Part shown: in pieces, positions 1 through 64,000 of the stretch | Layout of the letters: each line of letters begins with the position of its first letter | Position numbering within the stretch: the first letter of the stretch is position 1 | Assembly (NCBI GenBank): GCA_022361175.1 | Contig: JAKSBN010000391.1 | Span: forward strand, 8,457 to 72,456 | Direction of reading: 5' to 3' | From: Pseudomonadota bacterium | Lineage (GTDB): Bacteria > Myxococcota_A > UBA9160 > UBA4427 | Length of the DNA: 64,000 bases | Notes under the pieces: model-generated | The model's input: only the letters and a program-made list of their open reading frames with translations | Databases searched by the model: none | Told to the model about the DNA's origin: nothing | Position numbers and translations under genes: made by a program

Positions 1-190
1 GGCGGTCCCAGCGCAGGACGGCCAGCCCCAGGAGTGCTGCGCCCGTCGCGAAGCCCAAGAGCTCGGCCAGACCGATGCCGCTGCGGCGCCCGAAGCCGAG
101 GCTGTCCACGAGGCCCGTGAAGAGAATCACGAGGCCGGCGAGGAGGGCCAGCAGCCAGCGCAGGCGCGGCGTCTGGGTGACGTCAGCCAT
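1..190 (-). CDS. small hydrophobic membrane protein, N-terminal part only (runs off the left edge)
   Basis: ATG at 190 (MADVTQTPRLRWLLALLAGLVILFTGLVDSLGF...) stays open to base 1. It overlaps the stop of the upstream gene (183-185) by 8 nt. It is absent from the ORF track because no stop lies inside the window. Confidence 0.35.
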   Translation of the reverse strand, partial: MADVTQTPRLRWLLALLAGLVILFTGLVDSLGFGRRSGIGLAELLGFATGAALLGLAVLRWDR

Positions 191-1259
191 GGGGGTCCGT
201 GTTGCGCGGCTGTGCCAGGCCGATGCCGGCGCCAGCGGCTGCCCCCGTGACGTTGGCCAGCCAGTCGGCCACGGCCGGGACCCGGCCTGGAATCTGAAGC
301 TGCGCCGCTTCCAACAACCCGCTCAAGAGCGCCGCCGCCGCGACGGCGGTGCCCCAGGCCGCGAGACCTCGCGCGCGGGGGCGGGACCAGACGAACAGCA
401 GCCCGAAAGGGGCGAAGCAGAGGGCGTTGGCCGCGCCGTCCAGGACCGCGGCGCGCCCCCCGAGCCGGGCCGGAAAGGCCTCCAGGGGCCGAGGTGGGGG
501 CCAGTGTGCGGGGCGCAGCAGGGGCGGGGTGTGCGCGGTGACGGCAGACAGCCCATCGGATGCGTTCCGCTCCGCGGTGTAGAGCGCGCGCAGTCCGGGA
601 CGCGCCGCGAGTGCGGGGAAGCCGGTCCGCCGGATCTCGCGATGCCGTTCGCGGACCTCGTCCGGCGAAGGCGGTCCGTCCCACACCGCCAGACCCGACA
701 CCAGGCCGCGCCAGCCGCCGAGACCGCGATCGACGTCGCCCAGCACCAGCCGCTGGGGGCCCGCGTCGGCGAGTCGCGGCGCGATCTCGCGCGTCGCCAG
801 CAGCGCGCCGTTCACGAAGACCCGCGCGGTGGTCGGGTCGGCGGCCAGGACCACGTGGTGCGTGTCCCGGTCCAACGGGACGCGGACCCAGATTTCGTCC
901 GGTGCTCCGGCGGAGGGGGCCGGACGCTCCAGTCTCCACAGCAGCCCCTCGCTCCACTGTGCCAGCACCCAGCGGGCTTCTCCGGAGCGGGACGAGCCAG
1001 CCAAGATGGAGGAGAGACGGGCGCCCGGCGGCTGCCTCGAGGCGAGGGCCAGCTCGACGGCGAAGCGCCCGCGCGCGGGGGCGTCCAGCGACACGGTGGC
1101 GAAGCCGCCGGGAGCGAGCTCGAGGCCGGCCGGAGTCGCGCGGGCGGAGTTGTCGCGGGCGCGGGTTCCGAAGCGCACGCCGGCGGCCACCAACGCGAAC
1201 ACCAAGCAGACCAAGGCCCCCCGCGCGAATCGCGCGCCGAACCGTCGACCGGACTTCAC
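183..1259 (-). CDS. membrane protein with a LamG/concanavalin-like domain fused to a VanZ-like C-terminal domain
   Basis: GTG at 1259 overlaps the TGA of the upstream deacetylase (GTGA). N-terminal TM segment (ALVCLVFALVAAGV), then a beta-rich region (HHVVLAADPTTARVFVNGALLA), then a VanZ-like hydrophobic tail (NALCFAPFGLLF...ADWLANVTGAAAG). The rest of ORF 183..2183 is a spurious extension. Confidence 0.5.
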   Translation of the reverse strand: MKSGRRFGARFARGALVCLVFALVAAGVRFGTRARDNSARATPAGLELAPGGFATVSLDAPARGRFAVELALASRQPPGARLSSILAGSSRSGEARWVLAQWSEGLLWRLERPAPSAGAPDEIWVRVPLDRDTHHVVLAADPTTARVFVNGALLATREIAPRLADAGPQRLVLGDVDRGLGGWRGLVSGLAVWDGPPSPDEVRERHREIRRTGFPALAARPGLRALYTAERNASDGLSAVTAHTPPLLRPAHWPPPRPLEAFPARLGGRAAVLDGAANALCFAPFGLLFVWSRPRARGLAAWGTAVAAAALLSGLLEAAQLQIPGRVPAVADWLANVTGAAAGAGIGLAQPRNTDPHG

Positions 1260-2224
1260 GGCTGCGCGAACGCCGGTGTGCGGCGGGCCAGCTGGGGCCG
1301 CTCCGACAGCGCAGCGGCGTGTTGCCCCATGGTGACCGGCTCGAACACGGCCGCGACGTCGGCCAGGTACTCCGCCACGCGAGCGCGCTTGACGGCGCCG
1401 CTCTGGCGCATGCCGGGGAAGAAGCCGAGGGCGTCCACGTCGTCGGCGCCCAGGAAGTCCAGGGGATGCATGAGGAGCGAGGGCTCCAACCGGTAGAGGC
1501 GGCACGCGCGCAGCGCCACGGCCAGATAGGTTCGAGCCAAGGTCTGAGAAAAATCGCTCAGATAGAGCAGGTAGCTCAAGTGAAATGGAAGCTTGAAGGC
1601 CGGCATCGTGGTGACTGGAATCTCCAGCAGACCGTCGCCTTCGAGCCGCCAGCGATACGGTTTCACGGGGCGGAGCCCATCCCGGAAGGAGCCGAAGAGC
1701 CCCGAGCGCTCCTCCTTTTGCTCCGGCGTGAGGTCCGCCTGCAGGAAGTAGTAGGCGCGGGCCAGCGGTCCCAAGTACGTGGGAAGCGTCGAGGCGTCGT
1801 AGCGATAGCCGCGCGCGGCAAGCACTTCGAGCACGGTCTCCGACAAGCTGTAGCCGGGCCCGCGGAAGCCCTCGGTCCGCACCCCGGTGGCGTCGCGGAT
1901 GGCGATCTCGGCGCGTTCGATCTCGTCTTCCAGCTGCGCCCGCGAGTAGCGGTGCAGCCAGGGCTCGTGGTGGAAGGAGTGATTCCCCACCTCGTGGCCG
2001 GCCTCGGTCAGGCGCGCCAGCAGCTCGCCGTGCCCCGGCAGCACGGCGTCCTGTCCGACGATGAAGAACGTGATGCGAAGCCCGCGCTCGGCCAGAAAGT
2101 CGAGCACCCGCGGCACCAACACGGGCAGGTAGGAGGGCAGCTTCTCCCAACCGGGGTCGCCGTGCGTTTTCATGTACGACCACTGGTTGTCCAGATCCAG
2201 CGAGAGGCTCGCGACGGGCTTCAC
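1256..2224 (-). CDS. polysaccharide deacetylase (NodB/CE4-like)
   Basis: GTG at 2224 overlaps the TGA of the upstream gene (GTGA), frame checked. Motifs: ITFFIVGQDA and HEVGNHSFHH. The N-terminal two thirds of ORF 1256..3412 are Arg/Gly-rich junk. Confidence 0.75.
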   Translation of the reverse strand: MKPVASLSLDLDNQWSYMKTHGDPGWEKLPSYLPVLVPRVLDFLAERGLRITFFIVGQDAVLPGHGELLARLTEAGHEVGNHSFHHEPWLHRYSRAQLEDEIERAEIAIRDATGVRTEGFRGPGYSLSETVLEVLAARGYRYDASTLPTYLGPLARAYYFLQADLTPEQKEERSGLFGSFRDGLRPVKPYRWRLEGDGLLEIPVTTMPAFKLPFHLSYLLYLSDFSQTLARTYLAVALRACRLYRLEPSLLMHPLDFLGADDVDALGFFPGMRQSGAVKRARVAEYLADVAAVFEPVTMGQHAAALSERPQLARRTPAFAQP

Positions 2225-3591
2225 GACTGCGCCTCCCGCAGATCGCTGGCCAGCAGCGACCGGGCGGCGCGCTCGGCCAGCGCGACGGTGTCGTTCACGT
2301 TGAGGGTGCCGTTCACGATGTGGGCCGAGCTCACGACGTGCAGGCCCGGAATCGAGGTGGTCATGGCCGGAAGCCGCTGCGAGTAGCCGATCACGGGGAG
2401 GGGGAACACTTCGCGAACGCGCGATACGCGAAAGGCCAGTACATCCGCCGGATCGAAGTGGGGATAGATGCGGCAGAGGGCGGCCTCGAACTGCGCTCGG
2501 ACGGTTTCGTCCGACTCGCCGAAGAGGGGATCGTCGGGCGTCGTGTACTTGGGCAGGTAGACCAGCGAGTGGCCGCCGAACTGTGCGCGGTCGACGAAGG
2601 CGGACATCTCCACCACCGCCGTGAAGGGCAGCTCCGGGTCGGTGAGATAGCTGAGGTAGTAGTCGGCCAGCGGTCTCTTCAGCAACAGGGACGCGCACAA
2701 GATGCCCTGGTACGCCACGCCCTCCAGGCGCGTCCGTTCGTCCGGGGTGAGGCCCTCGCAGACGGCCGCCGCCACCCGAGGCGTGGTGGTCAATACGACG
2801 CGATCGAACACCTCGACGCCGCCGCCTTCGTGAGAGACCTCGAGGCGGCTCTCTCCGGTGGCGTCCGCCAGCGCTCGGATCGACTTGACCCGCGCCCCCA
2901 GCGCCAGATGAACGCCTTCCGCCCGCAGCCGTTCGCCGAAGCGCTCGAGGATCCGGGCGTACCCGCCGGGCACGTAGCCGAACATCTCCTTCTTCAAGCC
3001 CGTGCGCCGGGCCGCGTAGAGGCGCTGAATGGTCGCCCAGATGAAGGCGGCCGAGGTCTCGTGATAGCCATCGCCCAGCTTGGCCCGCAGGAGCGGTTGC
3101 CAGAGCTTGCGGAAAGTCCCCGCTCCCGAGAGGCGCGTCAGCCACGTCTCCACCGGGATCGTCTCCAGGGACTGCCAGTTCTGAATGCGCGACGCGTAGA
3201 GAATCGTGGCGGCCAGCCGCAGCTTCTCCAGCAGCCGCAGGGCGGGCAGGCGCAGGTAGTCCAGGGCGTTCGAGAGGGAGACGAGTCGGCGGCCGTCGTA
3301 GAAGCCGGTCTTCGTCTCGACCCAGTTCATCTCGGACTCGAGGTCGAGATCGCGCAGGATGCCCCGGGTGAACGAGTCCGACAACAGCGTGACGTGGTAG
3401 TGGCGGTCCCACACCACCGGCCCCAGACGCCAGGCGCTGGCGAGGCCGCCCAGCTGGGGGGCCGCTTCCAGCAGCGTCACGTCGTGGCCGCCGCGGCGCA
3501 GGCGAAGCGCCAGGGTCAGGCCCGCCAGCCCGCCTCCCACCACGGCCACTTTGCGAGCGCTGACGGCTTCCGTATCGGGTTGAGGTGCCAT
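2221..3591 (-). CDS. FAD/NAD(P)-dependent oxidoreductase (amine-oxidase / HemY-like fold)
   Basis: Dinucleotide-binding motif KVAVVGGGLAGLTLALRL...LLEA...GG right after the ATG at 3591. About 456 aa. Confidence 0.7.
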   Translation of the reverse strand: MAPQPDTEAVSARKVAVVGGGLAGLTLALRLRRGGHDVTLLEAAPQLGGLASAWRLGPVVWDRHYHVTLLSDSFTRGILRDLDLESEMNWVETKTGFYDGRRLVSLSNALDYLRLPALRLLEKLRLAATILYASRIQNWQSLETIPVETWLTRLSGAGTFRKLWQPLLRAKLGDGYHETSAAFIWATIQRLYAARRTGLKKEMFGYVPGGYARILERFGERLRAEGVHLALGARVKSIRALADATGESRLEVSHEGGGVEVFDRVVLTTTPRVAAAVCEGLTPDERTRLEGVAYQGILCASLLLKRPLADYYLSYLTDPELPFTAVVEMSAFVDRAQFGGHSLVYLPKYTTPDDPLFGESDETVRAQFEAALCRIYPHFDPADVLAFRVSRVREVFPLPVIGYSQRLPAMTTSIPGLHVVSSAHIVNGTLNVNDTVALAERAARSLLASDLREAQS

Positions 3592-3604
3592 GCCGGGGTT
3601 CCCG

Positions 3605-4231
3605 CTAGCCGGTCCCGAGCTCGCGCACGCGACCGTCCCGGACGCCATAGCGGCGCTCGCAGCGCGGGCACGAGATCGAGTCGGCGTTCGGCGGGACCGG
3701 GCCGTCGAAGCGCAGGAAGGGCTCGCCGCAGCGGCACACCAGTCCGACCGCGCGCGCGGGGTGGCCCACGACCAGGTGGAAGTCGGGCACGCTGCGCGTC
3801 ACCACCGAGCCCATGCCCACCATGGCGAAGCGACCGATCTCGAGATCGCAGCCGATCACGCAGCGGGCCCCCAGCGTGGCGCCCTCCCGCACGCGCGTCG
3901 GGCGCGTGTCCGCACCGGGTTCGGACGGGACCAGCTTGGTGAGGTCGGGCGTGGTGGCGCGGGGGAAGCGGTCGTTGGTGAAGACGCAGCCCGCCGCCAC
4001 CATGACCCCGTCGTCGAGGGTCACGGCGTTGCAGACGTAGACGAAGGCGTTGAGCTTGACCCGGTCGCCGATGGTCACGCCATAGGCCACGTAGGTCTTC
4101 TCGCCGATGATGCAGTCGCGCCCGATGCGGGTGGGGCCGCGCAGGTGGACGTTGTCCCAGACCCGGGTCCCGGGGCCGAGCTCGACGCCCTCCTCGACGA
4201 GGGCGGTCGGATGAACGACGGCGGCCGTCAT
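3605..4231 (-). CDS. left-handed beta-helix (hexapeptide) sugar N-acetyltransferase, WbpD/WxcM-like, with a C-terminal CxxC...CxxC ribbon
   Basis: Hexapeptide repeats (IGRDCIIGEKTYV, IGDRVKLNAFVYV, LGARCVIGCDLEIGRFAMVGMGSVV). Tail is CRCGEPF...SCPRCERRY. Confidence 0.75.
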   Translation of the reverse strand: MTAAVVHPTALVEEGVELGPGTRVWDNVHLRGPTRIGRDCIIGEKTYVAYGVTIGDRVKLNAFVYVCNAVTLDDGVMVAAGCVFTNDRFPRATTPDLTKLVPSEPGADTRPTRVREGATLGARCVIGCDLEIGRFAMVGMGSVVTRSVPDFHLVVGHPARAVGLVCRCGEPFLRFDGPVPPNADSISCPRCERRYGVRDGRVRELGTG

Positions 4232-5223
4232 CCGCGGCCCGCTTCCACGACCTCCCAGTTGTTGCTTCCGAGAGACCGGTACGCGGCCTCCATCACGCGA
4301 ACGGAGGCCAGGGCGTCGTCCGCGGTGATGCGCAGCGCCTGGTCGCCCCGGACGGCCGCCTCGAAGTTCCGCAGCTGGTTCGCGAAGGCGGCCACCTTCT
4401 GGTAGCCCGTTCCGAACGTCACCCAGTCGCTGCTGGCCGTCTGGCGGTAGCGGGACTCGCGCCAGCCCACGCGCAGTGCGCCGGCGGAGCCGTAGATGTC
4501 GATGAAGTGGTCGAGCTCCTTGTTGAGAGACCAGGACAGGTCGATGGTGGCCATCACGCCGTCCCGGCTACGGAGGAACAGGCGCGCGGTGTCTTCGACG
4601 GCCAGGCCCTGAATGCGCTTGCCTTCGACGGCCTGCACTTCGGCCACGGGGCCCAGGAAGTAGCGGGCGATGTCGACCGAGTGGGTGCCGTTGTCGATGA
4701 GAACGCCGCCGCCGCTCAGCTGGGGATCGGCGTTCCAGCGCTTCGACATGTCCACGTGGGCGGTAAAGGCGTTCTCGAACAACACCAGGTCGCCGACGAC
4801 GCCCGATTCCACCATGCTGCGGGCGCGGACGACGTCGTCCACATAGCGAAACTTGGAGGCCATCGTGAAGACGACGTTGGCGGACTTGGCCTTCTCCAGC
4901 AGCGCCTCGGCCGTCGCGGAGTCGAGGCACAGCGGCTTCTCGCACAGGATCGAGAGCCGGCGGTCCAGGAGGGCGTGACAGATGTCCGCGTGGGAGGCGG
5001 GCGGCGTGCAGACGATGACGGCGTCGCAGTCGGTCTCTTCGGCCAGCGCCTCGGCGCTCTCGAAAGCCGGGCAGTCGGCTTCCTCGGCCATCGCGTGCGC
5101 GGCGTCGAGACGCACGTCCGCGATGCCCGCCAAGGTCAGCGAGTCGACCTGCCGCACGGCTTCCAGATGGGCCTGGGCGATGGCGCCCGCGCCGACCAAT
5201 CCGATTCGCATGATGTCCCCCAT
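4228..5223 (-). CDS. Gfo/Idh/MocA-family NAD-dependent sugar oxidoreductase (WbpB-like)
   Basis: MRIGLVGAGAIAQAHL Rossmann start and the EKPL motif (ILCEKPLC). The ATG at 5223 shares one base with the upstream TAA (TAATG). The stop overlaps the acetyltransferase start. Confidence 0.8.
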   Translation of the reverse strand: MGDIMRIGLVGAGAIAQAHLEAVRQVDSLTLAGIADVRLDAAHAMAEEADCPAFESAEALAEETDCDAVIVCTPPASHADICHALLDRRLSILCEKPLCLDSATAEALLEKAKSANVVFTMASKFRYVDDVVRARSMVESGVVGDLVLFENAFTAHVDMSKRWNADPQLSGGGVLIDNGTHSVDIARYFLGPVAEVQAVEGKRIQGLAVEDTARLFLRSRDGVMATIDLSWSLNKELDHFIDIYGSAGALRVGWRESRYRQTASSDWVTFGTGYQKVAAFANQLRNFEAAVRGDQALRITADDALASVRVMEAAYRSLGSNNWEVVEAGRG

Positions 5224-6443
5224 TACTCGTCCCCTGCGGCCAGGCGCGCCGCGGTTTCGCGAATGGACTGCGCCAGATGGTCCACGTGAGCCTCGGCGTA
5301 GTGCTCGTTCCAGGGCAGGACCAGGATGCGGCGCAGGGCTTCGAAGGTGCCCGGAAAGCGCTCCGGCGCGTAGTCGACGGCTTCGGGCCGGGCCAGCGAG
5401 AACGGGTAGCGGCTGGTCCCGAAGGTCCGCTGCTCGCGGAAGACCTCGCACTGGAACGCGGGCTTCTGGATGTATCGGGGGGCCGAGGCGACGTCGTACT
5501 CGCGCAGGCCCGCGCCGAAGGCCGGGCTGCCGCCCGCCAGCAGCGCATCGTCGATGTGGAGGCAGTACTTCCAGAAGGTGTGGTCGCAGGCGTCCGACAC
5601 CTGGGGGAGGCCGACCCCCGGCACGTCCGCGATGCGCTCCGACAGCGCGGCGGCCGTGCGGACGCGATTCCGGACCACCTCCTCGAGCTTGGCCAGCTGG
5701 GCCAGGGCCACGGCGCCGGTGATCTCGTTCATGCGGTAGTTGAGCGCCAGGAAGTAGTGATCCGGCTTCGCGTCGCCGTAGCCCCAGGCCTTGTTGATGA
5801 AGAGGAAGATGCGCCGGGCCAGGTCGTCGTCGTTGGTGGTGACGAGGCCGCCCTCACCGCTGGTGATGTGCTTGCCCTGCTGCAGGCTGAAGCAGCCGAC
5901 GTCGCCGAGGCTCCCCACCAGCCGGCCTTCAGAGCGCGCCAGGTAGGCCTGGGCGCAGTCCTCGATGACCGGGATCCCGCGCTGGCGCGCCAGCTGCAGG
6001 ATGGCCGGCATGTCGCACGGGTTGCCGAAGAGGTGCGTCACCAGAATCGCCCGCGTCCGCTCGGAGAGCACCGCTTCGATGGATTCGGCGGTCACGTTGT
6101 AGGTGCGCGGATCCACGTCGGCGAAGACCGGGATCGCTCCCTGGTAGAGGATCGGCGTGAGGGCGCCCATGTCGGTGATGGACGTGGTGACGACCTCGTC
6201 GCCGGGCTCGGGGTCGAGGGCCGCCAGCGCACAGTGGACGGCGGCGGTTCCCGAAGTGCAGGCGAAGGCGTGCCGGACGCCCAGGCTCTCCGCGAACTGC
6301 GCCTCCAAGCGCTTGACGAACGAGCCCTTGGTGCTGGTCAGCGTGCCGGACTTGAGCGCCTCCGCGACTGCGGCGATCTCTTCGTCGCCGAGGGTGCGGC
6401 CGGTGGCGTCTTGGTCGGAGGGGAAGGGAATGCGGGGAGCCAT
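5223..6443 (-). CDS. DegT/DnrJ/EryC1/StrS-family PLP aminotransferase (WbpE-like)
   Basis: Family-typical stretches: FAESLGVRHAFACTSGTAAVH, VIEDCAQA, FSLQQGKHITSGEGG (PLP lysine), LNYRMNEITGAVALAQL. Confidence 0.85.
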   Translation of the reverse strand: MAPRIPFPSDQDATGRTLGDEEIAAVAEALKSGTLTSTKGSFVKRLEAQFAESLGVRHAFACTSGTAAVHCALAALDPEPGDEVVTTSITDMGALTPILYQGAIPVFADVDPRTYNVTAESIEAVLSERTRAILVTHLFGNPCDMPAILQLARQRGIPVIEDCAQAYLARSEGRLVGSLGDVGCFSLQQGKHITSGEGGLVTTNDDDLARRIFLFINKAWGYGDAKPDHYFLALNYRMNEITGAVALAQLAKLEEVVRNRVRTAAALSERIADVPGVGLPQVSDACDHTFWKYCLHIDDALLAGGSPAFGAGLREYDVASAPRYIQKPAFQCEVFREQRTFGTSRYPFSLARPEAVDYAPERFPGTFEALRRILVLPWNEHYAEAHVDHLAQSIRETAARLAAGDE

Positions 6444-6703
6444 GGGCGGAGACCTCTCTTGCACAAAATGTTGGCGCCAATCGGGGGGCCCGGCGAGGTG
6501 CGAGATGCCCAGTGAGTGGTCCGAAAGGCCGAAAAGGGGTCACATCTCGATCTCGGCCCCTCGGGGCCGAGAGGGGTGGGCGCGGCTTCTGGGCCACTCG
6601 TTCAGAGCCGGGAATCCGGGTACGGTGCACCCCCAACCACGAGCCCCCACGGGGCCAGAAACCCACGTCACCGGACCGACGGGGAACGGCACTCTCCTGA
6701 GGC

Positions 6704-7846
6704 ATGAACCGGCGCCAACTCGCGAAAGTCGGCCTTCTGGTGCTGCTGGTGGTGGCGCCGATCGAGGCCTTGTCCTGCGCCGCCGGGCGGCTCCTGGCGG
6801 CTCAGGGCTGGCTCTACCGGCATCCCGGCACCGAGGGCTACGCGGCCTATCGGGCCCGCCGGGATCCCGTGCTGGGCTGGCCGGCACCGGATCAGGTCGG
6901 GCGAGGCGAGATGGACGCGGCCGGCTCGCGGAGCGTGCCGGCGTTCCCGGACCCGGAGCGTCCGAACTGCGTGGCGCTCTACGGCGACTCGTTCACCTGG
7001 GGCGACGAGGTGGGGCCTGAAGACGCCTACGGCAACGTGCTGGCCGAGCGTCTGGGCTGCCGCGTCGCGAACTACGGGGTGCCCGGCTACGGCTCGGACC
7101 AAGCCTTCCTGCGCTACCGCGACCGGGTCGGCGACGGCGCGCCGGTGGTGGTGCTCGGGCACTTCTCCGAGAACGTGATCCGCAACGTGAACCAGTACCG
7201 CGGCTTCATCTCGCGCGGCGACTTCGGCCTGAAGCCCCGGTTCGTGGCCGAGCCGGGCGGCGGGCTGCGGTTGGTCCCGCTGCCCGACCTGACCGAGGCG
7301 GAGTTCGCCGAGATCCACCTGCGCCCCGAACTCCTGGGGCACGACTTCTTCCAGCCCGGCGGCGCGGCCGGGATCTCGAATCTGGAGTTTCCGTTCACGC
7401 TCTCGGTGCTGGGAATCGCGCGGCACTATCGCGTGCGGAGCTGGTTCGAAGCCGGTCCGTCCTACGCGCGCTTCTACCACCCGGACGACAGCTCCCGCGG
7501 CCTCGCGGTCACGAGCGGCATCCTGAAGGCCTTCGAACGGGAAGCGCGCCGCCGCGGCCAGCGGCCCGTCGTGATCTTGATTCCCGATGAGAAGGACCTG
7601 ATCGCGTTGGCCGAGACGGGAGCGCTGCCGTACGCCAGCCTCGCCGCCGAGCTGACGGCCGCGGGCATCGCGACGCCCGGAGTGGCCGAGCGGATGCAGC
7701 GGGAACTGGGCGACCGAGATCCCTGCGCGCTCTACACGCGCTGCGGCGGGGCCCACTTCAACCCCGAGGGCTACGCGTTGCTGGCGCAGATCGTCTTCGA
7801 GTGGATCGAAGCCGGCGGGCTCTTGGACCCCGAGGCCCAGTCGTGA
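6704..7846 (+). CDS. membrane-anchored SGNH/GDSL hydrolase-acyltransferase, paralog 1
   Basis: N-terminal TM (VGLLVLLVVAPI), block I LYGDSFTWG, block V GGAHFNPEGY. Confidence 0.65.
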   Translation: MNRRQLAKVGLLVLLVVAPIEALSCAAGRLLAAQGWLYRHPGTEGYAAYRARRDPVLGWPAPDQVGRGEMDAAGSRSVPAFPDPERPNCVALYGDSFTWGDEVGPEDAYGNVLAERLGCRVANYGVPGYGSDQAFLRYRDRVGDGAPVVVLGHFSENVIRNVNQYRGFISRGDFGLKPRFVAEPGGGLRLVPLPDLTEAEFAEIHLRPELLGHDFFQPGGAAGISNLEFPFTLSVLGIARHYRVRSWFEAGPSYARFYHPDDSSRGLAVTSGILKAFEREARRRGQRPVVILIPDEKDLIALAETGALPYASLAAELTAAGIATPGVAERMQRELGDRDPCALYTRCGGAHFNPEGYALLAQIVFEWIEAGGLLDPEAQS

Positions 7847-8631
7847 CCGATCGGGCGGGCGAGCGCTTTCAGGTTCTGGGAGTCGACGTCCTCGATCGCT
7901 CGATGGAAGAGGCGGTGGCGCTGTTGGAGCAGTGCATTCGCGAACCGGAGGCCGAGGCCCGGGCGGTCTACTTCGTGAACGCGCACACTTTGAACGTGGC
8001 CCACGCCAATTCCGAGTATCGCGCCGTGCTGCGAGCGGGCGATCTCGTCTTCGGCGACGGCACCGGAGTTCGATGGGCGGCGCGCTACCTGCACGGACGG
8101 CGCCTGCGCGGCAACGTGAACGGCACCGATCTGGTGCCGGCGCTGTTCGCGGGGCTCGCGGGCCGCGGCTACCGGTACTTCCTGCTGGGAGCCACGCCCG
8201 ACGCGATCGAACGCTCGGCGGAGCACGCCCGTCGCGCGTTTCCCGGCTGGACGCTCGCGGGCTACCACCACGGCTACGTGGACATCGATTCCTGCGCGGA
8301 GGTGCTGGAAACGATCGAGACGGCTCAGCCCCACCTGCTGTTGGTGGGCATGGGCAACCCGAAGCAGGAACGCTGGATCCACCACAACCGGTCGCGGCTG
8401 AAGGTGCCGCTCTGTCTCGGCATCGGCGGACTGCTGGACTACTGGGCCGGGGATCTGGACCGGGCGCCCGGGTGGATCCGGCGCCTCGGCTTCGAGTGGC
8501 TCCACCTGCTGCGCCGGCAGCCGCGGAAGTTTCGCCGCTACGTGATCGGCAACCCGCAGTTCTTGCTGCGGGTGGCGCGGAGCAAGTGGGGCCGAGGGCC
8601 GGTGGCCCTCTCCCGCGGAGAGGCGGGCTGA
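7843..8631 (+). CDS. WecB/TagA/CpsF-family glycosyltransferase (GT26)
   Basis: Motifs FVNAHTLN, GDGTGVRWAA, LVGMGNPKQERW, LGIGGLLDYWAG. GTG at 7843 overlaps the upstream TGA (GTGA). A start at 7801 is also possible. Confidence 0.75.
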   Translation: MTDRAGERFQVLGVDVLDRSMEEAVALLEQCIREPEAEARAVYFVNAHTLNVAHANSEYRAVLRAGDLVFGDGTGVRWAARYLHGRRLRGNVNGTDLVPALFAGLAGRGYRYFLLGATPDAIERSAEHARRAFPGWTLAGYHHGYVDIDSCAEVLETIETAQPHLLLVGMGNPKQERWIHHNRSRLKVPLCLGIGGLLDYWAGDLDRAPGWIRRLGFEWLHLLRRQPRKFRRYVIGNPQFLLRVARSKWGRGPVALSRGEAG

Positions 8632-8633
8632 CG

Positions 8634-9518
8634 ATGGCCGGTCCGATCGCCGATCGCCGCTGGCTCGTGAAGAAGGCGGCCCGCAAGTTCGTGGCGGAGG
8701 CGTCGTGGGCGAGCGGCTCGCTGGGGCTGCGGCGTCTCGGGCGCGGCCCCCGCGTACGCGCGCTCACCTACCACCGCTTCGGCGAGCTCGACCGCGATCC
8801 GTTCTGCATCCGACCCACCGCCTTCGAGGCCCAGATGCGCTGGCTCGCCGAGAGCGGGCTGGCCGTCTCCCTGGCCGATCTGGAGGCCTTTGTGGCGGGT
8901 CGCCGATCGCTGCGGGACGGCTCGGTGCTGGTCACCATCGACGACGGCTGCGAGAGCACCTTCACCCACGCGCTGCCGATCCTGCGAGAGTACGCGGTGC
9001 CGGCCGTCGCCTACGTCACCGCCAGCCTGGTGGACAACCTGGACGCCGCCGCGGGGGAGCCCGAGCGGTACCTGACGTGGGACGAGCTGGCCTCCGTGGC
9101 CGAGGGGGGCGTGACGGTGGGTTCGCACGCGTGGACCCACAACTCGCTGGGGCGGATGCCGCTGGAGCGCGCTCGCGAGCAGGCCCGGCGGTCCCGCGCC
9201 CTGCTGGAGGAGCGCCTCGGCGTGCCGATTCGATCGTTCGCGTATCCGTTCGGCACGCGGGCCGACTACAGTGCGGCCACCGGCCGAGTGCTCGGCGAGG
9301 AGGGCTACACGACGGTGTTCACGTCGCAGCACGGCTCGCTGGGGGCCGGGTCGGATCCCACGGCCCTGTCCCGCGTGAAGGTGGAGGGCGGCGAGTCGCT
9401 GCGCATGTTCCGGCTCACGTGCCGCGGTGCCATGGACCCGTGGCGCGCCGTCGACTGGGCGCTCTGGAGGGCCCAACTGTCCCGCAAGGAGCCCGTCCTC
9501 CAGGAGGCGGGAACTTAG
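8634..9518 (+). CDS. polysaccharide deacetylase (CE4), second copy
   Basis: ATG lies 3 nt after the upstream stop. Motifs LTYHRF, VLVTIDDGCES, GSHAWTHNSL. The first 234 codons of ORF 7932..9518 are spurious. Confidence 0.7.
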   Translation: MAGPIADRRWLVKKAARKFVAEASWASGSLGLRRLGRGPRVRALTYHRFGELDRDPFCIRPTAFEAQMRWLAESGLAVSLADLEAFVAGRRSLRDGSVLVTIDDGCESTFTHALPILREYAVPAVAYVTASLVDNLDAAAGEPERYLTWDELASVAEGGVTVGSHAWTHNSLGRMPLERAREQARRSRALLEERLGVPIRSFAYPFGTRADYSAATGRVLGEEGYTTVFTSQHGSLGAGSDPTALSRVKVEGGESLRMFRLTCRGAMDPWRAVDWALWRAQLSRKEPVLQEAGT

Positions 9519-9542
9519 CCGGCGACCGGCGCGATCGGCCCG

Positions 9543-11015
9543 CTAGAAGTCGAAGTAGATGAACTCCGCCGAACTCCCGGCGCTCACGGTGATGGCCAGG
9601 ATCCAGAAGAGGGAGAGCACCGGGTACAGGACCGCTGCCGGCACGCGCCGGACCCACAGCCGCATGCGCGCGTGGCTGTCAAAGGGGTGGAACGCCAGGA
9701 GCAGCGCGATCAAGACCAGCGGAAACGCGTGGATGACGAGGAAGCCGCCCACTTCGGACCACGGGGCGACGAAGGGGCCCGCCAGCACGCGACCCACCGT
9801 GGCCAGGTCCGGGGCGCGGAAGAGCACCCAGCCGAGCGTCACTACGTGGAAGCAGAGGGCCACGCGCAGCCACCGCGGCAGCCGGCGTCTCCCGGCGGCC
9901 GCGCGTCGATCCAGGCGTTGCGAGAGGGCGATGGCCGCGCCGTGCAGCAAGCCCCAGAGCACGAAGGTCCAGGCCGCGCCGTGCCACAGACCGCCCAGCC
10001 CCATCGTGATCAGCACGTTCGTCACCCGCCGGCCGGGTCCCACGCGGTTGCCGCCCAGCGGGATGTAGAGGTAGTCCCGCAGCCAGTTCGAGAGCGTGAT
10101 GTGCCAGCGCCGCCAGAACTCCTGGATCGACGCGGCGCCGTAGGGCCGGCGGAAGTTGGTGGGCAGGCGAAGGCCCAGCACCAGCGCGAGCCCGATGGCC
10201 ATGTCGGTGTAGCCGCTGAAGTCGCAGTAGATGCGGATCGAGAAGGCGTAGATCGCGAGCAGGTAGTCCGGACCGGTCAGGCCCTCGGCGCCGGCGTAGA
10301 CGGGGACCACGTGCTCGGACAGTGGGTCCGCGAACACGAGCTTCTTCACCAGGCCGAGCGTGAAGATGCACAGCCCCAGACGCGACCGGTTCGAGAGCCG
10401 TCTTTTCGAGCGTTCGAGCTGGGGAATCAGCTCGTGAGGGCGCAGGATCGGGCCCGCGATCAGGTGTGGGAAGAAGAGGATGTAGCTGGCGAACAGCGAG
10501 AGCCGCGGCTGGAGGGGGAAGCGCCCCCGATACACGTCCACCACATAGGCCAAGAGCGAGAACGTGATGAACGAGATGCCCAGGGGCAATTGAACCTGCA
10601 GGAGCCGGCCCTCGAGGCCCAGCACCGGACCGAGCACGTCGGCGTACAGGAAGTTGGCGTACTTGAAGCCGGCCAGCGGGATGAGCGCGACGGTGACCAC
10701 CCAAGCGAGGGCGAGCTTGCGACCGCGCGCGTCCGGTCGGCTCATGACGATCCGTGCGCCGTAGAAGGCGATGACGATGAGCAGCAGCGGTACCCAGAGC
10801 TGGCCCTGCGTCAGGACGGCCAGGGCCAGCGAGAGCGGATCCTCGACGCTGGCCCCACGGACGAGGGGGAGGAGGAGCGGCGCGACGCCCCACCAGCCGT
10901 AGAAGAACGCGCTCCCCAGGATGATCAAGGAGAGGCGGAAGCGCACGGGCAGCCACAGGTGCAGCAGGAAGTAGGCTGCGAAGAACGCGAAGAACGTGGG
11001 CGAGCTGAAGAGAAT
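9543..11015 (-). CDS. MBOAT-family membrane-bound O-acyltransferase (AlgI/DltB-like)
   Basis: ILFSSPTFFAFF N-terminus, conserved-His block FWRRWHITLSNWLRDYLYIPLGG, and GLWHGA. The start is unclear: the homologous N-terminus begins at an ATT codon (11015-11013) just after the upstream TAG, with no ATG or GTG nearby. Confidence 0.8.
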   Translation of the reverse strand: MLFSSPTFFAFFAAYFLLHLWLPVRFRLSLIILGSAFFYGWWGVAPLLLPLVRGASVEDPLSLALAVLTQGQLWVPLLLIVIAFYGARIVMSRPDARGRKLALAWVVTVALIPLAGFKYANFLYADVLGPVLGLEGRLLQVQLPLGISFITFSLLAYVVDVYRGRFPLQPRLSLFASYILFFPHLIAGPILRPHELIPQLERSKRRLSNRSRLGLCIFTLGLVKKLVFADPLSEHVVPVYAGAEGLTGPDYLLAIYAFSIRIYCDFSGYTDMAIGLALVLGLRLPTNFRRPYGAASIQEFWRRWHITLSNWLRDYLYIPLGGNRVGPGRRVTNVLITMGLGGLWHGAAWTFVLWGLLHGAAIALSQRLDRRAAAGRRRLPRWLRVALCFHVVTLGWVLFRAPDLATVGRVLAGPFVAPWSEVGGFLVIHAFPLVLIALLLAFHPFDSHARMRLWVRRVPAAVLYPVLSLFWILAITVSAGSSAEFIYFDF

Positions 11016-11020
11016 GGCGG

Positions 11021-12064
11021 CTACCCGGCTGCGCGCAGCACGGCGGCGATCGCGTCCGCCATCTTCTCGTGCCCCAGCGCGTTGGGGTGCGGATCGCCCG
11101 GCATGGCCCAGATGTCCTCCGGCGTCATGCCGGAGAGGGCCGGATACAGGTCGATGTAGGTGTAGCCGTACTCGCTCGCGAGGGACTCGAGCTCGCGGTG
11201 GACGAACTCGAAGGGGTAGTTGCCGAGGTTGTGGACGTCCGGGGTCATCGCCAGGTAGAGCCGGACCTGGCGCTGCTGGGCGTACTCGGCCAGGCGGGCG
11301 AGGGATTCCCGCATGGCGCGATAGCCGGGAGCCTCGGGCGCGTACACGCCTTGGTAGTGCTCGACGAGGCCGCCTTCGCCACCCCGGTAGAGAAAGCGAT
11401 TCATCACGGTCCAGAGCGTGACGGCGAGCTGGCTGTGTCGAAGCAGTGCGTTGCCGCCGCCCGCGTGGAGGGTCTCCGCGTCGTTGATGAAGTAGTGAAC
11501 GACCAGATCGGTGGGCTCGAGCTCGGTCAGGTGCTCCAGGAAGTTGTGCACGTAGCGCACCGCGTTGTAGTTGCCGATGCCGGCGTTCAACACCTCCACG
11601 GACTCGTCCTGGGCGGCCAGTCGTTGCTGGACGCGGGCGGTGACGGTCTCGTCTTCGGGAACGCCCCAGCCCAACGTGATGGAGCTCCCGAGGAAGAGGA
11701 TCCGCCGGCCTTGCCGCGGGAGCACCTTTCCGCCCCGAAGTCCCAGCTCGTTGGTCCGAATCGTGACGGACTGAAGCGTGGCTTCTCGATTGGGAACGTG
11801 CTCGTGGCCGAGGACCGGGTCGTCGCTGGGCCGCTTGAGCTCGCGGGCGTAGCGCCACATCTCGATGTCGTAGTTGGTCATCGAGAGGTTCTTCAGCCGC
11901 AGGGCCCCCTCGGCCAGGAGCAGGCCCACGCTGGCCGAGAATCCCACGAGAATGACGGAGAAGAGCACCTTGCGGGCGGACACGAGCTCGACTGCCTCCT
12001 GCTGCACGGTCGCCGGCACGGTCGCCCGGCCGGGGTGCGCGTACTTCCTTCCCAAGATTCCCAA
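11021..12064 (-). CDS. membrane-anchored SGNH/GDSL hydrolase-acyltransferase, paralog 2 (AlgJ/AlgX/DltD-like partner of the MBOAT)
   Basis: TM (VLFSVILVGFSASVGLLLA), block I FLGSSITLGWG, block V GDPHPNALGH. It sits immediately upstream of the MBOAT. The track start is a TTG; internal GTG starts are possible. Confidence 0.65.
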   Translation of the reverse strand: MGILGRKYAHPGRATVPATVQQEAVELVSARKVLFSVILVGFSASVGLLLAEGALRLKNLSMTNYDIEMWRYARELKRPSDDPVLGHEHVPNREATLQSVTIRTNELGLRGGKVLPRQGRRILFLGSSITLGWGVPEDETVTARVQQRLAAQDESVEVLNAGIGNYNAVRYVHNFLEHLTELEPTDLVVHYFINDAETLHAGGGNALLRHSQLAVTLWTVMNRFLYRGGEGGLVEHYQGVYAPEAPGYRAMRESLARLAEYAQQRQVRLYLAMTPDVHNLGNYPFEFVHRELESLASEYGYTYIDLYPALSGMTPEDIWAMPGDPHPNALGHEKMADAIAAVLRAAG

Positions 12065-12351
12065 GACCGCGAGAGTCCCGCGAGAGTCCGGCCTGCAGCT
12101 GTTTCGGCCGGTCCCTCGCAGCGCTAAAGCCCGTGGACTCTCGCATAAGGCCGGCTCGCTGCAACGCCGATGGTGGGTGTCCCACGCCCACCCTCAGGTT
12201 TCGCGGTCGACGTGGGGTTTCTCCACGGCGCGGTCTTGGCCGGCTGTGGCCCCGTGTCTAGAGTGGGGCGACGGACCCAGATCGGCCCCGGTCGCGACGT
12301 ACGGACGCAGTCCGGATGCAGGTGGGGCACCGGGATCGCGGAGGAGCGTGG

Positions 12352-13635
12352 ATGCGGGAGGCGGCCAGCCAGAGACGCGTGCGGATCGCGACGGCCGGCG
12401 TGTTGGCGGTGGCGTCCCCTCCCGTCCTGGCCGGGCTCTTGCCGGCGCTGGAAGCGGGGGCCGCGGGGCTGTTGCAGGCCGCGCTCTGGCTGGGCTGGAC
12501 TCTGCTCGCGGGTGCCGCGTACCTGTGGGTCGAGCGGGGACGCTGGCGGCCGATCGTGCTGGGCGGTTGGTCGCTCGCGCTCTCGGCGGCGCTGTTCCAG
12601 CTGGTGGGCTCGATGTACCTGGCGAGGAGCCAGGCCGGCGTCCTCCAGGTGGACAACCTGGAGTTCCAGTTCGAGGTCGTTCTCAATTCGCAGGGATTTC
12701 GAAACGTCGAGTTTCAACGGCAGAAGCCACCGGGGGTGGAGCGCACGCTCTTCATCGGCGACTCGTTCGTCTACGGGGCGGCCGTGCCGGAGCGCGAGAC
12801 GCTGCCGCGGATCCTGGAGGCGGAGCTCCCGAAGGCCACGGGGACTCCCCAGGAGTGGTTCAACCTCGGCGTGAACGGGGCGAATACCTTCGGCTACGTC
12901 CAGATCGCGCGGGACTTCCGCGGCTATGAGACGGATCGGGTGCTGCTCGGATTCTACGTGGACAACGACATGAGCCTGCTGCGCAAGCTGCCGCGCCGCT
13001 CTGCCGTGGAAGAGCTCAGTCACCGGCTGGTCAAGCGGCTCCGAGGCCTGCTGCCGCATCCGGCGGCGGACGCCACGGCGGAGCCGGCCTGCATCTATCC
13101 CTGGGTCCGCGACTACAGCGTGGATCCCGCCTATGTGGAGCACGCCTGTAGCGGCCGCATCAACCCGTGGTTCCTGCGCCGGCACGACGAGTCGCCGGAC
13201 AACCACAGCTACTACGAAGAGCTGGGAGCGCGCTTCCGCGAGCACCCCGTGTTGGGGGAGAACATCCTGGCGATCCGCGACGCGTTTCCCGGCGTTCCGT
13301 TCGGGGTGGTGGTATTTCCGTCCCGGTACCAGGTGAGCGCCGACTACTTCGACGAGCTGAAGAAGCTGGGCTTCCGCTTCCGCGAACGCGCGCCTGTCGG
13401 TACCCACCCGCAGCAGGCGCTGTTCGAATACCTCGAGCAACACCAGATCGCGTTTCTCGACCTGCTGCCCGCCATCTTGACCGCGCGGCAGGCCACCGGT
13501 CGAGACCACTACTACCGCATCGACGACCACCTGAATCCAGCGGGGAACCGGTTGGCGGCACGGGAGATCGGTGCCTGGCTCACGTCGTCGGGCGGACCGA
13601 CGAGCGCCAGAAGCTCTTCCAATGGGCCAGACTGA
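12352..13635 (+). CDS. membrane-anchored SGNH/GDSL hydrolase-acyltransferase, paralog 3
   Basis: GGAGGAG lies 5 nt upstream of the ATG at 12352. Multi-TM N-terminus, block I FIGDSFVYG, block V IDDHLNPAGN. Confidence 0.65.
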   Translation: MREAASQRRVRIATAGVLAVASPPVLAGLLPALEAGAAGLLQAALWLGWTLLAGAAYLWVERGRWRPIVLGGWSLALSAALFQLVGSMYLARSQAGVLQVDNLEFQFEVVLNSQGFRNVEFQRQKPPGVERTLFIGDSFVYGAAVPERETLPRILEAELPKATGTPQEWFNLGVNGANTFGYVQIARDFRGYETDRVLLGFYVDNDMSLLRKLPRRSAVEELSHRLVKRLRGLLPHPAADATAEPACIYPWVRDYSVDPAYVEHACSGRINPWFLRRHDESPDNHSYYEELGARFREHPVLGENILAIRDAFPGVPFGVVVFPSRYQVSADYFDELKKLGFRFRERAPVGTHPQQALFEYLEQHQIAFLDLLPAILTARQATGRDHYYRIDDHLNPAGNRLAAREIGAWLTSSGGPTSARSSSNGPD

Positions 13636-14476
13636 GTCGCTCCCGCTGTTTGCGGTGGACGAAGGCCACGTACTCGGGATCGTACTGCTCGGCCCCTCGC
13701 AGAGCGGCGGTGAAGTAGCCCAGTAGGAGCATGATCCCGCCGATGCCGCGCGGATAGTCCTGCCAGGCGCTGCGCGCACTGCGGACGAGATGGTAGAGCC
13801 AGTGATAGCCCAGGAAGTAGTAGAGCTTGCCCATTTCGAAGCGGCTGCGCAGCACTTGGGATTGACGGCCGTCGATGGGGCGGAGGTGGATGATCTCCAG
13901 GTCCAGGAAGCTGCGGGTCTCGAGGCCGAGCATCTGCGCGCGCGTCTCGTCGATCATGTCCCAGCCCCGGACGGGCTCGAGGCCGCCGATGCGCTCGAAG
14001 CAGTCCCGCGCGTACATCTTGGCGGGGCCGCGGACGTGCTCGTCGTGGCAGTACTCGATGCGCTTCTGGCCGCCTTCCACCAGGAAGGTCTTCCCGCTCG
14101 CCATACCGAGCTTGGGGTTGTCGTCGAAACGCTGGAGCAGGCGCTCGAAGTAGTCGGGCTCGAAGGCGAGGTCGGCATCCAGCTTGACGACGAAGTCCCA
14201 ACCCAGGTCTCGGACGCGCTCGAAGCCGCAGTCGAAAGCGTCGACCACGCCGCCGCCGAGGGCGCGATAGCCCCGGTCGACCCGGTCGACGAGTTCAATC
14301 CAGGGATGCTCGGGGAGGTAGCGCTCGATGATCTCGCGCGTGCGGTCCGTCGAGCCGTCATTGACGATCACCCAACGCACGGGCCGAACCGTCTGAGACG
14401 TCACCGAGCGGAGGGTCTGCTCCACGGTGCGTTCTTCGTCCCGGGTCGGGGTGATGATGACGTAGCGAGTTCGCAT
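13580..14476 (-). CDS. family 2 glycosyltransferase
   Basis: YVIITPTRDEE...VIVNDGSTD...KLDADL (DxD). ATG at 14476 checked in frame. Its 3' end overlaps the convergent SGNH gene by 56 nt. Confidence 0.75.
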   Translation of the reverse strand: MRTRYVIITPTRDEERTVEQTLRSVTSQTVRPVRWVIVNDGSTDRTREIIERYLPEHPWIELVDRVDRGYRALGGGVVDAFDCGFERVRDLGWDFVVKLDADLAFEPDYFERLLQRFDDNPKLGMASGKTFLVEGGQKRIEYCHDEHVRGPAKMYARDCFERIGGLEPVRGWDMIDETRAQMLGLETRSFLDLEIIHLRPIDGRQSQVLRSRFEMGKLYYFLGYHWLYHLVRSARSAWQDYPRGIGGIMLLLGYFTAALRGAEQYDPEYVAFVHRKQRERLSLAHWKSFWRSSVRPTT

Positions 14477-14581
14477 GGATCTCCTGGGGGCCTGCGAAGG
14501 CAGCGCGGGTGGGCCGCGTATCGACTCACCCGCGGGCATTCTTTACAGTCGCCACGCGCGTGGCGCGCGACCGACTAGGAA

Positions 14582-15514
14582 GTGGGCGACGAACGCCCGG
14601 GGGTTCCAGTGGCTGCGGTTCAAGCGATCGATCTCGACGGCCTGTTGCCGATCCTGCGCTGTCCGCGATCGGGAAGCGCCTTGGAGCGGCAGGGGGACAC
14701 GCTGCGTGCGAGCGAGGGCGGCCACGTCTACTCGCTGGATCGCGGCGTGCCGGACCTGCGGGTGCCGCCGGCGCGGCTGCGTGTGGATTTGCCCTGGTAC
14801 GAGCCGTGGGAGGACCTGGACGCGCTCGAGCTCTCGGGTCCCGCGCCCGCCCCGGCGCCGGATCTGCCCTACCACCTGGACGCCCAGCTGGCCTCGGTCC
14901 CGGGCTCCGACGGTGCCGGCCGCTGGATCCTGGAAGTCGGCTGCGGGGAACGGCAGTGCGAAGGCTACTTCCTGCCGCGCGGCTTCCACTACGTCGGCAG
15001 CGACGTCGACCACCGGGGTCGGGGGCCGCACGTGATGGCCGACGCGCACAACCTGCCGTTTCGAGACGAGTGCTTCGACTTCTACACCTCGATGGCCGTC
15101 TACGAGCATCTGGCCTCGCCGCTGGTCGCCGCGCTCGAGGCGCGGCGCGTCCTGAAACCCGGTGGTGTCATCTTCGGCAGCGCGGCGTTCGTCTACGGAT
15201 TTCACGACCGCGCCAGCTTCCAGCACATGACTCACGCGGCGCTGCTCTGGACCCTGCGCAGCGCCGGCTTCCACGACGTGCGCGTCTGGCCGGACTGGGA
15301 CTACACCGACTCGATCCCGCAGATGGGCTTTCCCGGTGGACAGGGCGCTCCCTGGCGCGTGCTCTCGCGCGCGTTCCTGAAGTTCATGGAGTGGAGCTAC
15401 ACCCGCAGCTCGGCACTGGCCCGGCGCGTGGCGGGCAAGCGCCCCCTGGACCTCACGGCCCGGCGCGCGGAAAAGGCCGGCTCGCTCTCGTTCTCGGCCC
15501 GCCGCTCCCACTAG
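14582..15514 (+). CDS. class I SAM-dependent methyltransferase with an N-terminal Trm112-like Cys motif
   Basis: LRCPRSGSALE N-terminus. SAM motif I ILEVGCGERQ. Motif post-II LKPGGVIFG. Confidence 0.65.
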   Translation: MGDERPGVPVAAVQAIDLDGLLPILRCPRSGSALERQGDTLRASEGGHVYSLDRGVPDLRVPPARLRVDLPWYEPWEDLDALELSGPAPAPAPDLPYHLDAQLASVPGSDGAGRWILEVGCGERQCEGYFLPRGFHYVGSDVDHRGRGPHVMADAHNLPFRDECFDFYTSMAVYEHLASPLVAALEARRVLKPGGVIFGSAAFVYGFHDRASFQHMTHAALLWTLRSAGFHDVRVWPDWDYTDSIPQMGFPGGQGAPWRVLSRAFLKFMEWSYTRSSALARRVAGKRPLDLTARRAEKAGSLSFSARRSH

Positions 15515-16515
15515 CCGCTCCCCTCACTCCGGCTCCAGTAGTGGGCCAGCGAGGTCCCTTCCAGGTAGCGGGCGACGGTTCGCTGCTGCTCGGCGTCCAG
15601 CTCGTCGCGCCACTGGTACGCCGTCTTGGCGGGATTCTTGAAGACGGCGTGGTAGCCCTCGTCGTGGGACGACGTCGAGGCCGCGATGAACTGCTCGGTC
15701 TGGGGGCCGAAGGCCAGGCCGCAGTAGTCGTAGATGCGGCGCACTTCCCGGGCCGGCTCGAGGCACAGATCCTCGTAGACCACGACGTGGAGGTCGCGTC
15801 CCTCCTTCAGCTCGAGCAGCGGCGTCTCGTTGGCCACGATCCAATAGATGAGCTCGCGTTCGAAGTCGGTGCCGTGCTCGTAGGCTTCGGCGTACTTCTC
15901 GTGCTCCGGCCGGGGGAAGGGGAGCACGGTGCTGGACAAGCGGCGCTTGTCCCCGAAACCCGTCCAGCCCTCGCGGCGTGCACCTCGGAGCCAGGAACTC
16001 AGATAGCCGCCCGGGTGGCGCAGGATCAAGACCTTGTGCATGTCGGGCAGCTGCTGGTGCATCCAGGCGAGCCGGAGGTTCGACGTCACGGACTTCCAGA
16101 CGAACACGATCTCGTCCAGCGGTTGGCGCAGCAGAAGATTCGGAATCCGCAGCTTGGGGTCGCGTCGAACGCCCAGCTTGCGAAGCGTGCGGAGCCCCAG
16201 GTTCCAGGCGGCCCAGGGCGCGGGACGCAGGAAGTCCTTGCGAAAGTCCGGCGGCCGGATGAAGTGGAGGCAGTGGGTCCAGAACGCGGCTTCCAGGGCC
16301 GTTGCCAGCGTGTCCGCGTGCGCGGGTTCACCGGCGCCCGGGTCCAGGCGGCTGGGGAGGTCGCGAAACCAGGGCAGGGCGGCCCAGTTGTCCGGCTCGT
16401 GCTTGTAGAGGACGTTCGGGCTCGCGTCGAGCAGCTTGCCCAACCAGGTCGTGCCGCTGCGGCCGGCGCCCGCCACGAGGACGCACCGGGTGGAGATTTC
16501 GGAACGGGCGCTCAT
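15511..16515 (-). CDS. PAPS-dependent sulfotransferase
   Basis: 5'-PSB loop VLVAGAGRSGTTWLGKLL and 3'-PB-like ILRHPGGYLSS. ATG at 16515 overlaps the upstream TGA (ATGA). The upstream 500 codons of ORF 15511..18021 are spurious. Confidence 0.7.
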   Translation of the reverse strand: MSARSEISTRCVLVAGAGRSGTTWLGKLLDASPNVLYKHEPDNWAALPWFRDLPSRLDPGAGEPAHADTLATALEAAFWTHCLHFIRPPDFRKDFLRPAPWAAWNLGLRTLRKLGVRRDPKLRIPNLLLRQPLDEIVFVWKSVTSNLRLAWMHQQLPDMHKVLILRHPGGYLSSWLRGARREGWTGFGDKRRLSSTVLPFPRPEHEKYAEAYEHGTDFERELIYWIVANETPLLELKEGRDLHVVVYEDLCLEPAREVRRIYDYCGLAFGPQTEQFIAASTSSHDEGYHAVFKNPAKTAYQWRDELDAEQQRTVARYLEGTSLAHYWSRSEGSG

Positions 16516-17804
16516 GCGGGGCCTCCGACCGTCGAGCAGACGGAGTCGACGGCGGCTCGTCCGCCACCCGGACGTCCGGCGCGCTGCAGGGCCACCGCCA
16601 GGCGGTCGATGTTGGGGGCGGCGGAGAACTCGTCCTCGACGCGGCGTCGGCCCGCCGCGGCCAACCGGCGGGCTTCGGCCGGGTTCTCGCAGAGTTGGAC
16701 CAGGACGCGGGCCAGCGCCGGAACGTCGTCGGGCGCCACGACCCGGCCCGTCTCGCCGTCCTCCACCAGTTCTCTCACCGCCGGCAGGTCGCCGACCACG
16801 ACGGGGAGGCCTGCGGCCATGGCTTCCATCAACACCACGGGCACGCCGTCGCGGTCGCCGAGCGCGTCGGTACGGCACGGCAGGCCCAGGAGATCGGCCT
16901 CGGCCATCAGCTCGCGAACGCGCGCGTTCGGAACCGAGCCCTCGAAGCGAACACGGCGCCGGACGCCCAGAGCTTCGACCAGCGCCTCCAGTGCCGCGCG
17001 CTCGTAGCCGTCCCCCGCGATCACCAGCCGCCAGTCGAGTTCGTCGTTCTCGAGCGTGCGGGCGAGGGCCCGGATCAAGGTGTCGATGCCCTTCTTCGGG
17101 ATCAAACGGGCGACGGCCAGCACCGAGAAGGGCCGGCCGGCCTCGGGTTCGACACCGCGCGGAGACCACGCCCCGGGATCGACCCCGCAGCGAATGACCG
17201 GGTAGCGGTCGTCGTCGCCCGGCACCTGCTCGCGGTACCACCCGCGGTGCCAGTGGCTGATGCAGGAGACGAACTGCGCCCGCTCGAGCTTGCGCACCAG
17301 CAGCGTACGGCGATCGAAGAGGTCGTTGGCGTGCCCCACGAAGCTGAAGGGGATCCCGGCCTGGAGCGCGGCGTACATGCCGACGGTCGCCGGGCCGTTC
17401 GCGAAGTGGGCGTGCAGGTGATCGACCCCCTGGCGCCGCAGCCAGCGAGCCAGGCCCAGCGCGAGCCAGGCCTGGAGCCACAGCAACAGGCGCTTGCGCG
17501 CGCCGAGCGATTCGCCGGGCCACGCGACGTCGCAAAGAGCCCGACCCAGCGTGAGGCTGGAGCGCACGGGATGCCGCGCGATCTCGACGACGGCGCGACC
17601 GAGGGTGCGGGCGGCACCGGGCCCGAGCAGCGTCAGCGCCGGACCGGGAACGTCGGTGGCCTTGCGCGCGGCGTCGATCTCGTAGAGGGAGACGGGCAGC
17701 ACCTCGAAGCCCCGCTGTCGGAGCCCTTCCGCCTCGCGATAGACGAAGGTTTCGCTGACCGCGGGGTAGATGGGGGCCAAGATCGCGATTCGACGACACG
17801 TCAT
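16512..17804 (-). CDS. GT4 (GT-B fold) glycosyltransferase
   Basis: RIAILAPIYP N-terminus. C-terminal EX7E-type block GVPVVLMEAMAAGLPVVVGDLPAVRELVEDGETG. Confidence 0.8.
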   Translation of the reverse strand: MTCRRIAILAPIYPAVSETFVYREAEGLRQRGFEVLPVSLYEIDAARKATDVPGPALTLLGPGAARTLGRAVVEIARHPVRSSLTLGRALCDVAWPGESLGARKRLLLWLQAWLALGLARWLRRQGVDHLHAHFANGPATVGMYAALQAGIPFSFVGHANDLFDRRTLLVRKLERAQFVSCISHWHRGWYREQVPGDDDRYPVIRCGVDPGAWSPRGVEPEAGRPFSVLAVARLIPKKGIDTLIRALARTLENDELDWRLVIAGDGYERAALEALVEALGVRRRVRFEGSVPNARVRELMAEADLLGLPCRTDALGDRDGVPVVLMEAMAAGLPVVVGDLPAVRELVEDGETGRVVAPDDVPALARVLVQLCENPAEARRLAAAGRRRVEDEFSAAPNIDRLAVALQRAGRPGGGRAAVDSVCSTVGGPA

Positions 17805-18019
17805 GCGGGCGCTCCCACCGGCCGAGCCACCGGGCGGGCCTCGGCCGTGTGATAAACTTCGCGCCTCGATCCACCGATGACACTGCGGCAGGCGCAAGAC
17901 CTCCGCGACCGGCCGGGAACTCGGCTGGAGACCGAATCGGGGACGGAAGCTGGAACCCTTTGGGCTCTCCGCGCCACGACCAGAGAAACCGGACGCCGAG
18001 GCGAAGGAGACAGACCCGC

Positions 18020-18850
18020 ATGAGTGCCGCCGCATCCGAGCTCGACCTGTGGGCCTACTTGAATCCGATCGACGAGGCGGAGCTCCACACTCAGTTCCAG
18101 TCCGCCACACCCACGCGGTACTTCTGCATCGACAATTTCCTGCGCCCGGAGTTCGCCCGCGAGCTGGCGGAGGCGTATCCGAGCTTCGAAGACGCCAAGC
18201 CCCAGGGGCGCGAGTTCAAGTGGACGAACGAGCGGGTGAAGGTGCAGATCACCGACTCCGGACGCTTTCCGGAGCCGGTGGCCCGGCTCCACGAGATCGT
18301 GGCCAGTTCGGAGCTGCGGAGCCTGCTCGGCCGCGTCACGGAGATCCCCGACCTGCTGGCCGACCCGGAGCTGGCCGGGGGCGGCATGCACGTGATGGGT
18401 CCCAGCGGACTGCTGGACGTGCACGTCGACTTCAACATGCTTCGCGACCGGGGGCTTCACCGCAGACTCAACATTCTGGTGTACCTCACGCCGGACTGGC
18501 AGGAGGAATGGGACGGCTGCTTCGAGTTCTGGGATCCGTCGGTGCGGGTCCGCACCGCCAACCTGTTCCCCGTCTTCAACCGCTGCGTCCTGTTCGCCAC
18601 CACCCAGGAGAGCTTCCACGGTGTCTCGGCCATCCGCTGTCCGGAGGGACGAACGCGCAACTCCTTCGCCTCCTACTACTACACCGAGGCTCCGCCGGCG
18701 GGCTGGGACGGGAAGTTCCACGACACCATCTACAAGCCGCGACCCGGCGAGTGGTACAAGGGGTACGTGCAGATGCCGCGCGAGAAGGTAACCCGCGGCA
18801 TCATGCGCCGGGTCCGGCGGACGATTCGTCAGCTCAGGGGACAGGAGTAG
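18020..18850 (+). CDS. 2OG-Fe(II) oxygenase superfamily protein (prolyl-hydroxylase-like)
   Basis: GAAGGAGA lies 8 nt upstream of the ATG. HxD (LLDVHVDFN), distal His (ESFHGVS) and Arg (RNSFASYYY). Confidence 0.65.
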   Translation: MSAAASELDLWAYLNPIDEAELHTQFQSATPTRYFCIDNFLRPEFARELAEAYPSFEDAKPQGREFKWTNERVKVQITDSGRFPEPVARLHEIVASSELRSLLGRVTEIPDLLADPELAGGGMHVMGPSGLLDVHVDFNMLRDRGLHRRLNILVYLTPDWQEEWDGCFEFWDPSVRVRTANLFPVFNRCVLFATTQESFHGVSAIRCPEGRTRNSFASYYYTEAPPAGWDGKFHDTIYKPRPGEWYKGYVQMPREKVTRGIMRRVRRTIRQLRGQE

Positions 18851-20477
18851 CCTCCACCGCGAGCTCGGGGGCCTCGCGCAGGCGGTAGACGACGGCGAAC
18901 GCGTCGTCCCGCGCGACGACTCGATACAGCGCGCCGCCGTCCAGCTTGTTCGGTTCGCGCTGCCACAAGGCGAAGCGCGCGGCCTCCTCATAGGCCGCGG
19001 CGAGACCGTCCCACACGATCCCCGCGGTCTCGTGCGGAGCGACGCCGGGCCCCTCCTTGACGACGACGAAGCGGGGGCGGGAGTCCATGATGCGGCGAAT
19101 CTCGTCGCTCTGGTCCACCTCCAGCGCCGCCGCACCGGGCTTGCTCAGCAGGTGCAGAGAAAAGGGAAAGCGCGTGGGGATGGCGCCGCCGGCCAGGTGG
19201 TAGACCACGTGCTGGTAGTTGTAGACGTAGAGGGAGTCGCCCGGCTGCAGCTCTGCACGGATGGCGGCAGCCACGTGCCGCGGGACGTCGTCGCGATGGA
19301 AGTCCCCGTGAACGGCGTTGCGGGCCAGGCGCAGAGCGCGCCAGCCCAGCTCGCCGGCGGGTCCGGAAAAGAAGACGAAGGCCAGCAACAGCACCGCGAG
19401 GCCGGTGCGGCCGAACGCCGTCTGGCGGCTGGGGAAGGCCTGCAGCAGGGAGCCGGCGAAGAAGCTGAAGAGCAGGCACAGCGGCGGCAGCAGCTGCAGC
19501 AGGTGGTGATCGAAGAAGCGCCCCTGGGCGGCGACGCTCAGGCCGGCGAGTCCGAGCCAGGCGAAGAGCGAGCCCAACAGCGCGCGCTCTCCCGGCGAGG
19601 GCGCCAGGCGGGGCAGGGCCACGAGCACCGCTGCCGCCCCCACCAAAGCGCCGGAGAAGGCCAAGAGGGCGTTGGCCCCGCGAAGCAGTCCGGCGCCCGT
19701 GATTCCGACTCCGGCGTAGACCCAGTTGAAGACGATCGAGTTCTCGATCAGCACCGAGACCTGGCCCGTCCACCAGTAGGGCGCCATCTGAAGCAACAGC
19801 GTCGCGACGAAGGCGCCCCCGATCAGACTCCCCGCCTCCACGTAGCGGCGAATCCCGTCGGCGAGCGCGAGTCGCTGCCCATAGAGCAGAGCGGCGAAGA
19901 CCAGCGCGAAGGCCAGGAGATCGAAGCCCACCACGAACTTGGTCCCGAACGCGAGCCCGAAGGCGCAGCCGCTGGCCAGAAAGCGGAGCGTGCGGGCCCG
20001 CAACGACTCGGTGCTGGCGCCCAGGGTGGCGTGCAGCAGACCCTGGAGGACCGCCGCGCCGAACACGATCTCGGTGTTCGTGGCCAATCCCCCGTTTACG
20101 GTGCAGAGTGCGGTGTAGGCGAGGGCGCCGACCCAGGGCCCGGGCAGCTGCGGCCACAGCTCGCGGTGGAGCCGGAAGATCGAGTAGGCGCCGATCGCCA
20201 CGGAGAGGGTCCCGAGCAGGCGGATGCTGACGATCCCGCCCCCCAGCAGGAGCTGCGCCAGGGCGAAGAGCCAGTAGATGAGCGGCGGCTTGTGATCCCA
20301 GGACCCCTCGTAGGGCAGCTGGCCGGACAGCACCTCTTCGGAGATCAGGAGATACAGGCTCTCGTCCCAGTCGACGATCGAGTCGAACAGGACCGGAAGC
20401 CGAAGCAGCAGGGCGGTCGCGAGCAGGAGGAGAAAGACGACCCCGTTGCGGCGCTGCGGGCGGGCGGTGACAGCCAT
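18834..20477 (-). CDS. ArnT/PMT-like polyprenyl-phosphate-sugar-dependent glycosyltransferase (GT39/GT83-like, polytopic)
   Basis: About 12 predicted TM helices. First-loop DWDES motif (DSIVDWDESLYLL...HKPPLIYW). Soluble C-terminal domain. Confidence 0.6.
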   Translation of the reverse strand: MAVTARPQRRNGVVFLLLLATALLLRLPVLFDSIVDWDESLYLLISEEVLSGQLPYEGSWDHKPPLIYWLFALAQLLLGGGIVSIRLLGTLSVAIGAYSIFRLHRELWPQLPGPWVGALAYTALCTVNGGLATNTEIVFGAAVLQGLLHATLGASTESLRARTLRFLASGCAFGLAFGTKFVVGFDLLAFALVFAALLYGQRLALADGIRRYVEAGSLIGGAFVATLLLQMAPYWWTGQVSVLIENSIVFNWVYAGVGITGAGLLRGANALLAFSGALVGAAAVLVALPRLAPSPGERALLGSLFAWLGLAGLSVAAQGRFFDHHLLQLLPPLCLLFSFFAGSLLQAFPSRQTAFGRTGLAVLLLAFVFFSGPAGELGWRALRLARNAVHGDFHRDDVPRHVAAAIRAELQPGDSLYVYNYQHVVYHLAGGAIPTRFPFSLHLLSKPGAAALEVDQSDEIRRIMDSRPRFVVVKEGPGVAPHETAGIVWDGLAAAYEEAARFALWQREPNKLDGGALYRVVARDDAFAVVYRLREAPELAVEATPVP

Positions 20478-20484
20478 GACCCGG

Positions 20485-21243
20485 TCAGCCGCGCCTCAGG
20501 TAGCGGAGGTAGATGCGGGCGATCTCCGCGGGCGCGCGCAGGAAGTCGCCGGCCCGCACCTTCGACCCGGCGACGTCCCGCCACGACAGCAGCGGCAGCT
20601 CGTAGATCGCCTCGCTGACCCGGGGGCCGCCGTTCGCGCGCCGGCTGGCGATCATGCGCGCGATCACCTCGACGTCGAAGACCCAGTTGGTCGCGAACGG
20701 CTCGGCGAACAGGGAAGCGGTTTCGTCGCTGGCTCGAAACAGCTTGGCCCCGCACTGGGTGTCGTAGACGCGAAGCCGAAGCAGGTTCGAGACCACGGTG
20801 GCGAACACGCGGCCCAGGTAGTGGCGTCGGCTGTTGCGGCGGATCGAGCGGCCCAGCAGCTGGACGCGGGCGCCGAAGACCACGTCGCGCTGGGGATGCG
20901 TTTCGAGCACGTCGACGAAGCGCGGGATCTCCTCCAGGGGCGTGGAGAGATCGGCGTCCCAGTATCCGACGTAGCGAAAGCCGCGGCGGAAGGCCTCCAG
21001 CATTCCGAGGCGCACCGCGTCGGCCTTGCCGCCGTTCGAACCGCGGTCCACCACGCTGAAGCGCTGCGGGTCGCTCTTCTCCAGGGCGCGCAGCACGCGC
21101 AGCGTATCGTCGGTGCTGCCGTCGTTCACGAAGACGAACTGCAGCTCCAGGCCGTCGGGCCGGAACGCGCGAAACTGCTCGAGCGGGAGCCTGGCCGCCT
21201 CGTTGTAGCAGGGAACGACGATCCCGACCTCGGACACGGGCAC
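20485..21243 (-). CDS. GT2 polyprenyl-phosphate glycosyltransferase (ArnC/DPM1-like)
   Basis: VVPCYNEA...FVNDGSTDDT...GGKADAVRLGM...WDADLSTP...DTQCGAKLF. Confidence 0.75.
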   Translation of the reverse strand: MPVSEVGIVVPCYNEAARLPLEQFRAFRPDGLELQFVFVNDGSTDDTLRVLRALEKSDPQRFSVVDRGSNGGKADAVRLGMLEAFRRGFRYVGYWDADLSTPLEEIPRFVDVLETHPQRDVVFGARVQLLGRSIRRNSRRHYLGRVFATVVSNLLRLRVYDTQCGAKLFRASDETASLFAEPFATNWVFDVEVIARMIASRRANGGPRVSEAIYELPLLSWRDVAGSKVRAGDFLRAPAEIARIYLRYLRRG

Positions 21244-21253
21244 CCTCCGCGAC

Positions 21254-22852
21254 CTAGCGATCGGCTTCGAGCCGACGCGCGAGCGCCTTGCGATCCACCT
21301 TGCCGTTCGCGTTCAGCGGGAAGTCCGCGACGCGTCGGATCGCGCGGGGCTGCATGTAGCTCGGCAGCTGTCCCTTGCAGCCGGCGATGATGGCGGCGTC
21401 GTCGTGGGCGTCGTCTCCGACGAAGGCGACGATGCCCTCGGCGCCGCCGGCGGTGACGGGCCATCCCACGGCCACGGCCACGTCGACTCCGCCCACCCGC
21501 CGCAGGACGGCCTCGATCTCCCCGAGCTCGACCCGGTAGCCCTGGATCTTGATCTGGTTGTCCACGCGTCCGAGATACAGGAGGGGAGCGGATTCGTCCC
21601 GCGGCCGCCGCACCCGATCGCCGGTGCGGTAGTAGGTCTCCGTCTGCCCGGGCGGGACGACGAAGGCCGCGTCGGTGCGCTCGGGGTCCTCCCAGTATCC
21701 CAGGCTCAACTGGGGGCCGGCCATCAGCAGTTCGCCCGTTTCGCCCGGAGCCACCTCGCAGAGCGTCTCGTCGGCCACCAGCACTTTCATCCCAGGATAC
21801 GGGGCGCCGATCGGGACCACCCCCTGCTCGGCGTCGGATGCCGCGGTCTCGGGGGCGAAGCGGTAGAGCGTGCACGCGATCGTGAGCTCGGTGGGGCCGT
21901 AGAGGTTCTCCAACACGGCGTTCGGCGCCGCCGCCGCCCACGCCTCGGCCAGGTCGAGGGGCAGCGCTTCGCCGCAGAAGAGCGAGAGCCGAAGACTGGG
22001 GTACTGCCCCGGCCGCAGCTTCCGGAGCTTCTTCAAAACGACCCCCGTCGACGGCACGGAGAACCAGACGGTGATGCCCGAAGCCTCGATGTAGGAGGAC
22101 GGCATCATCTTTTGCTGCAGCGTCGGACAGCACAGACAGGCGCCGCGCTCCCACGCCACGAACATGTCGAAGACCGAGAGGTCGAACGTGAGATCGAACA
22201 TCTGGGAGAAGCGGTCGTCCTCGGACACGCCATAGCGGTCCACCATCGCGGCGATGAACGCGGTGGCGTTGCGGTGCGCCACCATGACGCCCTTCGGCTG
22301 CCCGGTGCTGCCCGAGGTGAAGAGCAGGTAGGCGACGCCGTTCGGATCGACGGCTTCGGGCACCCAGTCGTCCGCCGAGGCCAGATCGCTCGCGCCGAGG
22401 AAGGTGTGGGCCGGCCAGCGCGCGGCCAGGGCCGCGGGATCCGGGGTGTCGGGGAGCAGCAGGATGCGGGGCTCGGCCACATCCGTCAGCAGCGCGTCGA
22501 CGTGGGCCACGCTGGGGCCGTCGACCACCAGCACCTGGCAGCGGGAGCGCTCCAGCATGGCGCGGGTGCGATCGATCGGGAATGCCGGATTCAGAGGGAC
22601 GTAGCCGTGGCCCCGGAACAGTGCTCCGAGAATGGCGGCGAACGCCGTGGGGCTGCGCTGCCCGAGCACGGCCGTGAGCGGAGGCTGCGCGTCGGGGAGC
22701 ACCCGCGCCAACGTCGCCGCAATCGCGGCGGCGCGGGCGCGCAGCTCGGCGTAGGTCAGCGTGAGGCCGTCGACCTCCAGCGCCGGACGCTCCGGAAAGC
22801 GCTCGCTGGAAGCCAGAAAGCCGGATCGAAGTGTACGCAGCGACTCGGCCAT
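21254..22852 (-). CDS. stand-alone adenylation (AMP-binding) enzyme, DltA / amino-acid-adenylation-like
   Basis: Core motifs A3 YLLFTSGSTGQPKGV, A5 NLYGPTE, A7 YRTGD, A8 GRVDNQIKIQGYRVELGEIE, A10 NGKVDRKAL. ATG at 22852 checked in frame. Confidence 0.85.
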   Translation of the reverse strand: MAESLRTLRSGFLASSERFPERPALEVDGLTLTYAELRARAAAIAATLARVLPDAQPPLTAVLGQRSPTAFAAILGALFRGHGYVPLNPAFPIDRTRAMLERSRCQVLVVDGPSVAHVDALLTDVAEPRILLLPDTPDPAALAARWPAHTFLGASDLASADDWVPEAVDPNGVAYLLFTSGSTGQPKGVMVAHRNATAFIAAMVDRYGVSEDDRFSQMFDLTFDLSVFDMFVAWERGACLCCPTLQQKMMPSSYIEASGITVWFSVPSTGVVLKKLRKLRPGQYPSLRLSLFCGEALPLDLAEAWAAAAPNAVLENLYGPTELTIACTLYRFAPETAASDAEQGVVPIGAPYPGMKVLVADETLCEVAPGETGELLMAGPQLSLGYWEDPERTDAAFVVPPGQTETYYRTGDRVRRPRDESAPLLYLGRVDNQIKIQGYRVELGEIEAVLRRVGGVDVAVAVGWPVTAGGAEGIVAFVGDDAHDDAAIIAGCKGQLPSYMQPRAIRRVADFPLNANGKVDRKALARRLEADR

Positions 22853-22860
22853 CTCACCCG

Positions 22861-23112
22861 TCACTCCGTCTGCGCGAAGAACGCAGCGTAGAGGGCGTCG
22901 ATGCTCGCCAGCGCCTCGGGCTGGATGTCGTCCACGTCCACGTCCTCGCCCTTCAAGCTCTCGACGAAGAGGACGAGCTCCACCACGTCCAGGGACGACA
23001 GGATTCCGTCGTCGAGAATGGGGGTGTCGTTCTGGAGCTTCTGGTCCGGGCCGGACTGCGCCCGCTCCAGGATCCAGGCCCGGAGGCTCTCCTTGATCTC
23101 GCTTTCGGACAT
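22861..23112 (-). CDS. acyl/peptidyl carrier protein (83 aa)
   Basis: Phosphopantetheine-site context DDGILSSLDVVELVLFVE. The ATG shares one base with the upstream TGA (TGATG). Confidence 0.75.
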   Translation of the reverse strand: MSESEIKESLRAWILERAQSGPDQKLQNDTPILDDGILSSLDVVELVLFVESLKGEDVDVDDIQPEALASIDALYAAFFAQTE

Positions 23113-23972
23113 CAGAGCTCCGGAGCCTGCTCGAGGATGCCCGTATCCAGGAAGTACTTGACCAGGCGCTCGGAGGCGCGCTCTCGATGGGCACGGCACG
23201 CCGGGTGCTTGAGCGCCGCCTGCCTCGCCGGATAAGCGTCGGGGATCGCGGCATCCCGGTACATGGACGGGTTGTAGAAGTCCGCCCACGACGACCGCAT
23301 GTAGTCGCCGAGCCAGCTTCGCAGGCCGGCGAGGGTCTCCGCGGACCAGGTCGGCGCGAACTCCTCGAACAGGTCCTTCAGGAGCCGCCGACCGAAGGTG
23401 ATGTGCCGGGCTTCATCGGCGTGGTGGATGTTGTTGATCTCGGCCACCAGCGGGTGCAGACGCTTGTCGCGTCCCATGGCGATGTTGTAGTAGTCGCCCA
23501 GCTCCTCGACGATCAGCACCTTGATGAAGAACGTCACGTCCTCTTCGCCCTTGGCGTACTCGCGCGGCAGCACCAGCTTCTTGTAGTTGTAGACCTTCCC
23601 CACGTAGCGGTTGCAGAAGTCCGCGAACATCACCATGTGCTTGTTCTCTTCGTCGAGAAAGTGGTGGATGTATTCGGTGACTTCCGGGTTGCGACGGGAG
23701 TACATCTGGTTGACCAGGCCCTGGATCAGGGGGCGCTCGCCCTGCAGCGTCAGGCTGAAGAAGTTCCCCAGCTCGTACCGGCTGAGGGTGCGCTGGGCGG
23801 GGAGGTCGAGCTCTTCCCAGGCCTCGGTGCCGTAGAGGGAGCACAGCTCGGGCGGCATGAACCAGGCCGAGTCGTCCAGCGTGTCGGGCCACTCGATGCG
23901 CGAGTAGACGTCCCACAGGTGCTTGACCGACTGGTGAGAGAGGCGCACAGCGAGCGCGGTGGTGGCATCCAT
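23112..23972 (-). CDS. ferritin-like diiron oxygenase, AurF/CmlI-like ligand pattern
   Basis: ExxH in FLDEENKHMVMF, Glu in LIVEELGDYY, and H-x3-E-x2-H in NIHHADEARHITF. ATG at 23972 checked in frame. Confidence 0.6.
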   Translation of the reverse strand: MDATTALAVRLSHQSVKHLWDVYSRIEWPDTLDDSAWFMPPELCSLYGTEAWEELDLPAQRTLSRYELGNFFSLTLQGERPLIQGLVNQMYSRRNPEVTEYIHHFLDEENKHMVMFADFCNRYVGKVYNYKKLVLPREYAKGEEDVTFFIKVLIVEELGDYYNIAMGRDKRLHPLVAEINNIHHADEARHITFGRRLLKDLFEEFAPTWSAETLAGLRSWLGDYMRSSWADFYNPSMYRDAAIPDAYPARQAALKHPACRAHRERASERLVKYFLDTGILEQAPEL

Positions 23973-24238
23973 GGCGGGGCCCAGCTCCTCCGATCGATTG
24001 GCTCCCTGGCGCGCGCGGGACCCGGTCGAGTGGTATCGGGTGGGTGTCCTCAGTCCCGGGATAGGTGACACCCCTTGCTCCCAACCCCTGGGAAAGTGTG
24101 GGAAAACCCTGCCTCCACCGAACGGCGCGCTCCTCTGGGGAGCTCGGAGTCTCGCGCCAGGATAGCGCCCGGGGGCGTCTCGGGGGTGCAAGTCCCGCTG
24201 CAGGGCCGCGAAATGGGTACAGGATCGGGGCCCGGGGA

Positions 24239-25360
24239 CTACATCCGCATGGGGCCGTGACCGTCCATGTTCGTGAGGTGCAGGCCCCCGCCGGCCTTCT
24301 CGAAGGGCTCGAGCGCCTTGGTGAGCTCCGGCGAGGCGGCGAAGATGCGCCGGTCCGGGAGGTTCACGAAGCCCTGGGCCGCGAAAGCCGCCACCCAGGC
24401 GGGGTGGGCCTGATTCGAGAAGATGAGGTCGACTCCCCGCTGCTTCAAGAACTGCACGGCTGCGGCCACGACGCTGCCGGCGTCCTCCGGCCGAGCCAGG
24501 GCGTCGATGACGGACCCGACCCGACAGTCTCCGAAGCGGACGTCTCCCTCCATGGGGGTGTCGAGGACGGCGACCCAGCCGAGGGTGTGCCCATCCCGGC
24601 GCACCCGCAGCTTGATGGCGGGAGGCCAGTGCCCGTCCTTCAGCAGCAGGTTCATGGTCGCGGCGTCCCGGTAGGCGATCAGCGCGTACTCGTCGCGACA
24701 GCTTTCCCAGAGCTCGTCGGCCCAACTCCCGAACTCCGAGAAGGGCTCGGCCTCGGCCGCGGGGGCGCCGCCGCCCCGCACGCGCAAGGCCGCGTGCAAG
24801 AGCTTCAGGCCCAACCCACCGAGGCCGGAGAACGCCAACAGGTCCAGGGCGAAACGCCGCGCGGGCGTTCCCCGCAGATAGGCGTTCTGGCGCAGGAACC
24901 GGAACGGCCGCACGACGGCCAGACAGAAGGGCGTGCCGTGGAGCTGCCAACCCAGCCGGCGCAGCATCTCCAGCATGGGCTGCTCGAGCCCGCCGTGCCC
25001 CCAGCTGTAGAGCAGCGGGTACTTCTTCAGCATATCCCGAATCAAGCGCAGCCCCAGCGTGTTGTAGCGGCGGCTCAGGATCCCCTCGGTGATCGGGCCC
25101 TGCCAGTCGGTGACCGTGCGGTCCTCGCCGCGACAGCGAAACTCGTGCGGCTTGAGGGCGAAGGCGCCGCGGACCCACTCGCCGTCCTCGATGGCCAGGT
25201 GATGCTCACGCCAGGTGCGCTGGTCTCCCTCCTTGGGGACCCAGGCGTCCACCGGGCTCTCGTACCAGCGCCAGTGGACCCCGCCTTCCTCCATGCGCCG
25301 ATTGAACGCGCGCACGGCGTCGGTCCAGGCCTCGGTGTACGGCACCACCTCGATCGCCAT
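24239..25360 (-). CDS. two-lobed GNAT-fold acyltransferase, FemAB-like (resembles the PEP-CTERM-locus-associated FemAB family)
   Basis: 373 aa starting MAIEVVPYTEAWTDAVRAFN. Size, position and a duplicated acyl-CoA N-acyltransferase-like layout support the call. No sharp motif, so it rests on context and resemblance. Confidence 0.45.
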   Translation of the reverse strand: MAIEVVPYTEAWTDAVRAFNRRMEEGGVHWRWYESPVDAWVPKEGDQRTWREHHLAIEDGEWVRGAFALKPHEFRCRGEDRTVTDWQGPITEGILSRRYNTLGLRLIRDMLKKYPLLYSWGHGGLEQPMLEMLRRLGWQLHGTPFCLAVVRPFRFLRQNAYLRGTPARRFALDLLAFSGLGGLGLKLLHAALRVRGGGAPAAEAEPFSEFGSWADELWESCRDEYALIAYRDAATMNLLLKDGHWPPAIKLRVRRDGHTLGWVAVLDTPMEGDVRFGDCRVGSVIDALARPEDAGSVVAAAVQFLKQRGVDLIFSNQAHPAWVAAFAAQGFVNLPDRRIFAASPELTKALEPFEKAGGGLHLTNMDGHGPMRM

Positions 25361-25425
25361 CCACAACCTCCGTCGACCACAGGGGCGCAGAGCATACCCG
25401 CGCCCGCCCGGCGGCGCCGGAGCGG

Positions 25426-26886
25426 TTAGGTGCTCCGCAGCCGCGGCCACAGGCGCCGTGCCACCAGCAGGGCGATGGGCGCCAGCAAGACGATCCCGAG
25501 CCCCAAGCTCACCAAGGGCAGGCTCCCGAAGCCCAAGCGAGCGGCGACGGGAACCGGCAGCCACCAGGCCGCCGCGGCCAAGGCGAGGCCCAGGAGCGTC
25601 TGCCGAACGTCTCCGGCCCAGACCGAGAACCCCTCGCGCTGGAGGCGCCAGGCCACCACGGCGTTGCCGCAGAACGCGCCGGCCGCCACGCCCAGGATCA
25701 GTCCCGGAAGTTCGCCGACGCGATAGCCCAGCACGCAGGCGACGCCCGTGGCGAGCGTCTTCACCACGTGGGAGAGGGCCCAACTCCGAGAGTCGCCGAG
25801 CGCCAACAGCGCGCGCCCCGAGGACTCGTGCAGAAAGCCCCACCAAATCGCCAGCATCGACAGCTGGGCGATCCAGCCGGCATCGGCGTAGCGCGCGTCG
25901 TAGAGGAACGAGAAGAAGGCCGGCGCGACGAAGCCGGCGGCGGCGATGGCGAGTAGCCCGACGGGCAGGACCACGCCGCGCGCGGCGCGAAAGTCCCGGA
26001 CCAAGACGTCTCGCCCTTTGCGATGAGAGGCGGCGAGGGCGGGCATCAGCACGGTCTGAATGATGCGGCCGGAGACGTCGCGCACGACTCCGGCCAGCAG
26101 GATGCCGATGCTGTAGACGCCGAGCCGTTCGAGCGGCAGCAGCTTGCCCAGCAGCGCCACGTCGAGCCGCAGCGCCAGGAACGTGAACAGGGTGCTCACG
26201 AAGATCCACTTGCCGAAGGAGAGGATGTCCGCCGCGGCGCTTCGGTCCCAGCGCAGCCGATTGCCGGGCCCGGGGATGGCCCAGTGCGAGAAGGCCAGCC
26301 GCACCGCCGCGGCCACCAAGCCACCGGCCACCAGCGCCCAGACGGAACGGGTCCACCACGCCAGCACGACCATGGCGACCAGCGCCGCCGCCTGTCCCGC
26401 CAACTCGCTGGCGACGACGCGGCCGAGCCGAAGGCCGCGGGTCTCGGTCACCAGCTTGGTGGAGAAGAGACCCTGGAGGACGGCGGCGAACGTGGCCACG
26501 GCCAGCAGGGGCGTCAGCTGGGGCTCGCCGTAGAACGCGGCGACGGGCCAGGCGATGGCCACGCCACAGGCCCAGAGCGCGCACCCCCGCAGCAGCTGGA
26601 GCGTCCAGGCCGTGTCCAGAAAGTCCCGTTCCTCACCCCGCGCGTGACGGATGAGCGCGGGCTGGATCCCCACGTTGGAGACCATCTGCAGGCCGTTCTG
26701 AAACAGCCGCACCAGCTCCATCAAGCCGAACGCCTCGGGAAACAAGAGGCGCGAGAGAATCAGGTTCGAGAGCAGCCGGAGCCCCTGAGCGGCCCCCTGG
26801 CCCACGACGTTCACCAGCGCACCACGCGCCGCGCGTCGCGCCAGCGTCGGCTCCGGGGAGGGCCCAGGCGGCGCGGGCGCGCTCAC
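25426..26886 (-). CDS. Wzx-type polysaccharide flippase (MOP superfamily)
   Basis: About 12-14 TM helices. N-terminal LVNVVGQGAAQGLRLLSNLILSRLLFPEAFGLM is typical of polysaccharide biosynthesis proteins. GTG at 26886 overlaps the upstream TGA. Confidence 0.7.
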   Translation of the reverse strand: MSAPAPPGPSPEPTLARRAARGALVNVVGQGAAQGLRLLSNLILSRLLFPEAFGLMELVRLFQNGLQMVSNVGIQPALIRHARGEERDFLDTAWTLQLLRGCALWACGVAIAWPVAAFYGEPQLTPLLAVATFAAVLQGLFSTKLVTETRGLRLGRVVASELAGQAAALVAMVVLAWWTRSVWALVAGGLVAAAVRLAFSHWAIPGPGNRLRWDRSAAADILSFGKWIFVSTLFTFLALRLDVALLGKLLPLERLGVYSIGILLAGVVRDVSGRIIQTVLMPALAASHRKGRDVLVRDFRAARGVVLPVGLLAIAAAGFVAPAFFSFLYDARYADAGWIAQLSMLAIWWGFLHESSGRALLALGDSRSWALSHVVKTLATGVACVLGYRVGELPGLILGVAAGAFCGNAVVAWRLQREGFSVWAGDVRQTLLGLALAAAAWWLPVPVAARLGFGSLPLVSLGLGIVLLAPIALLVARRLWPRLRST

Positions 26887-27920
26887 GGAGCCTTCGCCTC
26901 GGGTCCCTTGTATTCGATCAGCGCGCCGGGCCGACCGCGCAGGACGCGATTCCACGCGAAGCCGAGTGCGCCCCACAACTCCGCGAACTTCGACACCACG
27001 CAGGCGGCGGCGTAGAGGCGGGCATCGGAAGCGGACCAGCGCGTCGCGGCATCGCGGTAGATGCGCCACGCCAGCCACGCGTAGGCGCACACGGCGAGCC
27101 CCGCCAGTGCCGCCCACAGCAGCAGTGCGCTCGCCACCGTCGCGCACGGGACGACGCCTCCCCAGAAGGCCACGGAAGCCAGGTGGCGTACGCGCCGGCG
27201 ATCGGGCGCCCGGCGCTGCCGCACGACCAGTTCGGCATAGGCGTGGCCGGCCCGCACCTGACGTCGCCACCACTGGGAGAACCGCTGCAGGGCGGCGTCG
27301 TGCCGCGTCATCTCGCGATCCAGCCGCAGGATGCGCCCGCCCGCCAGGCGCAGGCGATGCGCGAACTCGGGATCCTCGCCCGCGATCAGGCTCTCGTCGT
27401 AGCCCCCCGTGCTCGCGACCCAGCTCGCGCGCACCAGCACGTCGCCGCCGAACGCCTGGGCCTCGCCGATCGGGGTGTCCCACTCCAGATCGATCAGGCG
27501 GTTGTAGCGGCTGGCGTCGGGGTGGCGTTCGCGGCGGCGGCCGCAGACGGCCACGCACTCGGGTTGGCTCTCCAGGGTGGCGCGGGCCGCGTCGATCCAA
27601 CCCGGGGCCAGCTCCGTATCTCCGTCGAGAAATTGGACGAACGCCAGCTGGGGATGGGCCTCGGACAGGGCTCGAAAGCCCTCGTTGCGTCCGCGCGCCG
27701 CCGTGAACGGGCGCGCGGGATCCAGCTCGACCACCTGGGCGCCCAACTCGCGCGCCCGCTCCGGGCTGTGGTCGCTGGAGCCACTGTCGACGTAGACCAC
27801 CGGCCCGCCGCACTCCGCCAGCGAACGCAGGCAGCGCAACATGCGCTCGCCCTCGTTGCGCCCGATGACGACGAAGCCCAGCGAGGACGCGGCTTCGCCA
27901 GGCGGACGGGATTCTTCCAA
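26883..27920 (-). CDS. family 2 glycosyltransferase with a C-terminal membrane segment
   Basis: FVVIGRNEGERM...YVDSGSSD...FLDGDTEL (DxD)...GEDPEF. Confidence 0.75.
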   Translation of the reverse strand: MEESRPPGEAASSLGFVVIGRNEGERMLRCLRSLAECGGPVVYVDSGSSDHSPERARELGAQVVELDPARPFTAARGRNEGFRALSEAHPQLAFVQFLDGDTELAPGWIDAARATLESQPECVAVCGRRRERHPDASRYNRLIDLEWDTPIGEAQAFGGDVLVRASWVASTGGYDESLIAGEDPEFAHRLRLAGGRILRLDREMTRHDAALQRFSQWWRRQVRAGHAYAELVVRQRRAPDRRRVRHLASVAFWGGVVPCATVASALLLWAALAGLAVCAYAWLAWRIYRDAATRWSASDARLYAAACVVSKFAELWGALGFAWNRVLRGRPGALIEYKGPEAKAP

Positions 27921-28016
27921 GGCGACCCCCCTGGCCTGGAAGCATCGGTGACTTCGAGGCCAGGGGGTAGCAGAAAACGCGTTACTGGAGGAGCCAGGCG
28001 CGCGGTCGGGTCGGAC

Positions 28017-29972
28017 CTACGGCAGCAGCACTGGCGGGGCCGGCGCGGTACCGCCACCCCCCCCACCACCGCCGCCGCCACCACCGGTGGAGGGCGGCGC
28101 GCAGGTCTCGCCGGCCAGCGCGTGGGCGCCGATGTCGAAGCCGGCGCTGCGGCAGCGCTGGAAGAAGTCCGTGTGGACGAAATTCCGCGTGTTGCGGCTG
28201 TCCGTGGCGAAGTTGTAGCCGTTGCCCGCCGGGCCGGTTCCGGGCAGCGTGGCGGAGCGGAGTCGGAAGCTCTCGGGCGTCGTGCGACCGGCGGGCGGCA
28301 CGGCGGCGACGAAGGGGTTGCCTTCATAGCGGCCGGCGGCGGTGCCCCCACTCACGGCGTTGCTGCCCCCGGCCGAATTCCAGCTGGAATCGACGCCCAC
28401 TGAGCCGCCCATGTTCGGCGCGTAGACCAGGTTGTTGATGCACTGATGCCCGGCCCCCGGCGCCGACGGGCACATCTGCAGTCCCGACCGAAAGCCGTTG
28501 CCCAGGTAGATCGTGTTCTGCAGGAACCACACGTTGTTCGTGTGGAGCCCCCCCGCATCCTGGCGCTCGACGCTGACGAACTGGGGGGCGAAGCCGTCCG
28601 GCAGACCCTGCAGATCGAAGATGTTGTTGCGGATCGTCACGTCGCCGCCCTCGACCTGGAAGCCCCGGACCAGCCCGTTGAAGCTCTCGCCGCTGAAGTC
28701 GACGGTCCAGAAGTTGCGCTCGAAGACGAAGTCCTCGACCTGGCTCCCCGGCGCGCCGTTGTTGCACTCGTCGTGCTCGCAGATGCGGACCAGATTGCCG
28801 CCGCCGGCGGTCTGGTGAAACCGGTTGTCGGAGACGATCACGTATTGGCTCGGCGTGGACGGCGTGCAGACTGCATCGGTGGGGTCGCAGCCGCGGAACT
28901 GGATGGGGTTGCGGGAACCCGCGGTGCCCGTGAAGTAGCTGTGCTGGATCACCGCGCGGTTCGTGTGGATCGATCGCACGTTGAACTCGGACGAGGGCGC
29001 CTTGTTGGTGTCGATGTCGAGCCCCATGAACATCGAGCGGGTGTTTCGCAGGAACACCGAGGAGCCCTGTCCGCCCTGGGGACGGATCGTGCACTTGAAG
29101 TCCACCAGCGCGGTCTCCGACGGAAAGCGCGGGTCGCTGGGCGAGTTCATGGTGATGCACTGGTGCCAGTTGGAGATCTCGACGTCGTAGATGGTGTCGC
29201 GACGAACGCCGAAGCCGCCGGCCCGCATGAAGGCCGTGCCGGCGCGTCCCCGCAGCTCGAGGCCCGCGATGGTCCAGCCGCTGTTGAAGATGATGCCCGA
29301 GGTGTTGTTGGAGAAGCTGCCGTTCTCGCTGTTGAGTACCGGTCGCTGGCCCGTCCCGAAGGCCCCGATCTGCGAAGGATTCGATTCGGCGCCGGGCAGA
29401 CTCACGCTGCGGCTGTGGGTGAACGTGTCGCCGCGGCGATACAGGGTCCGGCGCCCGGCGCCCGTCTGGACGGAGCTGTCGAAGCTGGCGTTCGTGACGC
29501 GTTCGGCGCCGGCGGGGCAGCCCGCGAAGTTGCCGCTGCTCGACACGCAGCGGGTGCCGCCCGCGTAGGCCGTGTCCGGGTCTTCGACCCGGACCGTGGT
29601 CGTGCGGGTGGCGCCGACCCCGTCCGGGTTGGAGAGCGTCAGTTCCACCGTATAAGTCCCGGGCTCGGTGAACAGGTGGCCGGCCACGCAGCCCTCGGCG
29701 TAGTTCTTGCTCTTCCCGCTGAGGGACCAGGAGCCCGAGTTCGGGTCGCCGAAGTCCCATTCGCAGCGCACCGTGTGGAAGGCCCGCGCAAAGTCGGGGT
29801 CGCGCACGTCGCTGGCGTCGAAGACGACCGCCAGGGGGGCGATGCCGCTGGTGCGCGTCGCCTGCAGTGTGGCCGTCGGAGCGGCGCTGGCCGCGCCGGC
29901 GAGGCAGAGGATCGCACCGGCAACCCATCCGAAGGTTCCCAGCCGGCTGGAGCCCCGTTGTCGTTGGCCCAT
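28017..29972 (-). CDS. secreted PKD-domain plus right-handed parallel beta-helix protein (candidate glycan lyase, hydrolase or epimerase)
   Basis: Signal peptide (ILCLAGAASAAP), PKD motif (WDFGDPNSG...GTYTVELTLSN) and beta-helix-like repeats (NNIFD, NNLVY, VSDNRF). The tail is STG(12)TAPAPPVLLP. ATG at 29972 checked in frame. Confidence 0.7.
   Translation of the reverse strand: MGQRQRGSSRLGTFGWVAGAILCLAGAASAAPTATLQATRTSGIAPLAVVFDASDVRDPDFARAFHTVRCEWDFGDPNSGSWSLSGKSKNYAEGCVAGHLFTEPGTYTVELTLSNPDGVGATRTTTVRVEDPDTAYAGGTRCVSSSGNFAGCPAGAERVTNASFDSSVQTGAGRRTLYRRGDTFTHSRSVSLPGAESNPSQIGAFGTGQRPVLNSENGSFSNNTSGIIFNSGWTIAGLELRGRAGTAFMRAGGFGVRRDTIYDVEISNWHQCITMNSPSDPRFPSETALVDFKCTIRPQGGQGSSVFLRNTRSMFMGLDIDTNKAPSSEFNVRSIHTNRAVIQHSYFTGTAGSRNPIQFRGCDPTDAVCTPSTPSQYVIVSDNRFHQTAGGGNLVRICEHDECNNGAPGSQVEDFVFERNFWTVDFSGESFNGLVRGFQVEGGDVTIRNNIFDLQGLPDGFAPQFVSVERQDAGGLHTNNVWFLQNTIYLGNGFRSGLQMCPSAPGAGHQCINNLVYAPNMGGSVGVDSSWNSAGGSNAVSGGTAAGRYEGNPFVAAVPPAGRTTPESFRLRSATLPGTGPAGNGYNFATDSRNTRNFVHTDFFQRCRSAGFDIGAHALAGETCAPPSTGGGGGGGGGGGGTAPAPPVLLP
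28050..28085 (-). repeat. 36-nt run of 12 consecutive glycine codons (GGN) near the 3' end of the beta-helix gene
   Basis: The forward strand reads acc gcc acc ccc ccc acc acc gcc gcc gcc acc acc, in frame with the stop at 28017-28019. Confidence 0.9.
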
Positions 29973-30067
29973 GGAGTCTGCCTCCCCTCGTGCCTCGGGC
30001 CAGGGCCCGGGCATTCGACGCGACTCGGCCGTGCGGGACCGAGGTCGACGTCCTGCGTTGTTGCCCA

Positions 30068-30087
30068 CCGAGGGTTCGAACCCTCGG
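30068..30087. promoter_or_regulatory. perfect 20-bp palindrome CCGAGGGTTCGAACCCTCGG in a divergent intergenic region (candidate dimeric-regulator operator)
   Basis: Read directly; each 10-nt half is the reverse complement of the other. It lies between the minus-strand start at 29972 and the plus-strand start at 30300. Confidence 0.4.
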
Positions 30088-30229
30088 CCACCACCGCTTG
30101 TTCCGCTCGGCGTCTCGCTCGTCGGATAGACTCGTCGGACGGGCTGGATCTTCCCCATGTGACGACTCTCACAGGTCCGCAAGTCGAAGAACCGCATTGG
30201 GCGCGATAGGGTAGCGGTCCTCTTACCGG

Positions 30230-30249
30230 GCGCTGAAACGCGCTGAAAC
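30230..30249. repeat. perfect tandem duplication GCGCTGAAAC x2, followed by a GTCCCC-TTCG-GGGGAC hairpin (30252-30267)
   Basis: Read directly. It sits 50-70 nt upstream of the TTG start at 30300. Confidence 0.8.
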
Positions 30250-30299
30250 CGTCCCCTTCGGGGACCGGCTGGGGGTTTCCCATTCGGAGCAGTCACGCT

Positions 30300-31397
30300 T
30301 TGAAGCGAGTGGCCGGACTGGGAGCGATTCTGCTGGCAGGCATGGGCTTCGCCGCGCTGGTGCTGGAGCTGGGCGTCGTGCTGCTCTTGGGAGAGCAGCC
30401 CAAGTTCCCCCGGCGCGTGGTGGGTGCGGAGTTCGGCGTTCGCATCAACGAGCCCGGCGCCCGCTACCGACATCAGTCGTCCGAAGTGGACGTGGAGTTC
30501 GAGATCAACGCCCGGGGGTTGAGGGCGCCCGAGGACTACCCCTACGCGAAGCCCGGCGGCGTCCGGCGGGTCGTGTCGCTGGGAGATTCCTTCACCGTCG
30601 GCTACGAGGTCGAGGTCGACGAGGTCTTCTCCGCCGTCCTGGAAGCGGGCTTGCGCGACCGGGGCGTGGCCGTCGAGGTGTTGAACGCCGGCGTCTCCGG
30701 CTACAGCAACGCCGAGGCGCTGCTCTACTTCCGCCGCGAACTCGTCCGCTACCAGCCGGACGCGGTGCTGCTCTCGTTCTACGGCAACGATCTGGTGGAC
30801 AACGTCCGCTCGGGGCTGTTTCGGTTGGAGGCGGGCCAGCTCGTGCAGACGGCCGATCGCTACGTGCCGGCGGGCGGCCTGGGCAACTGGCTCAATACGA
30901 ATCCCGTGTTCAACTGGTTCTCGGAGCACTCGAACGCCTTCGTGTTGGCGAAGGAGCGGGCGACGTTTCTGCTGAAGGCCGGTGCCGTCGAGGAGAACCG
31001 CGAGCACCTCGAGGGCGAGGGCAAGGGGAATGGCGCCGACGGCGACGCCCGGCTGCGCGAGCAACGCCGGCTGGCGGCGGCGATCCTGACGCAACTGGCG
31101 GAAGAGACTCGCACGCTGGGCATCCCGCTCGTCCTCCAGAGCATTCCGGTCCCGAATCGGCCGCAGAATCCCGAGCGGCTCCTGGAGCTCTTCCCCGTCG
31201 AGGAGTTCGAGCCGCGCCCGGACGTCTTGTGGTTTCCCGCAAAGCGGGTCCTGGATCCCCTGATCGGCCGCGAGAAGCTCTACCACGAGCGGTCGCACGG
31301 GCACTGGACGCCGCTGGCCCATCGCCTGGCCGGCAGCGCGCTGGCCGAGGTCTTCATCGAAGAGGTCGGATGGGGGTCTCCGGCGGCGGCGCCGTGA
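30300..31397 (+). CDS. membrane-anchored SGNH/GDSL hydrolase-acyltransferase, paralog 4
   Basis: TTG start. TM (LGAILLAGMGFAALVLELGVVLLL), block I SLGDSFTVGY, block III NAGVSGY, block V-like SHGHWTPLAH. Confidence 0.65.
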   Translation: MKRVAGLGAILLAGMGFAALVLELGVVLLLGEQPKFPRRVVGAEFGVRINEPGARYRHQSSEVDVEFEINARGLRAPEDYPYAKPGGVRRVVSLGDSFTVGYEVEVDEVFSAVLEAGLRDRGVAVEVLNAGVSGYSNAEALLYFRRELVRYQPDAVLLSFYGNDLVDNVRSGLFRLEAGQLVQTADRYVPAGGLGNWLNTNPVFNWFSEHSNAFVLAKERATFLLKAGAVEENREHLEGEGKGNGADGDARLREQRRLAAAILTQLAEETRTLGIPLVLQSIPVPNRPQNPERLLELFPVEEFEPRPDVLWFPAKRVLDPLIGREKLYHERSHGHWTPLAHRLAGSALAEVFIEEVGWGSPAAAP

Positions 31398-32868
31398 AGC
31401 CGTTGGGGCGCGGCTCCGCGACTTCGTCGGGCGCCGGCCCGGCGTCGCGCGAGTTTCCTCCCGCGCGGTTGCGGGGCCGCCGCGCCTGCTTGGGCAGCCG
31501 GTGGGCCAAGCTGTAGAGCGCTCCGGACATGAAGATCGGATAGCTGCTGTAGAAGCCGTTGGGCAGCTGGTCGAGCGCGCGGACGATCACGATCAACATC
31601 AGGCCGGCCATCAGCGCGCGGTCGCGGCGGCTGCGGATGCGTCCGAGGGATCGGAAGCCCAGGACGACGGGCAGCACGTAGAGGCCGAAGGCGCAGATGA
31701 AGCCCACCATCCCGCGACTGCCCAGCTGGATGATCCAGTAGCCGTCGGGCACCGACGGGGGGATCCCCGTCTCGGGGTCGTACACCCAGTTGCGGCTGTA
31801 GCCGCCCCAGCCGAAGACGAAGCGCTCGCGGGCCTTGGCCAGCATGCGTTCCTCGTTCTCGAAGCGGTAGTTGAGCGACTTGGCGCGGTCTTCGCTGAAG
31901 CCCGCCGAGAATTCGACGATGCCCCGCCACGGAAACAGCTCGGCCAACCGAATCGGCGGGTAGAAGGTCACGAGCACGCATCCGGCCACGGCCACCGCCG
32001 CCAGCGTGCGAACCGGAGACAACAGCAGCAGCGGATAGGCGATGACGCCCCACACCATCGCCGCGACGCTCTTGCACAGGACGAGCAGCACCGTCAGGTA
32101 GGGGGCGGCCAGCCGCCCGGTGATCGTGAACAGGCGCCGAGGCAGGGTGACCACGGGCATGCCCGCTCGGGCCAGGGCCGCGGCGGCGATCACCGCCGTG
32201 GCCATGAAGATCCCGACGGCGATGCCGCTCGGCATGAACATCATGGGCCGGTATCCGCCCCAGCGGTTGGCCTTGGCCATGGTGTTGGGATGGAAGCCGT
32301 AGGCCCAGTGGTGGAGCTGAGGGCTCATCCGCAGCTCCACGAGGATGCCGAGGGTGTACACGAGCCCCGCCAAGGCCAGCAGCGTCATCATGTCGCGCAA
32401 GTCCTTGGAGTCCCGGAAGAAGCAGCGGCCCAGGAAGAACGGCAGGCCGTAGGTGAGCGCGTCGGTGATGCAGGCCGACACCAGCTCGAAGGGCTGCATG
32501 CCCGGCACGTGTCGCGGTCCGTACCGCAGCGGGTCCATATTGGTGAAGACGGTCGCGGCGCCCCCGACGAGCATCGCCATCACCAGCCACTCGGGGACGG
32601 TGGTGCCCGGCCCCTGGCGGCGCAGGCGGCGCGGCGCCAGGTAGAGGGCCGCCGCCAGAACGCCCAGGTAGCTGATGGGCTCCTTGCCGAGGACCGGCAG
32701 CCCCGGCAGATCGAACGCGATGCGCTGGGGCAGGAACATGGCGGCGCCGAGGATCAGGCCGAAGGCGGCCACCGGCGGCCGGAAGCGGCGGAAGACGTAG
32801 AAGCAGAGCGGCACGAACAGCAGCAGCGAGAGATAGGCGAGCGGGTTGGCGTAGGCCGCGCTGTACAT
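31354..32868 (-). CDS. O-antigen ligase / Wzy-like polysaccharide polymerase (polytopic)
   Basis: About 10-12 TM helices with a large loop (RFENEERMLAKARERFVFGWGGYSRN). The start is 3 nt after the upstream stop. Confidence 0.55.
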   Translation of the reverse strand: MYSAAYANPLAYLSLLLFVPLCFYVFRRFRPPVAAFGLILGAAMFLPQRIAFDLPGLPVLGKEPISYLGVLAAALYLAPRRLRRQGPGTTVPEWLVMAMLVGGAATVFTNMDPLRYGPRHVPGMQPFELVSACITDALTYGLPFFLGRCFFRDSKDLRDMMTLLALAGLVYTLGILVELRMSPQLHHWAYGFHPNTMAKANRWGGYRPMMFMPSGIAVGIFMATAVIAAAALARAGMPVVTLPRRLFTITGRLAAPYLTVLLVLCKSVAAMVWGVIAYPLLLLSPVRTLAAVAVAGCVLVTFYPPIRLAELFPWRGIVEFSAGFSEDRAKSLNYRFENEERMLAKARERFVFGWGGYSRNWVYDPETGIPPSVPDGYWIIQLGSRGMVGFICAFGLYVLPVVLGFRSLGRIRSRRDRALMAGLMLIVIVRALDQLPNGFYSSYPIFMSGALYSLAHRLPKQARRPRNRAGGNSRDAGPAPDEVAEPRPNGFTAPPPETPIRPLR

Positions 32869-32871
32869 GAC

Positions 32872-35058
32872 TCAGCCGCGGGCACCCGGCAACAGAGGCA
32901 GGCTGCGAGCCCGGCGCCCCGTGGCCGCGTAGAGGGCATTGGCCACGGCGGGGGCCACGGGAGGCGTGCCGGGCTCTCCGACGCCGCCCGGGCGGGCGTC
33001 GCTCTCCAGCAGGTGCACCTCGACCCGCGGCGCCTCCGCGAGGCCGAGAATCCGGTAGTCGTGGAAGTTGCTCTGGGCGACGGCCCCGTCGCGGACGTCG
33101 ACCTTGCCGAACAGCGCGCCGGAGAGGCCGAAGAGCGTGCCTCCCTCCATCTGCGCGCGGACGGTGTCGGGGTGCACGACGGTGCCGCAGTCGACCGCGC
33201 ACACGATCCGGTCCACCCGGAACTCGTCTCCGTCTCCCGCGGAGACTTCCGCCACCTGGCAGACGGTCGTCTCGAAGGCGGTGTGCAGCGCGAGTCCCCG
33301 CCCGCGGCCTGCGCCCGGGGGTGCGTCCCAGCCGGCGGCCGCGACGGCGGTCTCCAACACGCGTCGTCGCCGTGGATCTCCGGACAGCAGGTGCCTTCGG
33401 AGGGCGAGCGGGTCCTTGCCGCCGGCGTGGGCGATCTCGTCCAGGAAGCTCTCGACGAAGAAGGCGGTCTGGGAGTTCCCCACGGACCGCCACCAGCCGA
33501 TGGGCAGGGCCGCCGGCACGGACGTGTATTCCACGCGCTGGTGGGGAATCGCGTAGAACCCGCGGTCCGCTCCCTCGACCGCCACGCGCGACGCGGGGGC
33601 GTCGAGCCAGTAGGGCAGCCGCCCGGTGGCCGCATCCGGCAGGGCGTCGGGGACCAGGCCGGCATCGAGCTGCCGCTGCAGCCAGCCCCCGGCCCCCTGG
33701 AGCCAGAGCGGTGAGTCGCGCGCTTCCCAGTGCGGGCCGGCGATGCGCTGCCGCAGCGAGATCGGCCACCCCTCGGCGTCCAGCTCCGCCCACAGGCGGG
33801 CCGCGAAGGCGGGCCGGTAGTAGTCGTGGCGGACGTCCTCTTCGCGGGACCACAGGATCTGCACGGGCCGGCCCACGGCGCGGGAGGCGCGGGCGGCCTG
33901 GAGGGCCGCGTCGGGTTCGAAACGACGGCCGAAGCCGCCCCCCAGGTAGGTGGTGTGGAGCCGCACTCGGTTCACCGGGAGCTCCAGCTCGCGGGCCAGG
34001 GATTCGCGCAGCCGTTTCTGCGCTTGGGTGGGAGCCCAGACCTCGCAGCCGTCCGGCCGGGCGTCCACCGTGCAGTTCTGCGGCTCCATCGTGAGGTGGG
34101 CCAGGAAGGGCACTTCGTAGTCGGCCTCGACGCGCGACGCGACGGCGCCGTGCGCAGCGGGACCGCCGTGCTCGCTGGCCGTGACCCCGGCGGTCTCCAG
34201 CTCGGCCCGGAGCTTGGCGGCGAAGGCGTCGCTGTCGAAGCCGCCCGCCGAAAACGCGGGGCGGGCGGCGTCGAGTCCGCGGCGCGCCTGCCAGTAGTGA
34301 TCGGCCAGGACGGCGATGCCGTCCGGGAGCTCCACCACTTCGCGCACGCCGGTGACCGCCAGGGCGGCCTCCCGGTCGAAGCCCTGAAGCGCACCTCCGC
34401 CCGCCGGCGCGCAGGAGACGGCGCCGTACAGCATGTCCTTCACCCGGACGTCGATGCCGAAACGAGCGCTGCCGGCCACCTTGGCGGGAACGTCGACCCG
34501 CGGCACCGAACGCCCGATCAGCCGAAAGGCAGCCGGGTCCTTCAGGCGCGGTCGCTCCGGAACGGCGAGCGCCTCGGCGCGGGTCGAGACGTCGGCATAG
34601 GCGACCCGGCGACCGCTCGCCGGATGGAGCACGTGACCTTCGGCGGTCTGGCATTCGCCCGCTGGAACGCCCAGCGCCTCGGCCCCGGCGCGAACCAGCA
34701 TCTCGCGGGCGGCGGCTCCGGCCTGGCGCAGGGGTTCGAACGATTTGCGCACGCTCGAGCTGGCCCCCGTCGACATGGGTCGCGACGGCCCCGTCTGCAC
34801 GGGAAAGGCGACGCGGACGCTCTGCCAGTCGACGTCCAGCTCTTCGGCCAACAGCATGGGCAGGGCGGTGTGGATCCCCTGGCCCATTTCCGACTTCTCC
34901 ACGAACAGGGTGGTGACGCCGTCGACGCCGATCAGAATCCAGGGACCGAGGGACGCCGGACCGGCCGCCCGGGCCGACCCCGGCGCGAACCCCAGCAGCA
35001 GCCCCGCGGTGGCCCCGCGCAGGAAGTCACGCCGCTTGAGCTTGATGAGCGCCGGCAC
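32872..35058 (-). CDS. molybdopterin-binding subunit of a xanthine-dehydrogenase-family aldehyde oxidoreductase (IorB-like), with a Tat signal
   Basis: Twin-arginine signal KRRDFLRGATAGLLLG. Family blocks: FVEKSEMGQGIHTALPM, HLTMEPQNC, TYLGGGFGRR, GEPGTPPVAPAVANA. GTG at 35058 lies 2 nt after the small-subunit stop. Confidence 0.8.
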   Translation of the reverse strand: MPALIKLKRRDFLRGATAGLLLGFAPGSARAAGPASLGPWILIGVDGVTTLFVEKSEMGQGIHTALPMLLAEELDVDWQSVRVAFPVQTGPSRPMSTGASSSVRKSFEPLRQAGAAAREMLVRAGAEALGVPAGECQTAEGHVLHPASGRRVAYADVSTRAEALAVPERPRLKDPAAFRLIGRSVPRVDVPAKVAGSARFGIDVRVKDMLYGAVSCAPAGGGALQGFDREAALAVTGVREVVELPDGIAVLADHYWQARRGLDAARPAFSAGGFDSDAFAAKLRAELETAGVTASEHGGPAAHGAVASRVEADYEVPFLAHLTMEPQNCTVDARPDGCEVWAPTQAQKRLRESLARELELPVNRVRLHTTYLGGGFGRRFEPDAALQAARASRAVGRPVQILWSREEDVRHDYYRPAFAARLWAELDAEGWPISLRQRIAGPHWEARDSPLWLQGAGGWLQRQLDAGLVPDALPDAATGRLPYWLDAPASRVAVEGADRGFYAIPHQRVEYTSVPAALPIGWWRSVGNSQTAFFVESFLDEIAHAGGKDPLALRRHLLSGDPRRRRVLETAVAAAGWDAPPGAGRGRGLALHTAFETTVCQVAEVSAGDGDEFRVDRIVCAVDCGTVVHPDTVRAQMEGGTLFGLSGALFGKVDVRDGAVAQSNFHDYRILGLAEAPRVEVHLLESDARPGGVGEPGTPPVAPAVANALYAATGRRARSLPLLPGARG

Positions 35059-35060
35059 GC

Positions 35061-35507
35061 TCAGTCCCCTCCGGCGGCGCGGCGAATCGCTCGGCGAATG
35101 CGCGGGTAGGTTCCGCAGCGACAGAGGTTGGTGATCGACGCGTCGATCTCGTCCTCGCTCGGATCGGGGTTCTCGGCCAGCAGCGCGGCGGCGGCCATCA
35201 CCATGCCCGGTTGGCAGTAGCCGCACTGGGGAACCTGCTCGGCGATCCAGGCGCGCTGCACCGGGTGGTCGGCCGCGGCGGCCAGCCCCTCGATGGTGGT
35301 GATGCGCTGGCCCTCCACCTGGCCCACCGGAACCGTGCAGGCGCGGAGCGCGCGACCGTCCACGTGCACCGTGCAGGCGCCACAGCGCCCGATGCCGCAT
35401 CCGAACTTCGTGCCCGTCAGGTTGAGCCAGTCGCGCAGCACCCACAGCAGCGGCGTGTCGGCCTCGACCGCGAGCTCGACTTCTCGACCGTTGACCGTGA
35501 GGCGCAT
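35061..35507 (-). CDS. (2Fe-2S)-binding small subunit of the aldehyde oxidoreductase (IorA/CoxS-like)
   Basis: Two cluster motifs: [11 protein letters not shown] and CGYCQPG...CRCGTY. 148 aa. Confidence 0.85.
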
Positions 35508-35563
35508 GCTGGGCCGGTTGTCCTTGGGAGGGTGGGAAGAGCGTCGCGAACCGGGAGCGGGTG

Positions 35564-36529
35564 TCAAGCCGAGCCGTTCGCCGGGCGGCGGCGCGGGAAG
35601 AGCGTGTAGCGGAGGAAGTCCCGGAAGAAGTGGGGTGGCTGGGGATAGGGCTTGCGCTGAAGCCAGCACTTGGCGCGACCGAGCAGGAAGCCCGTGATCC
35701 ACAGCGCGTTGGCCAGCCACAGCTGCAGCCGTCCGTGGTTCTTCAGCCAGTAGTGCCGGCGGCTCTCGAACCAGTAGGGCGGGCGGCGCCGGCTCCAGTC
35801 GGTCCAACCGGTGGAGGCCGAGCCCACGTGCTGGACGCGGCTGCTGGGGACGTACCAGGTCGCCCAGCCCGCCGCCTGCGCGCGCCGACAGAAGTCGGCC
35901 TCCTCGAAGTAGAGGAAGTAGCGCTCGTCGAAGGGCCCGATGGCCTCGAAGACCTGGCGCCGAATCAGCATGCTGGCGCCCGCCAGCCAGTCGACCCGCG
36001 TGTCGGTGTGGGGCACGGGTTTGGAGACCACCCAGCGATCCAGCAGCCGACTCACCACGCCGAGGCCGAGGCGGTTCTCGAACTCCGCGGGCAGCGAGTG
36101 GAAGCGAAACGCCGTGTCGTGGGTGGCGCCGTCGGTGCCGTAGATGTGGCTGCCGGCGATCCCCGCCTGGGGGTGGGCTTCGAGAAACTCCACCAGGAGC
36201 GCCAGCGCACCGGGATCGGGCTCGGCGTCGGAGTTCAGGAGGTAGACGTAGTCGACCGGCGGCCCGGTCTCGGCGGCGGCGCGCACCCCCTGATTGACTC
36301 CGTAGGCGAAGCCGCCGTTGCGAGGAGACGCCACCAGGTGGACGCGCTCCTCGGCTCCGAGATCGCGGACGGCCGCCTGGAGCTTCTCGAAGGAGCCGTC
36401 CTGCGAGTCGTTGTCCACCAGGATGACGCGGCTGCCGGGGAGCCCCTCGAGTTCGCGCAGGCTGCTCCGCAGGGCCGCCAGCGTGAGCTCGGGCGTCCGG
36501 TAGTTGATGACGACGACCGCCAGCCGCAT
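35564..36529 (-). CDS. family 2 glycosyltransferase (WbbL/rhamnosyltransferase-like)
   Basis: [12 protein letters not shown]...[10 protein letters not shown]...[11 protein letters not shown]...NSDAEP...[11 protein letters not shown]. The ATG at 36529 shares one base with the PKS stop. Confidence 0.8.
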
Positions 36530-39500
36530 CAGGTGGGGAGATCCCCTTGCTGCTCGACGGAGCGGTCGATCACCTCGCGCATCTTGGCCGCGAGCACGCG
36601 CACGTGGGGCTCGAGCACCATGCTGTCGTGGTCCCCTGTGACCTCGTAGACCTCGACGGGATTCGGCACGTGGAGCCCCCAGAGATTGTCCTCGGCGACC
36701 CACACCCGCTTGTCGTTCAGGTACATGCCGGGGCGCACCTCGTAGGCTTCGTCGAGGCTCGGGCGGAAGAGCACCAGGTGCCCGTCGTAGGCCTCCTCGG
36801 CGTAGTGGACCAACGCCTCGCGGAAGGCCTTCTCGATCTCCGAAGAGCGGAACTCGGCCGGAGACAGGTCCACCGGGGCGGCCACGGGGGCGGGCTGGCG
36901 CCGCTGGCGCTCCCATTCGATGCGGCGGCGCACCCACTCGACCAGGTAGCCGGCGCCCTTGCGCTGCAGCCGGCGCCAGTGGAGCCGCAGCAGGTCGCCG
37001 CGGGTGATGGGGGGCTGCTTCGCCGTCAGGCTGTCCAGCAGGATCACGCAGCCCACGGTCTCCCCTGCGGCGCGCAGCTGCTGCGCCATCTCGAAGGCGG
37101 TGATGCCACCCCCGGAGAAGCCACCCAGGTAGTAGGGGCCCTCGGGCTGGATCTTGCGGAGCTCCTCCAGGTAGTCCCGCGCCATGTCCGGGAAGCGTCG
37201 GTGCGGTTCGTCGTCTCCGAGCAGGCCCTTCGCCTGCACGGCGTAGACCGTCTGGTCCGAGCCCAGGTGCGTGGCCACGTGCCGCAGGTTGAGCACGTTG
37301 CCGAACATGCCCGCCACCAGGATGAAGGGCGGGCGCGAGTCGTCGCCGCGCTGGAGCGGCACCAGGTAGCGGAAGCGTTCGCGCGGCTTGGCGGCCGCGG
37401 CCTCTTCCTGTCCCAACTCGACGCCCAGGTCGTCCCGGATGAGCTCTGCGCAGCGCTCGATCGTGGGCGCGTCGAAGAGCACCGAGAGGCCGTACTCGAG
37501 GTTCCACTTCTTCTTGATCTTGGAGAAGAGCCGCACGGCGATGAGGGAGTGGCCGCCCAGCTCGAAGAAGTCGTCGCGGATGCCCACCTTGTCCAGGCCC
37601 AGGAGCTCCGCCCAGTAGGCCGCCAGGCTGCGCTCCACCTCGTCCCGCGGCTCCAGGTACTCGCTGTCCAGCTCCGGCCGCTCGAAGGCCGAGGCCTCCG
37701 CTTCGCCGCTGGGCCGGCTCGAGCGATAGCGCTCGACCAGGCCCCGCAGCTCGATGGAGGAGACGAAGAGCTGAGGCCAGCGCGTGTCGGCCAGGATCCG
37801 CTCCAGGGCATCCATGCCCTCGTCGGGGCGAATGCCCAGGTCGTACGACTCCTGGAAGACGCGCTCGGCGGCGGAGAGCCGGTGTCCGTCCCCGGCGCCA
37901 CCGTCCGTCTCGCGCGCGCCGGTCTGGCGGTCGGCGGCGAATGCCTGTTCGTCGGTCAGGCGCTTGACGGCGAACCCTTCGACTTCCACCAGCACGCGGC
38001 CGTCTTCGTCCGCGAGCGTGACGTCGAAGGTGGCCACGTCTCGGCTCTCGTCGTTGTCCGCCCGGCCGCGCGCGTGGCTCACGAAGCGCTCCGGCAAGGG
38101 GCCGTGGATGTGCACCCGGTCGTAGCCGATCGGCGCGTACAGCTGCCGCCCCGTGTAGCCGGGGATCAGCGGCGAAGCGAAGCCCGTCGCGATGTCCAAC
38201 AGCGCGGGGTGCAGGGGATGGCTCGCGAGATCGGCCCGGGCCTGCTCGCCCGCCTCGATCTCCGCCAGGGCCTCGCCGCGGCCGAAGCGCAGCACGCGGG
38301 CGCACTCCCAGCGCGGACCGAACCGCAGGTGGGCCTCCTGCGACGTGCGCACGGTGGCCCCCGCCTCGGCCTCTTGCACCTCCGGACAGCGCGCCCGGAT
38401 CGCGTCGACGTCGAGCGCCGTGGGCGCCGCCGCCGTCGTCTTGGCCACCGAGCCCTGGGCGTGGAGCTGCCATTCGCGCTCGCCCGCCAGGCGACTTTCG
38501 ACTTCGAAGTCGTGCCCCGTTGCGTCGGGCGAGAGCAGGACCCGCATTTCCACCGTCTCGCCGTCCGGGACCGCCAGGGGCGCGACGAAGAGCGCATTGC
38601 GGATCTCGACGTCCCCGGTGTCCTCGATCTCCGCCAAGGCGCCGTGTGCCAGGGCGAGATAGCCGGTTCCCGGAATCAGCGCGTGTCCGGCACCGGTCCG
38701 GTGCTCGTCCAGAATCCAGCGCGACCGGCTCTCCAGCTCGGTCGAGAACACGATCTCCTCGCCCGCGTCGAGCAGCTGCGTGTCCAGCAGCGGGTGGGCG
38801 GCGGGGCGTCCCAAGCCCTGGTCTCCCGCCAGGCGCCGATGGGTCTCGACGGCGAGGCCCACGTCCCGCCAGACGCCCCAGTCGATGGCCACCACGCGGG
38901 GGCCGGTCTGGGTGTCGCAGTGCTGGGCAAAGGCGTTCAGGAAGGTGCTGGCGGCGACATAGTCGACCTGGCCCGCCGCGCCCAGCTTGCTGCTGGTCGA
39001 GGAGAAGAGGGCGAAGAAGTCCAGCTCCTCGCCCTGGAGCAGGTCGTGGAGCAGCAGGGTGCCGTGGACCTTGGGCGCGAACACCCCTTCGATCGAGGCT
39101 TGCGTCTTGGCTTGGATCGGCCCGTCGTCCAGCGCGCCCGCGGCGTGGAACACGCCGTTCAGTTGGCCGAAGCGCTCCTTCACCGCGGCCAGGGCCTCGC
39201 GCATGGACACCACGTTGGCCACGTCGCCGGCGAGCACCAGGATCTCCGCGCCGAGCGACTCCAGCTCGAGGAGCTGCTTGAGCTTGCGCGCCGTGGCGTC
39301 GTTGGAGCCGTGGGACGCCAGCCAGGCTTCCCAGTCGGCCCGCGGCGGCAGCGGCGTGCGGGAGAGCAGCGCGAGTCGCGCGCGGCAGCGGGACGCCAGG
39401 TGGCGCGCCACCAGGAGTCCGAGGCCGCCCAAGCCCCCCGTCACCAGGTAGGCGCCCCGGTCGCGCAGGGGCGTGGCCTCGGAGTCCGGTGCCGCCAGGG

Positions 39501-42500
39501 GGGCCGGCTCGAAGTCCTCGATCCAGCGCTTGCCTTCGCGATACGCGACGGCGGCGTCGCTGTGCGCGGGGTCGGCGTCGAGGGCGATCTGGGCCGCCAG
39601 CGCGGCGGCCGACGCGTCGTTGGCCGGCAGCTCGACGTCGATGCTCTGCGCGGTGATGCCGGGCAGCTCCAGCGGCATGACCCGGAGCGGTCCCAGTACG
39701 GTGGCCTTCTCGGGATCGCGCAGGGGCTCGGAGCCGACGCGCTGCATCCCGTTGGAGACGACGGTCAAGTGGATCGCCCGCTCCACGTCCTCCCCGCCCA
39801 GGGCCTGGGCCAGACACAGCAGGCTGTAGAAGCCGTGCTCCTGGGCGCGGTGGAAGAAGCTCGAGCCGGGGCGCGCGCTGCGGTCCCGGGTGACCAGCCA
39901 GAAGTGGGCGATGCGATCGGGAAGCAGGTCCTCCTGGGCCAGCTCTTGGAAGAGCTCCGCGTAGCCCTCCAGGCCCGCTTCGGGCGACAGCGCGTAGTCG
40001 CAGTCGCCGAGCTTGTAGAACGCATCCCCCTCGCGGATGCGCACCACGCGGTGGCCCTGGGCCTCCACGTGCGCCACGAAGTGTCCGGCCAGGCCGTCCG
40101 CGTCGGCGAACACCAGCCACGTGGGAAGCGCGTCCGCGCCAGTTGCGGGCGTGTCGGTCGTGGGCAGCTCCTGGCGCCGCCAGACCGGTCGTTGGAACCA
40201 GTCGGCGATGGACTCGTGCCGCACCAGCGCCGCCTCGGCTTCCGTCGTCGCCCCAGGCGCCGAACGTCCCTCGATCCAGTAGCGCTGGCGCTCGAAGGGA
40301 TAGGTGGGCAGGGAGACCCGCCGGCGGACCTCGTCCGGACCCCGGAGGCGCGACCAATCGACGTCCACGCCGACGGCCCACGCCCGCGCGAAGGTCTGCC
40401 GCACGAAGCGGTCGTCGGGGACGTCGTCGTCGGGGTGCCGGAGCGAAGCCAGGGCCGCGCGCGGTCGCACCGGCTGTTGGCGGGCCAGGGAGCTCAGGGT
40501 CTGACCGGGCCCGACTTCCAGCAGCACGCGCTCCGCATCCGCCAGCAGCGTCTGGAGCCCGTCGGAGAACCGCACCGTCTCGCGCAGGTGCCGCACCCAG
40601 TAGTCGGGCTGGGTCACTTCCTCTGCGGCGGCCCAGGTCCCCGTGAGATTGGAGACGTACGGGCGCTGCGGCTCGGACAGCTCGATCTTCTCCACACCGC
40701 TTCGGAACTCGGGCAGGATCGGGTCGAGCAGCCGCGAGTGACCGGCTGCGGGCACGCGGAGTTCCCGCGCTTCCACGTCGTCGTCGGCCAGTTCCTTCGC
40801 CAGGGCCTCGATCGCGCCCACCGGGCCGGACACCACGCAGAACTCGGGGCCGTTGACCGCCGCGAGATCGAGATCGCTCGACATGCGTCGGCGCACCTCG
40901 TCCTCCGGCAAGGGCACGCTCAGCATGCGGCCGCCGGCACCGCCGCGCCCGACCGAATCCACCAGTTTGCCGCGCAGCGCGACCAGCGAGAGCGCATCGC
41001 CCAGGCTCATGACGCCGCACAGACACGCAGCGGTGTATTCTCCCAGGCTGTGGCCGGTCATGGCGACGGGCTCGATGCCCCACGACAGCCAGAGCTGGGC
41101 CAGGGCGTACTCGGTGGCGAAGATCGCCGGCAGGCTGTTCGCCGTGAGTGCCAAGCGTTCGCGGCCGCCTTCGCCCGAGCCGGCCTCGGGATACATGAGC
41201 GAGCGCAGGTCGTCTTCCACGTGCGGCGCCAGCAGCCGGAAGCACTCGTCCATGGCCGCGCGGAAGATCGGCTCGGTCTCGTACAGGCCCCGTCCCATGT
41301 CGACGTACTGGGCTCCGCCGCCCGGGAACATGAACACGACGGGAGCGGCGCGTTCGCCCGCGCGGCCCGAGAAGAGCCGCTTCGAGTCGGCGGCGGCCAG
41401 CTCGCGGGCGGCTTCTTCGGCGTCTCGCGCCACCAGCACGCGGCGGTGTTCGAAGCCTTCGCGGCCCACCTGAAGGGTGTGGGTGACGTCGGCGAAGGCG
41501 CGGGTCGACTCGCCGAGGAAGGCGGAGAGATTCTCGACGGCGCGGTCCGCCGCCGCCCCGGTCTTGGCCGAGACGGGAACGATCTGCCAGGGGCCCGACG
41601 GCGCCGCCGACTCTCGGGGCGGCGCCTCCTCCAGGACGACGTGGGCGTTGGTCCCGCCGACGCCCAACGAGCTCACCCCCGCCCGGCGCACCCCGGCCTC
41701 CGGCACCCAATCTCGGGCCTCGGTGTTGACCGCGAAGGGGCTCGCCTCGAAGTCGATGGCGGGATTGGGGCGCGAGTAGTTGATGCTCGGCGGCAGGCGC
41801 CGGTGCTTCAGCATCTCGACGACCTTGATGAAGCTGGCCACGCCGGCCGCGGTGTCGGTGTGCCCGATGTTGGGCTTGTTGGAGCCGATGCCGCAGAAGC
41901 CCGTCCGGTCCGTGCTGGCCCGGTAGGCCTGGGTGAGAGCCGCGACCTCGATGGGATCGCCGACGGCGGTGCCCGTCCCGTGGGTCTCGACCCAGGAGAT
42001 CGACTCGGCCGGGACGTCGGCCACCGCCAGCGCCTCGGCCACCACCTCGGCCTGGCCGTCGACGCTGGGCGCCAGGTAGCCGACCTTGCGCGAGCCGTCG
42101 TTGTTGATGGCCGAGCCCTTCACGATCGCGTGGATCTCGTCGCCGTCCTCCAAGGCGTCCGCCAGCCGCCGGAGCACCACGACGCCGACCCCGCTGGTGA
42201 GGACCGTGCCCGCGGCGCGCGCGTCGAAGGCCCGGCAGTGGCCATCGGGCGCGAGCACTTCGTTCTCGCGATAGAGATAGCCCTGGCCGTGGGGCACCTC
42301 GATGGTGGCGCCGCCCGCGAGGGCCATGTCGCACTCGCCGTTCAGCAGGCTCTGGCCCGCCATGTGGATGGCCACCAGCGAGGTGGAGCAGGCGGTTTGG
42401 ACCGCGACGCTCGGGCCCTTCAAGTCGAGCTTGTACGAGAGCGTCGTGGGCAGGAAGTCGCGATCGTTGCCCGTGTGCCGCAGCAGGAAGAGGCCGGTGG

Positions 42501-42942
42501 AGTCGACCACCTCCGGATTCCCCAGCACGTTGAACATGAAGTAGGAGTTCATGCCGCAGCCGGCGAAGACTCCCACGGACCCCTCGAACGCGCTGGGCGG
42601 ATGCCCGGCGACCTCCAGGGCTTCCCACGCCACTTCCAAGAAGTGCCGGTGCTGCGGATCGAGAATCGCGGCGTCCTTGGGACCGAACCCGAAGAAGCCC
42701 GCGTCGAACAGGGCGACGTCGTCGAGCGGTCCGCCGGCCTTGACGTAGCTGCCGTGCTCCAAAAGCTTGGGGTCCACGCCCGCGTCGCGCAGCTCGTCGT
42801 CGGAGTAGCGCTTCACGCACTCCACGCCGTCGGCCAGGTTGCGCCAGAAGCGGGCCACGTCGGGCGATCCGGCGAAGCGGCAGGAGAGCCCCACCACCGC
42901 GATGTCGGAATCGGAAACTTCGAAGTCGTCGCGTTCGCTCAT
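36529..42942 (-). CDS. single-module type I polyketide synthase, KS-AT-KR-DH-PCP-TE
   Basis: Approximate nt spans follow. KS 41623-42903 (TACSTS, ETHGTGT, NIGHT). AT 40453-41340 (GHSLGE). KR structural plus catalytic halves 38863-40125 ([16 protein letters not shown]). DH 37957-38805 ([32 protein letters not shown]). Carrier 37423-37650 (FFELGGHSL). TE 36568-37371 (GFSGG, GDHDSM). Confidence 0.95.
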
Positions 42943-43817
42943 GACCCGCCCGCCGGCTGCTCCCGGCTCGAGTGTCGTTCACCCCGTGGGTGGCCCGTCG
43001 AGGGAAAAGGGTGACATTCGCTCCCAAAACCCCTTGGGAAGCCACCCAGATCGCTCCGGGCGCCCGTTTCGGCGACCCAAACGCCGAGGGCCGCCACCAG
43101 CAGCCAGGGCACGTGGGTCAACAGACCCCGCGCCAGTGCTTCGGAGCCCGACGCCAACACCGCGGCTGCCAGCGTGACCGCCAGCGCCTGGGCGGGCAGG
43201 GCGCAGGCCGCCCAAACCGCGGCGCGCCGGCCCGCCTCGGTCAAACGGGCCCCCCGCCGCAGCGAGGCGTACCAGCCGAGACCCGCCGCCAGACAGACCA
43301 GCGAGAGACCTCCGTCGGGCGCCTCCAGCACCAGGCGTGCCGCGTCCGTCTCGAGGAAGGTCCAGGGATAGGCGGTGACCACCGAGAGGGTCGCACCGAG
43401 CGGCTCGAGCAGCAGCCGCGCGACGTGGGCGTGGAGCGTCTCGAGCCAGGGGCTCTGCATCCGCGCCAACTGGCTCGGCAGGGGAATCAGGAAGAGGGCC
43501 AGGATCCAGGTGCCGGCTCTCCCGCGTCCGGTCCAGCGGGCGAGCCCGAACGCCGACAGCCAGACCCACGGCCGAGCCAAGCGCGTCATGCCGGCGCCCA
43601 GGAACACCAGCTCCATGGCGATGCCGAGCCCCAACCACCAGAGACCGTCCCGCGCCGGGGGCCCGGGCGCTCCGTCCCGCCGCAGCTGCAACCACAACAG
43701 CGGGGCGAAGAGCAGGGCGTAGCGGGCCGGAGGGTGTTGGAGCTGGTGGACCAGGAGATCGACGACCACCGGGGAGGCCGCAACGGCCCAGGCGAGCCAG
43801 AGCAGCCGCGCCGACAT
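42939..43817 (-). CDS. polytopic membrane protein, divergent exosortase/EpsH-like
   Basis: About 8 TM helices and 292 aa. It occupies the EpsH position directly after the chain-length determinant and kinase-like genes. One Cys in a TM context (LSLVCLAAGLGW) and a late His (LLTHVPWLL). The canonical CSG and N..R signatures are not seen. Confidence 0.4.
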   Translation of the reverse strand: MSARLLWLAWAVAASPVVVDLLVHQLQHPPARYALLFAPLLWLQLRRDGAPGPPARDGLWWLGLGIAMELVFLGAGMTRLARPWVWLSAFGLARWTGRGRAGTWILALFLIPLPSQLARMQSPWLETLHAHVARLLLEPLGATLSVVTAYPWTFLETDAARLVLEAPDGGLSLVCLAAGLGWYASLRRGARLTEAGRRAAVWAACALPAQALAVTLAAAVLASGSEALARGLLTHVPWLLVAALGVWVAETGARSDLGGFPRGFGSECHPFPSTGHPRGERHSSREQPAGGS

Positions 43818-45230
43818 CTAGGCGATGCGCGAGACGGAGCCCAACACCGGAGCTCCGCTCTTGGTTTCGAGCTGATCGCCGGCCACCAACACCGGGTCCA
43901 GGAGCTCGAACAGCACCCCGAGCCCGCCGCAGAGACCGGCCGCCGCGACGAGCCCCATGGCCAACAGCTTCCAGCGCGAGTTCATGGGGCGCGTCGGGGG
44001 CCGGGCCGAGTCCATCACGCTGACCTGGGCGCCTTCCTGGGCGCTCTCGATGCTGACGGCGAGCTCGGCGTCTTTCGACTTGCGGAGGAACTCCAGGTAG
44101 CTCTCGCGCAGCACGCTCGCCTTTTCCTCCAGGGTCGCCAGCTCCTCCTGGCGTCGGGGGACCCGCGCGACCCGGGCGTCCAGCTCGGCCAGCTCCGTCT
44201 CGGTGTCGGTCAGCTGCTGGTGGAGCCGCTCCAGGGAGAAGCGCACCTCGCGCAGCAGCAGCGTGCGCGTGCTGGAGGTCGCGGGATTGTCCGCGGAGGC
44301 CGCCAGTTCCGCCTCGACGACCGCGATCCGGCGCTTCAGCGACAGCACCTGCGGGTGTTCGTCCGTGTAGATCGCAGCCGTTCGGTCGAGCTCGGTGCGG
44401 AGCTGGGCGAGCCGCGATTCGACGGAGCCGGGCTCCTGGTCGCTGGCCGCGATCATCGCCATGCGGCTTTCCGCTTCGACGATCTGATCCGACAGGGACT
44501 GCCGCTGGGCCTGCAGCCGCTCGAGCTTGCTCATCAGAGTGGGGAGCTCGGAGGGCAGCTCGCCCCGATAGCGCTCCTGAAACTCCGTGATGAGCTGGGT
44601 CTGCTCGCGCAGGGCCGCTTCGGCGCGTTCCAGCTCCTGGTTCACGAAGCGCGCGATGCGCTGCGCCTGCTCGTTCCGGGCGCGGACGCTGGCGTCGGTA
44701 AAGAAGCCCGTCAGTCGGTTCACCACCCGGGCGGCGGTTTCCGGCTCGCCGTAGGTGAACGTCACCACGAACACCTTGGACGTGGAGCCGTCACGCCGCC
44801 GGCGCCGCGGATCGGAGCCGATCTGGTCCACGACTTCGAAGCCGATCGAGCCCCGGAGCCACATCACCAATTCCCGGGCAGGTCGCTTGTCCCGCTCCTC
44901 GGGGTACAGCTGAAACTCCTCGAGGATCTCGAACAGCCGATCGCGGGAGAGCACCTCTCCCACCATGGCGTTCAGCTGCTCCAGGGGATCTTCCTGCACG
45001 GTGGAGCGGATCATCTCGTCCGGGATCTTGGCGTTGCTGACCAGGATCGAAGCCCGCGCTTGGTACGTGGGCTGGTAGAGGAGCACCGCGGCGGCGGTTC
45101 CCCCCAGCCCCACCAGCAGCCCCAGCAGCATCCACGGCCAGCGGCGCATGGGAATGCCCAGCGGGTCGCGCGCGAAGTCGGGCAGACCGCCGCCGTCCTG
45201 GAGATCCAGATCGTCGTCGTCGTAGGCCAT
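43818..45230 (-). CDS. polysaccharide chain-length determinant / co-polymerase (Wzz, GumC/EpsF-like)
   Basis: N-terminal TM (WMLLGLLVGLGG), a long coiled-coil periplasmic region, and a C-terminal TM (WKLLAMGLVAAAGLCGGLGVLF). ATG at 45230 checked in frame. Confidence 0.8.
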   Translation of the reverse strand: MAYDDDDLDLQDGGGLPDFARDPLGIPMRRWPWMLLGLLVGLGGTAAAVLLYQPTYQARASILVSNAKIPDEMIRSTVQEDPLEQLNAMVGEVLSRDRLFEILEEFQLYPEERDKRPARELVMWLRGSIGFEVVDQIGSDPRRRRRDGSTSKVFVVTFTYGEPETAARVVNRLTGFFTDASVRARNEQAQRIARFVNQELERAEAALREQTQLITEFQERYRGELPSELPTLMSKLERLQAQRQSLSDQIVEAESRMAMIAASDQEPGSVESRLAQLRTELDRTAAIYTDEHPQVLSLKRRIAVVEAELAASADNPATSSTRTLLLREVRFSLERLHQQLTDTETELAELDARVARVPRRQEELATLEEKASVLRESYLEFLRKSKDAELAVSIESAQEGAQVSVMDSARPPTRPMNSRWKLLAMGLVAAAGLCGGLGVLFELLDPVLVAGDQLETKSGAPVLGSVSRIA

Positions 45231-45232
45231 GT

Positions 45233-46171
45233 TCAGGCCTCTCGCGTGTCGCGCGGTGTTTCGTCCGAGTAGTACCCGTACCGCGCACGGTGACGCGAAC
45301 CCGGCGCGTCGTTCAGAAAACTGCCGAGCAGGACTCCGGGAGGCAGGGTCTCGACCATGTCCCGAAACGCCCCGCAGCGCGAGTGACGCGCGCGGGCGAC
45401 TGCGATGCAGGAGCGTACGTGGGGGAGCAGGATCTCCGTGTCCGGCACCAGCAGCAGCGGCGCCGAGTCGATCACCACCAGGTCGTAGCGGCTTTCCAGC
45501 TGGCGCAGCAGCTCGGGAAGCTCGGCGCGACAGAGCAGCTCGCTGGCCTGACTCTCGGGGCGGCCCACGGGAAAGATGTCGAGGCCCGGAACGTCCGTCC
45601 GGACGCCGGCTTCCTCCAGCGGGATCTGCCCCCGGAGCACCTGCTCGACCCCCGCCTCCAGGTGCGCGCCGAGATAGCGGCCGACCGAGGGGCGGCGCAG
45701 GTCCAGGTCCACCAAGGCGACGCGGCTCTCGCCGCCGAGCGCGGTCAGGGTCAGCGCCAGGTTGCAGCTGGTGGTGGTCTTGCCCTCGAGGCGGACGGCG
45801 CTCACCAGCAGGACGCTCTTCGCTTGCCGCTGGGCGAGCGTGCGCCGGACGTGGATGGCGAATTGGCGATAGGCCTCCGCAGCGGCCGACTTGGGCTCGA
45901 TCAAGGCCAGGCGCGCCGGCCACGCCCCGTCCTTGTGCCGCGAGAGGTGGATGCGGTGCGCGAGCTCGCCGCCGGCGGCAATCGACGGGACCGGTTCGGG
46001 CGCCGGGGCCGCGGCGGCGGTGCGCGGAAGCGTGGGTGCAGACGCCGCCCGGCCGGCCGGCGCCTCCACGGGCTCGGGCTGCGGGAAGGGGCCGTCGGCG
46101 CGCGTCCGCTGCGAACGCTCCTCGCGACGCTCTTCGCGAGCGCGCTTGAGGGCCTCTGCGATCTCGCCCAC
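45233..46171 (-). CDS. BY-kinase-like P-loop ATPase (CpsD/EpsG-like)
   Basis: Walker A LEGKTTTSCNLA, Walker A'/B VALVDLDLRRP and LVVIDSAP, short Tyr-containing tail RYGYYSDE. GTG start is adjacent to the upstream stop. Confidence 0.75.
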   Translation of the reverse strand: MGEIAEALKRAREERREERSQRTRADGPFPQPEPVEAPAGRAASAPTLPRTAAAAPAPEPVPSIAAGGELAHRIHLSRHKDGAWPARLALIEPKSAAAEAYRQFAIHVRRTLAQRQAKSVLLVSAVRLEGKTTTSCNLALTLTALGGESRVALVDLDLRRPSVGRYLGAHLEAGVEQVLRGQIPLEEAGVRTDVPGLDIFPVGRPESQASELLCRAELPELLRQLESRYDLVVIDSAPLLLVPDTEILLPHVRSCIAVARARHSRCGAFRDMVETLPPGVLLGSFLNDAPGSRHRARYGYYSDETPRDTREA

Positions 46172-47023
46172 CTAGCCCTCCACTCGGCTCAGCTGGTCGC
46201 GCAGGCTGGCGCCGCGCGACGCGTTCATGGACTTGGCCTTCTGCTCGACCGTGCTCACCGGGATCGGCCGTACTTCCTGGGAGTACGCCGCCAGGAGCAC
46301 GCGGTCGGCCAGCAGGCTGAGCAGGCGCGGACAGCCGGCGCTGAAGGAATAGAAGACCGACTCCGCCCCCGGCGCGAAGATGTCCTCGTAGCGCCCGCCC
46401 GCCACGTGCAGCCGGTGCGCCAGGTAGTCGCCCACGTCGCCGGGTGCCAGCGACTCCATGTGATGCTCCACGGCGATGCGCTGGCGCAGCTGGCGCAGCG
46501 AGGGCTGGGCGAGCATGTGCAGGAGCTCGGGCTGGCCCACCAGGACGATCTGCATCAGCTTCTCGGTGTCGGTTTCCAGGTTCGAGAGCAGCCGCACTTC
46601 CTCGAGCGTCTCGGGCGACAGGTTCTGCGCCTCGTCGATGATCAGCACCGTGTTCCGTCCCGCGCGCAGGCGGTCGAGCAGCACCTTGTTGAGCGCGATG
46701 ACGTAGTCCGCCTTCGACTCGAAGTTCCCCTCGATCCGGAATTCGGCGGCGATCAGTTTCAGGAGGTCGATGGCGGTCAGGTTGCCGGTGTTGAGGACCA
46801 GCGCGACATCGGTATCGGGCGAGAGTTGGTCCAGGGCGGCGCGCAACAGGGTCGTCTTCCCCGTGCCCACCTCACCGGTCAGCAGCAGGAAGCCCTTGCG
46901 GCGGGAAATGCCGTAGACGAGCGCTGCCAAGCCTTCCTGGTGGGTGTCGGACAGCCACAGGAAGCGGGGATCCGGGGTCAGCGCGAACGCCGGCTCGCGT
47001 AGGCCGAAGAATGCCTCGTACAT
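46172..47023 (-). CDS. ExeA/GspA-like AAA ATPase (PEP-CTERM-locus secretion ATPase-like)
   Basis: MYEAFFGLREPAF start, Walker A TGEVGTGKTT, Walker B VLIIDEAQNL, and LVGQPEL. Confidence 0.8.
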   Translation of the reverse strand: MYEAFFGLREPAFALTPDPRFLWLSDTHQEGLAALVYGISRRKGFLLLTGEVGTGKTTLLRAALDQLSPDTDVALVLNTGNLTAIDLLKLIAAEFRIEGNFESKADYVIALNKVLLDRLRAGRNTVLIIDEAQNLSPETLEEVRLLSNLETDTEKLMQIVLVGQPELLHMLAQPSLRQLRQRIAVEHHMESLAPGDVGDYLAHRLHVAGGRYEDIFAPGAESVFYSFSAGCPRLLSLLADRVLLAAYSQEVRPIPVSTVEQKAKSMNASRGASLRDQLSRVEG

Positions 47024-47375
47024 GAGCGACCTTGTGGGAACTCCCAGTAGAAGATCATACGCCAGTCCGATGGCGCCCCCCGGCGCCAGACGACCCAGCT
47101 CGAGATTCCGGTAGCAGGGATCGTGCCGCTCCCCCAAGGGGAGAGCCTTCTCTGAATCTTACGCAGAAACCGCCTTGGTGGGTGTCCCCCCCGCATGTTA
47201 TGGGTACGGAAGTCGGGGAACTCCGCAGGGATTTCGCTCGTCTGCCAGCCCGCTCCGCTATGCAAAACCCTGCACCCCCTGGCGGTAGAGGGTATCCGAT
47301 TGCTCACATTGCCCGTTCCGCGTCGAGGAAAACGGCCTCTCCAGTGGGATTGGGGTTTTTCCCCGAGCAGCGGAC

Positions 47376-47391
47376 CGGCATGTGCCTTGCA
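47376..47391 (+). promoter_or_regulatory. candidate sigma-54 (-24/-12) promoter cGGCATgtgccTTGCa
   Basis: GG at 47377-78 and GC at 47389-90 have the exact 10-nt spacing of the TGGCACG-N4-TTGCW consensus. It faces the sugar transferase gene 219 nt downstream. Confidence 0.45.
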
Positions 47392-47609
47392 CTGGCCGGT
47401 GAGTATTCGCACAGCGGACCGGTAACCCGCCAACGCGGGGCGGGTCGGCGGCAACGGGAGAAGTTGGAGAGTAGGAGGGTCGGGTAGGGCGCAGTGGCGC
47501 CCCGAAACGAGCGGGCGGTGAGCCGAAAGGCGCGCGGGCGGGCGAAACCTTTCCGTGCGTCCCGGGCACTACACACCCGTAGGCAAACCCGCCACCCGAG
47601 AAGACGGAC

Positions 47610-49013
47610 ATGCTACGGGAACACAAGCGGCAGCTCTATTGGGCATGGATGGCCACCGACCTGGCCATCGGCACCAGCGTATTCATCTCGTTGGTCTTCC
47701 AGCCCGCGCTTCAGCGCGACGGCTTCAGCGAAGGCGGCGTGGCGCTGGCTGCACTGGGGGCCGTCGTGTGCCTGGCCTGGCCGCTGATCTTCGAACGGCT
47801 GGGCGTCTACGCCTCACAGCGCCGCGAGAGCTTGGGCGGCCTCCTGGGCTCGCTCGCCGCTGCCCACGCCTTGGGCGCCATGTGCCTCTCCGCGGTCGCC
47901 TTCACCCTGGACGCCCGGGTCGCGCCGCTCTTCCCCTTCATCTACGCGGCCACGGTGTTCGGCCTGCAGGGCAGCATGCGCGTGGTGGTGTTCTCGGTGC
48001 TGCGGGCCGTGCGGCGCTCGGGCGGAAACTTCCGCAACGTGCTCATCATCGGGGCGGGCCCCCGGGCCGCCGAGGTGCGCGCCACCATCGAGGAGCACCC
48101 GGAGTGGGGCCTGCGCATCGTCGGCTACGTGGACGACGGCGGTGGCGAATTCGTGCCCCGCGTGCCCGCGGAGGAGATCCACAAGCTGATGGATCTCCCC
48201 ACCTTGCTGCGCGACGAGAACATCGACGAAGCGTTGGTGGCGATCCCGCGGACGATGCTGCCCTTCATCACTCCGGTGGTGCGCGAGTGCGCGCTGGTGG
48301 GCGTGCCGGTCACGCTGTTGACCGACCTCTTCGGCGATCAGCTGCCGCCTCCCCGGGTGGGGCGCTTCGACTCCCTCGCCACGCTGAGTTTTGCCCCGGT
48401 TCACCACAACGACATCGAACTCGGCATCAAGCGCAGCCTGGACATCGCGGGAGCGACCGCGGTCCTGTTGCTCACCGCGCCGTTGCTGCTCCTGTCGGCT
48501 CTGGCCATCAAGGTGTCGTCGCCGGGGCCGGTGCTGTTCCGCCAGGTGAGAAGCGGGCTCCACGGACGTCGCTTCAACATGCTGAAGCTCCGCACCATGT
48601 GCATGAACGCCGAGTCCATGAAGGCGGAGCTCTTGCACCTGAACGAGATGGACGGGCCGGTCTTCAAGATCAAGGACGACCCCCGGGTCACGCTCGTGGG
48701 CCGAGTGCTGCGCCGCTTCAGCATCGACGAGCTGCCGCAGCTGTGGAACGTGTTGCGGGGAGACATGAGCCTGGTGGGTCCGCGACCTCCCACGCCGGAC
48801 GAGGTGTGTCAGTACGTGGGAAGCGACCGCCGCCGGCTGTCGATGCGGCCCGGGATCACGTGCCTGTGGCAGATCAGCGGGCGCAACGAAGTCTCGTTCG
48901 TCGAATGGATGAAGCTCGACCTCGAGTACATCGACAACTGGTCGTTGGCCGAGGACGTGCGCATCCTGATCCGCACGATCCCCGAAGTTCTGCGAGCGCG
49001 CGGCGCCAGCTGA
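47610..49013 (+). CDS. undecaprenyl-phosphate sugar phosphotransferase (WbaP/EpsB-type priming enzyme)
   Basis: N-terminal TM bundle, central Rossmann-like NVLIIGAGPRA, and C-terminal bacterial sugar transferase domain (KRSLDIAGA...SPGPVLFRQVRSGLHGRRFNMLKLRTM...DELPQLWNVLRGDMSLVGPRP). Confidence 0.9.
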   Translation: MLREHKRQLYWAWMATDLAIGTSVFISLVFQPALQRDGFSEGGVALAALGAVVCLAWPLIFERLGVYASQRRESLGGLLGSLAAAHALGAMCLSAVAFTLDARVAPLFPFIYAATVFGLQGSMRVVVFSVLRAVRRSGGNFRNVLIIGAGPRAAEVRATIEEHPEWGLRIVGYVDDGGGEFVPRVPAEEIHKLMDLPTLLRDENIDEALVAIPRTMLPFITPVVRECALVGVPVTLLTDLFGDQLPPPRVGRFDSLATLSFAPVHHNDIELGIKRSLDIAGATAVLLLTAPLLLLSALAIKVSSPGPVLFRQVRSGLHGRRFNMLKLRTMCMNAESMKAELLHLNEMDGPVFKIKDDPRVTLVGRVLRRFSIDELPQLWNVLRGDMSLVGPRPPTPDEVCQYVGSDRRRLSMRPGITCLWQISGRNEVSFVEWMKLDLEYIDNWSLAEDVRILIRTIPEVLRARGAS

Positions 49014-49029
49014 CGTTCGCGCCAGGGAG

Positions 49030-49060
49030 GGGCTCCCGCGCGGTCCGCCGCCGGGAGCCC
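49030..49060. terminator. GC-rich hairpin between convergent genes (possible bidirectional terminator)
   Basis: Arms GGGCTCCCG (49030-38) and CGGGAGCCC (49052-60) with a 13-nt loop and no T-tract. Confidence 0.3.
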
Positions 49061-49078
49061 GATCCCCAGAGCGAGCTC

Positions 49079-49513
49079 CTAGCCCGTCGCCCCCACCTCG
49101 AGCGTCTGCGTCGAGAGCTCCGATTCCCCGGCCTCGTTGAACGACGACGCCTTGTAGAGCCCGGGCGCGTCGCCCAGGACCAGCAACAGCTCCAGCTGCA
49201 CGCCGCCGGTGTCGTCGAGCAGCGCGGCGGGGAAGGTCAGCGACAGCGGGCCGTCGACCCGGCTCTGCGTGTATTCGATCCAGCGCACGCCGGCTCCGTA
49301 CTCCTGCACTTCGCCGAAGCGGATCTCGGCGAAGCGTTCGTACTCGCCCGTCTCGTCCGAGAGTTTCCACATCCAGATCCCTTGCACGTCCTGTTCTTCG
49401 AAGCCCGGGATCAAGAGCGCTACGCGCTCGGTGCCTTCGCAGGCAAACAGCGGCAGGGTGAGAGCGAACAGCAACAAGGTGACGGCGCTGCGCCGAAGCG
49501 TCCGTTGGACCAT
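49079..49513 (-). CDS. hypothetical lipoprotein
   Basis: Signal peptide plus lipobox: MVQRTLRRSAVTLLLFALTLPLFAC. No recognisable domain. Confidence 0.5.
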   Translation of the reverse strand: MVQRTLRRSAVTLLLFALTLPLFACEGTERVALLIPGFEEQDVQGIWMWKLSDETGEYERFAEIRFGEVQEYGAGVRWIEYTQSRVDGPLSLTFPAALLDDTGGVQLELLLVLGDAPGLYKASSFNEAGESELSTQTLEVGATG

Positions 49514-49718
49514 GATCGCCTCCGTGAAACGCCAGCGTTCATCGCCGTGCGAATCGCGGTCTTGATCGGTCGGGACGTGCGATGGGAATGTGGGTTCGCG
49601 CACAGCGTCGGAAGTACGCTGTCGCGAACGTGACCCCGCACACCGACGACGATGCCGACGGTGTGCGGGGTCACGAGGACGCCGTGACGGGCGTCAGTAG
49701 AAAGGCGGAAGCGTCGTT

Positions 49719-50426
49719 CTAGAAAAACGTGGCTGCAGAGAAGCCAGTGGCCGCAGCACCGAAGGCTCCCTGGAACGGGAACAACAGCTGATTCAGGATG
49801 TATCCGAACTGCACGATGTACGTCGGGTTCACGACGACGATGTCGCCGCCTTTCAGCAGGATGTTCGTCGACAGGTCGCCGCGTTCGATCGCGCTCAAGT
49901 TGACTTTGAAGACCGTGACGGTGTTGCCCTCGGAGCGAACCACCCGGAGGCGGCGCTTGGCGGCGAAGAGCGTCGTCCCTCCGACCAAGCCGATCGCTTC
50001 GGCGACGCGCGTATCGCGTTCGAGCGGCAGCGTCGCCGGCTCGCGCACCTCGCCGCTCACGGTGATGAGGGCGCTCCGCGCCAGCCCCACCGAGACGGTG
50101 ACCTTGGCATCGCGCTTGAAGCGCGCGATGCGACTCTCGATGTCGCCCGCGATCTCGGCCACGGTGCGGCCCGAGGCCGGGATGTCTCCGACCAGATCGA
50201 TGGAGATCATGCCGTCCGGACGCACGACCACGGTTCGTTCAATGGCGGGCTCGGGCAGGATGAACACCACCAGCTGGTCGGGCGGGCCCACCCGGTACTC
50301 GGTCTGCACCTGGGTCCGCTGCGGAGGCGGCGACGTGGCGCACGCTCCGAGAAGGACGACCGCGGCAATGGCGGTCACCAGCCGGGCCACGGACGAACCC
50401 GAGCCGGCACGGGCCGAGACGCGCAT
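49719..50426 (-). CDS. Wza-like polysaccharide export lipoprotein (Poly_export plus SLBB)
   Basis: Lipobox VVLLGAC. YRVGPPDQLVVFI, VRPDGMISIDLVGDIPASGRTVAEI, and SLBB-like ITVSGEVREPATLPL...RVAEAIGLVGG. Confidence 0.8.
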   Translation of the reverse strand: MRVSARAGSGSSVARLVTAIAAVVLLGACATSPPPQRTQVQTEYRVGPPDQLVVFILPEPAIERTVVVRPDGMISIDLVGDIPASGRTVAEIAGDIESRIARFKRDAKVTVSVGLARSALITVSGEVREPATLPLERDTRVAEAIGLVGGTTLFAAKRRLRVVRSEGNTVTVFKVNLSAIERGDLSTNILLKGGDIVVVNPTYIVQFGYILNQLLFPFQGAFGAAATGFSAATFF

Positions 50427-50575
50427 CGTTCGAATGCTCTTTTCCAATTTGGTTCCCCTCTGCTTGGTCGACGGGCGCCCCACACGGAGCGCACGGCGGT
50501 CGTATACCGCGAAACGCCGCGGGGGCCAGCTTACACGGTGCGAGGGCGGGGCTGAGGCGGAGGAGAAAGGGTGGG

Positions 50576-50890
50576 CTAGCCGAGGGTCTCGAATCCGAAG
50601 CGGGTGTGGCCGACCTGGATCTCATCGCCGGTCTCGAGTGTGGCGGATCGGACCCGCTTCCCGTTGACCTTCGTGCCGTTGGTCGATTGGAGATCCTCGA
50701 CCAGGAAGGTGTTTTCGTCTTCGTCGTAGAGGATGAGGGCGTGCTCGCGGCTGATGCCCTCGTCGAGGAGCGTGATGTCCGTAGTCGGGTTGCGGCCGAT
50801 CAGGGTCTCTTCGGAGACGAGGTCGTACGTCATGCCCTCGAAGCCGCCGTTCAGGATCCGGAGCCGAGCTTTGGGCGCTGCATCGGACAT
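50576..50890 (-). CDS. stand-alone FHA-domain protein (104 aa)
   Basis: LIGRNPTTDITLLDEGISREHALI...LVEDLQSTNGTKVNGKRV. Confidence 0.85.
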   Translation of the reverse strand: MSDAAPKARLRILNGGFEGMTYDLVSEETLIGRNPTTDITLLDEGISREHALILYDEDENTFLVEDLQSTNGTKVNGKRVRSATLETGDEIQVGHTRFGFETLG

Positions 50891-50999
50891 GAGCTCTCCA
50901 GCGGGGGGATCCGGGCCTCTGGACGGCCGCGCGGCTCCCTCCTGCCGGCGCTATCGGCCCCGTTGGCCCGGGGCTTGAGATGCTCGATGCCGACAACCG

Positions 51000-51803
51000 T
51001 TAGAGGCGGCGGTGATCCAGCACCGGGAGGGCCTGTCGCACCCGGTCCTGCTCCTCGAGCGAGCAATCCGCCACCACCACGCCCACCCGCTCGCCGGCCT
51101 GGGCCAGTACCACACCCCAGGGGTCGACGATCATGGAGCGGCCGTAGCTGGCGCGGTTCTCGCTGTGGCGCCCCCACTGGGCAGGAGCGATCACGAAGGC
51201 CTGGCTCTCCACGGCGCGCGCGCGCAGCAGGACCTCCCAGTGGTCCTTGCCCGTTTCGGGGGCGAAGGCGCTGGGGACCGCGATGAAGCGCACGCGCGCG
51301 GCGGCCATGGCGCGGTAGAGCTCGGGAAACCGCAGGTCGTAGCAGATGGAGAGGCCCACGCCGCCGAACGGCGTGTCGGCGACGACCACCTCCTTGCCGG
51401 GCGCGAACGTGGCCGACTCTCGATAGACACCCCCGCCCGTGTGGCCCAGATCGACGTCGAAGAGGTGAATCTTGCGGTAGACCGCCACGACCCGGCCGTC
51501 CGGATCGAGCAGCGGACTGCAGTTGTGCACGCGCTCGTCGCCCTCGATGACCTCCGGGAAGCTGCCTCCCAGGAGCCACACGCCGTGGCGAGCGGCCCAG
51601 TCGCTCAGTTGGCCGACGATCTCCCCATCGAGGCCCTGGGCACAGGGGAACGCAGATCCTTCCCGGCGCAGGTAGGCGAAGTTCTCGGGCAGGGCGACCC
51701 ATTCGGCGCCCTGCTGCACGGCTTCGGACACCAGCGTCTCTGCCTGCGCGAGATTGCCCGCCAGGTCATCGGTGGACGTCATCTGAACGAGACCGACCCG
51801 CAT
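51000..51803 (-). CDS. carbon-nitrogen hydrolase (nitrilase superfamily, Nit-like)
   Basis: Glu-Lys-Cys triad contexts: VALPENF, YRKIHLFD, GLSICYDLRFPE. Confidence 0.85.
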   Translation of the reverse strand: MRVGLVQMTSTDDLAGNLAQAETLVSEAVQQGAEWVALPENFAYLRREGSAFPCAQGLDGEIVGQLSDWAARHGVWLLGGSFPEVIEGDERVHNCSPLLDPDGRVVAVYRKIHLFDVDLGHTGGGVYRESATFAPGKEVVVADTPFGGVGLSICYDLRFPELYRAMAAARVRFIAVPSAFAPETGKDHWEVLLRARAVESQAFVIAPAQWGRHSENRASYGRSMIVDPWGVVLAQAGERVGVVVADCSLEEQDRVRQALPVLDHRRL

Positions 51804-51906
51804 GGGACCTGCCTTCGGATTGGATCCGGACGATTCCAGGTCCGGACGATTCCGGTTCGGTCCGGACGACCGGACGCTCCCGGACGGGCGCGACGGAAGG
51901 CCGAAC

Positions 51907-52791
51907 TCAGGTTCGGAACTGCTGCGGGTCCACTCCCGTGCGCCGGATCACGTCGTAGAAGTCCTTGCGGTCCTTCTTGGCCAGGCGGGCCGCGCGGCTG
52001 ATATTGCCGCTGCAGCGGCGCAGCAGGCCCTCCACGTAGCGCGTTTCAAAGGCGCGCTTGGCCTCCTTGAACGACGGAATCTCGTCGCCTTCGCTGGCGA
52101 GCATCAGAGCCTCGGCCGAGAGGGCACCGCCGCCGGCCAATCGCACCGCCAGCCGCACGCGCTCGCGCAGTTCGGCCACATCGCCCGTCCAGGACTCCTC
52201 GCTGAGCCAACGACGCGCGTCGGCGGTGAATCCGATCGGCGCCACCCCGATCTCCTCGGCGAAGATGGCCAAGAAGTGGCTCGCCAACGCCAGCACGTCC
52301 TCGCTGCGCTCCGACAGCGGGACCAACCCGATGATCTGGACGTCCGCCCCGGGCAACAACCCCGAAGCGTCGCTGGAGGAGGTGGCGAGTAGGCGCAGCG
52401 AGCCATTCTGTCGCGTGGCCTGCGCCAGGCGTTCGCGCACCGACGACGCGCAGCGGTCGAGCTGCGTCACCAACAGCGTGCCCTCGTTGGCGCGACCCAC
52501 GGCCCCGTCCGGGCCGAAGAGCTCGCGCGCCTGCTGGGTCTCCGCGGCGCCCGAAACGTGCGCGGTCACCAGCGGCCGGTTGGACCGTGCACTCCAGCCG
52601 TGAATGGCCCGCGCCAAATGCTGACGACCGCTCCCCGGCGGTCCCACGACGATGACGGGCTGGCTCGAGCGCGCCGCCGAAGAAGCCCGCTCGACTGCCG
52701 TTCGCATGGCGTCGCTCGCTCCAACAATCCGGTCTCCGCGTCGTCGACCCGCGGGTCGATCAGTTGCCGTTGCAGTCGTCGTGGATTCCAT
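51907..52791 (-). CDS. degenerate sigma-54-activator-like (bEBP AAA+ plus Fis-type HTH) regulator without a receiver domain
   Basis: IVGASDAMRTAVE, P-loop GPPGSGRQHLARAIH (Arg where the Walker A Lys sits), ELFGPDGAVGRANEGTLLVTQL (no GAFTGA and no DE Walker B), WTGDVAEL, and C-terminal HTH GNISRAARLAKKDRKDFYDVIRR. Confidence 0.7.
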   Translation of the reverse strand: MESTTTATATDRPAGRRRGDRIVGASDAMRTAVERASSAARSSQPVIVVGPPGSGRQHLARAIHGWSARSNRPLVTAHVSGAAETQQARELFGPDGAVGRANEGTLLVTQLDRCASSVRERLAQATRQNGSLRLLATSSSDASGLLPGADVQIIGLVPLSERSEDVLALASHFLAIFAEEIGVAPIGFTADARRWLSEESWTGDVAELRERVRLAVRLAGGGALSAEALMLASEGDEIPSFKEAKRAFETRYVEGLLRRCSGNISRAARLAKKDRKDFYDVIRRTGVDPQQFRT

Positions 52792-53175
52792 GGCGCTCCC
52801 TGCCTTGGTCCGTCGTTTGGTCCGTCACTCGCTCGAAACGATTTCGCCTCGGCGAGTCGACGGCCTCGATTTCCCGCGCTTCCAACGCAATCCTGTCATC
52901 CAGCGATGACCCTTGGGTCGCGAGCCGCGGAACTCCCGCGAACTCGGTCGCTCGATGGTCTGCCCCGGTTCCGGAGCCGGGCCTTGAAAGTTGTTGCACC
53001 GGTGGTGCAGAACACCACCTCATCCCCATGGCCCAAAGCCCTCAGTCGCCCGTGGCAACGATACGAGACTTATTGGGAATTCGGCATCTTGTCAATCGAT
53101 TTTGCGAGTTTGCGCTGAATCCCAAAACCCTCGGTTGACGGGTCTGAAGCCCCATGGTAACCGCTGCGAGGTGCC

Positions 53176-55011
53176 GTGAATCCCAAAACCCCGACGAATT
53201 CCGACGATCTCGAACGCCTGGAGGCGCCCTTGGACGGCCGCATCGCACCGCTCCCCGACGCGCTGGTGGATCAGATTGCGGCGGGCGAAGTCGTCGAGCG
53301 GCCCGCGTCGGTGGTGAAGGAGCTGGTCGAAAACGCGCTGGATGCAGAGGCGCGTCGAGTGCGGGTCGAGGTGCGGGAGGGAGGCCGCGCCCTGATCGCA
53401 GTGAGGGATGACGGCTACGGAATGTCCCCAAGGGATGCGAAGCTTGCACTGCGTCGCCATGCGACCAGCAAGATCCGCGAGGCCGACGATCTCACGCGCA
53501 TTGCGAGCTTCGGGTTTCGAGGCGAGGCGCTGCCGGCGATCGCCTCCGTGTCCCGCTTGCGGCTGGTGACACGGGCCGCCGCGGCCGACACCGCCTGGGA
53601 GCTGCAGGTCGAGGGCGGCGAGCTGGTGCGGGACCGCCAGGTGGGCGGACCTCCCGGAACGAGCATCGAGGTGGCCGATCTCTTCGGCCAGGTGCCCGCG
53701 CGGCGCAAGTTCCTGAAGAAGCCGACCACCGAGTGGGGCCACATCGCCGACTGGTTGACGCGTTCGGCGCTGGCACTGCCGGGCGTCCACTTCGAAGTGG
53801 TCCGCGACGATCGCCCCGCCTGGGTCTGGCCCGCGACCGACGACGGCCTGGAGCGCATCGCGGCGGTGCTTTCGGAGGCCGAGGCCGAGCGCCTGGTCTC
53901 CAGCGTGCACGACGAGCAGGGCGTCGAGGTCGAGGCCTACATCTCCACTCCCGAGTTCACGCGCGGGACTGCCAACGGCCTGTACCTGTTCGTCAACGGA
54001 CGCCCGGTGCGCGATCGCCTGCTGAGACACGCGCTGCTCGAGGCCTGTCGCGACGTGCTGCCGCGCGGGCGCTACCCGACGGCGGTGTTGTTCGTCGTCG
54101 TGCCCTTGGACGCGGTGGATGTGAACGTCCACCCGGCGAAGTGGGAGGTGCGTTTTCGCGATCCCCAGGCGGTTCACGCGGCCGTGCGCCACGCGGTGCG
54201 GGGGGTGTTGTCCGAGCGGCGCTGGTTGGGAACGGCCCAAGTGGACGCCCGAGTCCCCGTCGCTCCCGCGGAGCTCCCGCGACGGCCGGAGCCGGTCGAA
54301 CCGGCGGCTGGGACGACCCGAGACTGGGTTCTGGCCGAGCGTCGCGCGGACGCGCAAATGGTGGCCGATGCACCGGCCTCCCAGGCCCCGGCGCGCCCGT
54401 TCCGCTTCAGCGAGCTCACTCTCTTGGGGCAGCTCAGGGCCACCTACCTCCTGGCCGAGGGCAAGGAGGGGCTGGTGTTGGTGGATCAGCACGCCGCTCA
54501 CGAGCGGGTGCTCTACGAGCGTCTGCGGGCCGAGTGGGTCGCGTCGCGCGTCGAACGCCAGGGGCTGCTGATGCCGCTCCACCTGGAGCTCGATCCCGCC
54601 GGCGTCGCGGCGCTGGGGGAGGCCACCGAGACTCTCGCGGGGCTCGGCTTCGAGGTCGAGGCTTTCGGCGAAACGGCGGTCGTGGTGCGGGCGGTTCCGG
54701 CGCTGCTCGGGCATCACGACCCCGCCGCGCTGGTGCGCGGCTTGGCGGCCGAGCTGCGCGAGCGCCCGCTGCGCCGAGACGAGGGCGCGGGCGGCGTCCG
54801 GCGACTGCCGGCCCTGGATTCGCTGTTCGCCTCCATGGCTTGCCACAGCGCCCGCCGCGCCGGCGAGGCGCTCGTCGAGGCGGAGCAGCGCGCGCTGTTG
54901 GACGCCCTCGACGCCATCCCGTGGGCGCCCACCTGCCCGCACGGGCGCCCCGTGGCAGTCCTGCTTTCGAGCGGTGAGATCGAGCGCCGATTCGGCCGCG
55001 ACTACGCCTGA
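53176..55011 (+). CDS. mutL: DNA mismatch repair protein MutL
   Basis: IAAGEVVERPASVVKELVENALDA, DDGYGM, FGFRGEALPAI, and C-terminal CPHGRP. Confidence 0.9.
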   Translation: MNPKTPTNSDDLERLEAPLDGRIAPLPDALVDQIAAGEVVERPASVVKELVENALDAEARRVRVEVREGGRALIAVRDDGYGMSPRDAKLALRRHATSKIREADDLTRIASFGFRGEALPAIASVSRLRLVTRAAAADTAWELQVEGGELVRDRQVGGPPGTSIEVADLFGQVPARRKFLKKPTTEWGHIADWLTRSALALPGVHFEVVRDDRPAWVWPATDDGLERIAAVLSEAEAERLVSSVHDEQGVEVEAYISTPEFTRGTANGLYLFVNGRPVRDRLLRHALLEACRDVLPRGRYPTAVLFVVVPLDAVDVNVHPAKWEVRFRDPQAVHAAVRHAVRGVLSERRWLGTAQVDARVPVAPAELPRRPEPVEPAAGTTRDWVLAERRADAQMVADAPASQAPARPFRFSELTLLGQLRATYLLAEGKEGLVLVDQHAAHERVLYERLRAEWVASRVERQGLLMPLHLELDPAGVAALGEATETLAGLGFEVEAFGETAVVVRAVPALLGHHDPAALVRGLAAELRERPLRRDEGAGGVRRLPALDSLFASMACHSARRAGEALVEAEQRALLDALDAIPWAPTCPHGRPVAVLLSSGEIERRFGRDYA

Positions 55012-55033
55012 TCCGCGTTAGCATCCGCGCCCC

Positions 55034-55984
55034 ATGAACGCTCCCGCCGAACGTCAGCCCATCGTGGTGGTGACCGGGCCGACGGCCTCGGGCAAGACGC
55101 CGCTGGCCATCCGCCTGTGCCAGCGTTTCCGGGGCGAAGTCGTCAACGCGGACTCGATGCAGGTGTATCGGTACATGGACGTGGGGACGGCCAAGCCGAC
55201 GCTGGCGGAACGCGGCGAGACCCCCCATCACATGCTCGACGTGGTGACGCCCGACGTGGAGTACAACGCCGGCCGCTACGCGGACGACGCGCGGCGGGTG
55301 GCGCAGGCGGTTCGCGCGCGCGGCGACGTCGTCTTCTTGACGGGCGGCACGGGACTCTACATTCGGGCCTTCCTCAGCGGGATCGCCGACGGCGGCGAGG
55401 CGGACCCGGAGCTCCGCAGGCGACTCGAAGCCGAGGACGCCGCCGCCCGCGAAGCGGGAGACCCCGGTCGTCTGCACGCCCGGCTGGCCGCCGTGGACCC
55501 GGAAACGGCGGCCGCGCTTCACCCCAACGACGGCCGCCGGATCGTGCGCGCCCTCGAGATCTTCGAACGCACGGGGGAGTCGGCCTCGGTGGTGCGCCGC
55601 CGCCACGCGTTCGGCGATGCGCCGTATCGAGTGCTGCATCTGGCCCTGGATCCGGGTCGTGAGGTGCTGACGGAGCGCATCCACCACCGCTGCCAAGCGA
55701 TGATCGACGCCGGGCTGCTGCAGGAAGTACGGCGTCTGCGCGACTTGGGCTACGGGCCCGAACTTCGCCCGATGCAGGCCATCGGGTACCGACACATCCA
55801 ACCCGTCGTGGACGGGCAGGATACGCTGGCGAACGCCCTCGAGGCCATGCGTCGCGACACGCGCCGCTTTGCGCGTCGCCAGCGAACCTGGCTCCGGGCG
55901 GTGCCCGACGTCACCTGGCTCGATCCCCGCCAGCCGGAAGGAGTCGAAGAACTCGTGGCCGGCTTTCTCGAGAAGCCGGCCTGA
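55034..55984 (+). CDS. miaA: tRNA dimethylallyltransferase MiaA
   Basis: VVTGPTASGKT, NADSMQVYRYMDVGTAKP, HHMLD, and RRFARRQRTW. Confidence 0.9.
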   Translation: MNAPAERQPIVVVTGPTASGKTPLAIRLCQRFRGEVVNADSMQVYRYMDVGTAKPTLAERGETPHHMLDVVTPDVEYNAGRYADDARRVAQAVRARGDVVFLTGGTGLYIRAFLSGIADGGEADPELRRRLEAEDAAAREAGDPGRLHARLAAVDPETAAALHPNDGRRIVRALEIFERTGESASVVRRRHAFGDAPYRVLHLALDPGREVLTERIHHRCQAMIDAGLLQEVRRLRDLGYGPELRPMQAIGYRHIQPVVDGQDTLANALEAMRRDTRRFARRQRTWLRAVPDVTWLDPRQPEGVEELVAGFLEKPA

Positions 55985-55998
55985 AGCAGGGAGGGGCA

Positions 55999-56025
55999 GG
56001 GCGGGGCCCCAACGGCGGCCCGCCC
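55999..56025. terminator. GC-rich hairpin between convergent miaA and a minus-strand gene (possible bidirectional terminator)
   Basis: GGGCGGGGCC...GGC(GG)CCCGCCC, about a 10-bp stem with a 2-nt bulge and no T-tract. Confidence 0.3.
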
Positions 56026-56033
56026 CGCAGCGT

Positions 56034-56501
56034 CTAGAAGGGCGGCGTCGTGTAGTTGATTCCCAGCCGGATCGGCACCCAATCGTTTTCGATGTCGATC
56101 ATCGCCTCGCCGCGCTCGACCGGGTCGAAAAGCGGATCCAGCTCGGCGTCCAAGGGCAGCACGACGAGACCCGGCAGGAACTCGATGAAGCCCGTCGCGG
56201 TGCGCAGCAAGCTCGCACCGCCCTGAACCGTCGTCAGCCAGAAGTAGCCGGGGACGGCGTAGACGACGCGCACGGCGGTCGTGTCGTCGATGCTGTTCAA
56301 GTTGTTGTAGAGGTTCTGGCCCGCAAGCCACGGTGCCATGAGGACTTCCACCGGCCCCAGCACGACGTTGCTCACCGAGCGGATCAGGGTCTCCGTCCCC
56401 GCCTGGGCCGCGGCCGGCGCCAGCAGCAACAGGGCCCCCAGCGCGGCGGCGGTGGAGCGAAGAGTTCGACGATGGAGCTTGTTCACGGCTTTCCTCCCCA
56501 A
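56034..56501 (-). CDS. secreted hypothetical protein
   Basis: Signal peptide LRSTAAALGALLLLAPAAAQA. No recognisable domain. Confidence 0.45.
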   Translation of the reverse strand: MGRKAVNKLHRRTLRSTAAALGALLLLAPAAAQAGTETLIRSVSNVVLGPVEVLMAPWLAGQNLYNNLNSIDDTTAVRVVYAVPGYFWLTTVQGGASLLRTATGFIEFLPGLVVLPLDAELDPLFDPVERGEAMIDIENDWVPIRLGINYTTPPF

Positions 56502-56751
56502 GAGGCCATTGCACGGCCAAGACGGACCGCCACCCCTGCCTCGTTCCCCCCGGCGAGCCAGGCGGAATCGAGGCGAGAAATTCGAATAGGAAACGGCTTC
56601 CCCCGAATCCGGCCCGAGCAGCCTACGGGCGCGCGGGAGCGCTTGTCAAGCGGACAATCGCCAGAAAAATCGTTCGTAGACAAGGGCTTGACTGCCATCT
56701 TGCGAGCATCCGGGGAGCCTGGCGCATCCGCTACCCTGAGCGGCCCTCGCC

Positions 56752-58092
56752 ATGGCCAGACCTCCGCTCATCGCCATCGTCGGCCGCCCGAACGTGGGGA
56801 AGTCGACGCTCTTCAACCGCTACGCCGGCCGCCGCCGAGCGCTGGTGGAGGACACCCCCGGTGTGACCCGCGACAGTCTCGCGGAGGAGATCGAGGTTTC
56901 GGGTCGTCCCATTCTGCTGGTCGACACGGCCGGCTTGGACCCGGACGCCGACTCGGGTCTGGAGGCCGCGGTGCAGGGCCAGGCGGCGGCGGCCGTCGAC
57001 ACCGCCGACGCGGTGCTCTTCGTGGTGGACAGCCAGGCGGGATTGCTGCCCGAGGACGAGGCGATCGCGCGGACGCTCCGCCGAGGCGACAAGCCGGTGG
57101 CGCTGGTGGTCAACAAAGTCGACGTGCCCAAGCACCAGGAGCGGCTGGGCGAGTTCTATCGCCTGGGCTTCGAGCCGACCGGTGCCGTCTCCGCGGAGCA
57201 CGGGACGGGCGCCTTCGACCTGTTGGAGCAGCTGGTCGCGGCGCTGCCGGAGAGGCCGACCGACCTCTCGCCCAAGGACGGGGTGCGCATCGCGCTGGTG
57301 GGGCGACCCAACGTCGGCAAGAGCTCGCTGGCCAACCGGCTGCTGGGGGCCGAGCGGGTGGTCGTGTCCGACGTGCCGGGCACCACCCGAGACGCGCTCG
57401 ACCTGCAGCTGGAGCGAGAGGGCGAGTCGTTCGTGTTGATCGACACGGCCGGACTCCGGCGGCCGGGAAGACGCACGGCCACCGTCGAGCGGGGCAGCGC
57501 CCTGATGACGGTGCGGGCGCTCGAACGCGCGCAGGTGGCGCTGCTGCTGGTGGACGCCGCGGAGGGACTCACCGATCAGGACGCGCGCGTCGGCAGCTTG
57601 GTGCGCGAGCGGGGCTGTGCGGCGGCGATCCTGGCCAACAAGTGGGACCAGGTGGCGAAGGAGGACCGGGAAGGGCGACTGGAGGCCATTCGTCACGGCC
57701 TGCGCTTCATGGACGACTGCCCGTTGCTGCCGCTGTCGGCCAAGACGGGGTCCCGGGTCGAGCGCATCTTCCCGCTGGTCTCGCAGCTGATGGAGGCTTC
57801 GTCGCGGCAGGTGCCCACGCCGGCCCTCAACGACTGGCTGCAGGAGACCGTCCGCCAGCACGAGCCGTCGATGGCGCGCAAGGGCTCGAGCCGGCGGCCC
57901 ATCAAGTTCTTCTACGCCACGCAGATGGACGTTTCGCCTCCGACCTTCGTGTTCTTCTGCACCGAGCCCCAGGCCGTGCAGGCCTCCTACCGCCGCTTCC
58001 TCGAGAACCGTCTGCGGGAGCGCTTCGACCTGGCCGGCACCCCGGTGCGCATTCGCCTGCGCAGCCGGGCGCGCAAGGCGGAGCGGGGCTGA
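56752..58092 (+). CDS. der: ribosome-associated GTPase Der (EngA), two G domains
   Basis: IAIVGRPNVGKSTLFN...DTAG and IALVGRPNVGKSSLAN...DTAG...NKWD, plus a KH-like C-terminus. Confidence 0.9.
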   Translation: MARPPLIAIVGRPNVGKSTLFNRYAGRRRALVEDTPGVTRDSLAEEIEVSGRPILLVDTAGLDPDADSGLEAAVQGQAAAAVDTADAVLFVVDSQAGLLPEDEAIARTLRRGDKPVALVVNKVDVPKHQERLGEFYRLGFEPTGAVSAEHGTGAFDLLEQLVAALPERPTDLSPKDGVRIALVGRPNVGKSSLANRLLGAERVVVSDVPGTTRDALDLQLEREGESFVLIDTAGLRRPGRRTATVERGSALMTVRALERAQVALLLVDAAEGLTDQDARVGSLVRERGCAAAILANKWDQVAKEDREGRLEAIRHGLRFMDDCPLLPLSAKTGSRVERIFPLVSQLMEASSRQVPTPALNDWLQETVRQHEPSMARKGSSRRPIKFFYATQMDVSPPTFVFFCTEPQAVQASYRRFLENRLRERFDLAGTPVRIRLRSRARKAERG

Positions 58093-58155
58093 ACGCTCGC
58101 TTCCGCGGCAGCCTCCGATACACTCCCGGCCCGAATCCGCGAGCTGAAGGACTCC

Positions 58156-58896
58156 ATGGCCAAAAGAGACTCCAATCCCGCCGCCGAGACCCTGGCCGAG
58201 CTGGACACGCTGGGCGATCGGCTGGCTTCCTGGACGGCGGCCAACATCCGCTGGGTGCTGACGGGCGCGGGCTTGGCGCTGGCGCTGGCGGCGGGCACCG
58301 GACTGTATCTGGACCAGCAGCAGCGTCGGGCCGAGGCCGCTTTCGATGCGTTGGCCCAGGCCCAGACCGCCTTCCGCGACGCCATGGGCGCGCCCGAGGA
58401 TTCGGCGGACATCCCCGAGCCCGCCAACCCGGAGACCGCGCGCGCCGCCCGCACCGAAGCCATCGAGCGCTACCGAGCTCTGGCCGAGGAGCACGCCGGC
58501 ACCGTGGCGGCGACGGTGGCCTGGCTCGAGGCCGGATCGCTGCAGGAGGCGTTGGGCGAGTTGGATCCGGCGCTGGCCACGTGGAGCGGTGCCGTCGAGG
58601 GGACCGAGGCCGACCAGGCGTTGCGGGGAATTCTGCTGGAGCGCATCGCGGGCGTGCACGAAGCGCGCGAAGCCTGGAGTGAGGCGGCGGAGGCCCACGA
58701 ACAAGCGGCCGACGTGCCCAGCTACCCGCTGCGTTGGGCCGCGCTGGGCGAGGCGGCGCGCTGCTGGGTCGAAGCGGGAGAGCCGGCGCGCGCGCTGGCG
58801 GCGTTCGACCGCCTAGAGGCGGAGGCGGCGGACCACCGGCTGCCGGATCACGTCGATTTTCAGCTGCGCGAGCTGCGCGCCAAGCCCCAGGGCTGA
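58156..58896 (+). CDS. membrane-anchored helical-repeat (TPR/YfgM-like) protein
   Basis: Single TM (VLTGAGLALALAAGTGLY), then an Ala/Glu-rich helical region. Adjacent to der. Weak call. Confidence 0.4.
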   Translation: MAKRDSNPAAETLAELDTLGDRLASWTAANIRWVLTGAGLALALAAGTGLYLDQQQRRAEAAFDALAQAQTAFRDAMGAPEDSADIPEPANPETARAARTEAIERYRALAEEHAGTVAATVAWLEAGSLQEALGELDPALATWSGAVEGTEADQALRGILLERIAGVHEAREAWSEAAEAHEQAADVPSYPLRWAALGEAARCWVEAGEPARALAAFDRLEAEAADHRLPDHVDFQLRELRAKPQG

Positions 58897-59582
58897 TTCC
58901 CGCCCGCCAGCCGGGGCGCCGCCAGCGGCGTGCGCGTTTCGTCGCGCTTGGCCTGGATCTGCGCAAACCCCTGGATCGGACACAGGCCGCGTTCGCCCAC
59001 CAGCACGAAGGGGAGCTTCCCCGCCGAGCGAAACTCGATGGAGGCCACCTCGCGCTCCAACACGCCGGCGCACGCCTCGTCGTTCGGCACCACGGCCACG
59101 GTGTCGATGCCGCCGGGAATCCCGATCAGGCCGGTCAACGCAAAGCGGCCTCGCGCCAAGGCGAAGTCGGCGTCCCGGTAGTAGACCCGATAGGTCGCCT
59201 GATCGCGGGGGATGGCGGTCGTCCGCGCGCGCCGGGGGCCGCGATCGCGCCACGCCTGGAGCGACAGGATGCCGACCGGGTCGCACGAGAGATCGCCCAC
59301 CTCGAGGCGGCCGAACAGCGCCAGGTTGCGGTACCGGACGTCGTCGGCCTCACTGCGGGCGATGGCGTCGCAGGCCTCGGTGCGCGGCAGAAAGAAGCGA
59401 TACGCGGCGCCGCCGGTCGTCACGGTGACGTCCAGGTACTGCGCCCGGACCGCGTGGAACTCGATGCGGCCGCCGCTGCTGGTTCCGGGGATCGCCGTTT
59501 GGCGCACGATCTCATCGGTGGTGCACGCGAGCGCGAGCAGACCCGCGAGGCCGGCTCCGAGGAGGGATTTCAAGGGGGGCAT
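58860..59582 (-). CDS. hypothetical lipoprotein
   Basis: MPPLKSLLGAGLAGLLALAC lipobox. The upstream part of ORF 58860..59765 is probably not translated. Confidence 0.5.
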   Translation of the reverse strand: MPPLKSLLGAGLAGLLALACTTDEIVRQTAIPGTSSGGRIEFHAVRAQYLDVTVTTGGAAYRFFLPRTEACDAIARSEADDVRYRNLALFGRLEVGDLSCDPVGILSLQAWRDRGPRRARTTAIPRDQATYRVYYRDADFALARGRFALTGLIGIPGGIDTVAVVPNDEACAGVLEREVASIEFRSAGKLPFVLVGERGLCPIQGFAQIQAKRDETRTPLAAPRLAGGNQPWGLARSSRS

Positions 59583-59991
59583 CGTTCGTTCCTCCGCGCG
59601 GCTGCGAACGACCGGCCGCCGTCGGACCGTCATCGGAGGGCGTTCGCCAGTTCCCCGCGTTCGCGGAGCCGCAGCCCCGACGCTTTCGCCGCAACCGGGC
59701 TCCGATGTCCGAACCAAGCCCCGGAAGCCTGGCCGAGGGTCTCGCGGCGTGCAACCGACGACCAACTGACGACGGCGCGGCCACCTCGGCGCCCCCGTTC
59801 AATCTTAGATTTAATGTCCGATAAGATAGATTATGTAAAGTAATGAATGCGCGTCGCTATGGGGGTGCCCGTGGGGCTCCGACGGCGTCTCCGCCCCCCA
59901 AATCCCCTTTACAGACCGAGGCTTGGCGCGGACTGGCGGGCCTGCCTTCCTGCCCGCCCCCGGGTGTGCTATCGAGCGCTCCGAATTCGGG

Positions 59992-61434
59992 ATGGGACCA
60001 CGCGTGTCGGAGGCGCTCGTCACAGCCACAAGTTTCGAAACGACTCGCGACCATTTCGCCGCCCACGATCAGGAGCACGTGTTCCGATTCTGGGACGAAC
60101 TGGACGCCGCGGGCCGTGACCGGCTGCTGGCCCAAGCCGCGGCCATCGATCTCGAACGACTCCTGCCCGCCGCCCGTACCGCCATCGACACGCTTCGAGA
60201 GGCGAAAGCCCCCGAACTCGCACCCCCCGACGACGTGCTGGAGCTCCCCGAACACGGTGGTGACCCGGGGGGATGGAAGGCCGCCACCGAGCGCGGCCGA
60301 GAGCTATTGGCCGCCGGACGCGTGGGCGTGATGGTGGTGGCGGGGGGCCAGGGCACCCGACTCGGCTTCGAGGGCCCCAAGGGCGCCTTTCCCGTGGGCC
60401 CCCTCTCCTCCCGTACGCTCTTCGCCCTGCAGGCGGAGAAGATCCGCGGACTGCGGCGGCGAGGCGGCGTTGCGGTGCCCTGGTACGTGATGACGAGCCC
60501 GGCCACCGATGCCGCCACCCGCGAGATCTTCGCGCGCGAGAAGCAGTTCGGACTGCCCGAGTCGGACGTTTTCCTGTTCTCCCAGGACACGACGCCGGCC
60601 CTGGATTTCGAGGGCCGGCTGCTGCTGGAGCAGCGCGACCGGATCTTCGAGAGTCCGAACGGTCACGGCGGAGCCATCACGGCCCTGGCGGCCTCCGGTG
60701 CCCTCGACGACATGGAGCGGCGAGGCATCGACACGCTCTTCTACTACCAGGTGGACAACCCCCTGGCACCCATCGGCGACGCAGCGTTCTGGGGCCACCA
60801 CGACCGCACCGGCGCCGAGGTCTCGTGCAAGGTCGGACGCAAGACGGACCCCATGGCCAAGTGGGGCCTGCTCGCCCGCTGCGACGGTCGTACGGGCGTG
60901 GTGGAGTACACCGAGATCTCGGACGAGCACCGCTACGCCACCGACGCCGCCGGCGAGCTGGTCTACTGGGCCGGCAACCTCGCCATTCACGTCTTCGCCA
61001 CCGACTTCCTGCGCCGCATGGCGGCGGACGCCGACGCGCGTCTGCCCTACCACGCGTCGGCGAAGAAGATCCCCTATGTGGATCGTCAGGGGCACCCGGT
61101 GGCCCCCAGCGAACCCAACGGCTACAAGCTCGAGCGCTTCGTCTTCGACGCCCTGCCCGCCGCCAACCGGGTCAGCCTCGTCGAAGCCCGCCTGCCGGAC
61201 GAGTTCTCGCCCATCAAGAACGCCGAGGGCGTGGAATCCCCCGAGACGGCGCGTCGAGACTTGCAGGCGGTGACACGTCGGTGGTTGACCGAAGCCGGGT
61301 TGGAGCTGCCGGCGCCGGACTGCGGCGTCGAGCTCGACCATTCGCGCATCGACGGCCCCGAGGAGGCGGCCTCGTTTCGCAGCCTGACTGAAGCTGGAGA
61401 TGTCATCCGAACCGCGCCGGGAGCGACAGCATGA
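59992..61434 (+). CDS. UDP-sugar (UDP-GlcNAc) pyrophosphorylase of the UAP1/UDPGP family
   Basis: [37 protein letters not shown], and KLERFVFD. Confidence 0.8.
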
Positions 61435-62168
61435 GCCCTGCCAAGAAGAAGACCACCAAGAAGAAGCCCGCGGCCAAGAAGACCGCGAAGAAGACACCGG
61501 CGAAGAAGGCCGGCAAGAAGTCGCCGGCCAAGAAGACCGCCAAGAAGGCGCCGGCGAAGAAGAAGGCCCCCGCCAAGAAAACCGCGAAGAAAGCTCCCGC
61601 CAAGAAAGCCACGGCCAAGAAGACGGCGAAGAAGGCCCCCGCGAAGAAGGCGCCGGCCAAGAAAGCCCCCGCCAAGAAGGCACCGGCGAAGAAGGCCGCC
61701 ACCAAGGCCGCGGCCAGCGCGTCGGCGAACGCGCGCAAAGCGCCGGCCCGCAAGAGCGCGGCTCGCAAGGCCGCTCGTGCGGCGGCGCGTCGTTCTGCAG
61801 AAGCCGCCGGCCCGGCGCCCAAGCCGGTCGCTGTCAGCGTTCACCCGCGGCTCGGCAACAAGTTCACCTGCTTCAAGTGCGACGCCAAGTTCTACGACTT
61901 GAACCGGCCCGACCCGGTATGCCCGAAGTGCGATACGGACCAGCGCGAGCGGCCCAAGCAGAGCACGCGCCCGGCGCCCCGCTCCAGTTCCCGGCCGAGC
62001 GTCAAACCGATGGCGCCGCTGCTGGACGACGACGACGACGCGACGGGACACCACGAGGAAATCGACCTCGGGGTCGGCAACGACGAATCGTCGGAGAGCC
62101 TCGAGGCGGCTTCCGAGTTCCTGGAGGACGCCGCCCTCGACGAGCCCGAGGAAGAGAGCGACGACTAG
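61431..62168 (+). CDS. histone-H1-like Lys/Ala/Pro repeat protein fused to a FYDLN-type zinc ribbon and an acidic tail
   Basis: About 90 aa of (A/P)AKK(A/T) repeats, then [24 protein letters not shown], then an acidic C-terminus (LLDDDDDA...DEPEEESDD). ATGA overlap with the upstream gene. Confidence 0.8.
61440..61710 (+). repeat. imperfect tandem coding repeats (aag aag gcn ccn gcn aag aag ...)
   Basis: Visible reiteration of gccaagaag, gcgaagaag and ccggcgaagaag units. Confidence 0.85.
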
Positions 62169-62184
62169 CGGTCGGCGGCTGTGA

Positions 62185-62616
62185 TCAGAACGAGATCAGG
62201 CGCCTGAAGTGCACGGCGAGCGCGCCGGTCTGGTTCTGGCGCAGGGCCAGCTCCTGTTCGATCTCGCGCACGCGCGCCTCGCGCTCGGCCAGCAGCGTCG
62301 CCACGTCGCGGGCGGATCCGGCCTGCTTCTGCACCCGTTCGAACTCCGCCACCCGGTCGCTCATGAAGGCCCGGTCGCGGGCCGGGGCGACGCGGCGCGA
62401 CGCGGCCGAGTAGCGCTTCTGCAGGGCCTCGGCTTCGGCGCGGTAGGCGGCCGCCAGCTGCTCCAGATCGGCCGTGGCATAGCCGGAGAAGGTGCGCTTC
62501 GTCTGCTCGGCCTGCTCGCGCTGCCAGTTGCGGTGGTAGTTGTAGCCGCCGAGGCCGACCACCAAGACCAGGAGGACGAGCAACGCCAGCCCGCCCTGCC
62601 CCTTTCCTTCCGCCAT
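62185..62616 (-). CDS. membrane-anchored coiled-coil hypothetical protein
   Basis: [27 protein letters not shown], then a helical Ala/Glu/Arg-rich region. ATG at 62616 checked in frame. Confidence 0.5.
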
Positions 62617-62630
62617 GACTCTCTCCCTTC

Positions 62631-63596
62631 CTACCCGAGCTCGGGCTCGATCCAGGCGCGCCGTTTCGCGGCCGCCAACCAGCGCTCGAGCGCCTCCCGG
62701 TCGACCAGTCCGCCCTGGGCGCCCAGGGCCTCGCAGTTGCGGGCGGCCGTGGCGTTGGCCAGCCGCAGCGCGCCGTCCTCGTCGGCGCCTTCCAAGAGAG
62801 CCCGTGCGAAGCCCGCGTGAAAGGCGTCGCCCGCGCCCGTCGTATCCCGCGCCGAGACCTCGAAGGCAGGGCTCGGCCACCAACGCTCGCCCGTGTATCC
62901 CAGAGCGCCCAGGGGCCCGAGGGTCGCCACGGCCAAGCGGGCCCCGAGCCGCACCAGCTCGCGGAGCCCCGCGCGCACGGAGCCGTCTCCCCACTTTTCG
63001 GCGAAATCCCGCGAGACCAGAGGAAAATCCACGGCGGCCAGGAGTGCGGCCGGGCAGCCCTCGGCGCGGTCGGCGTCCAGCAGCACGGCGGTTCCGGCCG
63101 CTCGGGCGCGCTCTGCCGCGCGCAGGGCGCACTCGGGATCCCCCGCGTCCAGGAGCAGCGTTCGCGCCGATTCGATCGGGGCCCGGGCCACCTGGTCGTC
63201 CGAGATCGCGAGCTGCGGATCCCGGTGCCAGACGACGCTCCGCTCGCCGGTGGCGACTTCGACCAGGATCAGGCCCGTCTGGGTCGGGCTCCCCGACACG
63301 CGTTCCACCCCGTCCAGGTCGACTCCCGCGTCGCGCAACGGCGCCAACACCCGCTCCGCGGCGGCGTCGGTTCCCACGTTGCCGACGTAGGCGCAGCGCA
63401 GGCCCTGCCGCTGGGCCGCCAACACGGCGGTCGCCACCTGTCCGCCCGGGAACGCGTGGGCGCTCCCCGCTTCCCGCTTGGCGCCGAAGGCGGGGATCCG
63501 GTCGATCACGCGCACGTGGTCGTGGGAATTCTGGCCGATGCCGAGGAGGTCGAACGAGCGTCCCTCCGGCACGGAGAACAGCGGCACCGCGGTCAC
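62631..63596 (-). CDS. PfkB-family carbohydrate kinase (ribokinase-like)
   Basis: C-terminal signature DTTGAGDAFHAGF and N-terminal GGQVATAV. Confidence 0.8.
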   Translation of the reverse strand: MTAVPLFSVPEGRSFDLLGIGQNSHDHVRVIDRIPAFGAKREAGSAHAFPGGQVATAVLAAQRQGLRCAYVGNVGTDAAAERVLAPLRDAGVDLDGVERVSGSPTQTGLILVEVATGERSVVWHRDPQLAISDDQVARAPIESARTLLLDAGDPECALRAAERARAAGTAVLLDADRAEGCPAALLAAVDFPLVSRDFAEKWGDGSVRAGLRELVRLGARLAVATLGPLGALGYTGERWWPSPAFEVSARDTTGAGDAFHAGFARALLEGADEDGALRLANATAARNCEALGAQGGLVDREALERWLAAAKRRAWIEPELG

Positions 63597-63600
63597 GTGC

Positions 63601-64000
63601 TCAGTAGAGCACGCGGTAGACGTGGAGGCTACGCATGACGCGCTTTACGTAGGTGCGGGTCTGGTCGTAGGGAATCGACTCGACCCATTCGTCGTCCTCC
63701 TGCGCCGAACCCGCCACCCAGCCCGAGACCGCCGTGGGGCCCGCGTTGTAGCTGGCGATCGCCGCCGAGAAGCGGCCGCCGAAGCGATCGCGGAGCTGCG
63801 TCAGGTACAGGGCGCCGAGGCCGATGTTGGTCTGGGGCACGAAGAGGTCCTCCGGAGCGAAGTTCGGCCGCCCCGCCGTGCGCGCCAGTCGTTCCCCGGT
63901 CTCGGACATGATCTGCAGCAGGCCGCGGGCGCCGGAGATGGACACTACCGACGGCCGGTAGCCGCTCTCCTCGCGCATGATCGCGTAGACGAGCGCACGC
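63601..64000 (-). CDS. lytic transglycosylase (SLT domain), C-terminal part; N-terminus lies beyond the right edge
   Basis: The frame stays open to base 64000 (..LVYAIMREESGYRP). SLT motifs ES, GARGLLQIM and YNAGP. Confidence 0.75.
   Translation of the reverse strand, partial: RALVYAIMREESGYRPSVVSISGARGLLQIMSETGERLARTAGRPNFAPEDLFVPQTNIGLGALYLTQLRDRFGGRFSAAIASYNAGPTAVSGWVAGSAQEDDEWVESIPYDQTRTYVKRVMRSLHVYRVLY

Follow-up and report, generated by a model that had tools for sequence, protein, structure and literature searches.

A conserved four-gene cassette in a bacterial polysaccharide locus as a putative thiotemplate pathway for decoration with an oxidised glycyl group

AlmE, AlmF and AlmG of Vibrio cholerae attach glycine to lipid A, and DltA, DltC, DltB and DltD attach D-alanine to teichoic acids. 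In AlmE, the residue pair L248 and C316 confines the pocket to glycine (PMC11253843). Tethered amino acids are also substrates of oxidation: the AurF-like diiron enzymes HamC and PvfB oxidise the free amine of thiotemplate-bound L-Val in the ham and pvf pathways (PMC11659414), Alb2/AlmD convert a Gly-derived amine into an oxime in althiomycin (PMC3445576), and MtaG-type monooxygenase domains carry out alpha-hydroxylation of tethered glycine (PMC11411415). Here we analysed a 64,000-nt stretch of contig JAKSBN010000391.1 (assembly GCA_022361175.1), referred to below as the window, in which genes for an adenylation enzyme, a carrier protein, an AurF-family diiron protein and a tandem-GNAT protein (U373) stand together in a polysaccharide locus.

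Reading of the sequence confirmed that the four genes are real, with the coordinates of Table 1 and with the junctions given for them in the original prediction: the diiron stop and the carrier start have one base in common (ctcTGATGtcc, a 1-nt overlap), and 8 nt (TGAcgggtgagATG) separate the stop of the carrier gene from the start of the adenylation gene. The N-terminus of the diiron protein is MDATT, and a ribosome-binding site, GGAGGAG, was found upstream of its start. The U373 and diiron genes are separated by 266 nt, in which a search for a promoter and a terminator gave no match. The tight packing runs on beyond the adenylation gene, a feature missing from the original prediction; the GT2 gene lies 10 nt past the adenylation gene and the GT-C gene 7 nt past the GT2 gene, the GT-C gene being the operon's final gene in the window.

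Table 1. Genes of the cassette and its surroundings (positions in the window)
Feature	Positions	Strand	Remarks
Adenylation enzyme	21254-22852	minus	532 aa; stand-alone, amino-acid type
Carrier protein	22861-23112	minus	83 aa, stand-alone
Diiron protein, PF11583 (AurF)	23112-23972	minus	286 aa, ferritin-like oxidase/oxygenase
Tandem-GNAT protein U373	24239-25360	minus	373 aa, unnamed family
GT2 glycosyltransferase	20485-21243	minus	PF00535 match
GT-C (PMT_2, ArnT-like) membrane glycosyltransferase	18834-20477	minus	PF13231 match
2OG-Fe(II)_Oxy_3 oxygenase-like protein	18020-18850	plus	PF13640 match
WecG/TagA-family glycosyltransferase	8026-8631	plus	PF03808 match
Polysaccharide N-deacetylase	8634-9518	plus	PF01522 match
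Single-module type I PKS, KS-AT-KR-DH-ACP-TE	36529-42942	minus	domain order by Pfam scan
MBOAT O-acyltransferase	9543-11000	minus	PF03062 match
SGNH/AlgX-like genes	6740-7846, 11021-12055, 12379-13635		flank MBOAT

The four genes are a conserved unit inside the polysaccharide locus, as had been proposed. In 22 of the 45 related loci with sufficient flanking sequence, the genes for U373, the diiron protein, the carrier and the adenylation enzyme were contiguous and co-oriented; 6 more of these loci had the last three, and in 28 the diiron gene was immediately preceded by U373. When neighbours were counted in the 25 loci that bear the adenylation gene and have 8 kb or more to either side, U373 was found within 10 kb in 23, the deacetylase in 15 and WecG in 13. 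The U373 and diiron genes also occurred without adjoining adenylation and carrier genes (5 loci), and in L009, L024 and L059 the latter two were absent within 10 kb. A paralogous diiron clade stands alone beside a luciferase-like monooxygenase.

All core motifs claimed for the adenylation enzyme were visible in its translation (A3 FTSGSTGQPKG, A5 NLYGPTE, A7 YRTGD, A8 GRVDNQIKIQGYRVELGEIE and A10 NGKVDR), and it scored 241 bits against PF00501 and 349.5 bits against TIGR01733, above the cut-off of 317.4. Its nearest PDB relatives by domain were 8k4r, IdnL7 (6akd), AlmE (4oxi) and DltA. The specificity code, taken from real alignments, was DLFFLCLIAK, near-invariant in 34 orthologues and identical at 7 of 10 positions to that of AlmE (DLHLFCLIAK, substrate Gly), at 7 of 10 to that of IdnL7 (DCFFLALITK, Gly/Ala/Ser) and at 5 of 10 to that of DltA (DLMTMCTVAK); Asp235, Lys517 and the Leu236/Cys301 pair were all retained. 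Since this code is nearest to those of AlmE and IdnL7, we predict a very small amino acid, glycine or another, as the substrate rather than an acid of aryl or fatty type, although the 10-residue code discriminates imperfectly between Gly, L-Ala and D-Ala. Of the 'amino or aryl acid' suggested originally, the amino acid therefore stood; an aryl acid was rejected because Asp235 and Lys517 are kept in a code of AlmE/IdnL7 type, and a fatty acid because the enzyme is of amino-acid type (TIGR01733 above cut-off) with a small-amino-acid code, and is thus not a fatty-acyl-AMP ligase. The carrier protein was borne out by the invariant Ser of its motif L-S-S-L-D (38 orthologues); its matches to ACP/DltC-type models were weak (best NF052616, 5.8e-6). 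A gene for an Sfp-type PPTase was present in three related loci.

The diiron protein matched PF11583 over the full length (163.7 bits, cut-off 29.6; model positions 4-282 of 282). Its motifs are E109-x2-H112, E156/E157 and H183-x3-E187-x2-H190, and neither these residues nor E79 varied among 34 homologues with 59-74% identity. In the AurF profile alignment, a constant offset of 40 placed E156, H183, D186, E187 and H190 on AurF E196, H223, D226, E227 and H230, so that the assignment to the AurF family, with the extra His in a 3-His/4-carboxylate ligand set, was upheld. Identity to AurF and CmlI was 12-13%, the profile match to AurF had an E-value of 1.8, and phmmer with the diiron protein found neither of the two. 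The top fold matches of its AF2 model (pLDDT 85) were CmlI (TM 0.63) and AurF (TM 0.57-0.61), with R2lox and RNR R2 ranking lower (TM 0.43-0.54). The original reading of the extra His as the mark of an N-oxygenase held in part: the ligand set is AurF-like and of a kind described as largely N-oxygenase-specific, but the His alone is no such mark, since HxxDExxH also occurs in CylC-type diiron halogenases, which act on acyl-ACP at C-H bonds (PMC12101540). By analogy with HamC/PvfB and Alb2/AlmD, oxidation of a carrier-tethered substrate is plausible, and we infer that the reaction is an N-oxygenation. In glycine, N-H and C-alpha-H are the sole attack sites for oxidation, and an arylamine is excluded as the substrate by the A-domain code. 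The diiron gene was always accompanied by an N-acylating partner, in the form of a GNAT or of a formyltransferase domain, which fits a hydroxamate-type logic.

The formyltransferase neighbours provided an independent link of the diiron family to glycine. Next to the remotest diiron relatives (L056, L058) stands a formyltransferase-A(LLM)-T protein, and the same holds for the full-cassette loci L010, L015, L047, L048 and L051; the A-domain code, read where the sequence sufficed (five loci: L056, L058, L015, L010 and L047, leaving aside L048 and L051), was the canonical glycine code DILQ(M/L)GM(I/V)WK.

Searches with U373 gave no match among Pfam, NCBIfam and PDB sequences, even with 40 members and E=10. 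Its AF2 model (pLDDT 91.5) had N-myristoyltransferases, Eis-like proteins and MshD as top Foldseek matches (E about 1e-9, TM about 0.5), and on this model the fold is a tandem GNAT. The label 'FemAB-like GNAT' was hence correct as to fold and not as to family: in the absence of a match to PF02388, PF13480 or TIGR03019, and with the tandem-GNAT fold alone in common, membership of the FemAB family was rejected, and U373 is a putative transferase family previously without a name. In the distant relatives P0376, P0380 and P0332 its domain is fused behind A-T domains, standing directly after PP-binding in P0376 and P0380 and, in P0332, after an AMP-binding region plus a GDSL motif of carrier-like type; in P0311 and P0374 it comes after a FemAB-like domain. 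Because of the direct fusion to A-T domains, we propose that U373 is a carrier-protein-dependent offloading acyltransferase; it could instead N-acylate the tethered amine.

Among the surrounding genes, those for WecG and the deacetylase (TarA/WecG-like and PgaB-like matches in NCBIfam) come directly after the adenylation gene in Sphaerotilaceae and are candidate producers of a free sugar amine that accepts the acyl group; they and the PKS are only facultative neighbours of the cassette. The GT2 protein had weak NCBIfam matches to ArnC and PpgS, with slight similarity to polyprenyl-phosphate sugar synthases, and the GT-C protein a weak match to ArnT. In the other loci the surroundings of the cassette yielded no GT2 orthologue, co-transcription being seen in this window only. 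Homologues of the 2OG-Fe(II)_Oxy_3 protein (44-50% identity) adjoin U373/diiron genes in L005, L006, L009, L024, L052, L054, L056 and L059, making this gene a recurrent diiron neighbour among Myxococcota relatives.

Our preferred reading, to which we assign a probability of roughly 45%, is a thiotemplate decoration cassette in a polysaccharide locus, by which a glycyl-S-carrier is made, N-oxygenated and moved to an amino sugar. The adenylation enzyme would activate glycine, or at the outside some other very small alpha-amino acid, and load it as a thioester onto the carrier; the diiron enzyme, whose translation is coupled to that of the carrier, would oxidise the tethered glycyl group, most likely at the free amine, to an N-hydroxy or oxime (hydroxyimino-acetyl) species; and U373 would remove the product from the carrier to an acceptor. 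This acceptor would most probably be an amine on a lipid-linked sugar that the WecG-type transferase and the polysaccharide deacetylase, which co-occur with the cassette, make and de-N-acetylate, and the group would probably serve as an unusual decoration of the polysaccharide.

We consider it unlikely that the diiron enzyme of the same cassette attacks carbon rather than nitrogen, either by alpha-hydroxylation of the glycyl thioester to glyoxylyl-S-carrier and ammonia, or to a carbinolamide, or by halogenating the tethered group, as CylC does, or desaturating it. CylA, CylB and CylC comprise the same three parts, an adenylating enzyme, a carrier and an AurF-like diiron protein with HxxDExxH, but the halogenases have QExxH where EExxH is found here, and the AurF E196-equivalent carboxylate, kept as E156, is predicted to be lost in CylC (PMC12101540). 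Given its length of 286 aa and a spacing of 78 residues between the ExxH glutamates, against 154 in NocO, the diiron protein is not a CylC-family member. The chemistry is not fixed by so low an identity to AurF, and the family of the protein recurs with MtaG-type domains that alpha-hydroxylate tethered glycine (PMC11411415); however, if an LLM domain already performs that step, a second enzyme for it would be redundant.

That the adenylation enzyme and carrier supply the loading module absent from the neighbouring PKS appears somewhat more doubtful still. In such a pathway the glycyl-S-carrier, oxidised or not, would be extended by one malonyl unit to a small amino-polyketide acid or lipid, then attached or released. 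The PKS has no loading module and begins directly at the KS, it shares an operon with the cassette in Piscinibacter (Sphaerotilaceae), 10 of the 25 loci used for neighbour counts have it within 10 kb, and the order A/ACP/diiron followed by a PKS is exactly that of the Cyl pathway (PMC12101540). On the other hand, most loci from Myxococcota, Pseudomonadales and Planctomycetota lack a PKS at that distance from the cassette; in the window 11 kb with unrelated genes lie between the two, and the domain that follows the carrier in fusions is U373, not KS. Quite improbable is the split Dlt-like system of the original prediction, in which the MBOAT and SGNH proteins would esterify the polysaccharide extracellularly from the aminoacyl-carrier. 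The adenylation enzyme is similar to DltA and AlmE, and the MBOAT, adjoined by SGNH genes, has DltB as its sole NCBIfam match (1.6e-49), but the scores fell far below the cut-offs (DltA 261 against 560, DltC 18 against 68, DltB 169 against 375), no more than 5 of the 25 loci had an MBOAT homologue within 10 kb, against 23 for U373, and with U373 the cassette already has a dedicated carrier-linked transferase. AlgX-like SGNH surroundings of an MBOAT are typical of O-acetylation, and we judged this MBOAT to be a separate O-acetylation module.

How does the cassette compare with known systems? The parallel drawn with exosortase loci was not borne out: the cassette likewise stands in an EPS locus, whose ATPase, chain-length and kinase genes are of XrtA type and all below cut-offs, but no cassette gene reached the NCBIfam models of the exosortase-associated ligase (TIGR03098; adenylation enzyme 224 bits, cut-off 592) and FemAB. 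FemXAB and the exosortase-associated FemAB-like proteins have the tandem-GNAT fold in common with U373, whereas the FemAB-like domain and U373 are separate domains within one fused protein, P0311. As with A-MOx-T proteins of the MtaG/MelG type, diiron relatives adjoin formyltransferase-A(MOx)-T proteins whose code is that for glycine (PMC11411415); unlike there, a search of the window itself found no LLM/MOx or formyltransferase gene. The three-part layout and HxxDExxH are shared with CylA/CylB/CylC and NocL/NocM/NocO (fatty acyl-AMP ligase, ACP and diiron halogenase; PMC12101540), from which the window differs in its amino-acid type adenylation enzyme and in a much shorter diiron protein with EExxH and the retained carboxylate. 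AurF and CmlI, arylamine N-oxygenases, have the same Pfam family and ligands and are the best structural matches, but show no pairwise sequence match and act on a different type of substrate.

HamC/PvfB and Alb2/AlmD belong to small-molecule pathways with multidomain NRPSs, whereas the window has discrete partners, a polysaccharide locus and a putative release by a GNAT. The cassette is like Alm and Dlt in that a stand-alone adenylation enzyme, here with the glycine-limiting Leu/Cys pair of AlmE (PMC11253843), would charge a stand-alone carrier with a very small amino acid for decoration of a surface glycoconjugate. It differs from them in the final transferase, a tandem GNAT instead of an LPLAT (AlmG) or an MBOAT (DltB), and in the diiron oxidase that would act between loading and transfer.

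The cassette was resolved, by third-position G+C gene calling and ORF listing in the window (G+C about 70%), into four minus-strand genes encoding a 373-aa protein of an unnamed family (U373), an AurF-like diiron protein, a carrier protein and a stand-alone adenylation (A) enzyme. The stop codon of the diiron gene and the start codon of the carrier gene have one base in common (TGATG), and 8 nt separate the carrier gene from the adenylation gene, so that both junctions read as in the original prediction. The tight packing runs past the region covered by that prediction, into a GT2 gene and then a GT-C/PMT_2 gene, indicating a transcription unit of at least five genes in the window. The U373 gene lies 266 nt upstream of the diiron gene, and scans for Rfam families, tRNAs and promoters or terminators gave no match in or near the cassette, this 266-nt gap included.

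Features of the window and of related loci (L-numbers) referred to in the text
Feature	Position	Strand	Remark
Amino-sugar tailoring region	1256-6443 and 14681-16515		
SGNH/AlgX-like genes	6740-7846, 11021-12055, 12379-13635		around MBOAT
MBOAT	9543-11000		
GT-C/PMT_2 gene	18834-20477	minus	starts 7 nt beyond GT2 gene
GT2 gene	20485-21243	minus	starts 10 nt beyond adenylation gene
Adenylation enzyme, 532 aa	21254-22852	minus	
Carrier protein, 83 aa	22861-23112	minus	
Diiron protein, 286 aa	23112-23972	minus	
U373, 373 aa	24239-25360	minus	
ORF with MoCoBD_1/2 (xanthine-dehydrogenase/aldehyde-oxidase-type)	32872-35742	minus	between Wzy-like and GT2/PKS genes
GT2 gene	35564-36529		overlaps PKS stop by one base
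Type I PKS, single module	36529-42942	minus	KS-AT-KR-DH-ACP-TE
XrtA/PEP-CTERM-type chain-length determinant, tyrosine kinase, ATPase	43818-47023	minus	TIGR03007, TIGR03018, TIGR03015, all below curated cut-offs
Formyltransferase-A(LLM)-T, about 1500-1600 aa	L056:5376-9932	minus	
Formyltransferase-A(LLM)-T	L058:3572-8227	minus	
Formyltransferase-A(LLM)-T	L015:2680-7476	minus	
372-aa protein	L015:7543-8661	minus	between formyltransferase-A(MOx)-T gene and U373
Paralogous diiron clade	about 8650-10870 per locus (L034, L041, L045 and others)		

The adenylation enzyme matches PF00501 and PF13193 and passes the amino-acid adenylation model TIGR01733 (349.5 bits against a curated cut-off of 317.4), showing that it is not a fatty-acyl-AMP ligase. 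Its specificity code was extracted by taking the ten positions from real alignments with solved structures, in which Asp235 and Lys517 correspond to D224 and K518, respectively. The code, DLFFLCLIAK, is identical at 7/10 positions to that of AlmE (4OXI, DLHLFCLIAK) and also to that of IdnL7 (6AKD, DCFFLALITK), and at 5/10 to that of B. subtilis DltA (DLMTMCTVAK). AlmE activates glycine and shuts out larger substrates by L248 and C316, and IdnL7 uses Gly, L-Ala and L-Ser (PMC11253843); the Leu and Cys of the AlmE pocket are both kept in the window enzyme together with Asp235 and Lys517. The code is near-invariant among 34 orthologues (DLFFLCLIAK in 23/34, DLHFLCLIAK in 9/34), and this conservation and the likeness to AlmE and IdnL7 point to a very small alpha-amino acid as the substrate, most likely glycine. 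The aryl acid proposed earlier as another option is ruled out by the code. The carrier protein gave weak matches of the ACP/DltC type only, and the Ser of its L-S-S-L-D motif is invariant in 38 orthologues.

The diiron protein proved to be a full-length member of the AurF family (PF11583: 163.7 bits against a Pfam gathering threshold of 29.6, model positions 4–282 of 282). A phmmer search against the PDB found neither AurF nor CmlI, a profile of 34 diiron sequences reached AurF at E=1.8, and Foldseek alignments with AurF/CmlI gave 12–13% identity. The AF2 model (pLDDT 85) showed TM values of 0.63 to CmlI and 0.57–0.61 to AurF, whereas those to R2lox or RNR R2 were lower (0.43–0.54). Since CmlI and AurF are the best fold matches and no acyl-ACP desaturase is among the 50 matches listed, the likeness to desaturases that would have counted against the original prediction was not seen. 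The diiron ligands E79, E109, H112, E156, H183, E187 and H190 are invariant. Residues named for AurF (PMC12101540) are the ligands E196, H223, E227 and H230 and, besides these, D226; E156, H183, E187 and H190, and the invariant D186, respectively, fall on them in a weak profile match with a constant offset of 40. E79 and E109-x2-H112, placed from their spacing and their location in the modelled helices, complete the 3-His/4-carboxylate set, for which E101, E136, H139, E196, H223, E227 and H230 of AurF served as the reference.

In the original prediction, the extra-His ligand set was associated with the arylamine N-oxygenases AurF and CmlI. The ligand set itself stands, being invariant and aligned with that of AurF, but the extra His is not a sufficient marker: the CylC/NocO diiron halogenases, whose substrates are acyl chains that a FAAL has loaded on an ACP, also carry HxxDExxH (PMC12101540), and the extra His alone is therefore no proof of N-oxygenation. 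Set against the motifs described for these halogenases, the window protein has EExxH (E108-E109-x2-H112) in place of QExxH, keeps the carboxylate equivalent to E196 (E156 and E157 are both invariant), shows an ExxH-to-ExxH spacing of 78 residues compared to 154 in NocO, and is partnered by an amino-acid A enzyme rather than a FAAL. By motif, E196 equivalent and partner, it is predicted to lie outside the CylC-type dimetal halogenases.

Myxococcota, Sphaerotilaceae and some MAGs of Pseudomonadales and Planctomycetota all yielded diiron homologues at 59–74% identity; the Sphaerotilaceae genera with the cassette are Rhizobacter, Methylibium, Aquincola, Rubrivivax and Piscinibacter. The cassette genes do co-occur in relatives: among 45 loci having sufficient flanking sequence, all four are contiguous in 22, diiron-carrier-A in 6 more, U373-diiron-carrier in 1 and U373-diiron only in 5, and the diiron gene is alone in 11. 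Where their flanks could be judged, the last represent a separate paralogous clade of Sphaerotilaceae with no A, carrier or U373 neighbour. Proteins of this clade are 55–57% identical to the window protein, and their genes are always divergent from that of a stand-alone luciferase-like monooxygenase (LLM) of about 375 aa. Homologues of window genes no more than 10 kb from the cassette were also counted in 25 loci with an adenylation gene and at least 8 kb on either side, and included a polysaccharide deacetylase (15/25), two GT2 genes (14/25 and 13/25) and a WecG-type transferase (13/25). An Sfp-type PPTase is present in three related loci. Piscinibacter sp. HJYY11 carries a single operon of PKS, ADH, GT2, GT2, U373, diiron, carrier, A, WecG, deacetylase, GT2, EamA-like, HAD/UbiA, PMT_2 and methyltransferase genes; as this strain is cultured, genetics and polysaccharide analysis are feasible.

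A second link to glycine came from the most distant diiron relatives, in L056 and L058 (43–46% identity), whose genes are divergent from that of a protein composed of a formyltransferase, an A domain interrupted by an LLM, and a PP-binding domain, with no C or TE domain (formyltransferase-A(LLM)-T). The whole cassette adjoins a protein of this type in L010, L015, L047, L048 and L051. Its LLM matches TIGR04020 (518 bits) and shares 47% identity with the LLM that stands alone beside the diiron genes of the paralogous clade. The A-domain code, DILQ(M/L)GM(I/V)WK, was read fully in L056, L058, L015 and L010, without Lys517 in L047, and for the first motif only in L048 and L051; it matches the canonical glycine code, DILQLGLIWK. 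Taken with the cassette, these contexts place the diiron family beside predicted glycine-loading thiotemplate parts in two architectures, both of which contain an N-acylating element (GNAT or formyltransferase), and define a glycine-linked, well-populated AurF branch distant from every characterised member. One idea for the product of the formyltransferase-A(LLM)-T proteins is a glycine formyl-hydroxamate. A 2OG-Fe(II) oxygenase gene is also adjacent in L056, and an Fe-ADH gene in L058. The 372-aa protein in L015 (Methylibium) has no Pfam match, and was rejected as a U373 paralogue because BLASTP showed no relation.

U373 had been described as a FemAB-like GNAT, of which only the fold was borne out. 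The AF2 model (pLDDT 91.5) is a tandem GNAT with two GNAT folds per chain, and the best Foldseek matches (E about 1e-9, TM about 0.5, some 380 columns) are to N-myristoyltransferases, Eis-like acetyltransferases and MshD. By sequence, PF02388, PF13480 (FemAB) and TIGR03019 (PEP-CTERM FemAB) matched neither U373 nor 40 homologues at E=10, and Pfam, NCBIfam and PDB sequences gave no match even when 40 family members were scanned at that threshold. Searching 1.84 billion representatives with a profile yielded 1295 clusters (50% identity) at E<=1e-3 and 536 at the stricter E<=1e-30, and the database names of the homologues are all 'hypothetical protein'. In several database proteins (P-numbers) the U373 domain is part of a fusion: it follows an A domain with an FkbM methyltransferase insert and a PP-binding domain in P0376 and P0380, an AMP-binding domain and a carrier-like GDSL motif in P0332, and a FemAB-like PF13480 domain in P0311 and P0374. 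The place right behind a thiolation domain is the release or transfer slot of an NRPS, so that U373 would handle carrier-bound acyl groups; the fusions are the strongest evidence for such a putative activity. This large unnamed family without a Pfam model thereby gains a proposed, testable role in release or transfer of the NRPS type. In P0376 the A domain has the code DLTKIGHVGK, which is similar to the Asp code, and the family may offload amino acids besides glycine.

The surrounding EPS locus spans roughly 50 kb and contains amino-sugar genes for a DegT aminotransferase, a GFO/IDH/MocA oxidoreductase and a hexapeptide acetyltransferase (WbpB/E/D-like), together with a MOP flippase, a Wzy-like gene, a priming phosphotransferase and a Wza-like exporter; its polysaccharide is probably heavily modified. 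The amino-sugar tailoring region includes a second polysaccharide deacetylase, a methyltransferase, a sulfotransferase and a flavin amine-oxidase-like protein scoring above the cut-off of NF005560, a model named 'hypothetical protein'. The MoCoBD_1/2 ORF is unusual for an EPS locus, and its NCBIfam matches are all far under their cut-offs. The single-module type I PKS of the window recurs in Sphaerotilaceae, where it stands at the head of the cassette-containing operon. No exosortase gene was found among the window products scanned, and an exosortase-associated ligase/ACP/FemAB trio, mentioned at the outset as common in exosortase loci, was rejected as the models fall short of their cut-offs (TIGR03098, exosortase A-associated acyl-CoA ligase: 224 bits against 592 for the adenylation enzyme). 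The thiopeptidoglycan sheath, a Gly/Cys-bearing polysaccharide of Sphaerotilus and Leptothrix, was dropped as a product because the cassette did not turn up in records titled with either genus; the sheath papers searched say nothing on the genes, and the literature search returned no AurF-type gene placed in a polysaccharide/EPS locus.

We propose that the A enzyme adenylates glycine and charges the carrier with it, a well-supported step, and a small amino acid on the carrier is very probable. The glycyl-S-carrier would then be oxidised by the diiron enzyme; oxidation of the tethered substrate is proposed because of the translational coupling of diiron and carrier genes and because of precedents in HamC/PvfB, which oxidise tethered Val (PMC11659414), Alb2/AlmD, for which conversion of a Gly-derived amine into an oxime has been proposed (PMC3445576), and LitN, which forms a hydroxamate (PMC10616846). 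The attack would be on N-H rather than C-alpha-H, the sole options in glycine, nitrogen being favoured by the ligand set and fold matches, and N-oxygenation is put forward tentatively on these grounds. U373 would lift the group off the carrier, as suggested by the fusions. The likeliest acceptor would be a free sugar amine made by the deacetylase on a WecG-type lipid-linked intermediate, since deacetylase and WecG facultatively co-occur with the cassette, and a glycan amine is a possible, if doubtful, acceptor. The butirosin side chain follows the same logic, being tailored on a carrier and then transferred to an amino sugar. To the full chain from loading through oxidation and offloading to a sugar amine we assign a probability of roughly 0.45. 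That many Myxococcota and Sphaerotilaceae make a polysaccharide bearing N-oxygenated glycine (N-hydroxyglycyl/hydroxamate or hydroxyimino-acetyl oxime amide) by means of carrier-dependent tandem-GNAT offloaders would go further, and we consider it unlikely.

Other readings place the chemistry or the product elsewhere. The diiron enzyme might work on carbon, by alpha-hydroxylation, which the A-MOx-A-T modules of MtaG/MelG carry out on tethered glycine (PMC11411415), or by halogenation, as in the CylC/NocO enzymes from which its motifs and partner set it apart; we give such a reaction a small chance. The cassette could also be the loading module of the type I PKS, which has none of its own and occurs near the cassette in 10 of the 25 loci, and this seems quite improbable. 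Very unlikely is the split Dlt-like system of the original prediction, in which the MBOAT, encoded with SGNH genes about 10 kb from the cassette, uses the cassette product. The MBOAT is seldom linked to the cassette (5/25 loci), the genes beside it are AlgX-like, and window 6740–13635 resembles an O-acetylation module of the alginate type with additional paralogues of esterase fold. The Dlt models are also all under their cut-offs: 261–265 bits against 476–560 for DltA (TIGR01734: 261 against 560), 18 against 68 for DltC (NF003464) and 169 against 375 for DltB (TIGR04091).

If transfer of an oxidised glycyl group from the carrier to a sugar amine holds, thiotemplate chemistry with oxidative tailoring would serve polysaccharides, beyond small molecules and D-alanyl/glycyl esters, and a nitrogen-oxygen group would join the repertoire of glycan decorations. 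N-oxygenated glycine would bring in a group with metal-binding or redox activity that is not known from bacterial glycans, and the new tandem-GNAT offloading class would also terminate some NRPS-like proteins. Dlt/Alm-type loading and Pvf/Ham/Alb-type tethered N-oxygenation are already known; what would be new is to have them combined and set in a polysaccharide locus, along with an AurF branch linked to glycine and a family of tandem-GNAT offloaders.

Follow-up and report, generated by a model that had tools for sequence, protein, structure and literature searches.

A single-module type I polyketide synthase translationally coupled to an exosortase-like gene and a glycosyltransferase gene within a polysaccharide-export operon

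In the locus presented above, a type I polyketide synthase (PKS) gene lies between the gene of an exosortase-like membrane protein and that of a family 2 glycosyltransferase (GT2), inside an operon for polysaccharide export. The initial annotation of this stretch proposed an iterative lipid-making synthase wired to protein sorting. Our analysis of the whole 64-kb stretch (hereafter the window) suggests that the PKS cluster probably contributes to the decoration or priming of a sugar polymer for export, and not to protein sorting.

The coupled operon and its island

A polysaccharide island of about 48 kb, built on a Wzx/Wzy-type pathway, has this region as its core. It comprises genes for a priming transferase, several glycosyltransferases, Wzx, Wzy, a Wzz-like co-polymerase, a BY-kinase-like protein, an AAA ATPase and an outer-membrane polysaccharide export (OPX) protein. 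The coupled string runs on the minus strand, beginning (ATG at 47023) with an AAA_22 ATPase similar to the XrtA/PEP-CTERM-associated ATPase (46172..47023; PF13401, E 7e-28; TIGR03015, 273.6 bits, below the cutoff of 324.5) and a BY-kinase-like P-loop protein (45233..46171; TIGR03018, 106 bits against a cutoff of 230; TIGR01007, 80.6 bits), which carries Walker A (EGKTT), DLDLRRP and Walker B motifs and a C-terminal YGYY. They are followed by a Wzz-like chain-length determinant, or polysaccharide co-polymerase (43818..45230; TIGR03007, 161 bits against a cutoff of 279; PF02706 weak), the exosortase-like protein (ExoL; 42939..43817), the PKS (36529..42942) and the GT2 (35564..36529; PF13641, PF00535). 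The "Mo-enzyme" placed next in the string by the initial annotation does belong there but consists of two genes, encoding the 2Fe-2S small subunit of a xanthine-dehydrogenase-family enzyme (35061..35507; 148 aa; CGxGxCGAC and CGYCQPG motifs) and a molybdopterin-binding large subunit (32872..35058; PF02738, PF20256; GTG start at 35058; twin-arginine signal RRDFLRGATAG). A Wzy/O-antigen-ligase-like polymerase (31354..32868; PF04932, E 5e-5, below the gathering score) closes the string.

The junctions agree with the earlier description of a tight string from 47023 to 31354 with a sole 56-nt exception. The ATPase stop abuts the kinase-like start (TAG/GTG, gap 0, 46172/46171), two nucleotides separate the next TGA from the Wzz-like ATG at 45230, and the Wzz-like stop abuts the ExoL start (TAG/ATG, 43818/43817). 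Both overlaps reported for the PKS were seen: the ExoL stop overlaps the PKS ATG (ATGA, 42939-42942), and the PKS stop overlaps the GT2 ATG (TGATG at 36529). The 56-nt gap (35508-35563) separates the GT2 from the 2Fe-2S subunit, and three nucleotides lie between the TGA of the molybdopterin-binding subunit and the Wzy ATG at 32868. Inside the export operon, both neighbours of the PKS gene are translationally coupled to it.

Elsewhere in the island lie a Wzx/MOP flippase (25426..26829, minus strand; PF13440, E 8e-47; NF007773), a priming polyprenyl glycosylphosphotransferase divergent from the operon (47610..49013, plus strand; PF02397; TIGR03025, 381.9 bits, above the cutoff of 295.6) and the OPX protein (49719..50621, minus strand; Poly_export and SLBB domains). 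Four GDSL/AlgX-like genes, also present in the window, would fit a polysaccharide that is acylated.

Domain order, relatives and genomic settings of the PKS

The PKS is encoded by an uninterrupted open reading frame of 2137 aa (36529-42942, minus strand). Pfam boundaries place a KS (aa 12-389), a KS-AT linker (392-518), an AT (536-840), a KR structural subdomain (943-1108; NCBIfam "KR prefix" at 913-1001), a KR (1163-1360), a DH (1383-1484 and 1510-1666), a PP-binding domain (1773-1835) and a thioesterase (TE, from aa 1887). Hence the order KS-AT-KR-DH-carrier-TE, first read from motifs, is real, and the enzyme is a single-module type I PKS (KS-AT-psiKR/KR-DH-PCP-like carrier-TE, the KR being B-type). 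All of the previously quoted motifs were found, and in an alignment with 104 full-length relatives the catalytic residues are invariant: C185, H321 and H361 of the KS, S632, R657 and H735 of the AT, Y1328 of the KR, H1414 and D1583 of the DH, S1799 of the carrier, and S1943, D1970 and H2105 of the TE. The odd AT motif AAGHS is a trait of the same aligned family, [I/A]-A-[A/G]-H-S, and yields no prediction of the extender unit. Pfam detects neither a loading domain in the polypeptide nor an ACP between AT and KR, and there is no ER. The earlier statement that a loading module is missing holds for this chain; 13.7 kb further downstream, the same strand encodes a stand-alone adenylation (A) domain and a type II carrier.

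The KR-before-DH order, shared with PfaA and PksE together with the single module and the lack of an ER, had suggested an iterative PUFA- or enediyne-type synthase, whose long unsaturated or hydroxylated acyl chain would serve as a lipid anchor of the polymer or as an aglycone, as proposed for WcbR/RkpA. Such an enzyme would fit the missing loading domain, the lack of an NRPS-like loader in the window and the known occurrence of type I PKS genes within capsular polysaccharide clusters (PMC3908369). The similarity searches nevertheless make this reading unlikely. The KS-AT region matches modular and hybrid structures best (8xjy, 757 bits; CurL, 590 bits; DEBS, about 510 bits), the KR is closest to PksJ-type KRs, the DH to CurF/CurH and the carrier-TE end to NRPS PCP-TE, and the protein scores 377 bits against the PfaA model (cutoff 1010) but 1052 bits against a general type I PKS model. 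The best 60 solved relatives found for the KS-AT or KR-DH regions include neither a PUFA nor an enediyne synthase, and the carrier stands after the DH, whereas in PfaA/PksE it lies between AT and KR. Moreover, none of the characteristic partners (CLF, FabA-type DH, ER, PPTase domain) was seen, and the neighbour of the PKS in most related loci is an amino-acid-activating one (see below). Judged from sequence, the PKS is not PfaA- or enediyne-like, and its domains all resemble those of modular or hybrid NRPS-PKS systems. The ACP-TE part aligns with Pks13 too; the Pks13 TE transfers its product to trehalose.

Proteins of this family, about 2140 aa long, occur in at least 584 species genomes, including members in the conserved roseobacter NRPS/PKS/glycosyltransferase/PPTase cluster. 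Across 80 related loci from GTDB species genomes, an amino-acid-loading NRPS-like protein adjoins the PKS in 69, a GT2 homologue is found in 61 and a PPTase in 49. In most loci the loader is a formyltransferase-A(LLM)-PCP protein, its A domain (TIGR01733, 462 bits) being split by a MupA/Atu3671-type LLM (TIGR04020, 490 bits). At least one of the Wzz-like, BY-kinase-like and AAA ATPase genes lies near the PKS in 44 of the 80 loci, with Wzz-like homologues in 34 and Wzy homologues in 11 of the 80; Wzx homologues occur in 33 PKS loci, and in eight of nine Burkholderiales loci an ATPase homologue stands directly upstream of the PKS. Such neighbours recur, in differing gene orders, in Rhodobacteraceae, Burkholderiales, Myxococcota and Spirochaetaceae, the Rhodobacteraceae synteny being partly inherited and hence not fully independent evidence. 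Some lineages have the PKS also beside Wzx, Wzy, priming transferase and OPX genes; in two loci (L020, L022) Wzy, Wzx, PKS, GT2, PGT, OPX and NRPS-like genes are interleaved, and one protein (P0121) is a PKS-GT2 fusion. These settings bear out the suggested tie of PKS and GT2 to polysaccharide export and indicate that the PKS is no recent insertion. By these comparisons, the cluster is widespread, recurring among polysaccharide-export genes in several phyla.

Neither an NRPS-like loader nor PPTase or EpsI homologues were found within the window. It does contain, on the minus strand, an AurF-family diiron oxygenase (23112..23972; PF11583, E 8e-47), a stand-alone carrier of 83 aa (22861..23112), whose start overlaps the AurF-like stop (TGATG), and a DltA-like stand-alone amino-acid A domain of 532 aa (21254..22852), whose ATG lies 11 nt past the carrier stop. 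The carrier has no Pfam match at E<=0.001, and among solved structures PltL comes closest to it (E 5e-6), with ACPs and D-alanyl carrier proteins next; the A domain scores 349.6 bits with TIGR01733 (above the cutoff of 317.4), about 262 bits with DltA models and, below cutoff, 222.6 bits with TIGR03098 (exosortase-A-associated ligase). An AurF-like gene adjoins carrier and A genes in one related locus (L087) and an A gene in another (L008). Since L087 has the trio and the NRPS-like loader together, the trio may feed a different step. L087 also contains a homologous pair of 2Fe-2S and molybdopterin-binding genes, and the latter gene is found in L002 as well.

The exosortase-like protein

ExoL (292 aa; AF2 pLDDT 90.9) itself has no Pfam or NCBIfam match; what links it to the exosortases is its relatives, as PF09721 is matched by 18 of 45 of them. 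At least 335 relatives (clusters) were found at E<=1e-3, and R82, G91, P112, P114, G170 and Q210 are invariant in the family. The original designation as exosortase-like stands through these relatives. The defining Cys-x-Gly, Asn-x-x-Arg and His-x-x-x-Gly motifs are missing, the Cys, Arg and His positions being occupied by D168, A and T. Loss of this triad makes transpeptidase-type sorting unlikely and, with no PEP-CTERM tail seen in the window, the proposed link to exosortase-type sorting was not upheld. ExoL belongs to an undescribed, non-catalytic exosortase subfamily and more likely acts as a membrane scaffold or binding partner than as a transpeptidase.

Triad-less ExoL follows the Wzz-like gene in six related loci (L003, L012, L018, L030, L051, L075); EpsI comes after it in all of these except L012, whose contig stops inside ExoL. 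Exosortase-EpsI pairs are present in PKS loci of Myxococcota and Spirochaetes. In L002 and L006 the pair stands immediately 5' of the NRPS-like gene and the PKS gene, while in L042 and L087, at the contig edge, EpsI alone is visible 5' of these genes.

Proposed role and comparison with known systems

We propose, giving it an even chance, that the locus encodes a one-module hybrid NRPS-PKS line making an amino-acid/polyketide unit for an exported glycoconjugate. An amino acid would be activated by adenylation and loaded onto a carrier, a task that would fall in most relatives to the formyltransferase-A(LLM)-PCP protein and in the window to its sole candidate, the stand-alone A domain and type II carrier beside the AurF-like oxygenase. 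The PKS would perform one condensation with a malonyl-type extender, although one module lacking an ER might also work iteratively, and the B-type KR and the DH would leave an alpha,beta-unsaturated acyl chain attached to the NRPS-style carrier. The TE may release it hydrolytically or transfer it to a sugar, the coupled GT2 may glycosylate the product or build its sugar acceptor, and the exported polymer would carry the unit as a substituent or cap, or start from it as a primer. Counting against the proposal are the lack of a known product for any member of the PKS family (PMC4337385) and, in the window, of the loader and PPTase genes that most relatives have.

The same enzymes might instead make a diffusible glycosylated metabolite (signal, antibiotic or surfactant) that does not become attached to the polymer, their location reflecting shared regulation, sugar precursors or export. 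Genome miners class the cluster as an ordinary NRPS/PKS biosynthetic gene cluster (PMC4337385), export genes are few or absent within 10 kb in those loci of Planctomycetota, Gammaproteobacteria and Acidobacteriota that show NRPS-like, PKS and PPTase genes, and among named proteins the GT2 most resembles the small-molecule glycosyltransferase MftF, with a score of only 61 bits. We nevertheless consider this improbable, given the recurrence of the Wzz-like/kinase-like/ATPase association in four phylum- or class-level groups with rearranged gene order and the two-sided coupling of the PKS in the window. Least probable is a decaying, productless remnant in this metagenome-assembled genome, for which speak the lack of loader, PPTase and EpsI in the window, the triad-less exosortase and a public PKS record spanning only aa 1178-2137, and against which stand the intact reading frame (GC3 0.92), the full set of catalytic residues, the tight junctions, the wide conservation of the triad-less form, which is no one-off, and the about 10 kb of contig and the rest of the genome lying outside the window.

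The proposed hybrid line has its closest counterpart in the Roseobacter NRPS/PKS/glycosyltransferase/PPTase cluster (Martens et al., as summarised in PMC4337385), whose PKS belongs to the same family, agrees in length (~2140 aa) and colinear architecture, and is likewise followed directly by a GT2; the C-terminal 760 aa of the window PKS are 42-46% identical to homologues in Ruegeria, Pelagimonas, Roseovarius and others. Unlike that cluster, the window lacks the NRPS-like and PPTase genes and has the exosortase-like gene upstream, the 2Fe-2S/molybdopterin pair downstream and the separate AurF/carrier/A trio. That source gives the cluster as four genes only, and the papers searched mention no link of it to polysaccharide export genes. 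The initial claim of novelty appears right for the exosortase-PKS coupling, for which no literature description was found, but not for the PKS cluster, known, if uncharacterised, since Martens et al. (as summarised in PMC4337385).

The likeness to WcbR/RkpA of the Burkholderia wcb and Sinorhizobium rkp loci (PMC3908369) is one of gene setting, a mono-modular type I PKS amid polysaccharide biosynthesis and export genes, and provides a precedent for PKS genes inside capsule clusters. The window-type PKS differs in its NRPS-type partner. The WcbR/RkpA capsules are exported by an ABC transporter, whereas the window encodes Wzx, Wzy, a Wzz-like protein and an OPX protein, and the genes scanned include no ABC transporter.

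With the XrtA/PEP-CTERM (EpsH) exopolysaccharide loci (Haft 2006, PMC1569441) the window shares the ATPase, chain-length determinant, tyrosine-kinase-like protein, priming transferase and EpsH-family membrane protein. All XrtA-specific models score below their cutoffs, however, the EpsH homologue lacks the catalytic triad, EpsI and a PEP-CTERM protein are missing, and a full type I PKS takes the place of a simple ligase and ACP. The acyl-CoA ligase (TIGR03098) associated with XrtA loci, and N-acyl amino acid synthases likewise linked to these loci (Craig et al. 2011, cited in PMC12078418), set a precedent for acyl- or amino-acid-activating enzymes in such surroundings. The 532-aa A domain and 83-aa carrier of the window form a stand-alone loader pair like PltF/PltL and DltA/DltC, but are coupled to an AurF-family oxygenase; feeding the PKS and acylating the polymer directly are both candidate roles for this pair.

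Domain order and affinities of the synthase

ORF lists were noisy because the window has a G+C content of ~70%, and the real reading frames were picked by third-position GC. The polyketide synthase (PKS) is encoded by an uninterrupted ORF of 2137 codons (36529-42942, minus strand). Pfam models place its KS at residues 12-389, the KS-AT linker at 392-518, the AT at 536-840, the structural subdomain of the KR at 943-1108, the catalytic KR at 1163-1360, the DH in two parts at 1383-1484 and 1510-1666, a PP-binding domain at 1773-1835 and a thioesterase (TE) from 1887; an NCBIfam 'KR prefix' domain covers 913-1001. The order KS-AT-KR-DH-carrier-TE is therefore real. The KR-before-DH arrangement reported in the initial annotation thus stands (KR 1163-1360, DH 1383-1666), and a DH lying before the KR through misplaced HMM boundaries is ruled out by the Pfam placement. 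Both start/stop overlaps, ATGA with the gene upstream and TGATG with the GT2 gene, are seen in the sequence, and the other junctions of the gene string running from 47023 to 31354 match their earlier description, with the start of the co-polymerase corrected to 45230. The public record of the source MAG (locus tags MJE66_; P0004) holds only a 960-aa product equivalent to PKS residues 1178-2137, although the window ORF is unbroken; an annotation split or a sequence difference may be the reason.

A search with residues 900-2137 (E<=1e-20) matched 1671 proteins. The best 120 of these, whose sources include Myxococcota, Planctomycetota and the Roseobacter group, are nearly all 2125-2167 aa long and carry a Pfam set identical to that of the window PKS. 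In an alignment of 104 full-length members, the catalytic residues of KS, AT, KR, DH, carrier and TE are invariant, the unusual AT motif [I/A]-A-[A/G]-H-S is common to the family, and colinearity extends the KR-DH-carrier order of the window PKS to these relatives. The KR contains the B-type Asp.

Against solved structures, the KS-AT scores 757 bits with 8xjy/8xju, 680 with 7zma, 590 with CurL and ~510 with DEBS; since 8xjy/8xju were deposited as 'polyketide synthase' alongside colibactin entries, we take them to be probably ClbI. The closest solved or curated relatives are PksJ for the KR and CurF/CurH for the DH, and the carrier-TE region is nearest to NRPS PCP-TE ends (AB3403, EntF), with the Pks13 ACP-TE giving a longer but weaker alignment. 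The PKS shares the KS (Cys-His-His) and AT (Ser-Arg-His) didomain with modular cis-AT and hybrid modules, but not their canonical DH-(ER)-KR-ACP order. With PfaA and enediyne iterative PKSs it shares the KR before the DH; however, these carry their carrier(s) between AT and KR, whereas its sole PP-binding domain follows the DH. The PfaA model TIGR02813 scores 377 bits, below its cutoff of 1010. The initial annotation had proposed a PUFA/enediyne-type synthase, and these scores (377/1010, versus 757-510 bits for modular and hybrid relatives) appear to set the KS-AT outside the PfaA/PksE families. Given the modular/hybrid relatives of the domains and the low PfaA score, KR-before-DH is thus a genuine peculiarity of this PKS family rather than a sign of membership among PUFA/enediyne synthases. 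An iterative lipid-making PKS, as originally modelled, has a precedent in WcbR/RkpA (PMC3908369); with domain affinities of this kind, we regard it as unlikely.

Recurrence of the cluster beside polysaccharide export genes

Scanning one genome per GTDB species with two family-specific TE peptides as probes, we found the PKS family in at least 584 species genomes (at least 600 stretches matched; 584 encode relatives), spanning Myxococcota, Planctomycetota, Rhodobacteraceae, Burkholderiales, Spirochaetaceae and Acidobacteriota. Neighbouring genes were counted in the best 80 loci by searching six-frame ORFs with the window proteins and an HMM of the exosortase-like family. The association between exosortase and PKS was counted from the PKS loci, because a word-indexed search with the profile of the window's exosortase-like protein (ExoL) gave only 5 proteins. 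An NRPS-like gene adjoins the PKS in 69/80 loci, and GT2 and PPTase genes are found in 61/80 and 49/80, respectively. Wzz-like genes occur in 34/80, kinase-like genes in 23/80 and ATPase genes in 10/80, so that 44/80 hold at least one of the three; Wzx was found in 33 loci, counted over all retrieved PKS loci rather than the 80. In the NRPS-like protein, a candidate loader, a luciferase-like monooxygenase of MupA/Atu3671 type splits an amino-acid adenylation domain.

Gene order varies between lineages. In Ruegeria arenilitoris the PKS is followed by GT2, a 1540-aa Formyl_trans-AMP-binding-luciferase-AMP-binding-PP protein and PPTase, and a divergent trio of AAA_22 ATPase, Wzz and CbiA/ParA-type genes adjoins the cluster. 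A Myxococcota MAG shows the order Bac_transf, Wzz-kinase, canonical exosortase, EpsI, NRPS-like protein, PKS, PPTase and GT2, with a MoCoBD gene several other genes further on. In Burkholderiales the ATPase gene immediately precedes the PKS; in Rhodobacteraceae loci the PPTase is followed by Wzz-like and kinase-like genes, and some Myxococcales interleave Wzy, Wzx, PKS, GT2, PGT, OPX and NRPS-like genes. That the association is retained despite this rearrangement argues for a functional link between PKS and export genes. The product could instead be a diffusible glycosylated metabolite whose genes are merely co-located with those for export, a reading to which we give a low probability. Most PKS loci of Planctomycetota, Gammaproteobacteria and Acidobacteriota show no export genes within view; the link therefore does not hold throughout. 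The context of the related loci also led us to reject the PKS as a recent insertion into an EPS locus. In P0121, a related protein on a 465-kb contig, the PKS (from the AT onward) and GT2 form one 1878-aa ORF with a linker of ~40 aa, which reflects either genuine fusion or the loss of a stop codon.

The four-gene set of PKS, GT2, NRPS-like and PPTase genes is the 'conserved NRPS/PKS cluster' of roseobacters, which was reported in 28/57 genomes, about half of the roseobacters surveyed in 2015, with its product uncharacterised (PMC4337385). The cluster itself is therefore already known, though orphan: our literature search found no identification of its product, nor any paper tying the PKS family to polysaccharide export. 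It likewise gave no paper linking the family to an exosortase, in keeping with the earlier remark that no such coupling had been described. The window shares with the Roseobacter-type cluster the PKS family and the adjacent GT2, but has neither the adjacent NRPS-like (F-A-LLM-PCP) gene nor the PPTase, for which no homologue was found at E<=1e-5 within the 64 kb. Nevertheless, its PKS ORF and catalytic residues are intact, and a decaying remnant in the source MAG seems to us very improbable.

Most relatives (69/80) have an adjacent NRPS-like gene; in the window the only candidate for starter supply is a stand-alone adenylation (A) domain with a carrier protein (PCP). They belong to three coupled genes that begin, on the same strand, ~13.7 kb past the stop of the PKS: an AurF-family diiron oxygenase (23112-23972, minus), an 83-aa carrier protein (22861-23112, minus; best solved relative PltL, no Pfam match) and a stand-alone amino-acid adenylation domain (21254-22852, minus; above the TIGR01733 cutoff). 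The related locus L087 has this trio as well as the NRPS-like loader, a Fer2/MoCoBD pair and a GDSL gene; AurF and A genes recur in L008. Because it recurs beside the loader, the trio is an accessory arm that is found repeatedly in clusters of the Myxococcota type, and a role as a split replacement for the missing loader was downgraded. In the window it might prime the PKS, or might not.

The surrounding island encodes a PGT, an OPX protein, Wzx, Wzy, a DegT aminotransferase, a methyltransferase, a 2OG oxygenase and five further glycosyltransferases (three GT2, one GT4, one PMT_2/GT-C). Four GDSL/AlgX-like SGNH genes in this one island (6701-7846, plus; 11021-12193, minus; 12262-13635, plus; 30300-31397, plus) suggest extensive O-acylation of the polymer. 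A GT2 with weak likeness to polyprenyl-phosphate sugar synthases (ArnC-like, 34 bits) and the PMT_2/ArnT-like GT-C transferase after it (18834-21243, minus) look like a periplasmic glycosylation pair. What was initially annotated as one 'Mo-enzyme' consists of two genes: a 148-aa 2Fe-2S subunit (35061-35507, minus) and a MoCo subunit with a Tat signal (32872-35058, minus; GTG start at 35058), together of IorAB/aldehyde-oxidase type. L087 has a similar Fer2+MoCoBD pair and L002 a MoCoBD gene. A 353-aa protein (24239-25300, minus), encoded between Wzx and the AurF-like gene, matches no Pfam or NCBIfam model and has homologues near the PKS in L006 and L008. A sigma-54-like -24/-12 motif, cGGCATGTGCCTTGCA (47377-47391, plus), precedes the priming transferase, and an ORF with a sigma-54 activator domain (51907-52824, minus) lies 4 kb from it, beside an FHA-domain gene (50576-50950). 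Sigma-54 dependence has been reported for PEP-CTERM loci of Proteobacteria (PMC1569441).

An exosortase-like protein without the defining motifs

ExoL (42939-43817, minus) has no PF09721 or TIGR02602 match at E<=0.1 and matches no Pfam or NCBIfam model. Exhaustive HMMER searching recovered at least 335 cluster representatives of its family (50% identity clusters) at E<=1e-3. PF09721 finds 18 of the 45 relatives that were aligned (best E 7e-12) and exosortase NCBIfam models find 6-7, all with weak scores and none at the NCBIfam cutoff. The motifs that define exosortases are Cys-x-Gly, Asn-x-x-Arg and His-x-x-x-Gly (Haft; PMC1569441), and the canonical exosortase of locus L002 served as our reference. 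The Cys position corresponds in ExoL to D168 within D-G-G, a position occupied by Asp in 76% of the family and variable in the rest; several members have no Cys at all. Asn-x-x-Arg is replaced by Q210-A-L-A, with the Gln invariant and the Arg absent. His-x-x-x-Gly is not kept (the window has T-H-V-P-W-L, with no Gly at +4), and only about half of the family has a nearby His. The family invariants are R82, G91, P112, P114, G170 and Q210. The same triad-less pattern is found in every PKS-adjacent ExoL whose motif region lies on the contig (L003, L018, L030, L051 and L075); that of L012, cut off by the contig end, was left out. Canonical motifs are kept in L002 and one Planctomycetota locus.

We conclude that ExoL probably belongs to the exosortase superfamily without being catalytic, or at minimum is no Cys-transpeptidase. 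The lack of the Cys, Arg and His motifs also speaks against the wiring to exosortase-type sorting proposed in the initial annotation. The AlphaFold model is confident, all-helical and membrane-type (pLDDT 90.9), and sequence and fold searches of the PDB, which offers no exosortase structure to compare it with, gave no solved structural relative. A regex search of the 64-kb window revealed no PEP-CTERM-like tail. A secreted PKD-domain protein with a signal peptide (28017-30050, minus) ends in 12 Gly followed by TAPAPPVLLP, which is not a PEP-CTERM-type anchor. Relatives of ExoL are normally followed by EpsI; in the window, where no EpsI homologue was found, the PKS comes directly after ExoL. 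Two EPS loci in which no PKS is seen, L004 and L005, also have triad-less exosortase-like and EpsI pairs, so the subfamily extends beyond PKS-containing loci.

Proposed pathway and comparison with known systems

In the best-supported reading, the PKS would be part of a one-module hybrid NRPS-PKS line, presumably extending an amino-acid starter in a single round. The alpha,beta-unsaturated amino-acid/polyketide product would be set free by the NRPS-type TE, the coupled GT2 would combine it with a sugar, and the sugar-linked product would end in an exported glycoconjugate. Active sites, gene coupling and synteny are direct observations; the starter, the number of rounds, the chemistry of release and the acceptor are deduced. 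The repeated placement of the orphan cluster next to polysaccharide genes for chain length, kinase, ATPase, flippase and polymerase, and next to exosortase genes, yields a hypothesis testable in cultivable strains, namely that its product should be sought on the exported polymer and not in culture extracts. We further speculate, with considerable doubt, that the cross-phyla loader, KS-AT-KR-DH-PCP-TE synthase and GT2 are dedicated to capping, priming or anchoring an exported polysaccharide with an amino-acid/polyketide unit, and that in Myxococcota and Spirochaetes a triad-less exosortase and EpsI have been repurposed from protein sorting to the handling of a polyketide-bearing glycoconjugate. 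If true, the roseobacter NRPS/PKS cluster, an orphan for so long, would gain a function, and the triad-less proteins would form a new class of exosortase pseudoenzyme. The locus has two by-products, a testable functional hypothesis for the orphan cluster and an undescribed triad-less exosortase subfamily, which usually keeps its EpsI partner and bears on the role of exosortase-family proteins and EpsI.

Known neighbours of this idea are the ligase and ACP genes associated with XrtA, the N-acyl amino acid synthases that are tied to PEP-CTERM systems (cited in PMC12078418) and the WcbR/RkpA capsule PKSs. Four models of the XrtA/PEP-CTERM EPS locus are the best or among the best matches of window genes, yet all score below cutoff: TIGR03015 (273.6 against 324.5), TIGR03007 (161 against 279), TIGR03018 (106 against 231) and TIGR03013 (213 against 393). 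The WcbR/RkpA capsule PKSs stand in a KpsMT-type ABC export context, whereas the window has Wzx/Wzy-type genes.

Follow-up and report, generated by a model that had tools for sequence, protein, structure and literature searches.

The locus described here raises the question of whether the protein that occupies the place of the exosortase EpsH (XrtA) in a polysaccharide gene cluster is still a sortase. The gene lies in a window of 64,000 nucleotides, which is the whole stretch of DNA analysed. The original prediction saw a roughly 8-TM protein of 292 aa without the textbook exosortase signatures, and left two possibilities: a very divergent sortase that acts on substrates of a new class, or a non-catalytic scaffold for the polyketide synthase (PKS) encoded next to it.

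The target gene and its position

The predicted protein was borne out as an open reading frame on the minus strand, with an intact frame and a GC3 of 0.86, which is like that of the neighbouring genes. Its AlphaFold2 model (pLDDT 91.7, pTM 0.85) predicts eight long TM helices, a periplasmic helix and a three-stranded sheet. Residues 1-254 form the conserved 8-TM core, and residues 255-292 a predicted cytoplasmic tail, which is unconserved and modelled with low confidence. Translational coupling links the gene to both of its neighbours: the TAG stop of the chain-length determinant abuts its ATG with no gap, and its own stop codon is overlapped by the ATG of the PKS (ATGA). The EpsH position also held, since the three genes directly upstream best match the models of the XrtA-associated ATPase, kinase and chain-length determinant, all three with scores below the respective cut-offs. 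No EpsI adjoins the target in the window.

Table 1 Features of the locus and of the target protein (coordinates are those of the window)
Feature	Coordinates	Strand	Evidence or remark
Wzx flippase	25426-26886		cluster member
Wzy-like protein	31354-32868		cluster member
GT2 glycosyltransferase, downstream of PKS	35564..36529	-	homologs beside family members in L032, L034
Type I PKS, 2137 aa	36529..42942	-	NF045894 PKS_plus_SDR 1052 bits
Predicted pseudo-exosortase gene (292-aa Cys-less exosortase-fold protein)	42939..43817	-	ORF, family, AlphaFold2 model and hhalign
Thr234-His235-Val-Pro-Trp238, in place of exosortase His-x-x-x-Gly, TM8	43104..43118	-	codons verified
Gln210-Ala-Leu-Ala213, in place of exosortase Asn-x-x-Arg, TM7	43179..43190	-	codons verified
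Asp168-Gly169-Gly170, in place of exosortase Cys-x-Gly, periplasmic start of TM6	43308..43316	-	aligned to A-C-S-G of 22 true exosortases; codons verified
Pro112-Leu-Pro114 (P-x-P)	43476..43484	-	invariant: 147/147 family, 22/22 true exosortases
Arg82, near periplasmic end of TM4, family-specific	43572..43574	-	143/147 (97%) family vs 13/22 true exosortases
Chain-length determinant (Wzz/GumC type)	43818..45230	-	TIGR03007 162 bits, below cut-off 279
BY-kinase-like ATPase (XrtA-associated tyrosine autokinase type)	45233..46171	-	TIGR03018 106 bits, below cut-off 231
ExeA-like AAA ATPase, XrtA/PEP-CTERM-associated type	46172..47137	-	TIGR03015 273.6 bits, below cut-off 324.5
Priming polyprenyl glycosylphosphotransferase, divergently transcribed	47610..49013	+	TIGR03025 381.9 bits, above cut-off

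Homology of the family with exosortases

To identify the protein, an exosortase/archaeosortase HMM search had been suggested with the original prediction, and its outcome depends on the query. The target alone matched no model of Pfam and NCBIfam, and no exosortase or archaeosortase model even at E ≤ 10, which includes TIGR04178 (exosortase/archaeosortase signature, cut-off 23 bits), and it had no match to TIGR03109 (XrtA, cut-off 208 bits). The family to which it belongs comprises 335 cluster representatives, and 63 of the 129 members tested matched Exosortase_EpsH (PF09721) at E ≤ 0.01, as illustrated by the homolog P0002, with 32.1 bits at a gathering cut-off of 25.7. Among the 129 members there were no matches to TIGR04178 at E ≤ 0.01, and only three gave weak matches to TIGR03109.

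The family profile aligned to 22 true exosortases over 235 columns, with an hhalign probability of 98.3% and an E-value of 1.7e-14. The PDB holds no exosortase structure, and this profile-profile alignment was used in place of a superposition of Cys, Arg and His. Searching the PDB with the family profile returned nothing meaningful, and Foldseek found no match there to the AlphaFold2 model at E ≤ 0.001. The Pfam and NCBIfam models of Wzy, O-antigen ligase, MOP flippase and other transporters matched neither the target nor any of the 129 members. Neither of the two outcomes named beforehand as counting against the original prediction, a match to a transporter family or an aligned Cys-Arg-His triad, was observed. 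As judged from these profiles, the target is a true, very divergent homolog of the exosortase/archaeosortase superfamily (PF09721 fold), a membership indicated at the level of the family, with the target alone unmatched. The family members are annotated as 'hypothetical protein' in all sources that name them, and we found no description of Cys-less or pseudo-exosortases in the literature.

In a phylogenetic tree, 147 family members split from the 22 true exosortases on a branch of length 1.8 with a support of 1.0. Within the same seven genomes, pairs of family members share on average 31% identity and pairs of XrtA proteins 58.5%, with the family value lower in 21 of 21 pairs. The family's rate of evolution is therefore about double that of XrtA, and its sequence constraint about half. 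This identity comparison was used instead of dN/dS, which is uninformative for same-genus orthologs that are 29-36% identical, with saturated dS.

As a query against the genome contigs, the target protein alone retrieved no relative, and the conserved ExeA-like ATPase, which is 64-76% identical in relatives, then served as anchor. Of the 41 relatives searched, 24 gave strong matches, almost all of these free of internal stop codons, and true exosortases were found in all 41. The relatives are metagenome-assembled genomes of one order of marine Myxococcota. A jackhmmer search of the ATPase-anchored loci with the genome's own exosortases detected one true XrtA only, in L016.

Replaced and retained motifs

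A near-perfectly conserved set of Cys, Arg and His defines exosortases (PMC1569441; 10.1101/2023.06.07.544157); six residues are perfectly conserved, and the Cys of Cys-x-Gly is the proposed nucleophile (Haft et al. 2006, PMC1569441). We compared the motif columns of 147 family members with those of the 22 true exosortases, which are of the same lineage and have C, N, R and H in 22/22 each. Of the motifs of Haft et al. 2006 (Cys-x-Gly, Asn-x-x-Arg and His-x-x-x-Gly), none is found in the target.

At the position of the exosortase Cys, the family has D in 112 members, Q in 9, H in 6, E in 5 and N in 4, with other residues in the remainder and Cys in 0/147, while the Gly at position 170 is kept in 145/147. 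An acidic residue occurs somewhere in positions 166-169 in 120/147 members. Asp168 is not essential, because it is replaced by Q, H, E, N, Y, A or W in 24% of members, with R82 and Q210 still present. Column 210 is Gln in 139/147 members (95%) and column 213 is Arg in 0/147, against N and R in 22/22 true exosortases each; the target contains no Asn at all, so that an N-x-x-R motif is not possible. The third motif takes the family-wide form (D/T/S)-(H/Q)-x-x-W, with D/T/S at position 234, His at position 235 in 55/147 members and Trp at position 238 in about 114/147, where the H and G of H-x-x-x-G are each present in 22/22 true exosortases.

The absence of a C-S-G context and of the Asn/Arg motif had thus been read correctly from the target sequence, from which H-x-x-x-G is also missing, but two details need revision. 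The 'late His' noted at the outset, H235, lies one residue past the position aligned with the exosortase His, and the 'lone Cys' is one of three (C175, C205 and C268), none of them conserved across the family. There is no conserved Cys anywhere in the family, 13 of its 147 members have no Cys whatever, and the alignment contains no conserved Cys, Ser or Thr that could act as nucleophile. C175 was considered as a migrated nucleophile and rejected, its column in the family being A/V/F/P.

By alignment, then, all three catalytic signature motifs are replaced throughout the family, and the target is therefore predicted to be incapable of cleaving or transpeptidating PEP-CTERM proteins by a Cys-dependent route. 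Other positions are strongly retained: 112 and 114 of the P-x-P are invariant and about ten more are near-invariant, and on the predicted periplasmic side R82, Q210, W182, G170 and the P-x-P are nearly invariant. D20, H24, R32, E69, R82 and E126 are conserved and family-specific. Given these residues, together with D at the Cys position (76%) and Gln at the Asn position, the site resembles a repurposed one more than a decayed one.

Loci of relatives

The usual arrangement in relatives is ATPase, tyrosine kinase, chain-length determinant, family member and EpsI, as in L017 and L019, and two other loci (L020 and L021) have the same order with a PKS in place of the ATPase. EpsI (TIGR02914/PF11984), which commonly accompanies XrtA as a partner or forms its C-terminal domain, lies directly after or near the family gene in 10 of the 20 relatives' loci and within 8 kb in three more. 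Within the matching clade, the closest EpsI in the source genome is encoded on another contig (C64:2657-3346), and because the assembly is fragmented (528 contigs) this placement in trans is uncertain. The divergent arrangement of the glycosylphosphotransferase recurs in L017, L019, L030 and L034.

A homologous PKS was found in only two of the 20 loci (L020 and L021; 44% identity), upstream of the kinase; the PKS coupling is lineage-specific. Some family members are fused to domains of polysaccharide metabolism, namely a GT4 domain (P0045, and ORFs of L018 and L023), a Wzx flippase domain (P0140) and a polysaccharide deacetylase domain (P0134).

Sortases and substrate tags of the genome

The genome encodes two true exosortases, which score 69.7 and 53.1 bits against TIGR04178, and the bona fide XrtA is on contig C178 (TIGR03109, 213.3 bits; cut-off 208). 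Both enzymes are encoded on contigs other than that of the window, as are all of the PEP-CTERM proteins, about 50 in number. As had been noted, no PEP-CTERM substrate is visible in the window, and none was matched on its whole contig (C453). The roughly 50 PEP-CTERM proteins are accounted for by the two true exosortases.

A proteome scan for shared C-terminal tags, also suggested at the outset, gave no new tag: in this crude screen for recurrent tripartite tags, PEP-CTERM was the only class found. The Gly12 tail of the beta-helix protein encoded at 28017-29972, which had been put forward as a candidate substrate, has no membrane helix and no basic cluster. A Gly-rich linker and then P-x-L-L-x-P form the C-terminal end of this protein and also of a homolog encoded next to a family member in L017; this tail pattern has 5 matches in the proteome against 1.65 expected. 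The small secreted protein adjoining the EpsI on C64 ends in ...GRPVLVEP.

Proposed function and alternatives

The explanation that we consider probable is that the target, from an unnamed conserved clade of the EpsH superfamily, is a non-proteolytic exosortase paralog that serves as a subunit of the machinery for polysaccharide assembly. It would fit the definition of a pseudoenzyme, with a homologous fold, lost catalytic residues, an intact and conserved gene and an active paralog in the same genome, its inactivity being predicted from sequence. PEP-CTERM processing would be left to XrtA and the second exosortase, and the target would act as a membrane subunit of a Wzx/Wzy-type EPS assembly and export complex. 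The former active-site pocket may bind a lipid-linked glycan or a transmembrane tail as its ligand, and may also hold the partner EpsI, the best candidate for which would be provided in trans from C64. The cytoplasmic C-terminus could recruit a cytoplasmic biosynthetic enzyme, which would be the fused GT4 in two relatives and the translationally coupled PKS in the window. EpsI, the chain-length determinant and the PKS are putative partners, proposed from gene order and fusions. Of the scaffold originally proposed for the coupled PKS, the non-catalytic core stands, in view of the homology, the family-wide loss of the Cys, Arg and His positions and the faster evolution; the PKS part is too narrow, the usual neighbours being the chain-length determinant and EpsI.

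Some of the same evidence could point to an active enzyme with changed chemistry, its pocket rebuilt around Asp168, Gln210, Arg82, Glu126, Asp20 and His24, and now carrying out another reaction on the outer side of the inner membrane, for instance acid/base hydrolysis or transfer with a lipid-linked glycan as substrate, or linkage of the PKS-made lipid to the polymer. The acidic residues at or around position 168, the conservation of Q210 and R82, the family-specific charged residues towards the predicted periplasmic ends of the TM helices and the fusion partners, which are polysaccharide enzymes with none related to proteins, are all consistent with it. However, residue 168, the putative nucleophile or base, is freely swapped for Q, N, H, Y, A, W, V, S or G with all else kept, the overall constraint is about half that of XrtA, and Pfam, NCBIfam and the PDB show no likeness to known glycan- or lipid-transferring membrane enzymes, so that we regard this as doubtful, with some chance of being right. 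A broader form, in which the exosortase fold has been repurposed as a new membrane enzyme or receptor whose outward pocket (R82, Q210, D168, E126, D20 and H24) acts on a lipid-linked glycan, we hold to be decidedly unlikely. If true, the protein could, in this lineage, attach what the coupled PKS makes to the exopolysaccharide, as a lipid-to-glycan 'sortase' and not a protein sortase, and exosortases and EpsI in general would dock onto the polysaccharide assembly machinery via the same pocket.

The other half of the original prediction, a functional divergent sortase with new substrates, of which the beta-helix protein with its Gly12 and Pro-rich tail would be an example, found no support and is very improbable. 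The shared P-x-L-L-x-P ends and the ...GRPVLVEP end beside the EpsI on C64 would agree with it, but the family has no conserved nucleophile, the tail pattern has 5 matches against 1.65 expected, no second class of tripartite tag appeared in the crude screen, and the tails are without the membrane helix and basic cluster present in every known exosortase, archaeosortase and rhombosortase substrate (PMC1569441; 10.1101/2023.06.07.544157). The loss of all catalytic residues and the fast divergence might be those of a decaying, functionless copy of an exosortase; against such a pseudogene, which we judge extremely improbable, are the intact frame with its GC3, the coupling on both sides, the stop-free matches in relatives, the confident model, and the invariant and near-invariant positions in a family of this size. 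It is barely credible that an unrelated transporter, or a polymerase like Wzy or O-antigen ligase, merely fills the EpsH slot: a multi-TM protein in a polysaccharide locus, itself unmatched by exosortase HMMs, could suggest one, but the hhalign result and the PF09721 matches in half of the family contradict it, no transporter, Wzy or ligase family was matched, and the cluster already has a Wzy-like protein and a Wzx flippase.

For the non-proteolytic paralog, a large conserved clade that has the fold, the EpsI partner and the operon place but no catalytic residues suggests a proteolysis-free job in polysaccharide assembly. It gives a handle on the function of EpsI and on the physical tie between protein sorting and the export of slime polysaccharide, and concrete candidate interaction partners are suggested by the coupled PKS and by the fusions to GT4, flippase and deacetylase domains. 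For annotation, calls based on PF09721 would wrongly count the family members as sortases.

Comparison with known systems

ArtA aside, exosortases have to our knowledge barely been studied experimentally. The target shares with exosortase A/EpsH (XrtA; PF09721, TIGR02602, TIGR03109, TIGR04178) the superfamily, the 8-TM architecture, the P-x-P and the Gly of C-x-G, and its family takes the place that XrtA has in the genome, preceded by the ATPase, kinase and chain-length determinant and followed by EpsI. The three motif positions of the target are predicted to fall on three successive helices, each close to the periplasmic end, as also predicted for XrtA (PMC1569441). In contrast, five of the six residues of Haft et al. 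2006 are changed in the target (C, N, R, H and the Gly of H-x-x-x-G), TIGR04178 is not matched, and the family is a separate, faster-evolving clade on a long and fully supported branch, which co-exists with true exosortases and does not replace them. The EpsI found after or near the Cys-less paralog in half of the relatives' loci follows the XrtA pattern, from which the window, where none adjoins the target, departs.

In the archaeosortase ArtA of Haloferax volcanii the conserved Cys and Arg are needed for activity (Abdul Halim et al. 2018, as cited in PMC6098224), and ArtA is the only superfamily member known to have mutagenesis proof that the conserved residues are needed for processing. The target has a homologous membrane fold, but with Asp and Ala at the Cys and Arg positions, and should therefore be inactive as a sortase.

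The rhomboid pseudoproteases iRhom and Derlin, which are catalytically dead paralogs of intramembrane proteases, offer an analogy without homology. They are eukaryotic, the target fold is unrelated to theirs, and their non-catalytic function has been shown experimentally (PMC6451368), whereas that of the target is predicted. In both cases a conserved protein has kept its fold and coexists with active paralogs, and iRhom and Derlin have partner-binding or trafficking roles (PMC6451368).

Relationship of the target to exosortases

The predicted ORF of the target, an exosortase-fold protein of 292 aa on the minus strand, was borne out, with a coding-like composition (GC3 0.86). The AlphaFold2 model, obtained with a 129-sequence alignment as input, is confident (pLDDT 91.7, pTM 0.85) and has eight long membrane helices, in agreement with the approximately eight originally proposed, a helix and a three-stranded sheet in the TM5-TM6 interval, and disorder at residues 255-292. 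No solved structure is related to the family of the target, either by sequence or by the fold of the model.

When 1.84 billion cluster representatives were scanned in full with HMMER, 335 relatives were recovered at E ≤ 0.001, of which 178 reached E ≤ 1e-10; the closest is only 44-45% identical. They are labelled "hypothetical protein" in all sources that give a name. The search with exosortase and archaeosortase models proposed in the original prediction returned nothing for the target itself in Pfam and NCBIfam, even at E ≤ 10. No NCBIfam model covers the family, whose members give weak sub-threshold matches to assorted Xrt models, while PF09721 is matched at E ≤ 0.01 by 63 of 129 members and one homolog, P0002, exceeds its gathering score (32.1 vs 25.7 bits). 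The family profile aligns over 235 columns with that of 22 true exosortases from the window's genome and its relatives (hhalign, probability 98.3%, E 1.7e-14). The link is carried by the family and not by the target sequence, and as judged from these profiles the target is, by homology, a member of the exosortase superfamily. In a FastTree phylogeny, a branch of length 1.8 (support 1.0) lies between the 22 true exosortases and all 147 family members.

The suspected exosortase triad consists of Cys, Arg and His (Haft 2023, 10.1101/2023.06.07.544157). MAFFT and hhalign agree in placing Asp168-Gly-Gly170 of the target opposite C-S-G, Gln210-x-x-Ala213 opposite N-x-x-R, and Thr234-...-Trp238 opposite H-x-x-x-G, so that the textbook signatures are missing, as originally noted. 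The "lone Cys" of that prediction is in fact one of three (175, 205, 268), none conserved in the family; 13 of the 147 members have no cysteine at all, and the target has no Asn anywhere in its 292 aa. By its sequence, the target has none of the features that define an exosortase as an enzyme.

Residues at the catalytic-motif positions (target numbering)
Position	True exosortases	Family (n = 147)
168	C 22/22	D112, Q9, H6, E5, N4, others; Cys 0
210	N 22/22	Q 139/147
213	R 22/22	A/V/G/L/I; Arg 0
234	H 22/22	D/T/S
238	G 22/22	W ~114/147

Two features common to real exosortases are retained, P-x-P (147/147) and the Gly of C-x-G (145/147). The family also has conserved residues of its own: D20, H24, W30, R32, Y33, E69, R82 (143/147), E126, W182 and R230. 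From the helix order of the model and the positive-inside rule, nearly all conserved residues are predicted to lie toward the periplasmic helix ends, where Haft placed the exosortase triad (PMC1569441).

Genomic context and distribution

The best models for the three genes upstream of the target are the XrtA/PEP-CTERM-associated ATPase (TIGR03015, 273.6 bits, cut-off 324.5), the XrtA-associated tyrosine autokinase (TIGR03018, 106 bits, cut-off 231) and the XrtA-type chain-length determinant (TIGR03007, 162 bits, cut-off 279); all three scores are below cut-off, and these best matches place the target in the EpsH position, as first proposed. Its ATG directly follows the TAG stop of the 5' gene, and its final codons overlap the ATG of a 2137-aa PKS (ATGA). 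Halfway along the polysaccharide operon, between a GT2 gene and a Wzy-like gene, lies a molybdopterin oxidoreductase large subunit with a Tat signal (RRDFLRG).

Coordinates of the features discussed
Sequence	Position	Strand	Feature
Window	28017-29972	-	Beta-helix protein
Window	32872-35445	-	Molybdopterin oxidoreductase
Window	42939-43817	-	Target
C64 (own genome)	2657-3346	+	Stand-alone EpsI
C64	3369-3899	+	Small secreted protein
C26 (own genome)	1-489		Partial EpsI
L016 (related genome)	9610-10821	-	Cys-less paralog
L016	10350-11354	+	True XrtA
L017 (related genome)	13621-15744	+	Beta-helix homolog
L018 (related genome)	9476-11776	+	Cys-less domain-GT4 fusion
L023 (related genome)	8187-10565	-	Cys-less domain-GT4 fusion

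The genome (528 contigs) encodes two proteins strongly over PF09721, on contigs C178 and C397, both passing the TIGR04178 signature. The C178 protein is above the XrtA cut-off (213.3 vs 208 bits), carries A-C-S-G, N-A-L-R and I-H-E-F-Q-G, and its gene is followed by EpsI and GT4; the C397 protein is the second exosortase of the genome. None of the approximately 50 above-cut-off PEP-CTERM matches is on the window's contig, consistent with the original failure to see a substrate in the window. C51 carries another set of ATPase, kinase and chain-length-determinant genes. Since the true exosortases, the PEP-CTERM proteins and this second set are on other contigs, the export set of the window, which includes a Cys-less exosortase, is a paralogous and more diverged one, and the canonical sorting system is elsewhere in the genome.

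The relatives are MAGs of uncultured Myxococcota, marine or other. Of 41 genomes from the same family or order, 24 match the family profile strongly (134-272 bits); the weak matches in these 41 relatives (33-64 bits) are true exosortases, which all 41 possess. In an even phylum-wide sample of 301 genomes the family is present in 27, all in the window's own order (26/47 without the own genome; 0/254 elsewhere). In 20 loci compared around family members, the genes most often run ATPase, kinase, chain-length determinant, family member, EpsI (L017, L019); in L030 and L034 the first four keep this order and EpsI is not adjacent, and in L020 and L021 a PKS 44% identical to that of the window takes the ATPase's place. 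EpsI is directly 3' of or near the family gene in 10 loci and within 8 kb in 3 more. In L016, from a complete genome, a true XrtA adjoins the family member divergently, the open frames overlapping at their 5' ends, and EpsI is downstream of the Cys-less paralog. In L036, L037, L050, L051, L052 and L054, from related Myxococcota MAGs, a lone EpsI immediately precedes the genes for the ATPase, kinase and chain-length determinant, and the 10-kb flanks contain no exosortase, true or Cys-less.

There is no EpsI on the window's contig. The C64 EpsI clusters with those of the relatives' Cys-less paralogs, with the XrtA-linked C178 EpsI as outgroup, in a midpoint-rooted tree read without its support values. 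Its neighbours include a carbamoyltransferase, a formyltransferase/adenylation/luciferase-like NRPS-type protein and a PPTase. The partial EpsI on C26, with a GT4 match after it, is 89% identical to that of C178 and may reflect either strain variation or contamination (5.65% in the bin).

Candidate substrates

The window's beta-helix protein has a Gly12 tail ending in G12-TAPAPPVLLP, its homolog near the L017 family member ends in GVPGQPLLMP (tail ...GALGALGVPGQPLLMP), and the small secreted protein encoded next to EpsI on C64 in GRPVLVEP (tail ...PEPLGQPGRPVLVEP), each immediately before the stop codon. All three have a Gly/Pro-rich linker, then a short hydrophobic Pro-capped tail, a resemblance that is real but thin. 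The original proposal of a new sortase substrate class finds no support: known sorting tags all have a membrane helix and a basic cluster, neither of which is present in the three tails, and the pattern occurs 5 times vs 1.65 expected among ~3500 predicted proteins. A scan of the proteome for shared tags, as had been suggested, gave no recurrent class of tripartite C-terminal tags besides PEP-CTERM in a crude screen.

Fusions and probable role

In L018 and L023 the Cys-less domain and a GT4 share one uninterrupted ORF (767 and 793 codons between stops). The GT4 parts are 49% identical to each other, and in the window's genome they best match the GT4 that follows XrtA-EpsI on C178. Two further representatives carry a Wzx-type flippase domain (P0140) and an N-terminal polysaccharide deacetylase domain (P0134), so that by sequence the partners are polysaccharide enzymes throughout. 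C-terminal partners are predicted at the cytoplasmic end of the family domain, which in the target is an unconserved tail whose codons enter the PKS start.

A non-catalytic role is favoured by the former Cys position, where 35 of the 147 members, otherwise retaining R82 and Q210, have Q, N, H, E, Y, A, W, V, S or G, and by the mean identity over seven genomes with both proteins, 31% for the Cys-less paralogs and 58.5% for the XrtA orthologs (lower in 21 of 21 genome pairs, which involve non-independent kin and assume orthology). Intact frames in dozens of genomes, about 12 invariant or near-invariant positions, a confidently predicted fold and the polar residues kept at two of the three sites of the old catalytic motifs argue against mere decay. 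Taken together, the variable Cys site, the low identity and these signs against decay suggest that the target is probably a non-proteolytic subunit, in which the old exosortase pocket would still be used for binding. A repurposed enzyme, to which the varied Cys site is less favourable, is unlikely, and the remaining explanations have small odds.

We found no description of Cys-less exosortases in the literature. Particular to the window are the Asp/Gln/Trp replacement signature, the lack of an adjacent EpsI and the tight coupling to the PKS. As a non-proteolytic subunit the target may work like a pseudoprotease, in the manner of the rhomboid-derived iRhoms and Derlins (PMC6451368), a likeness of analogy and not of homology.
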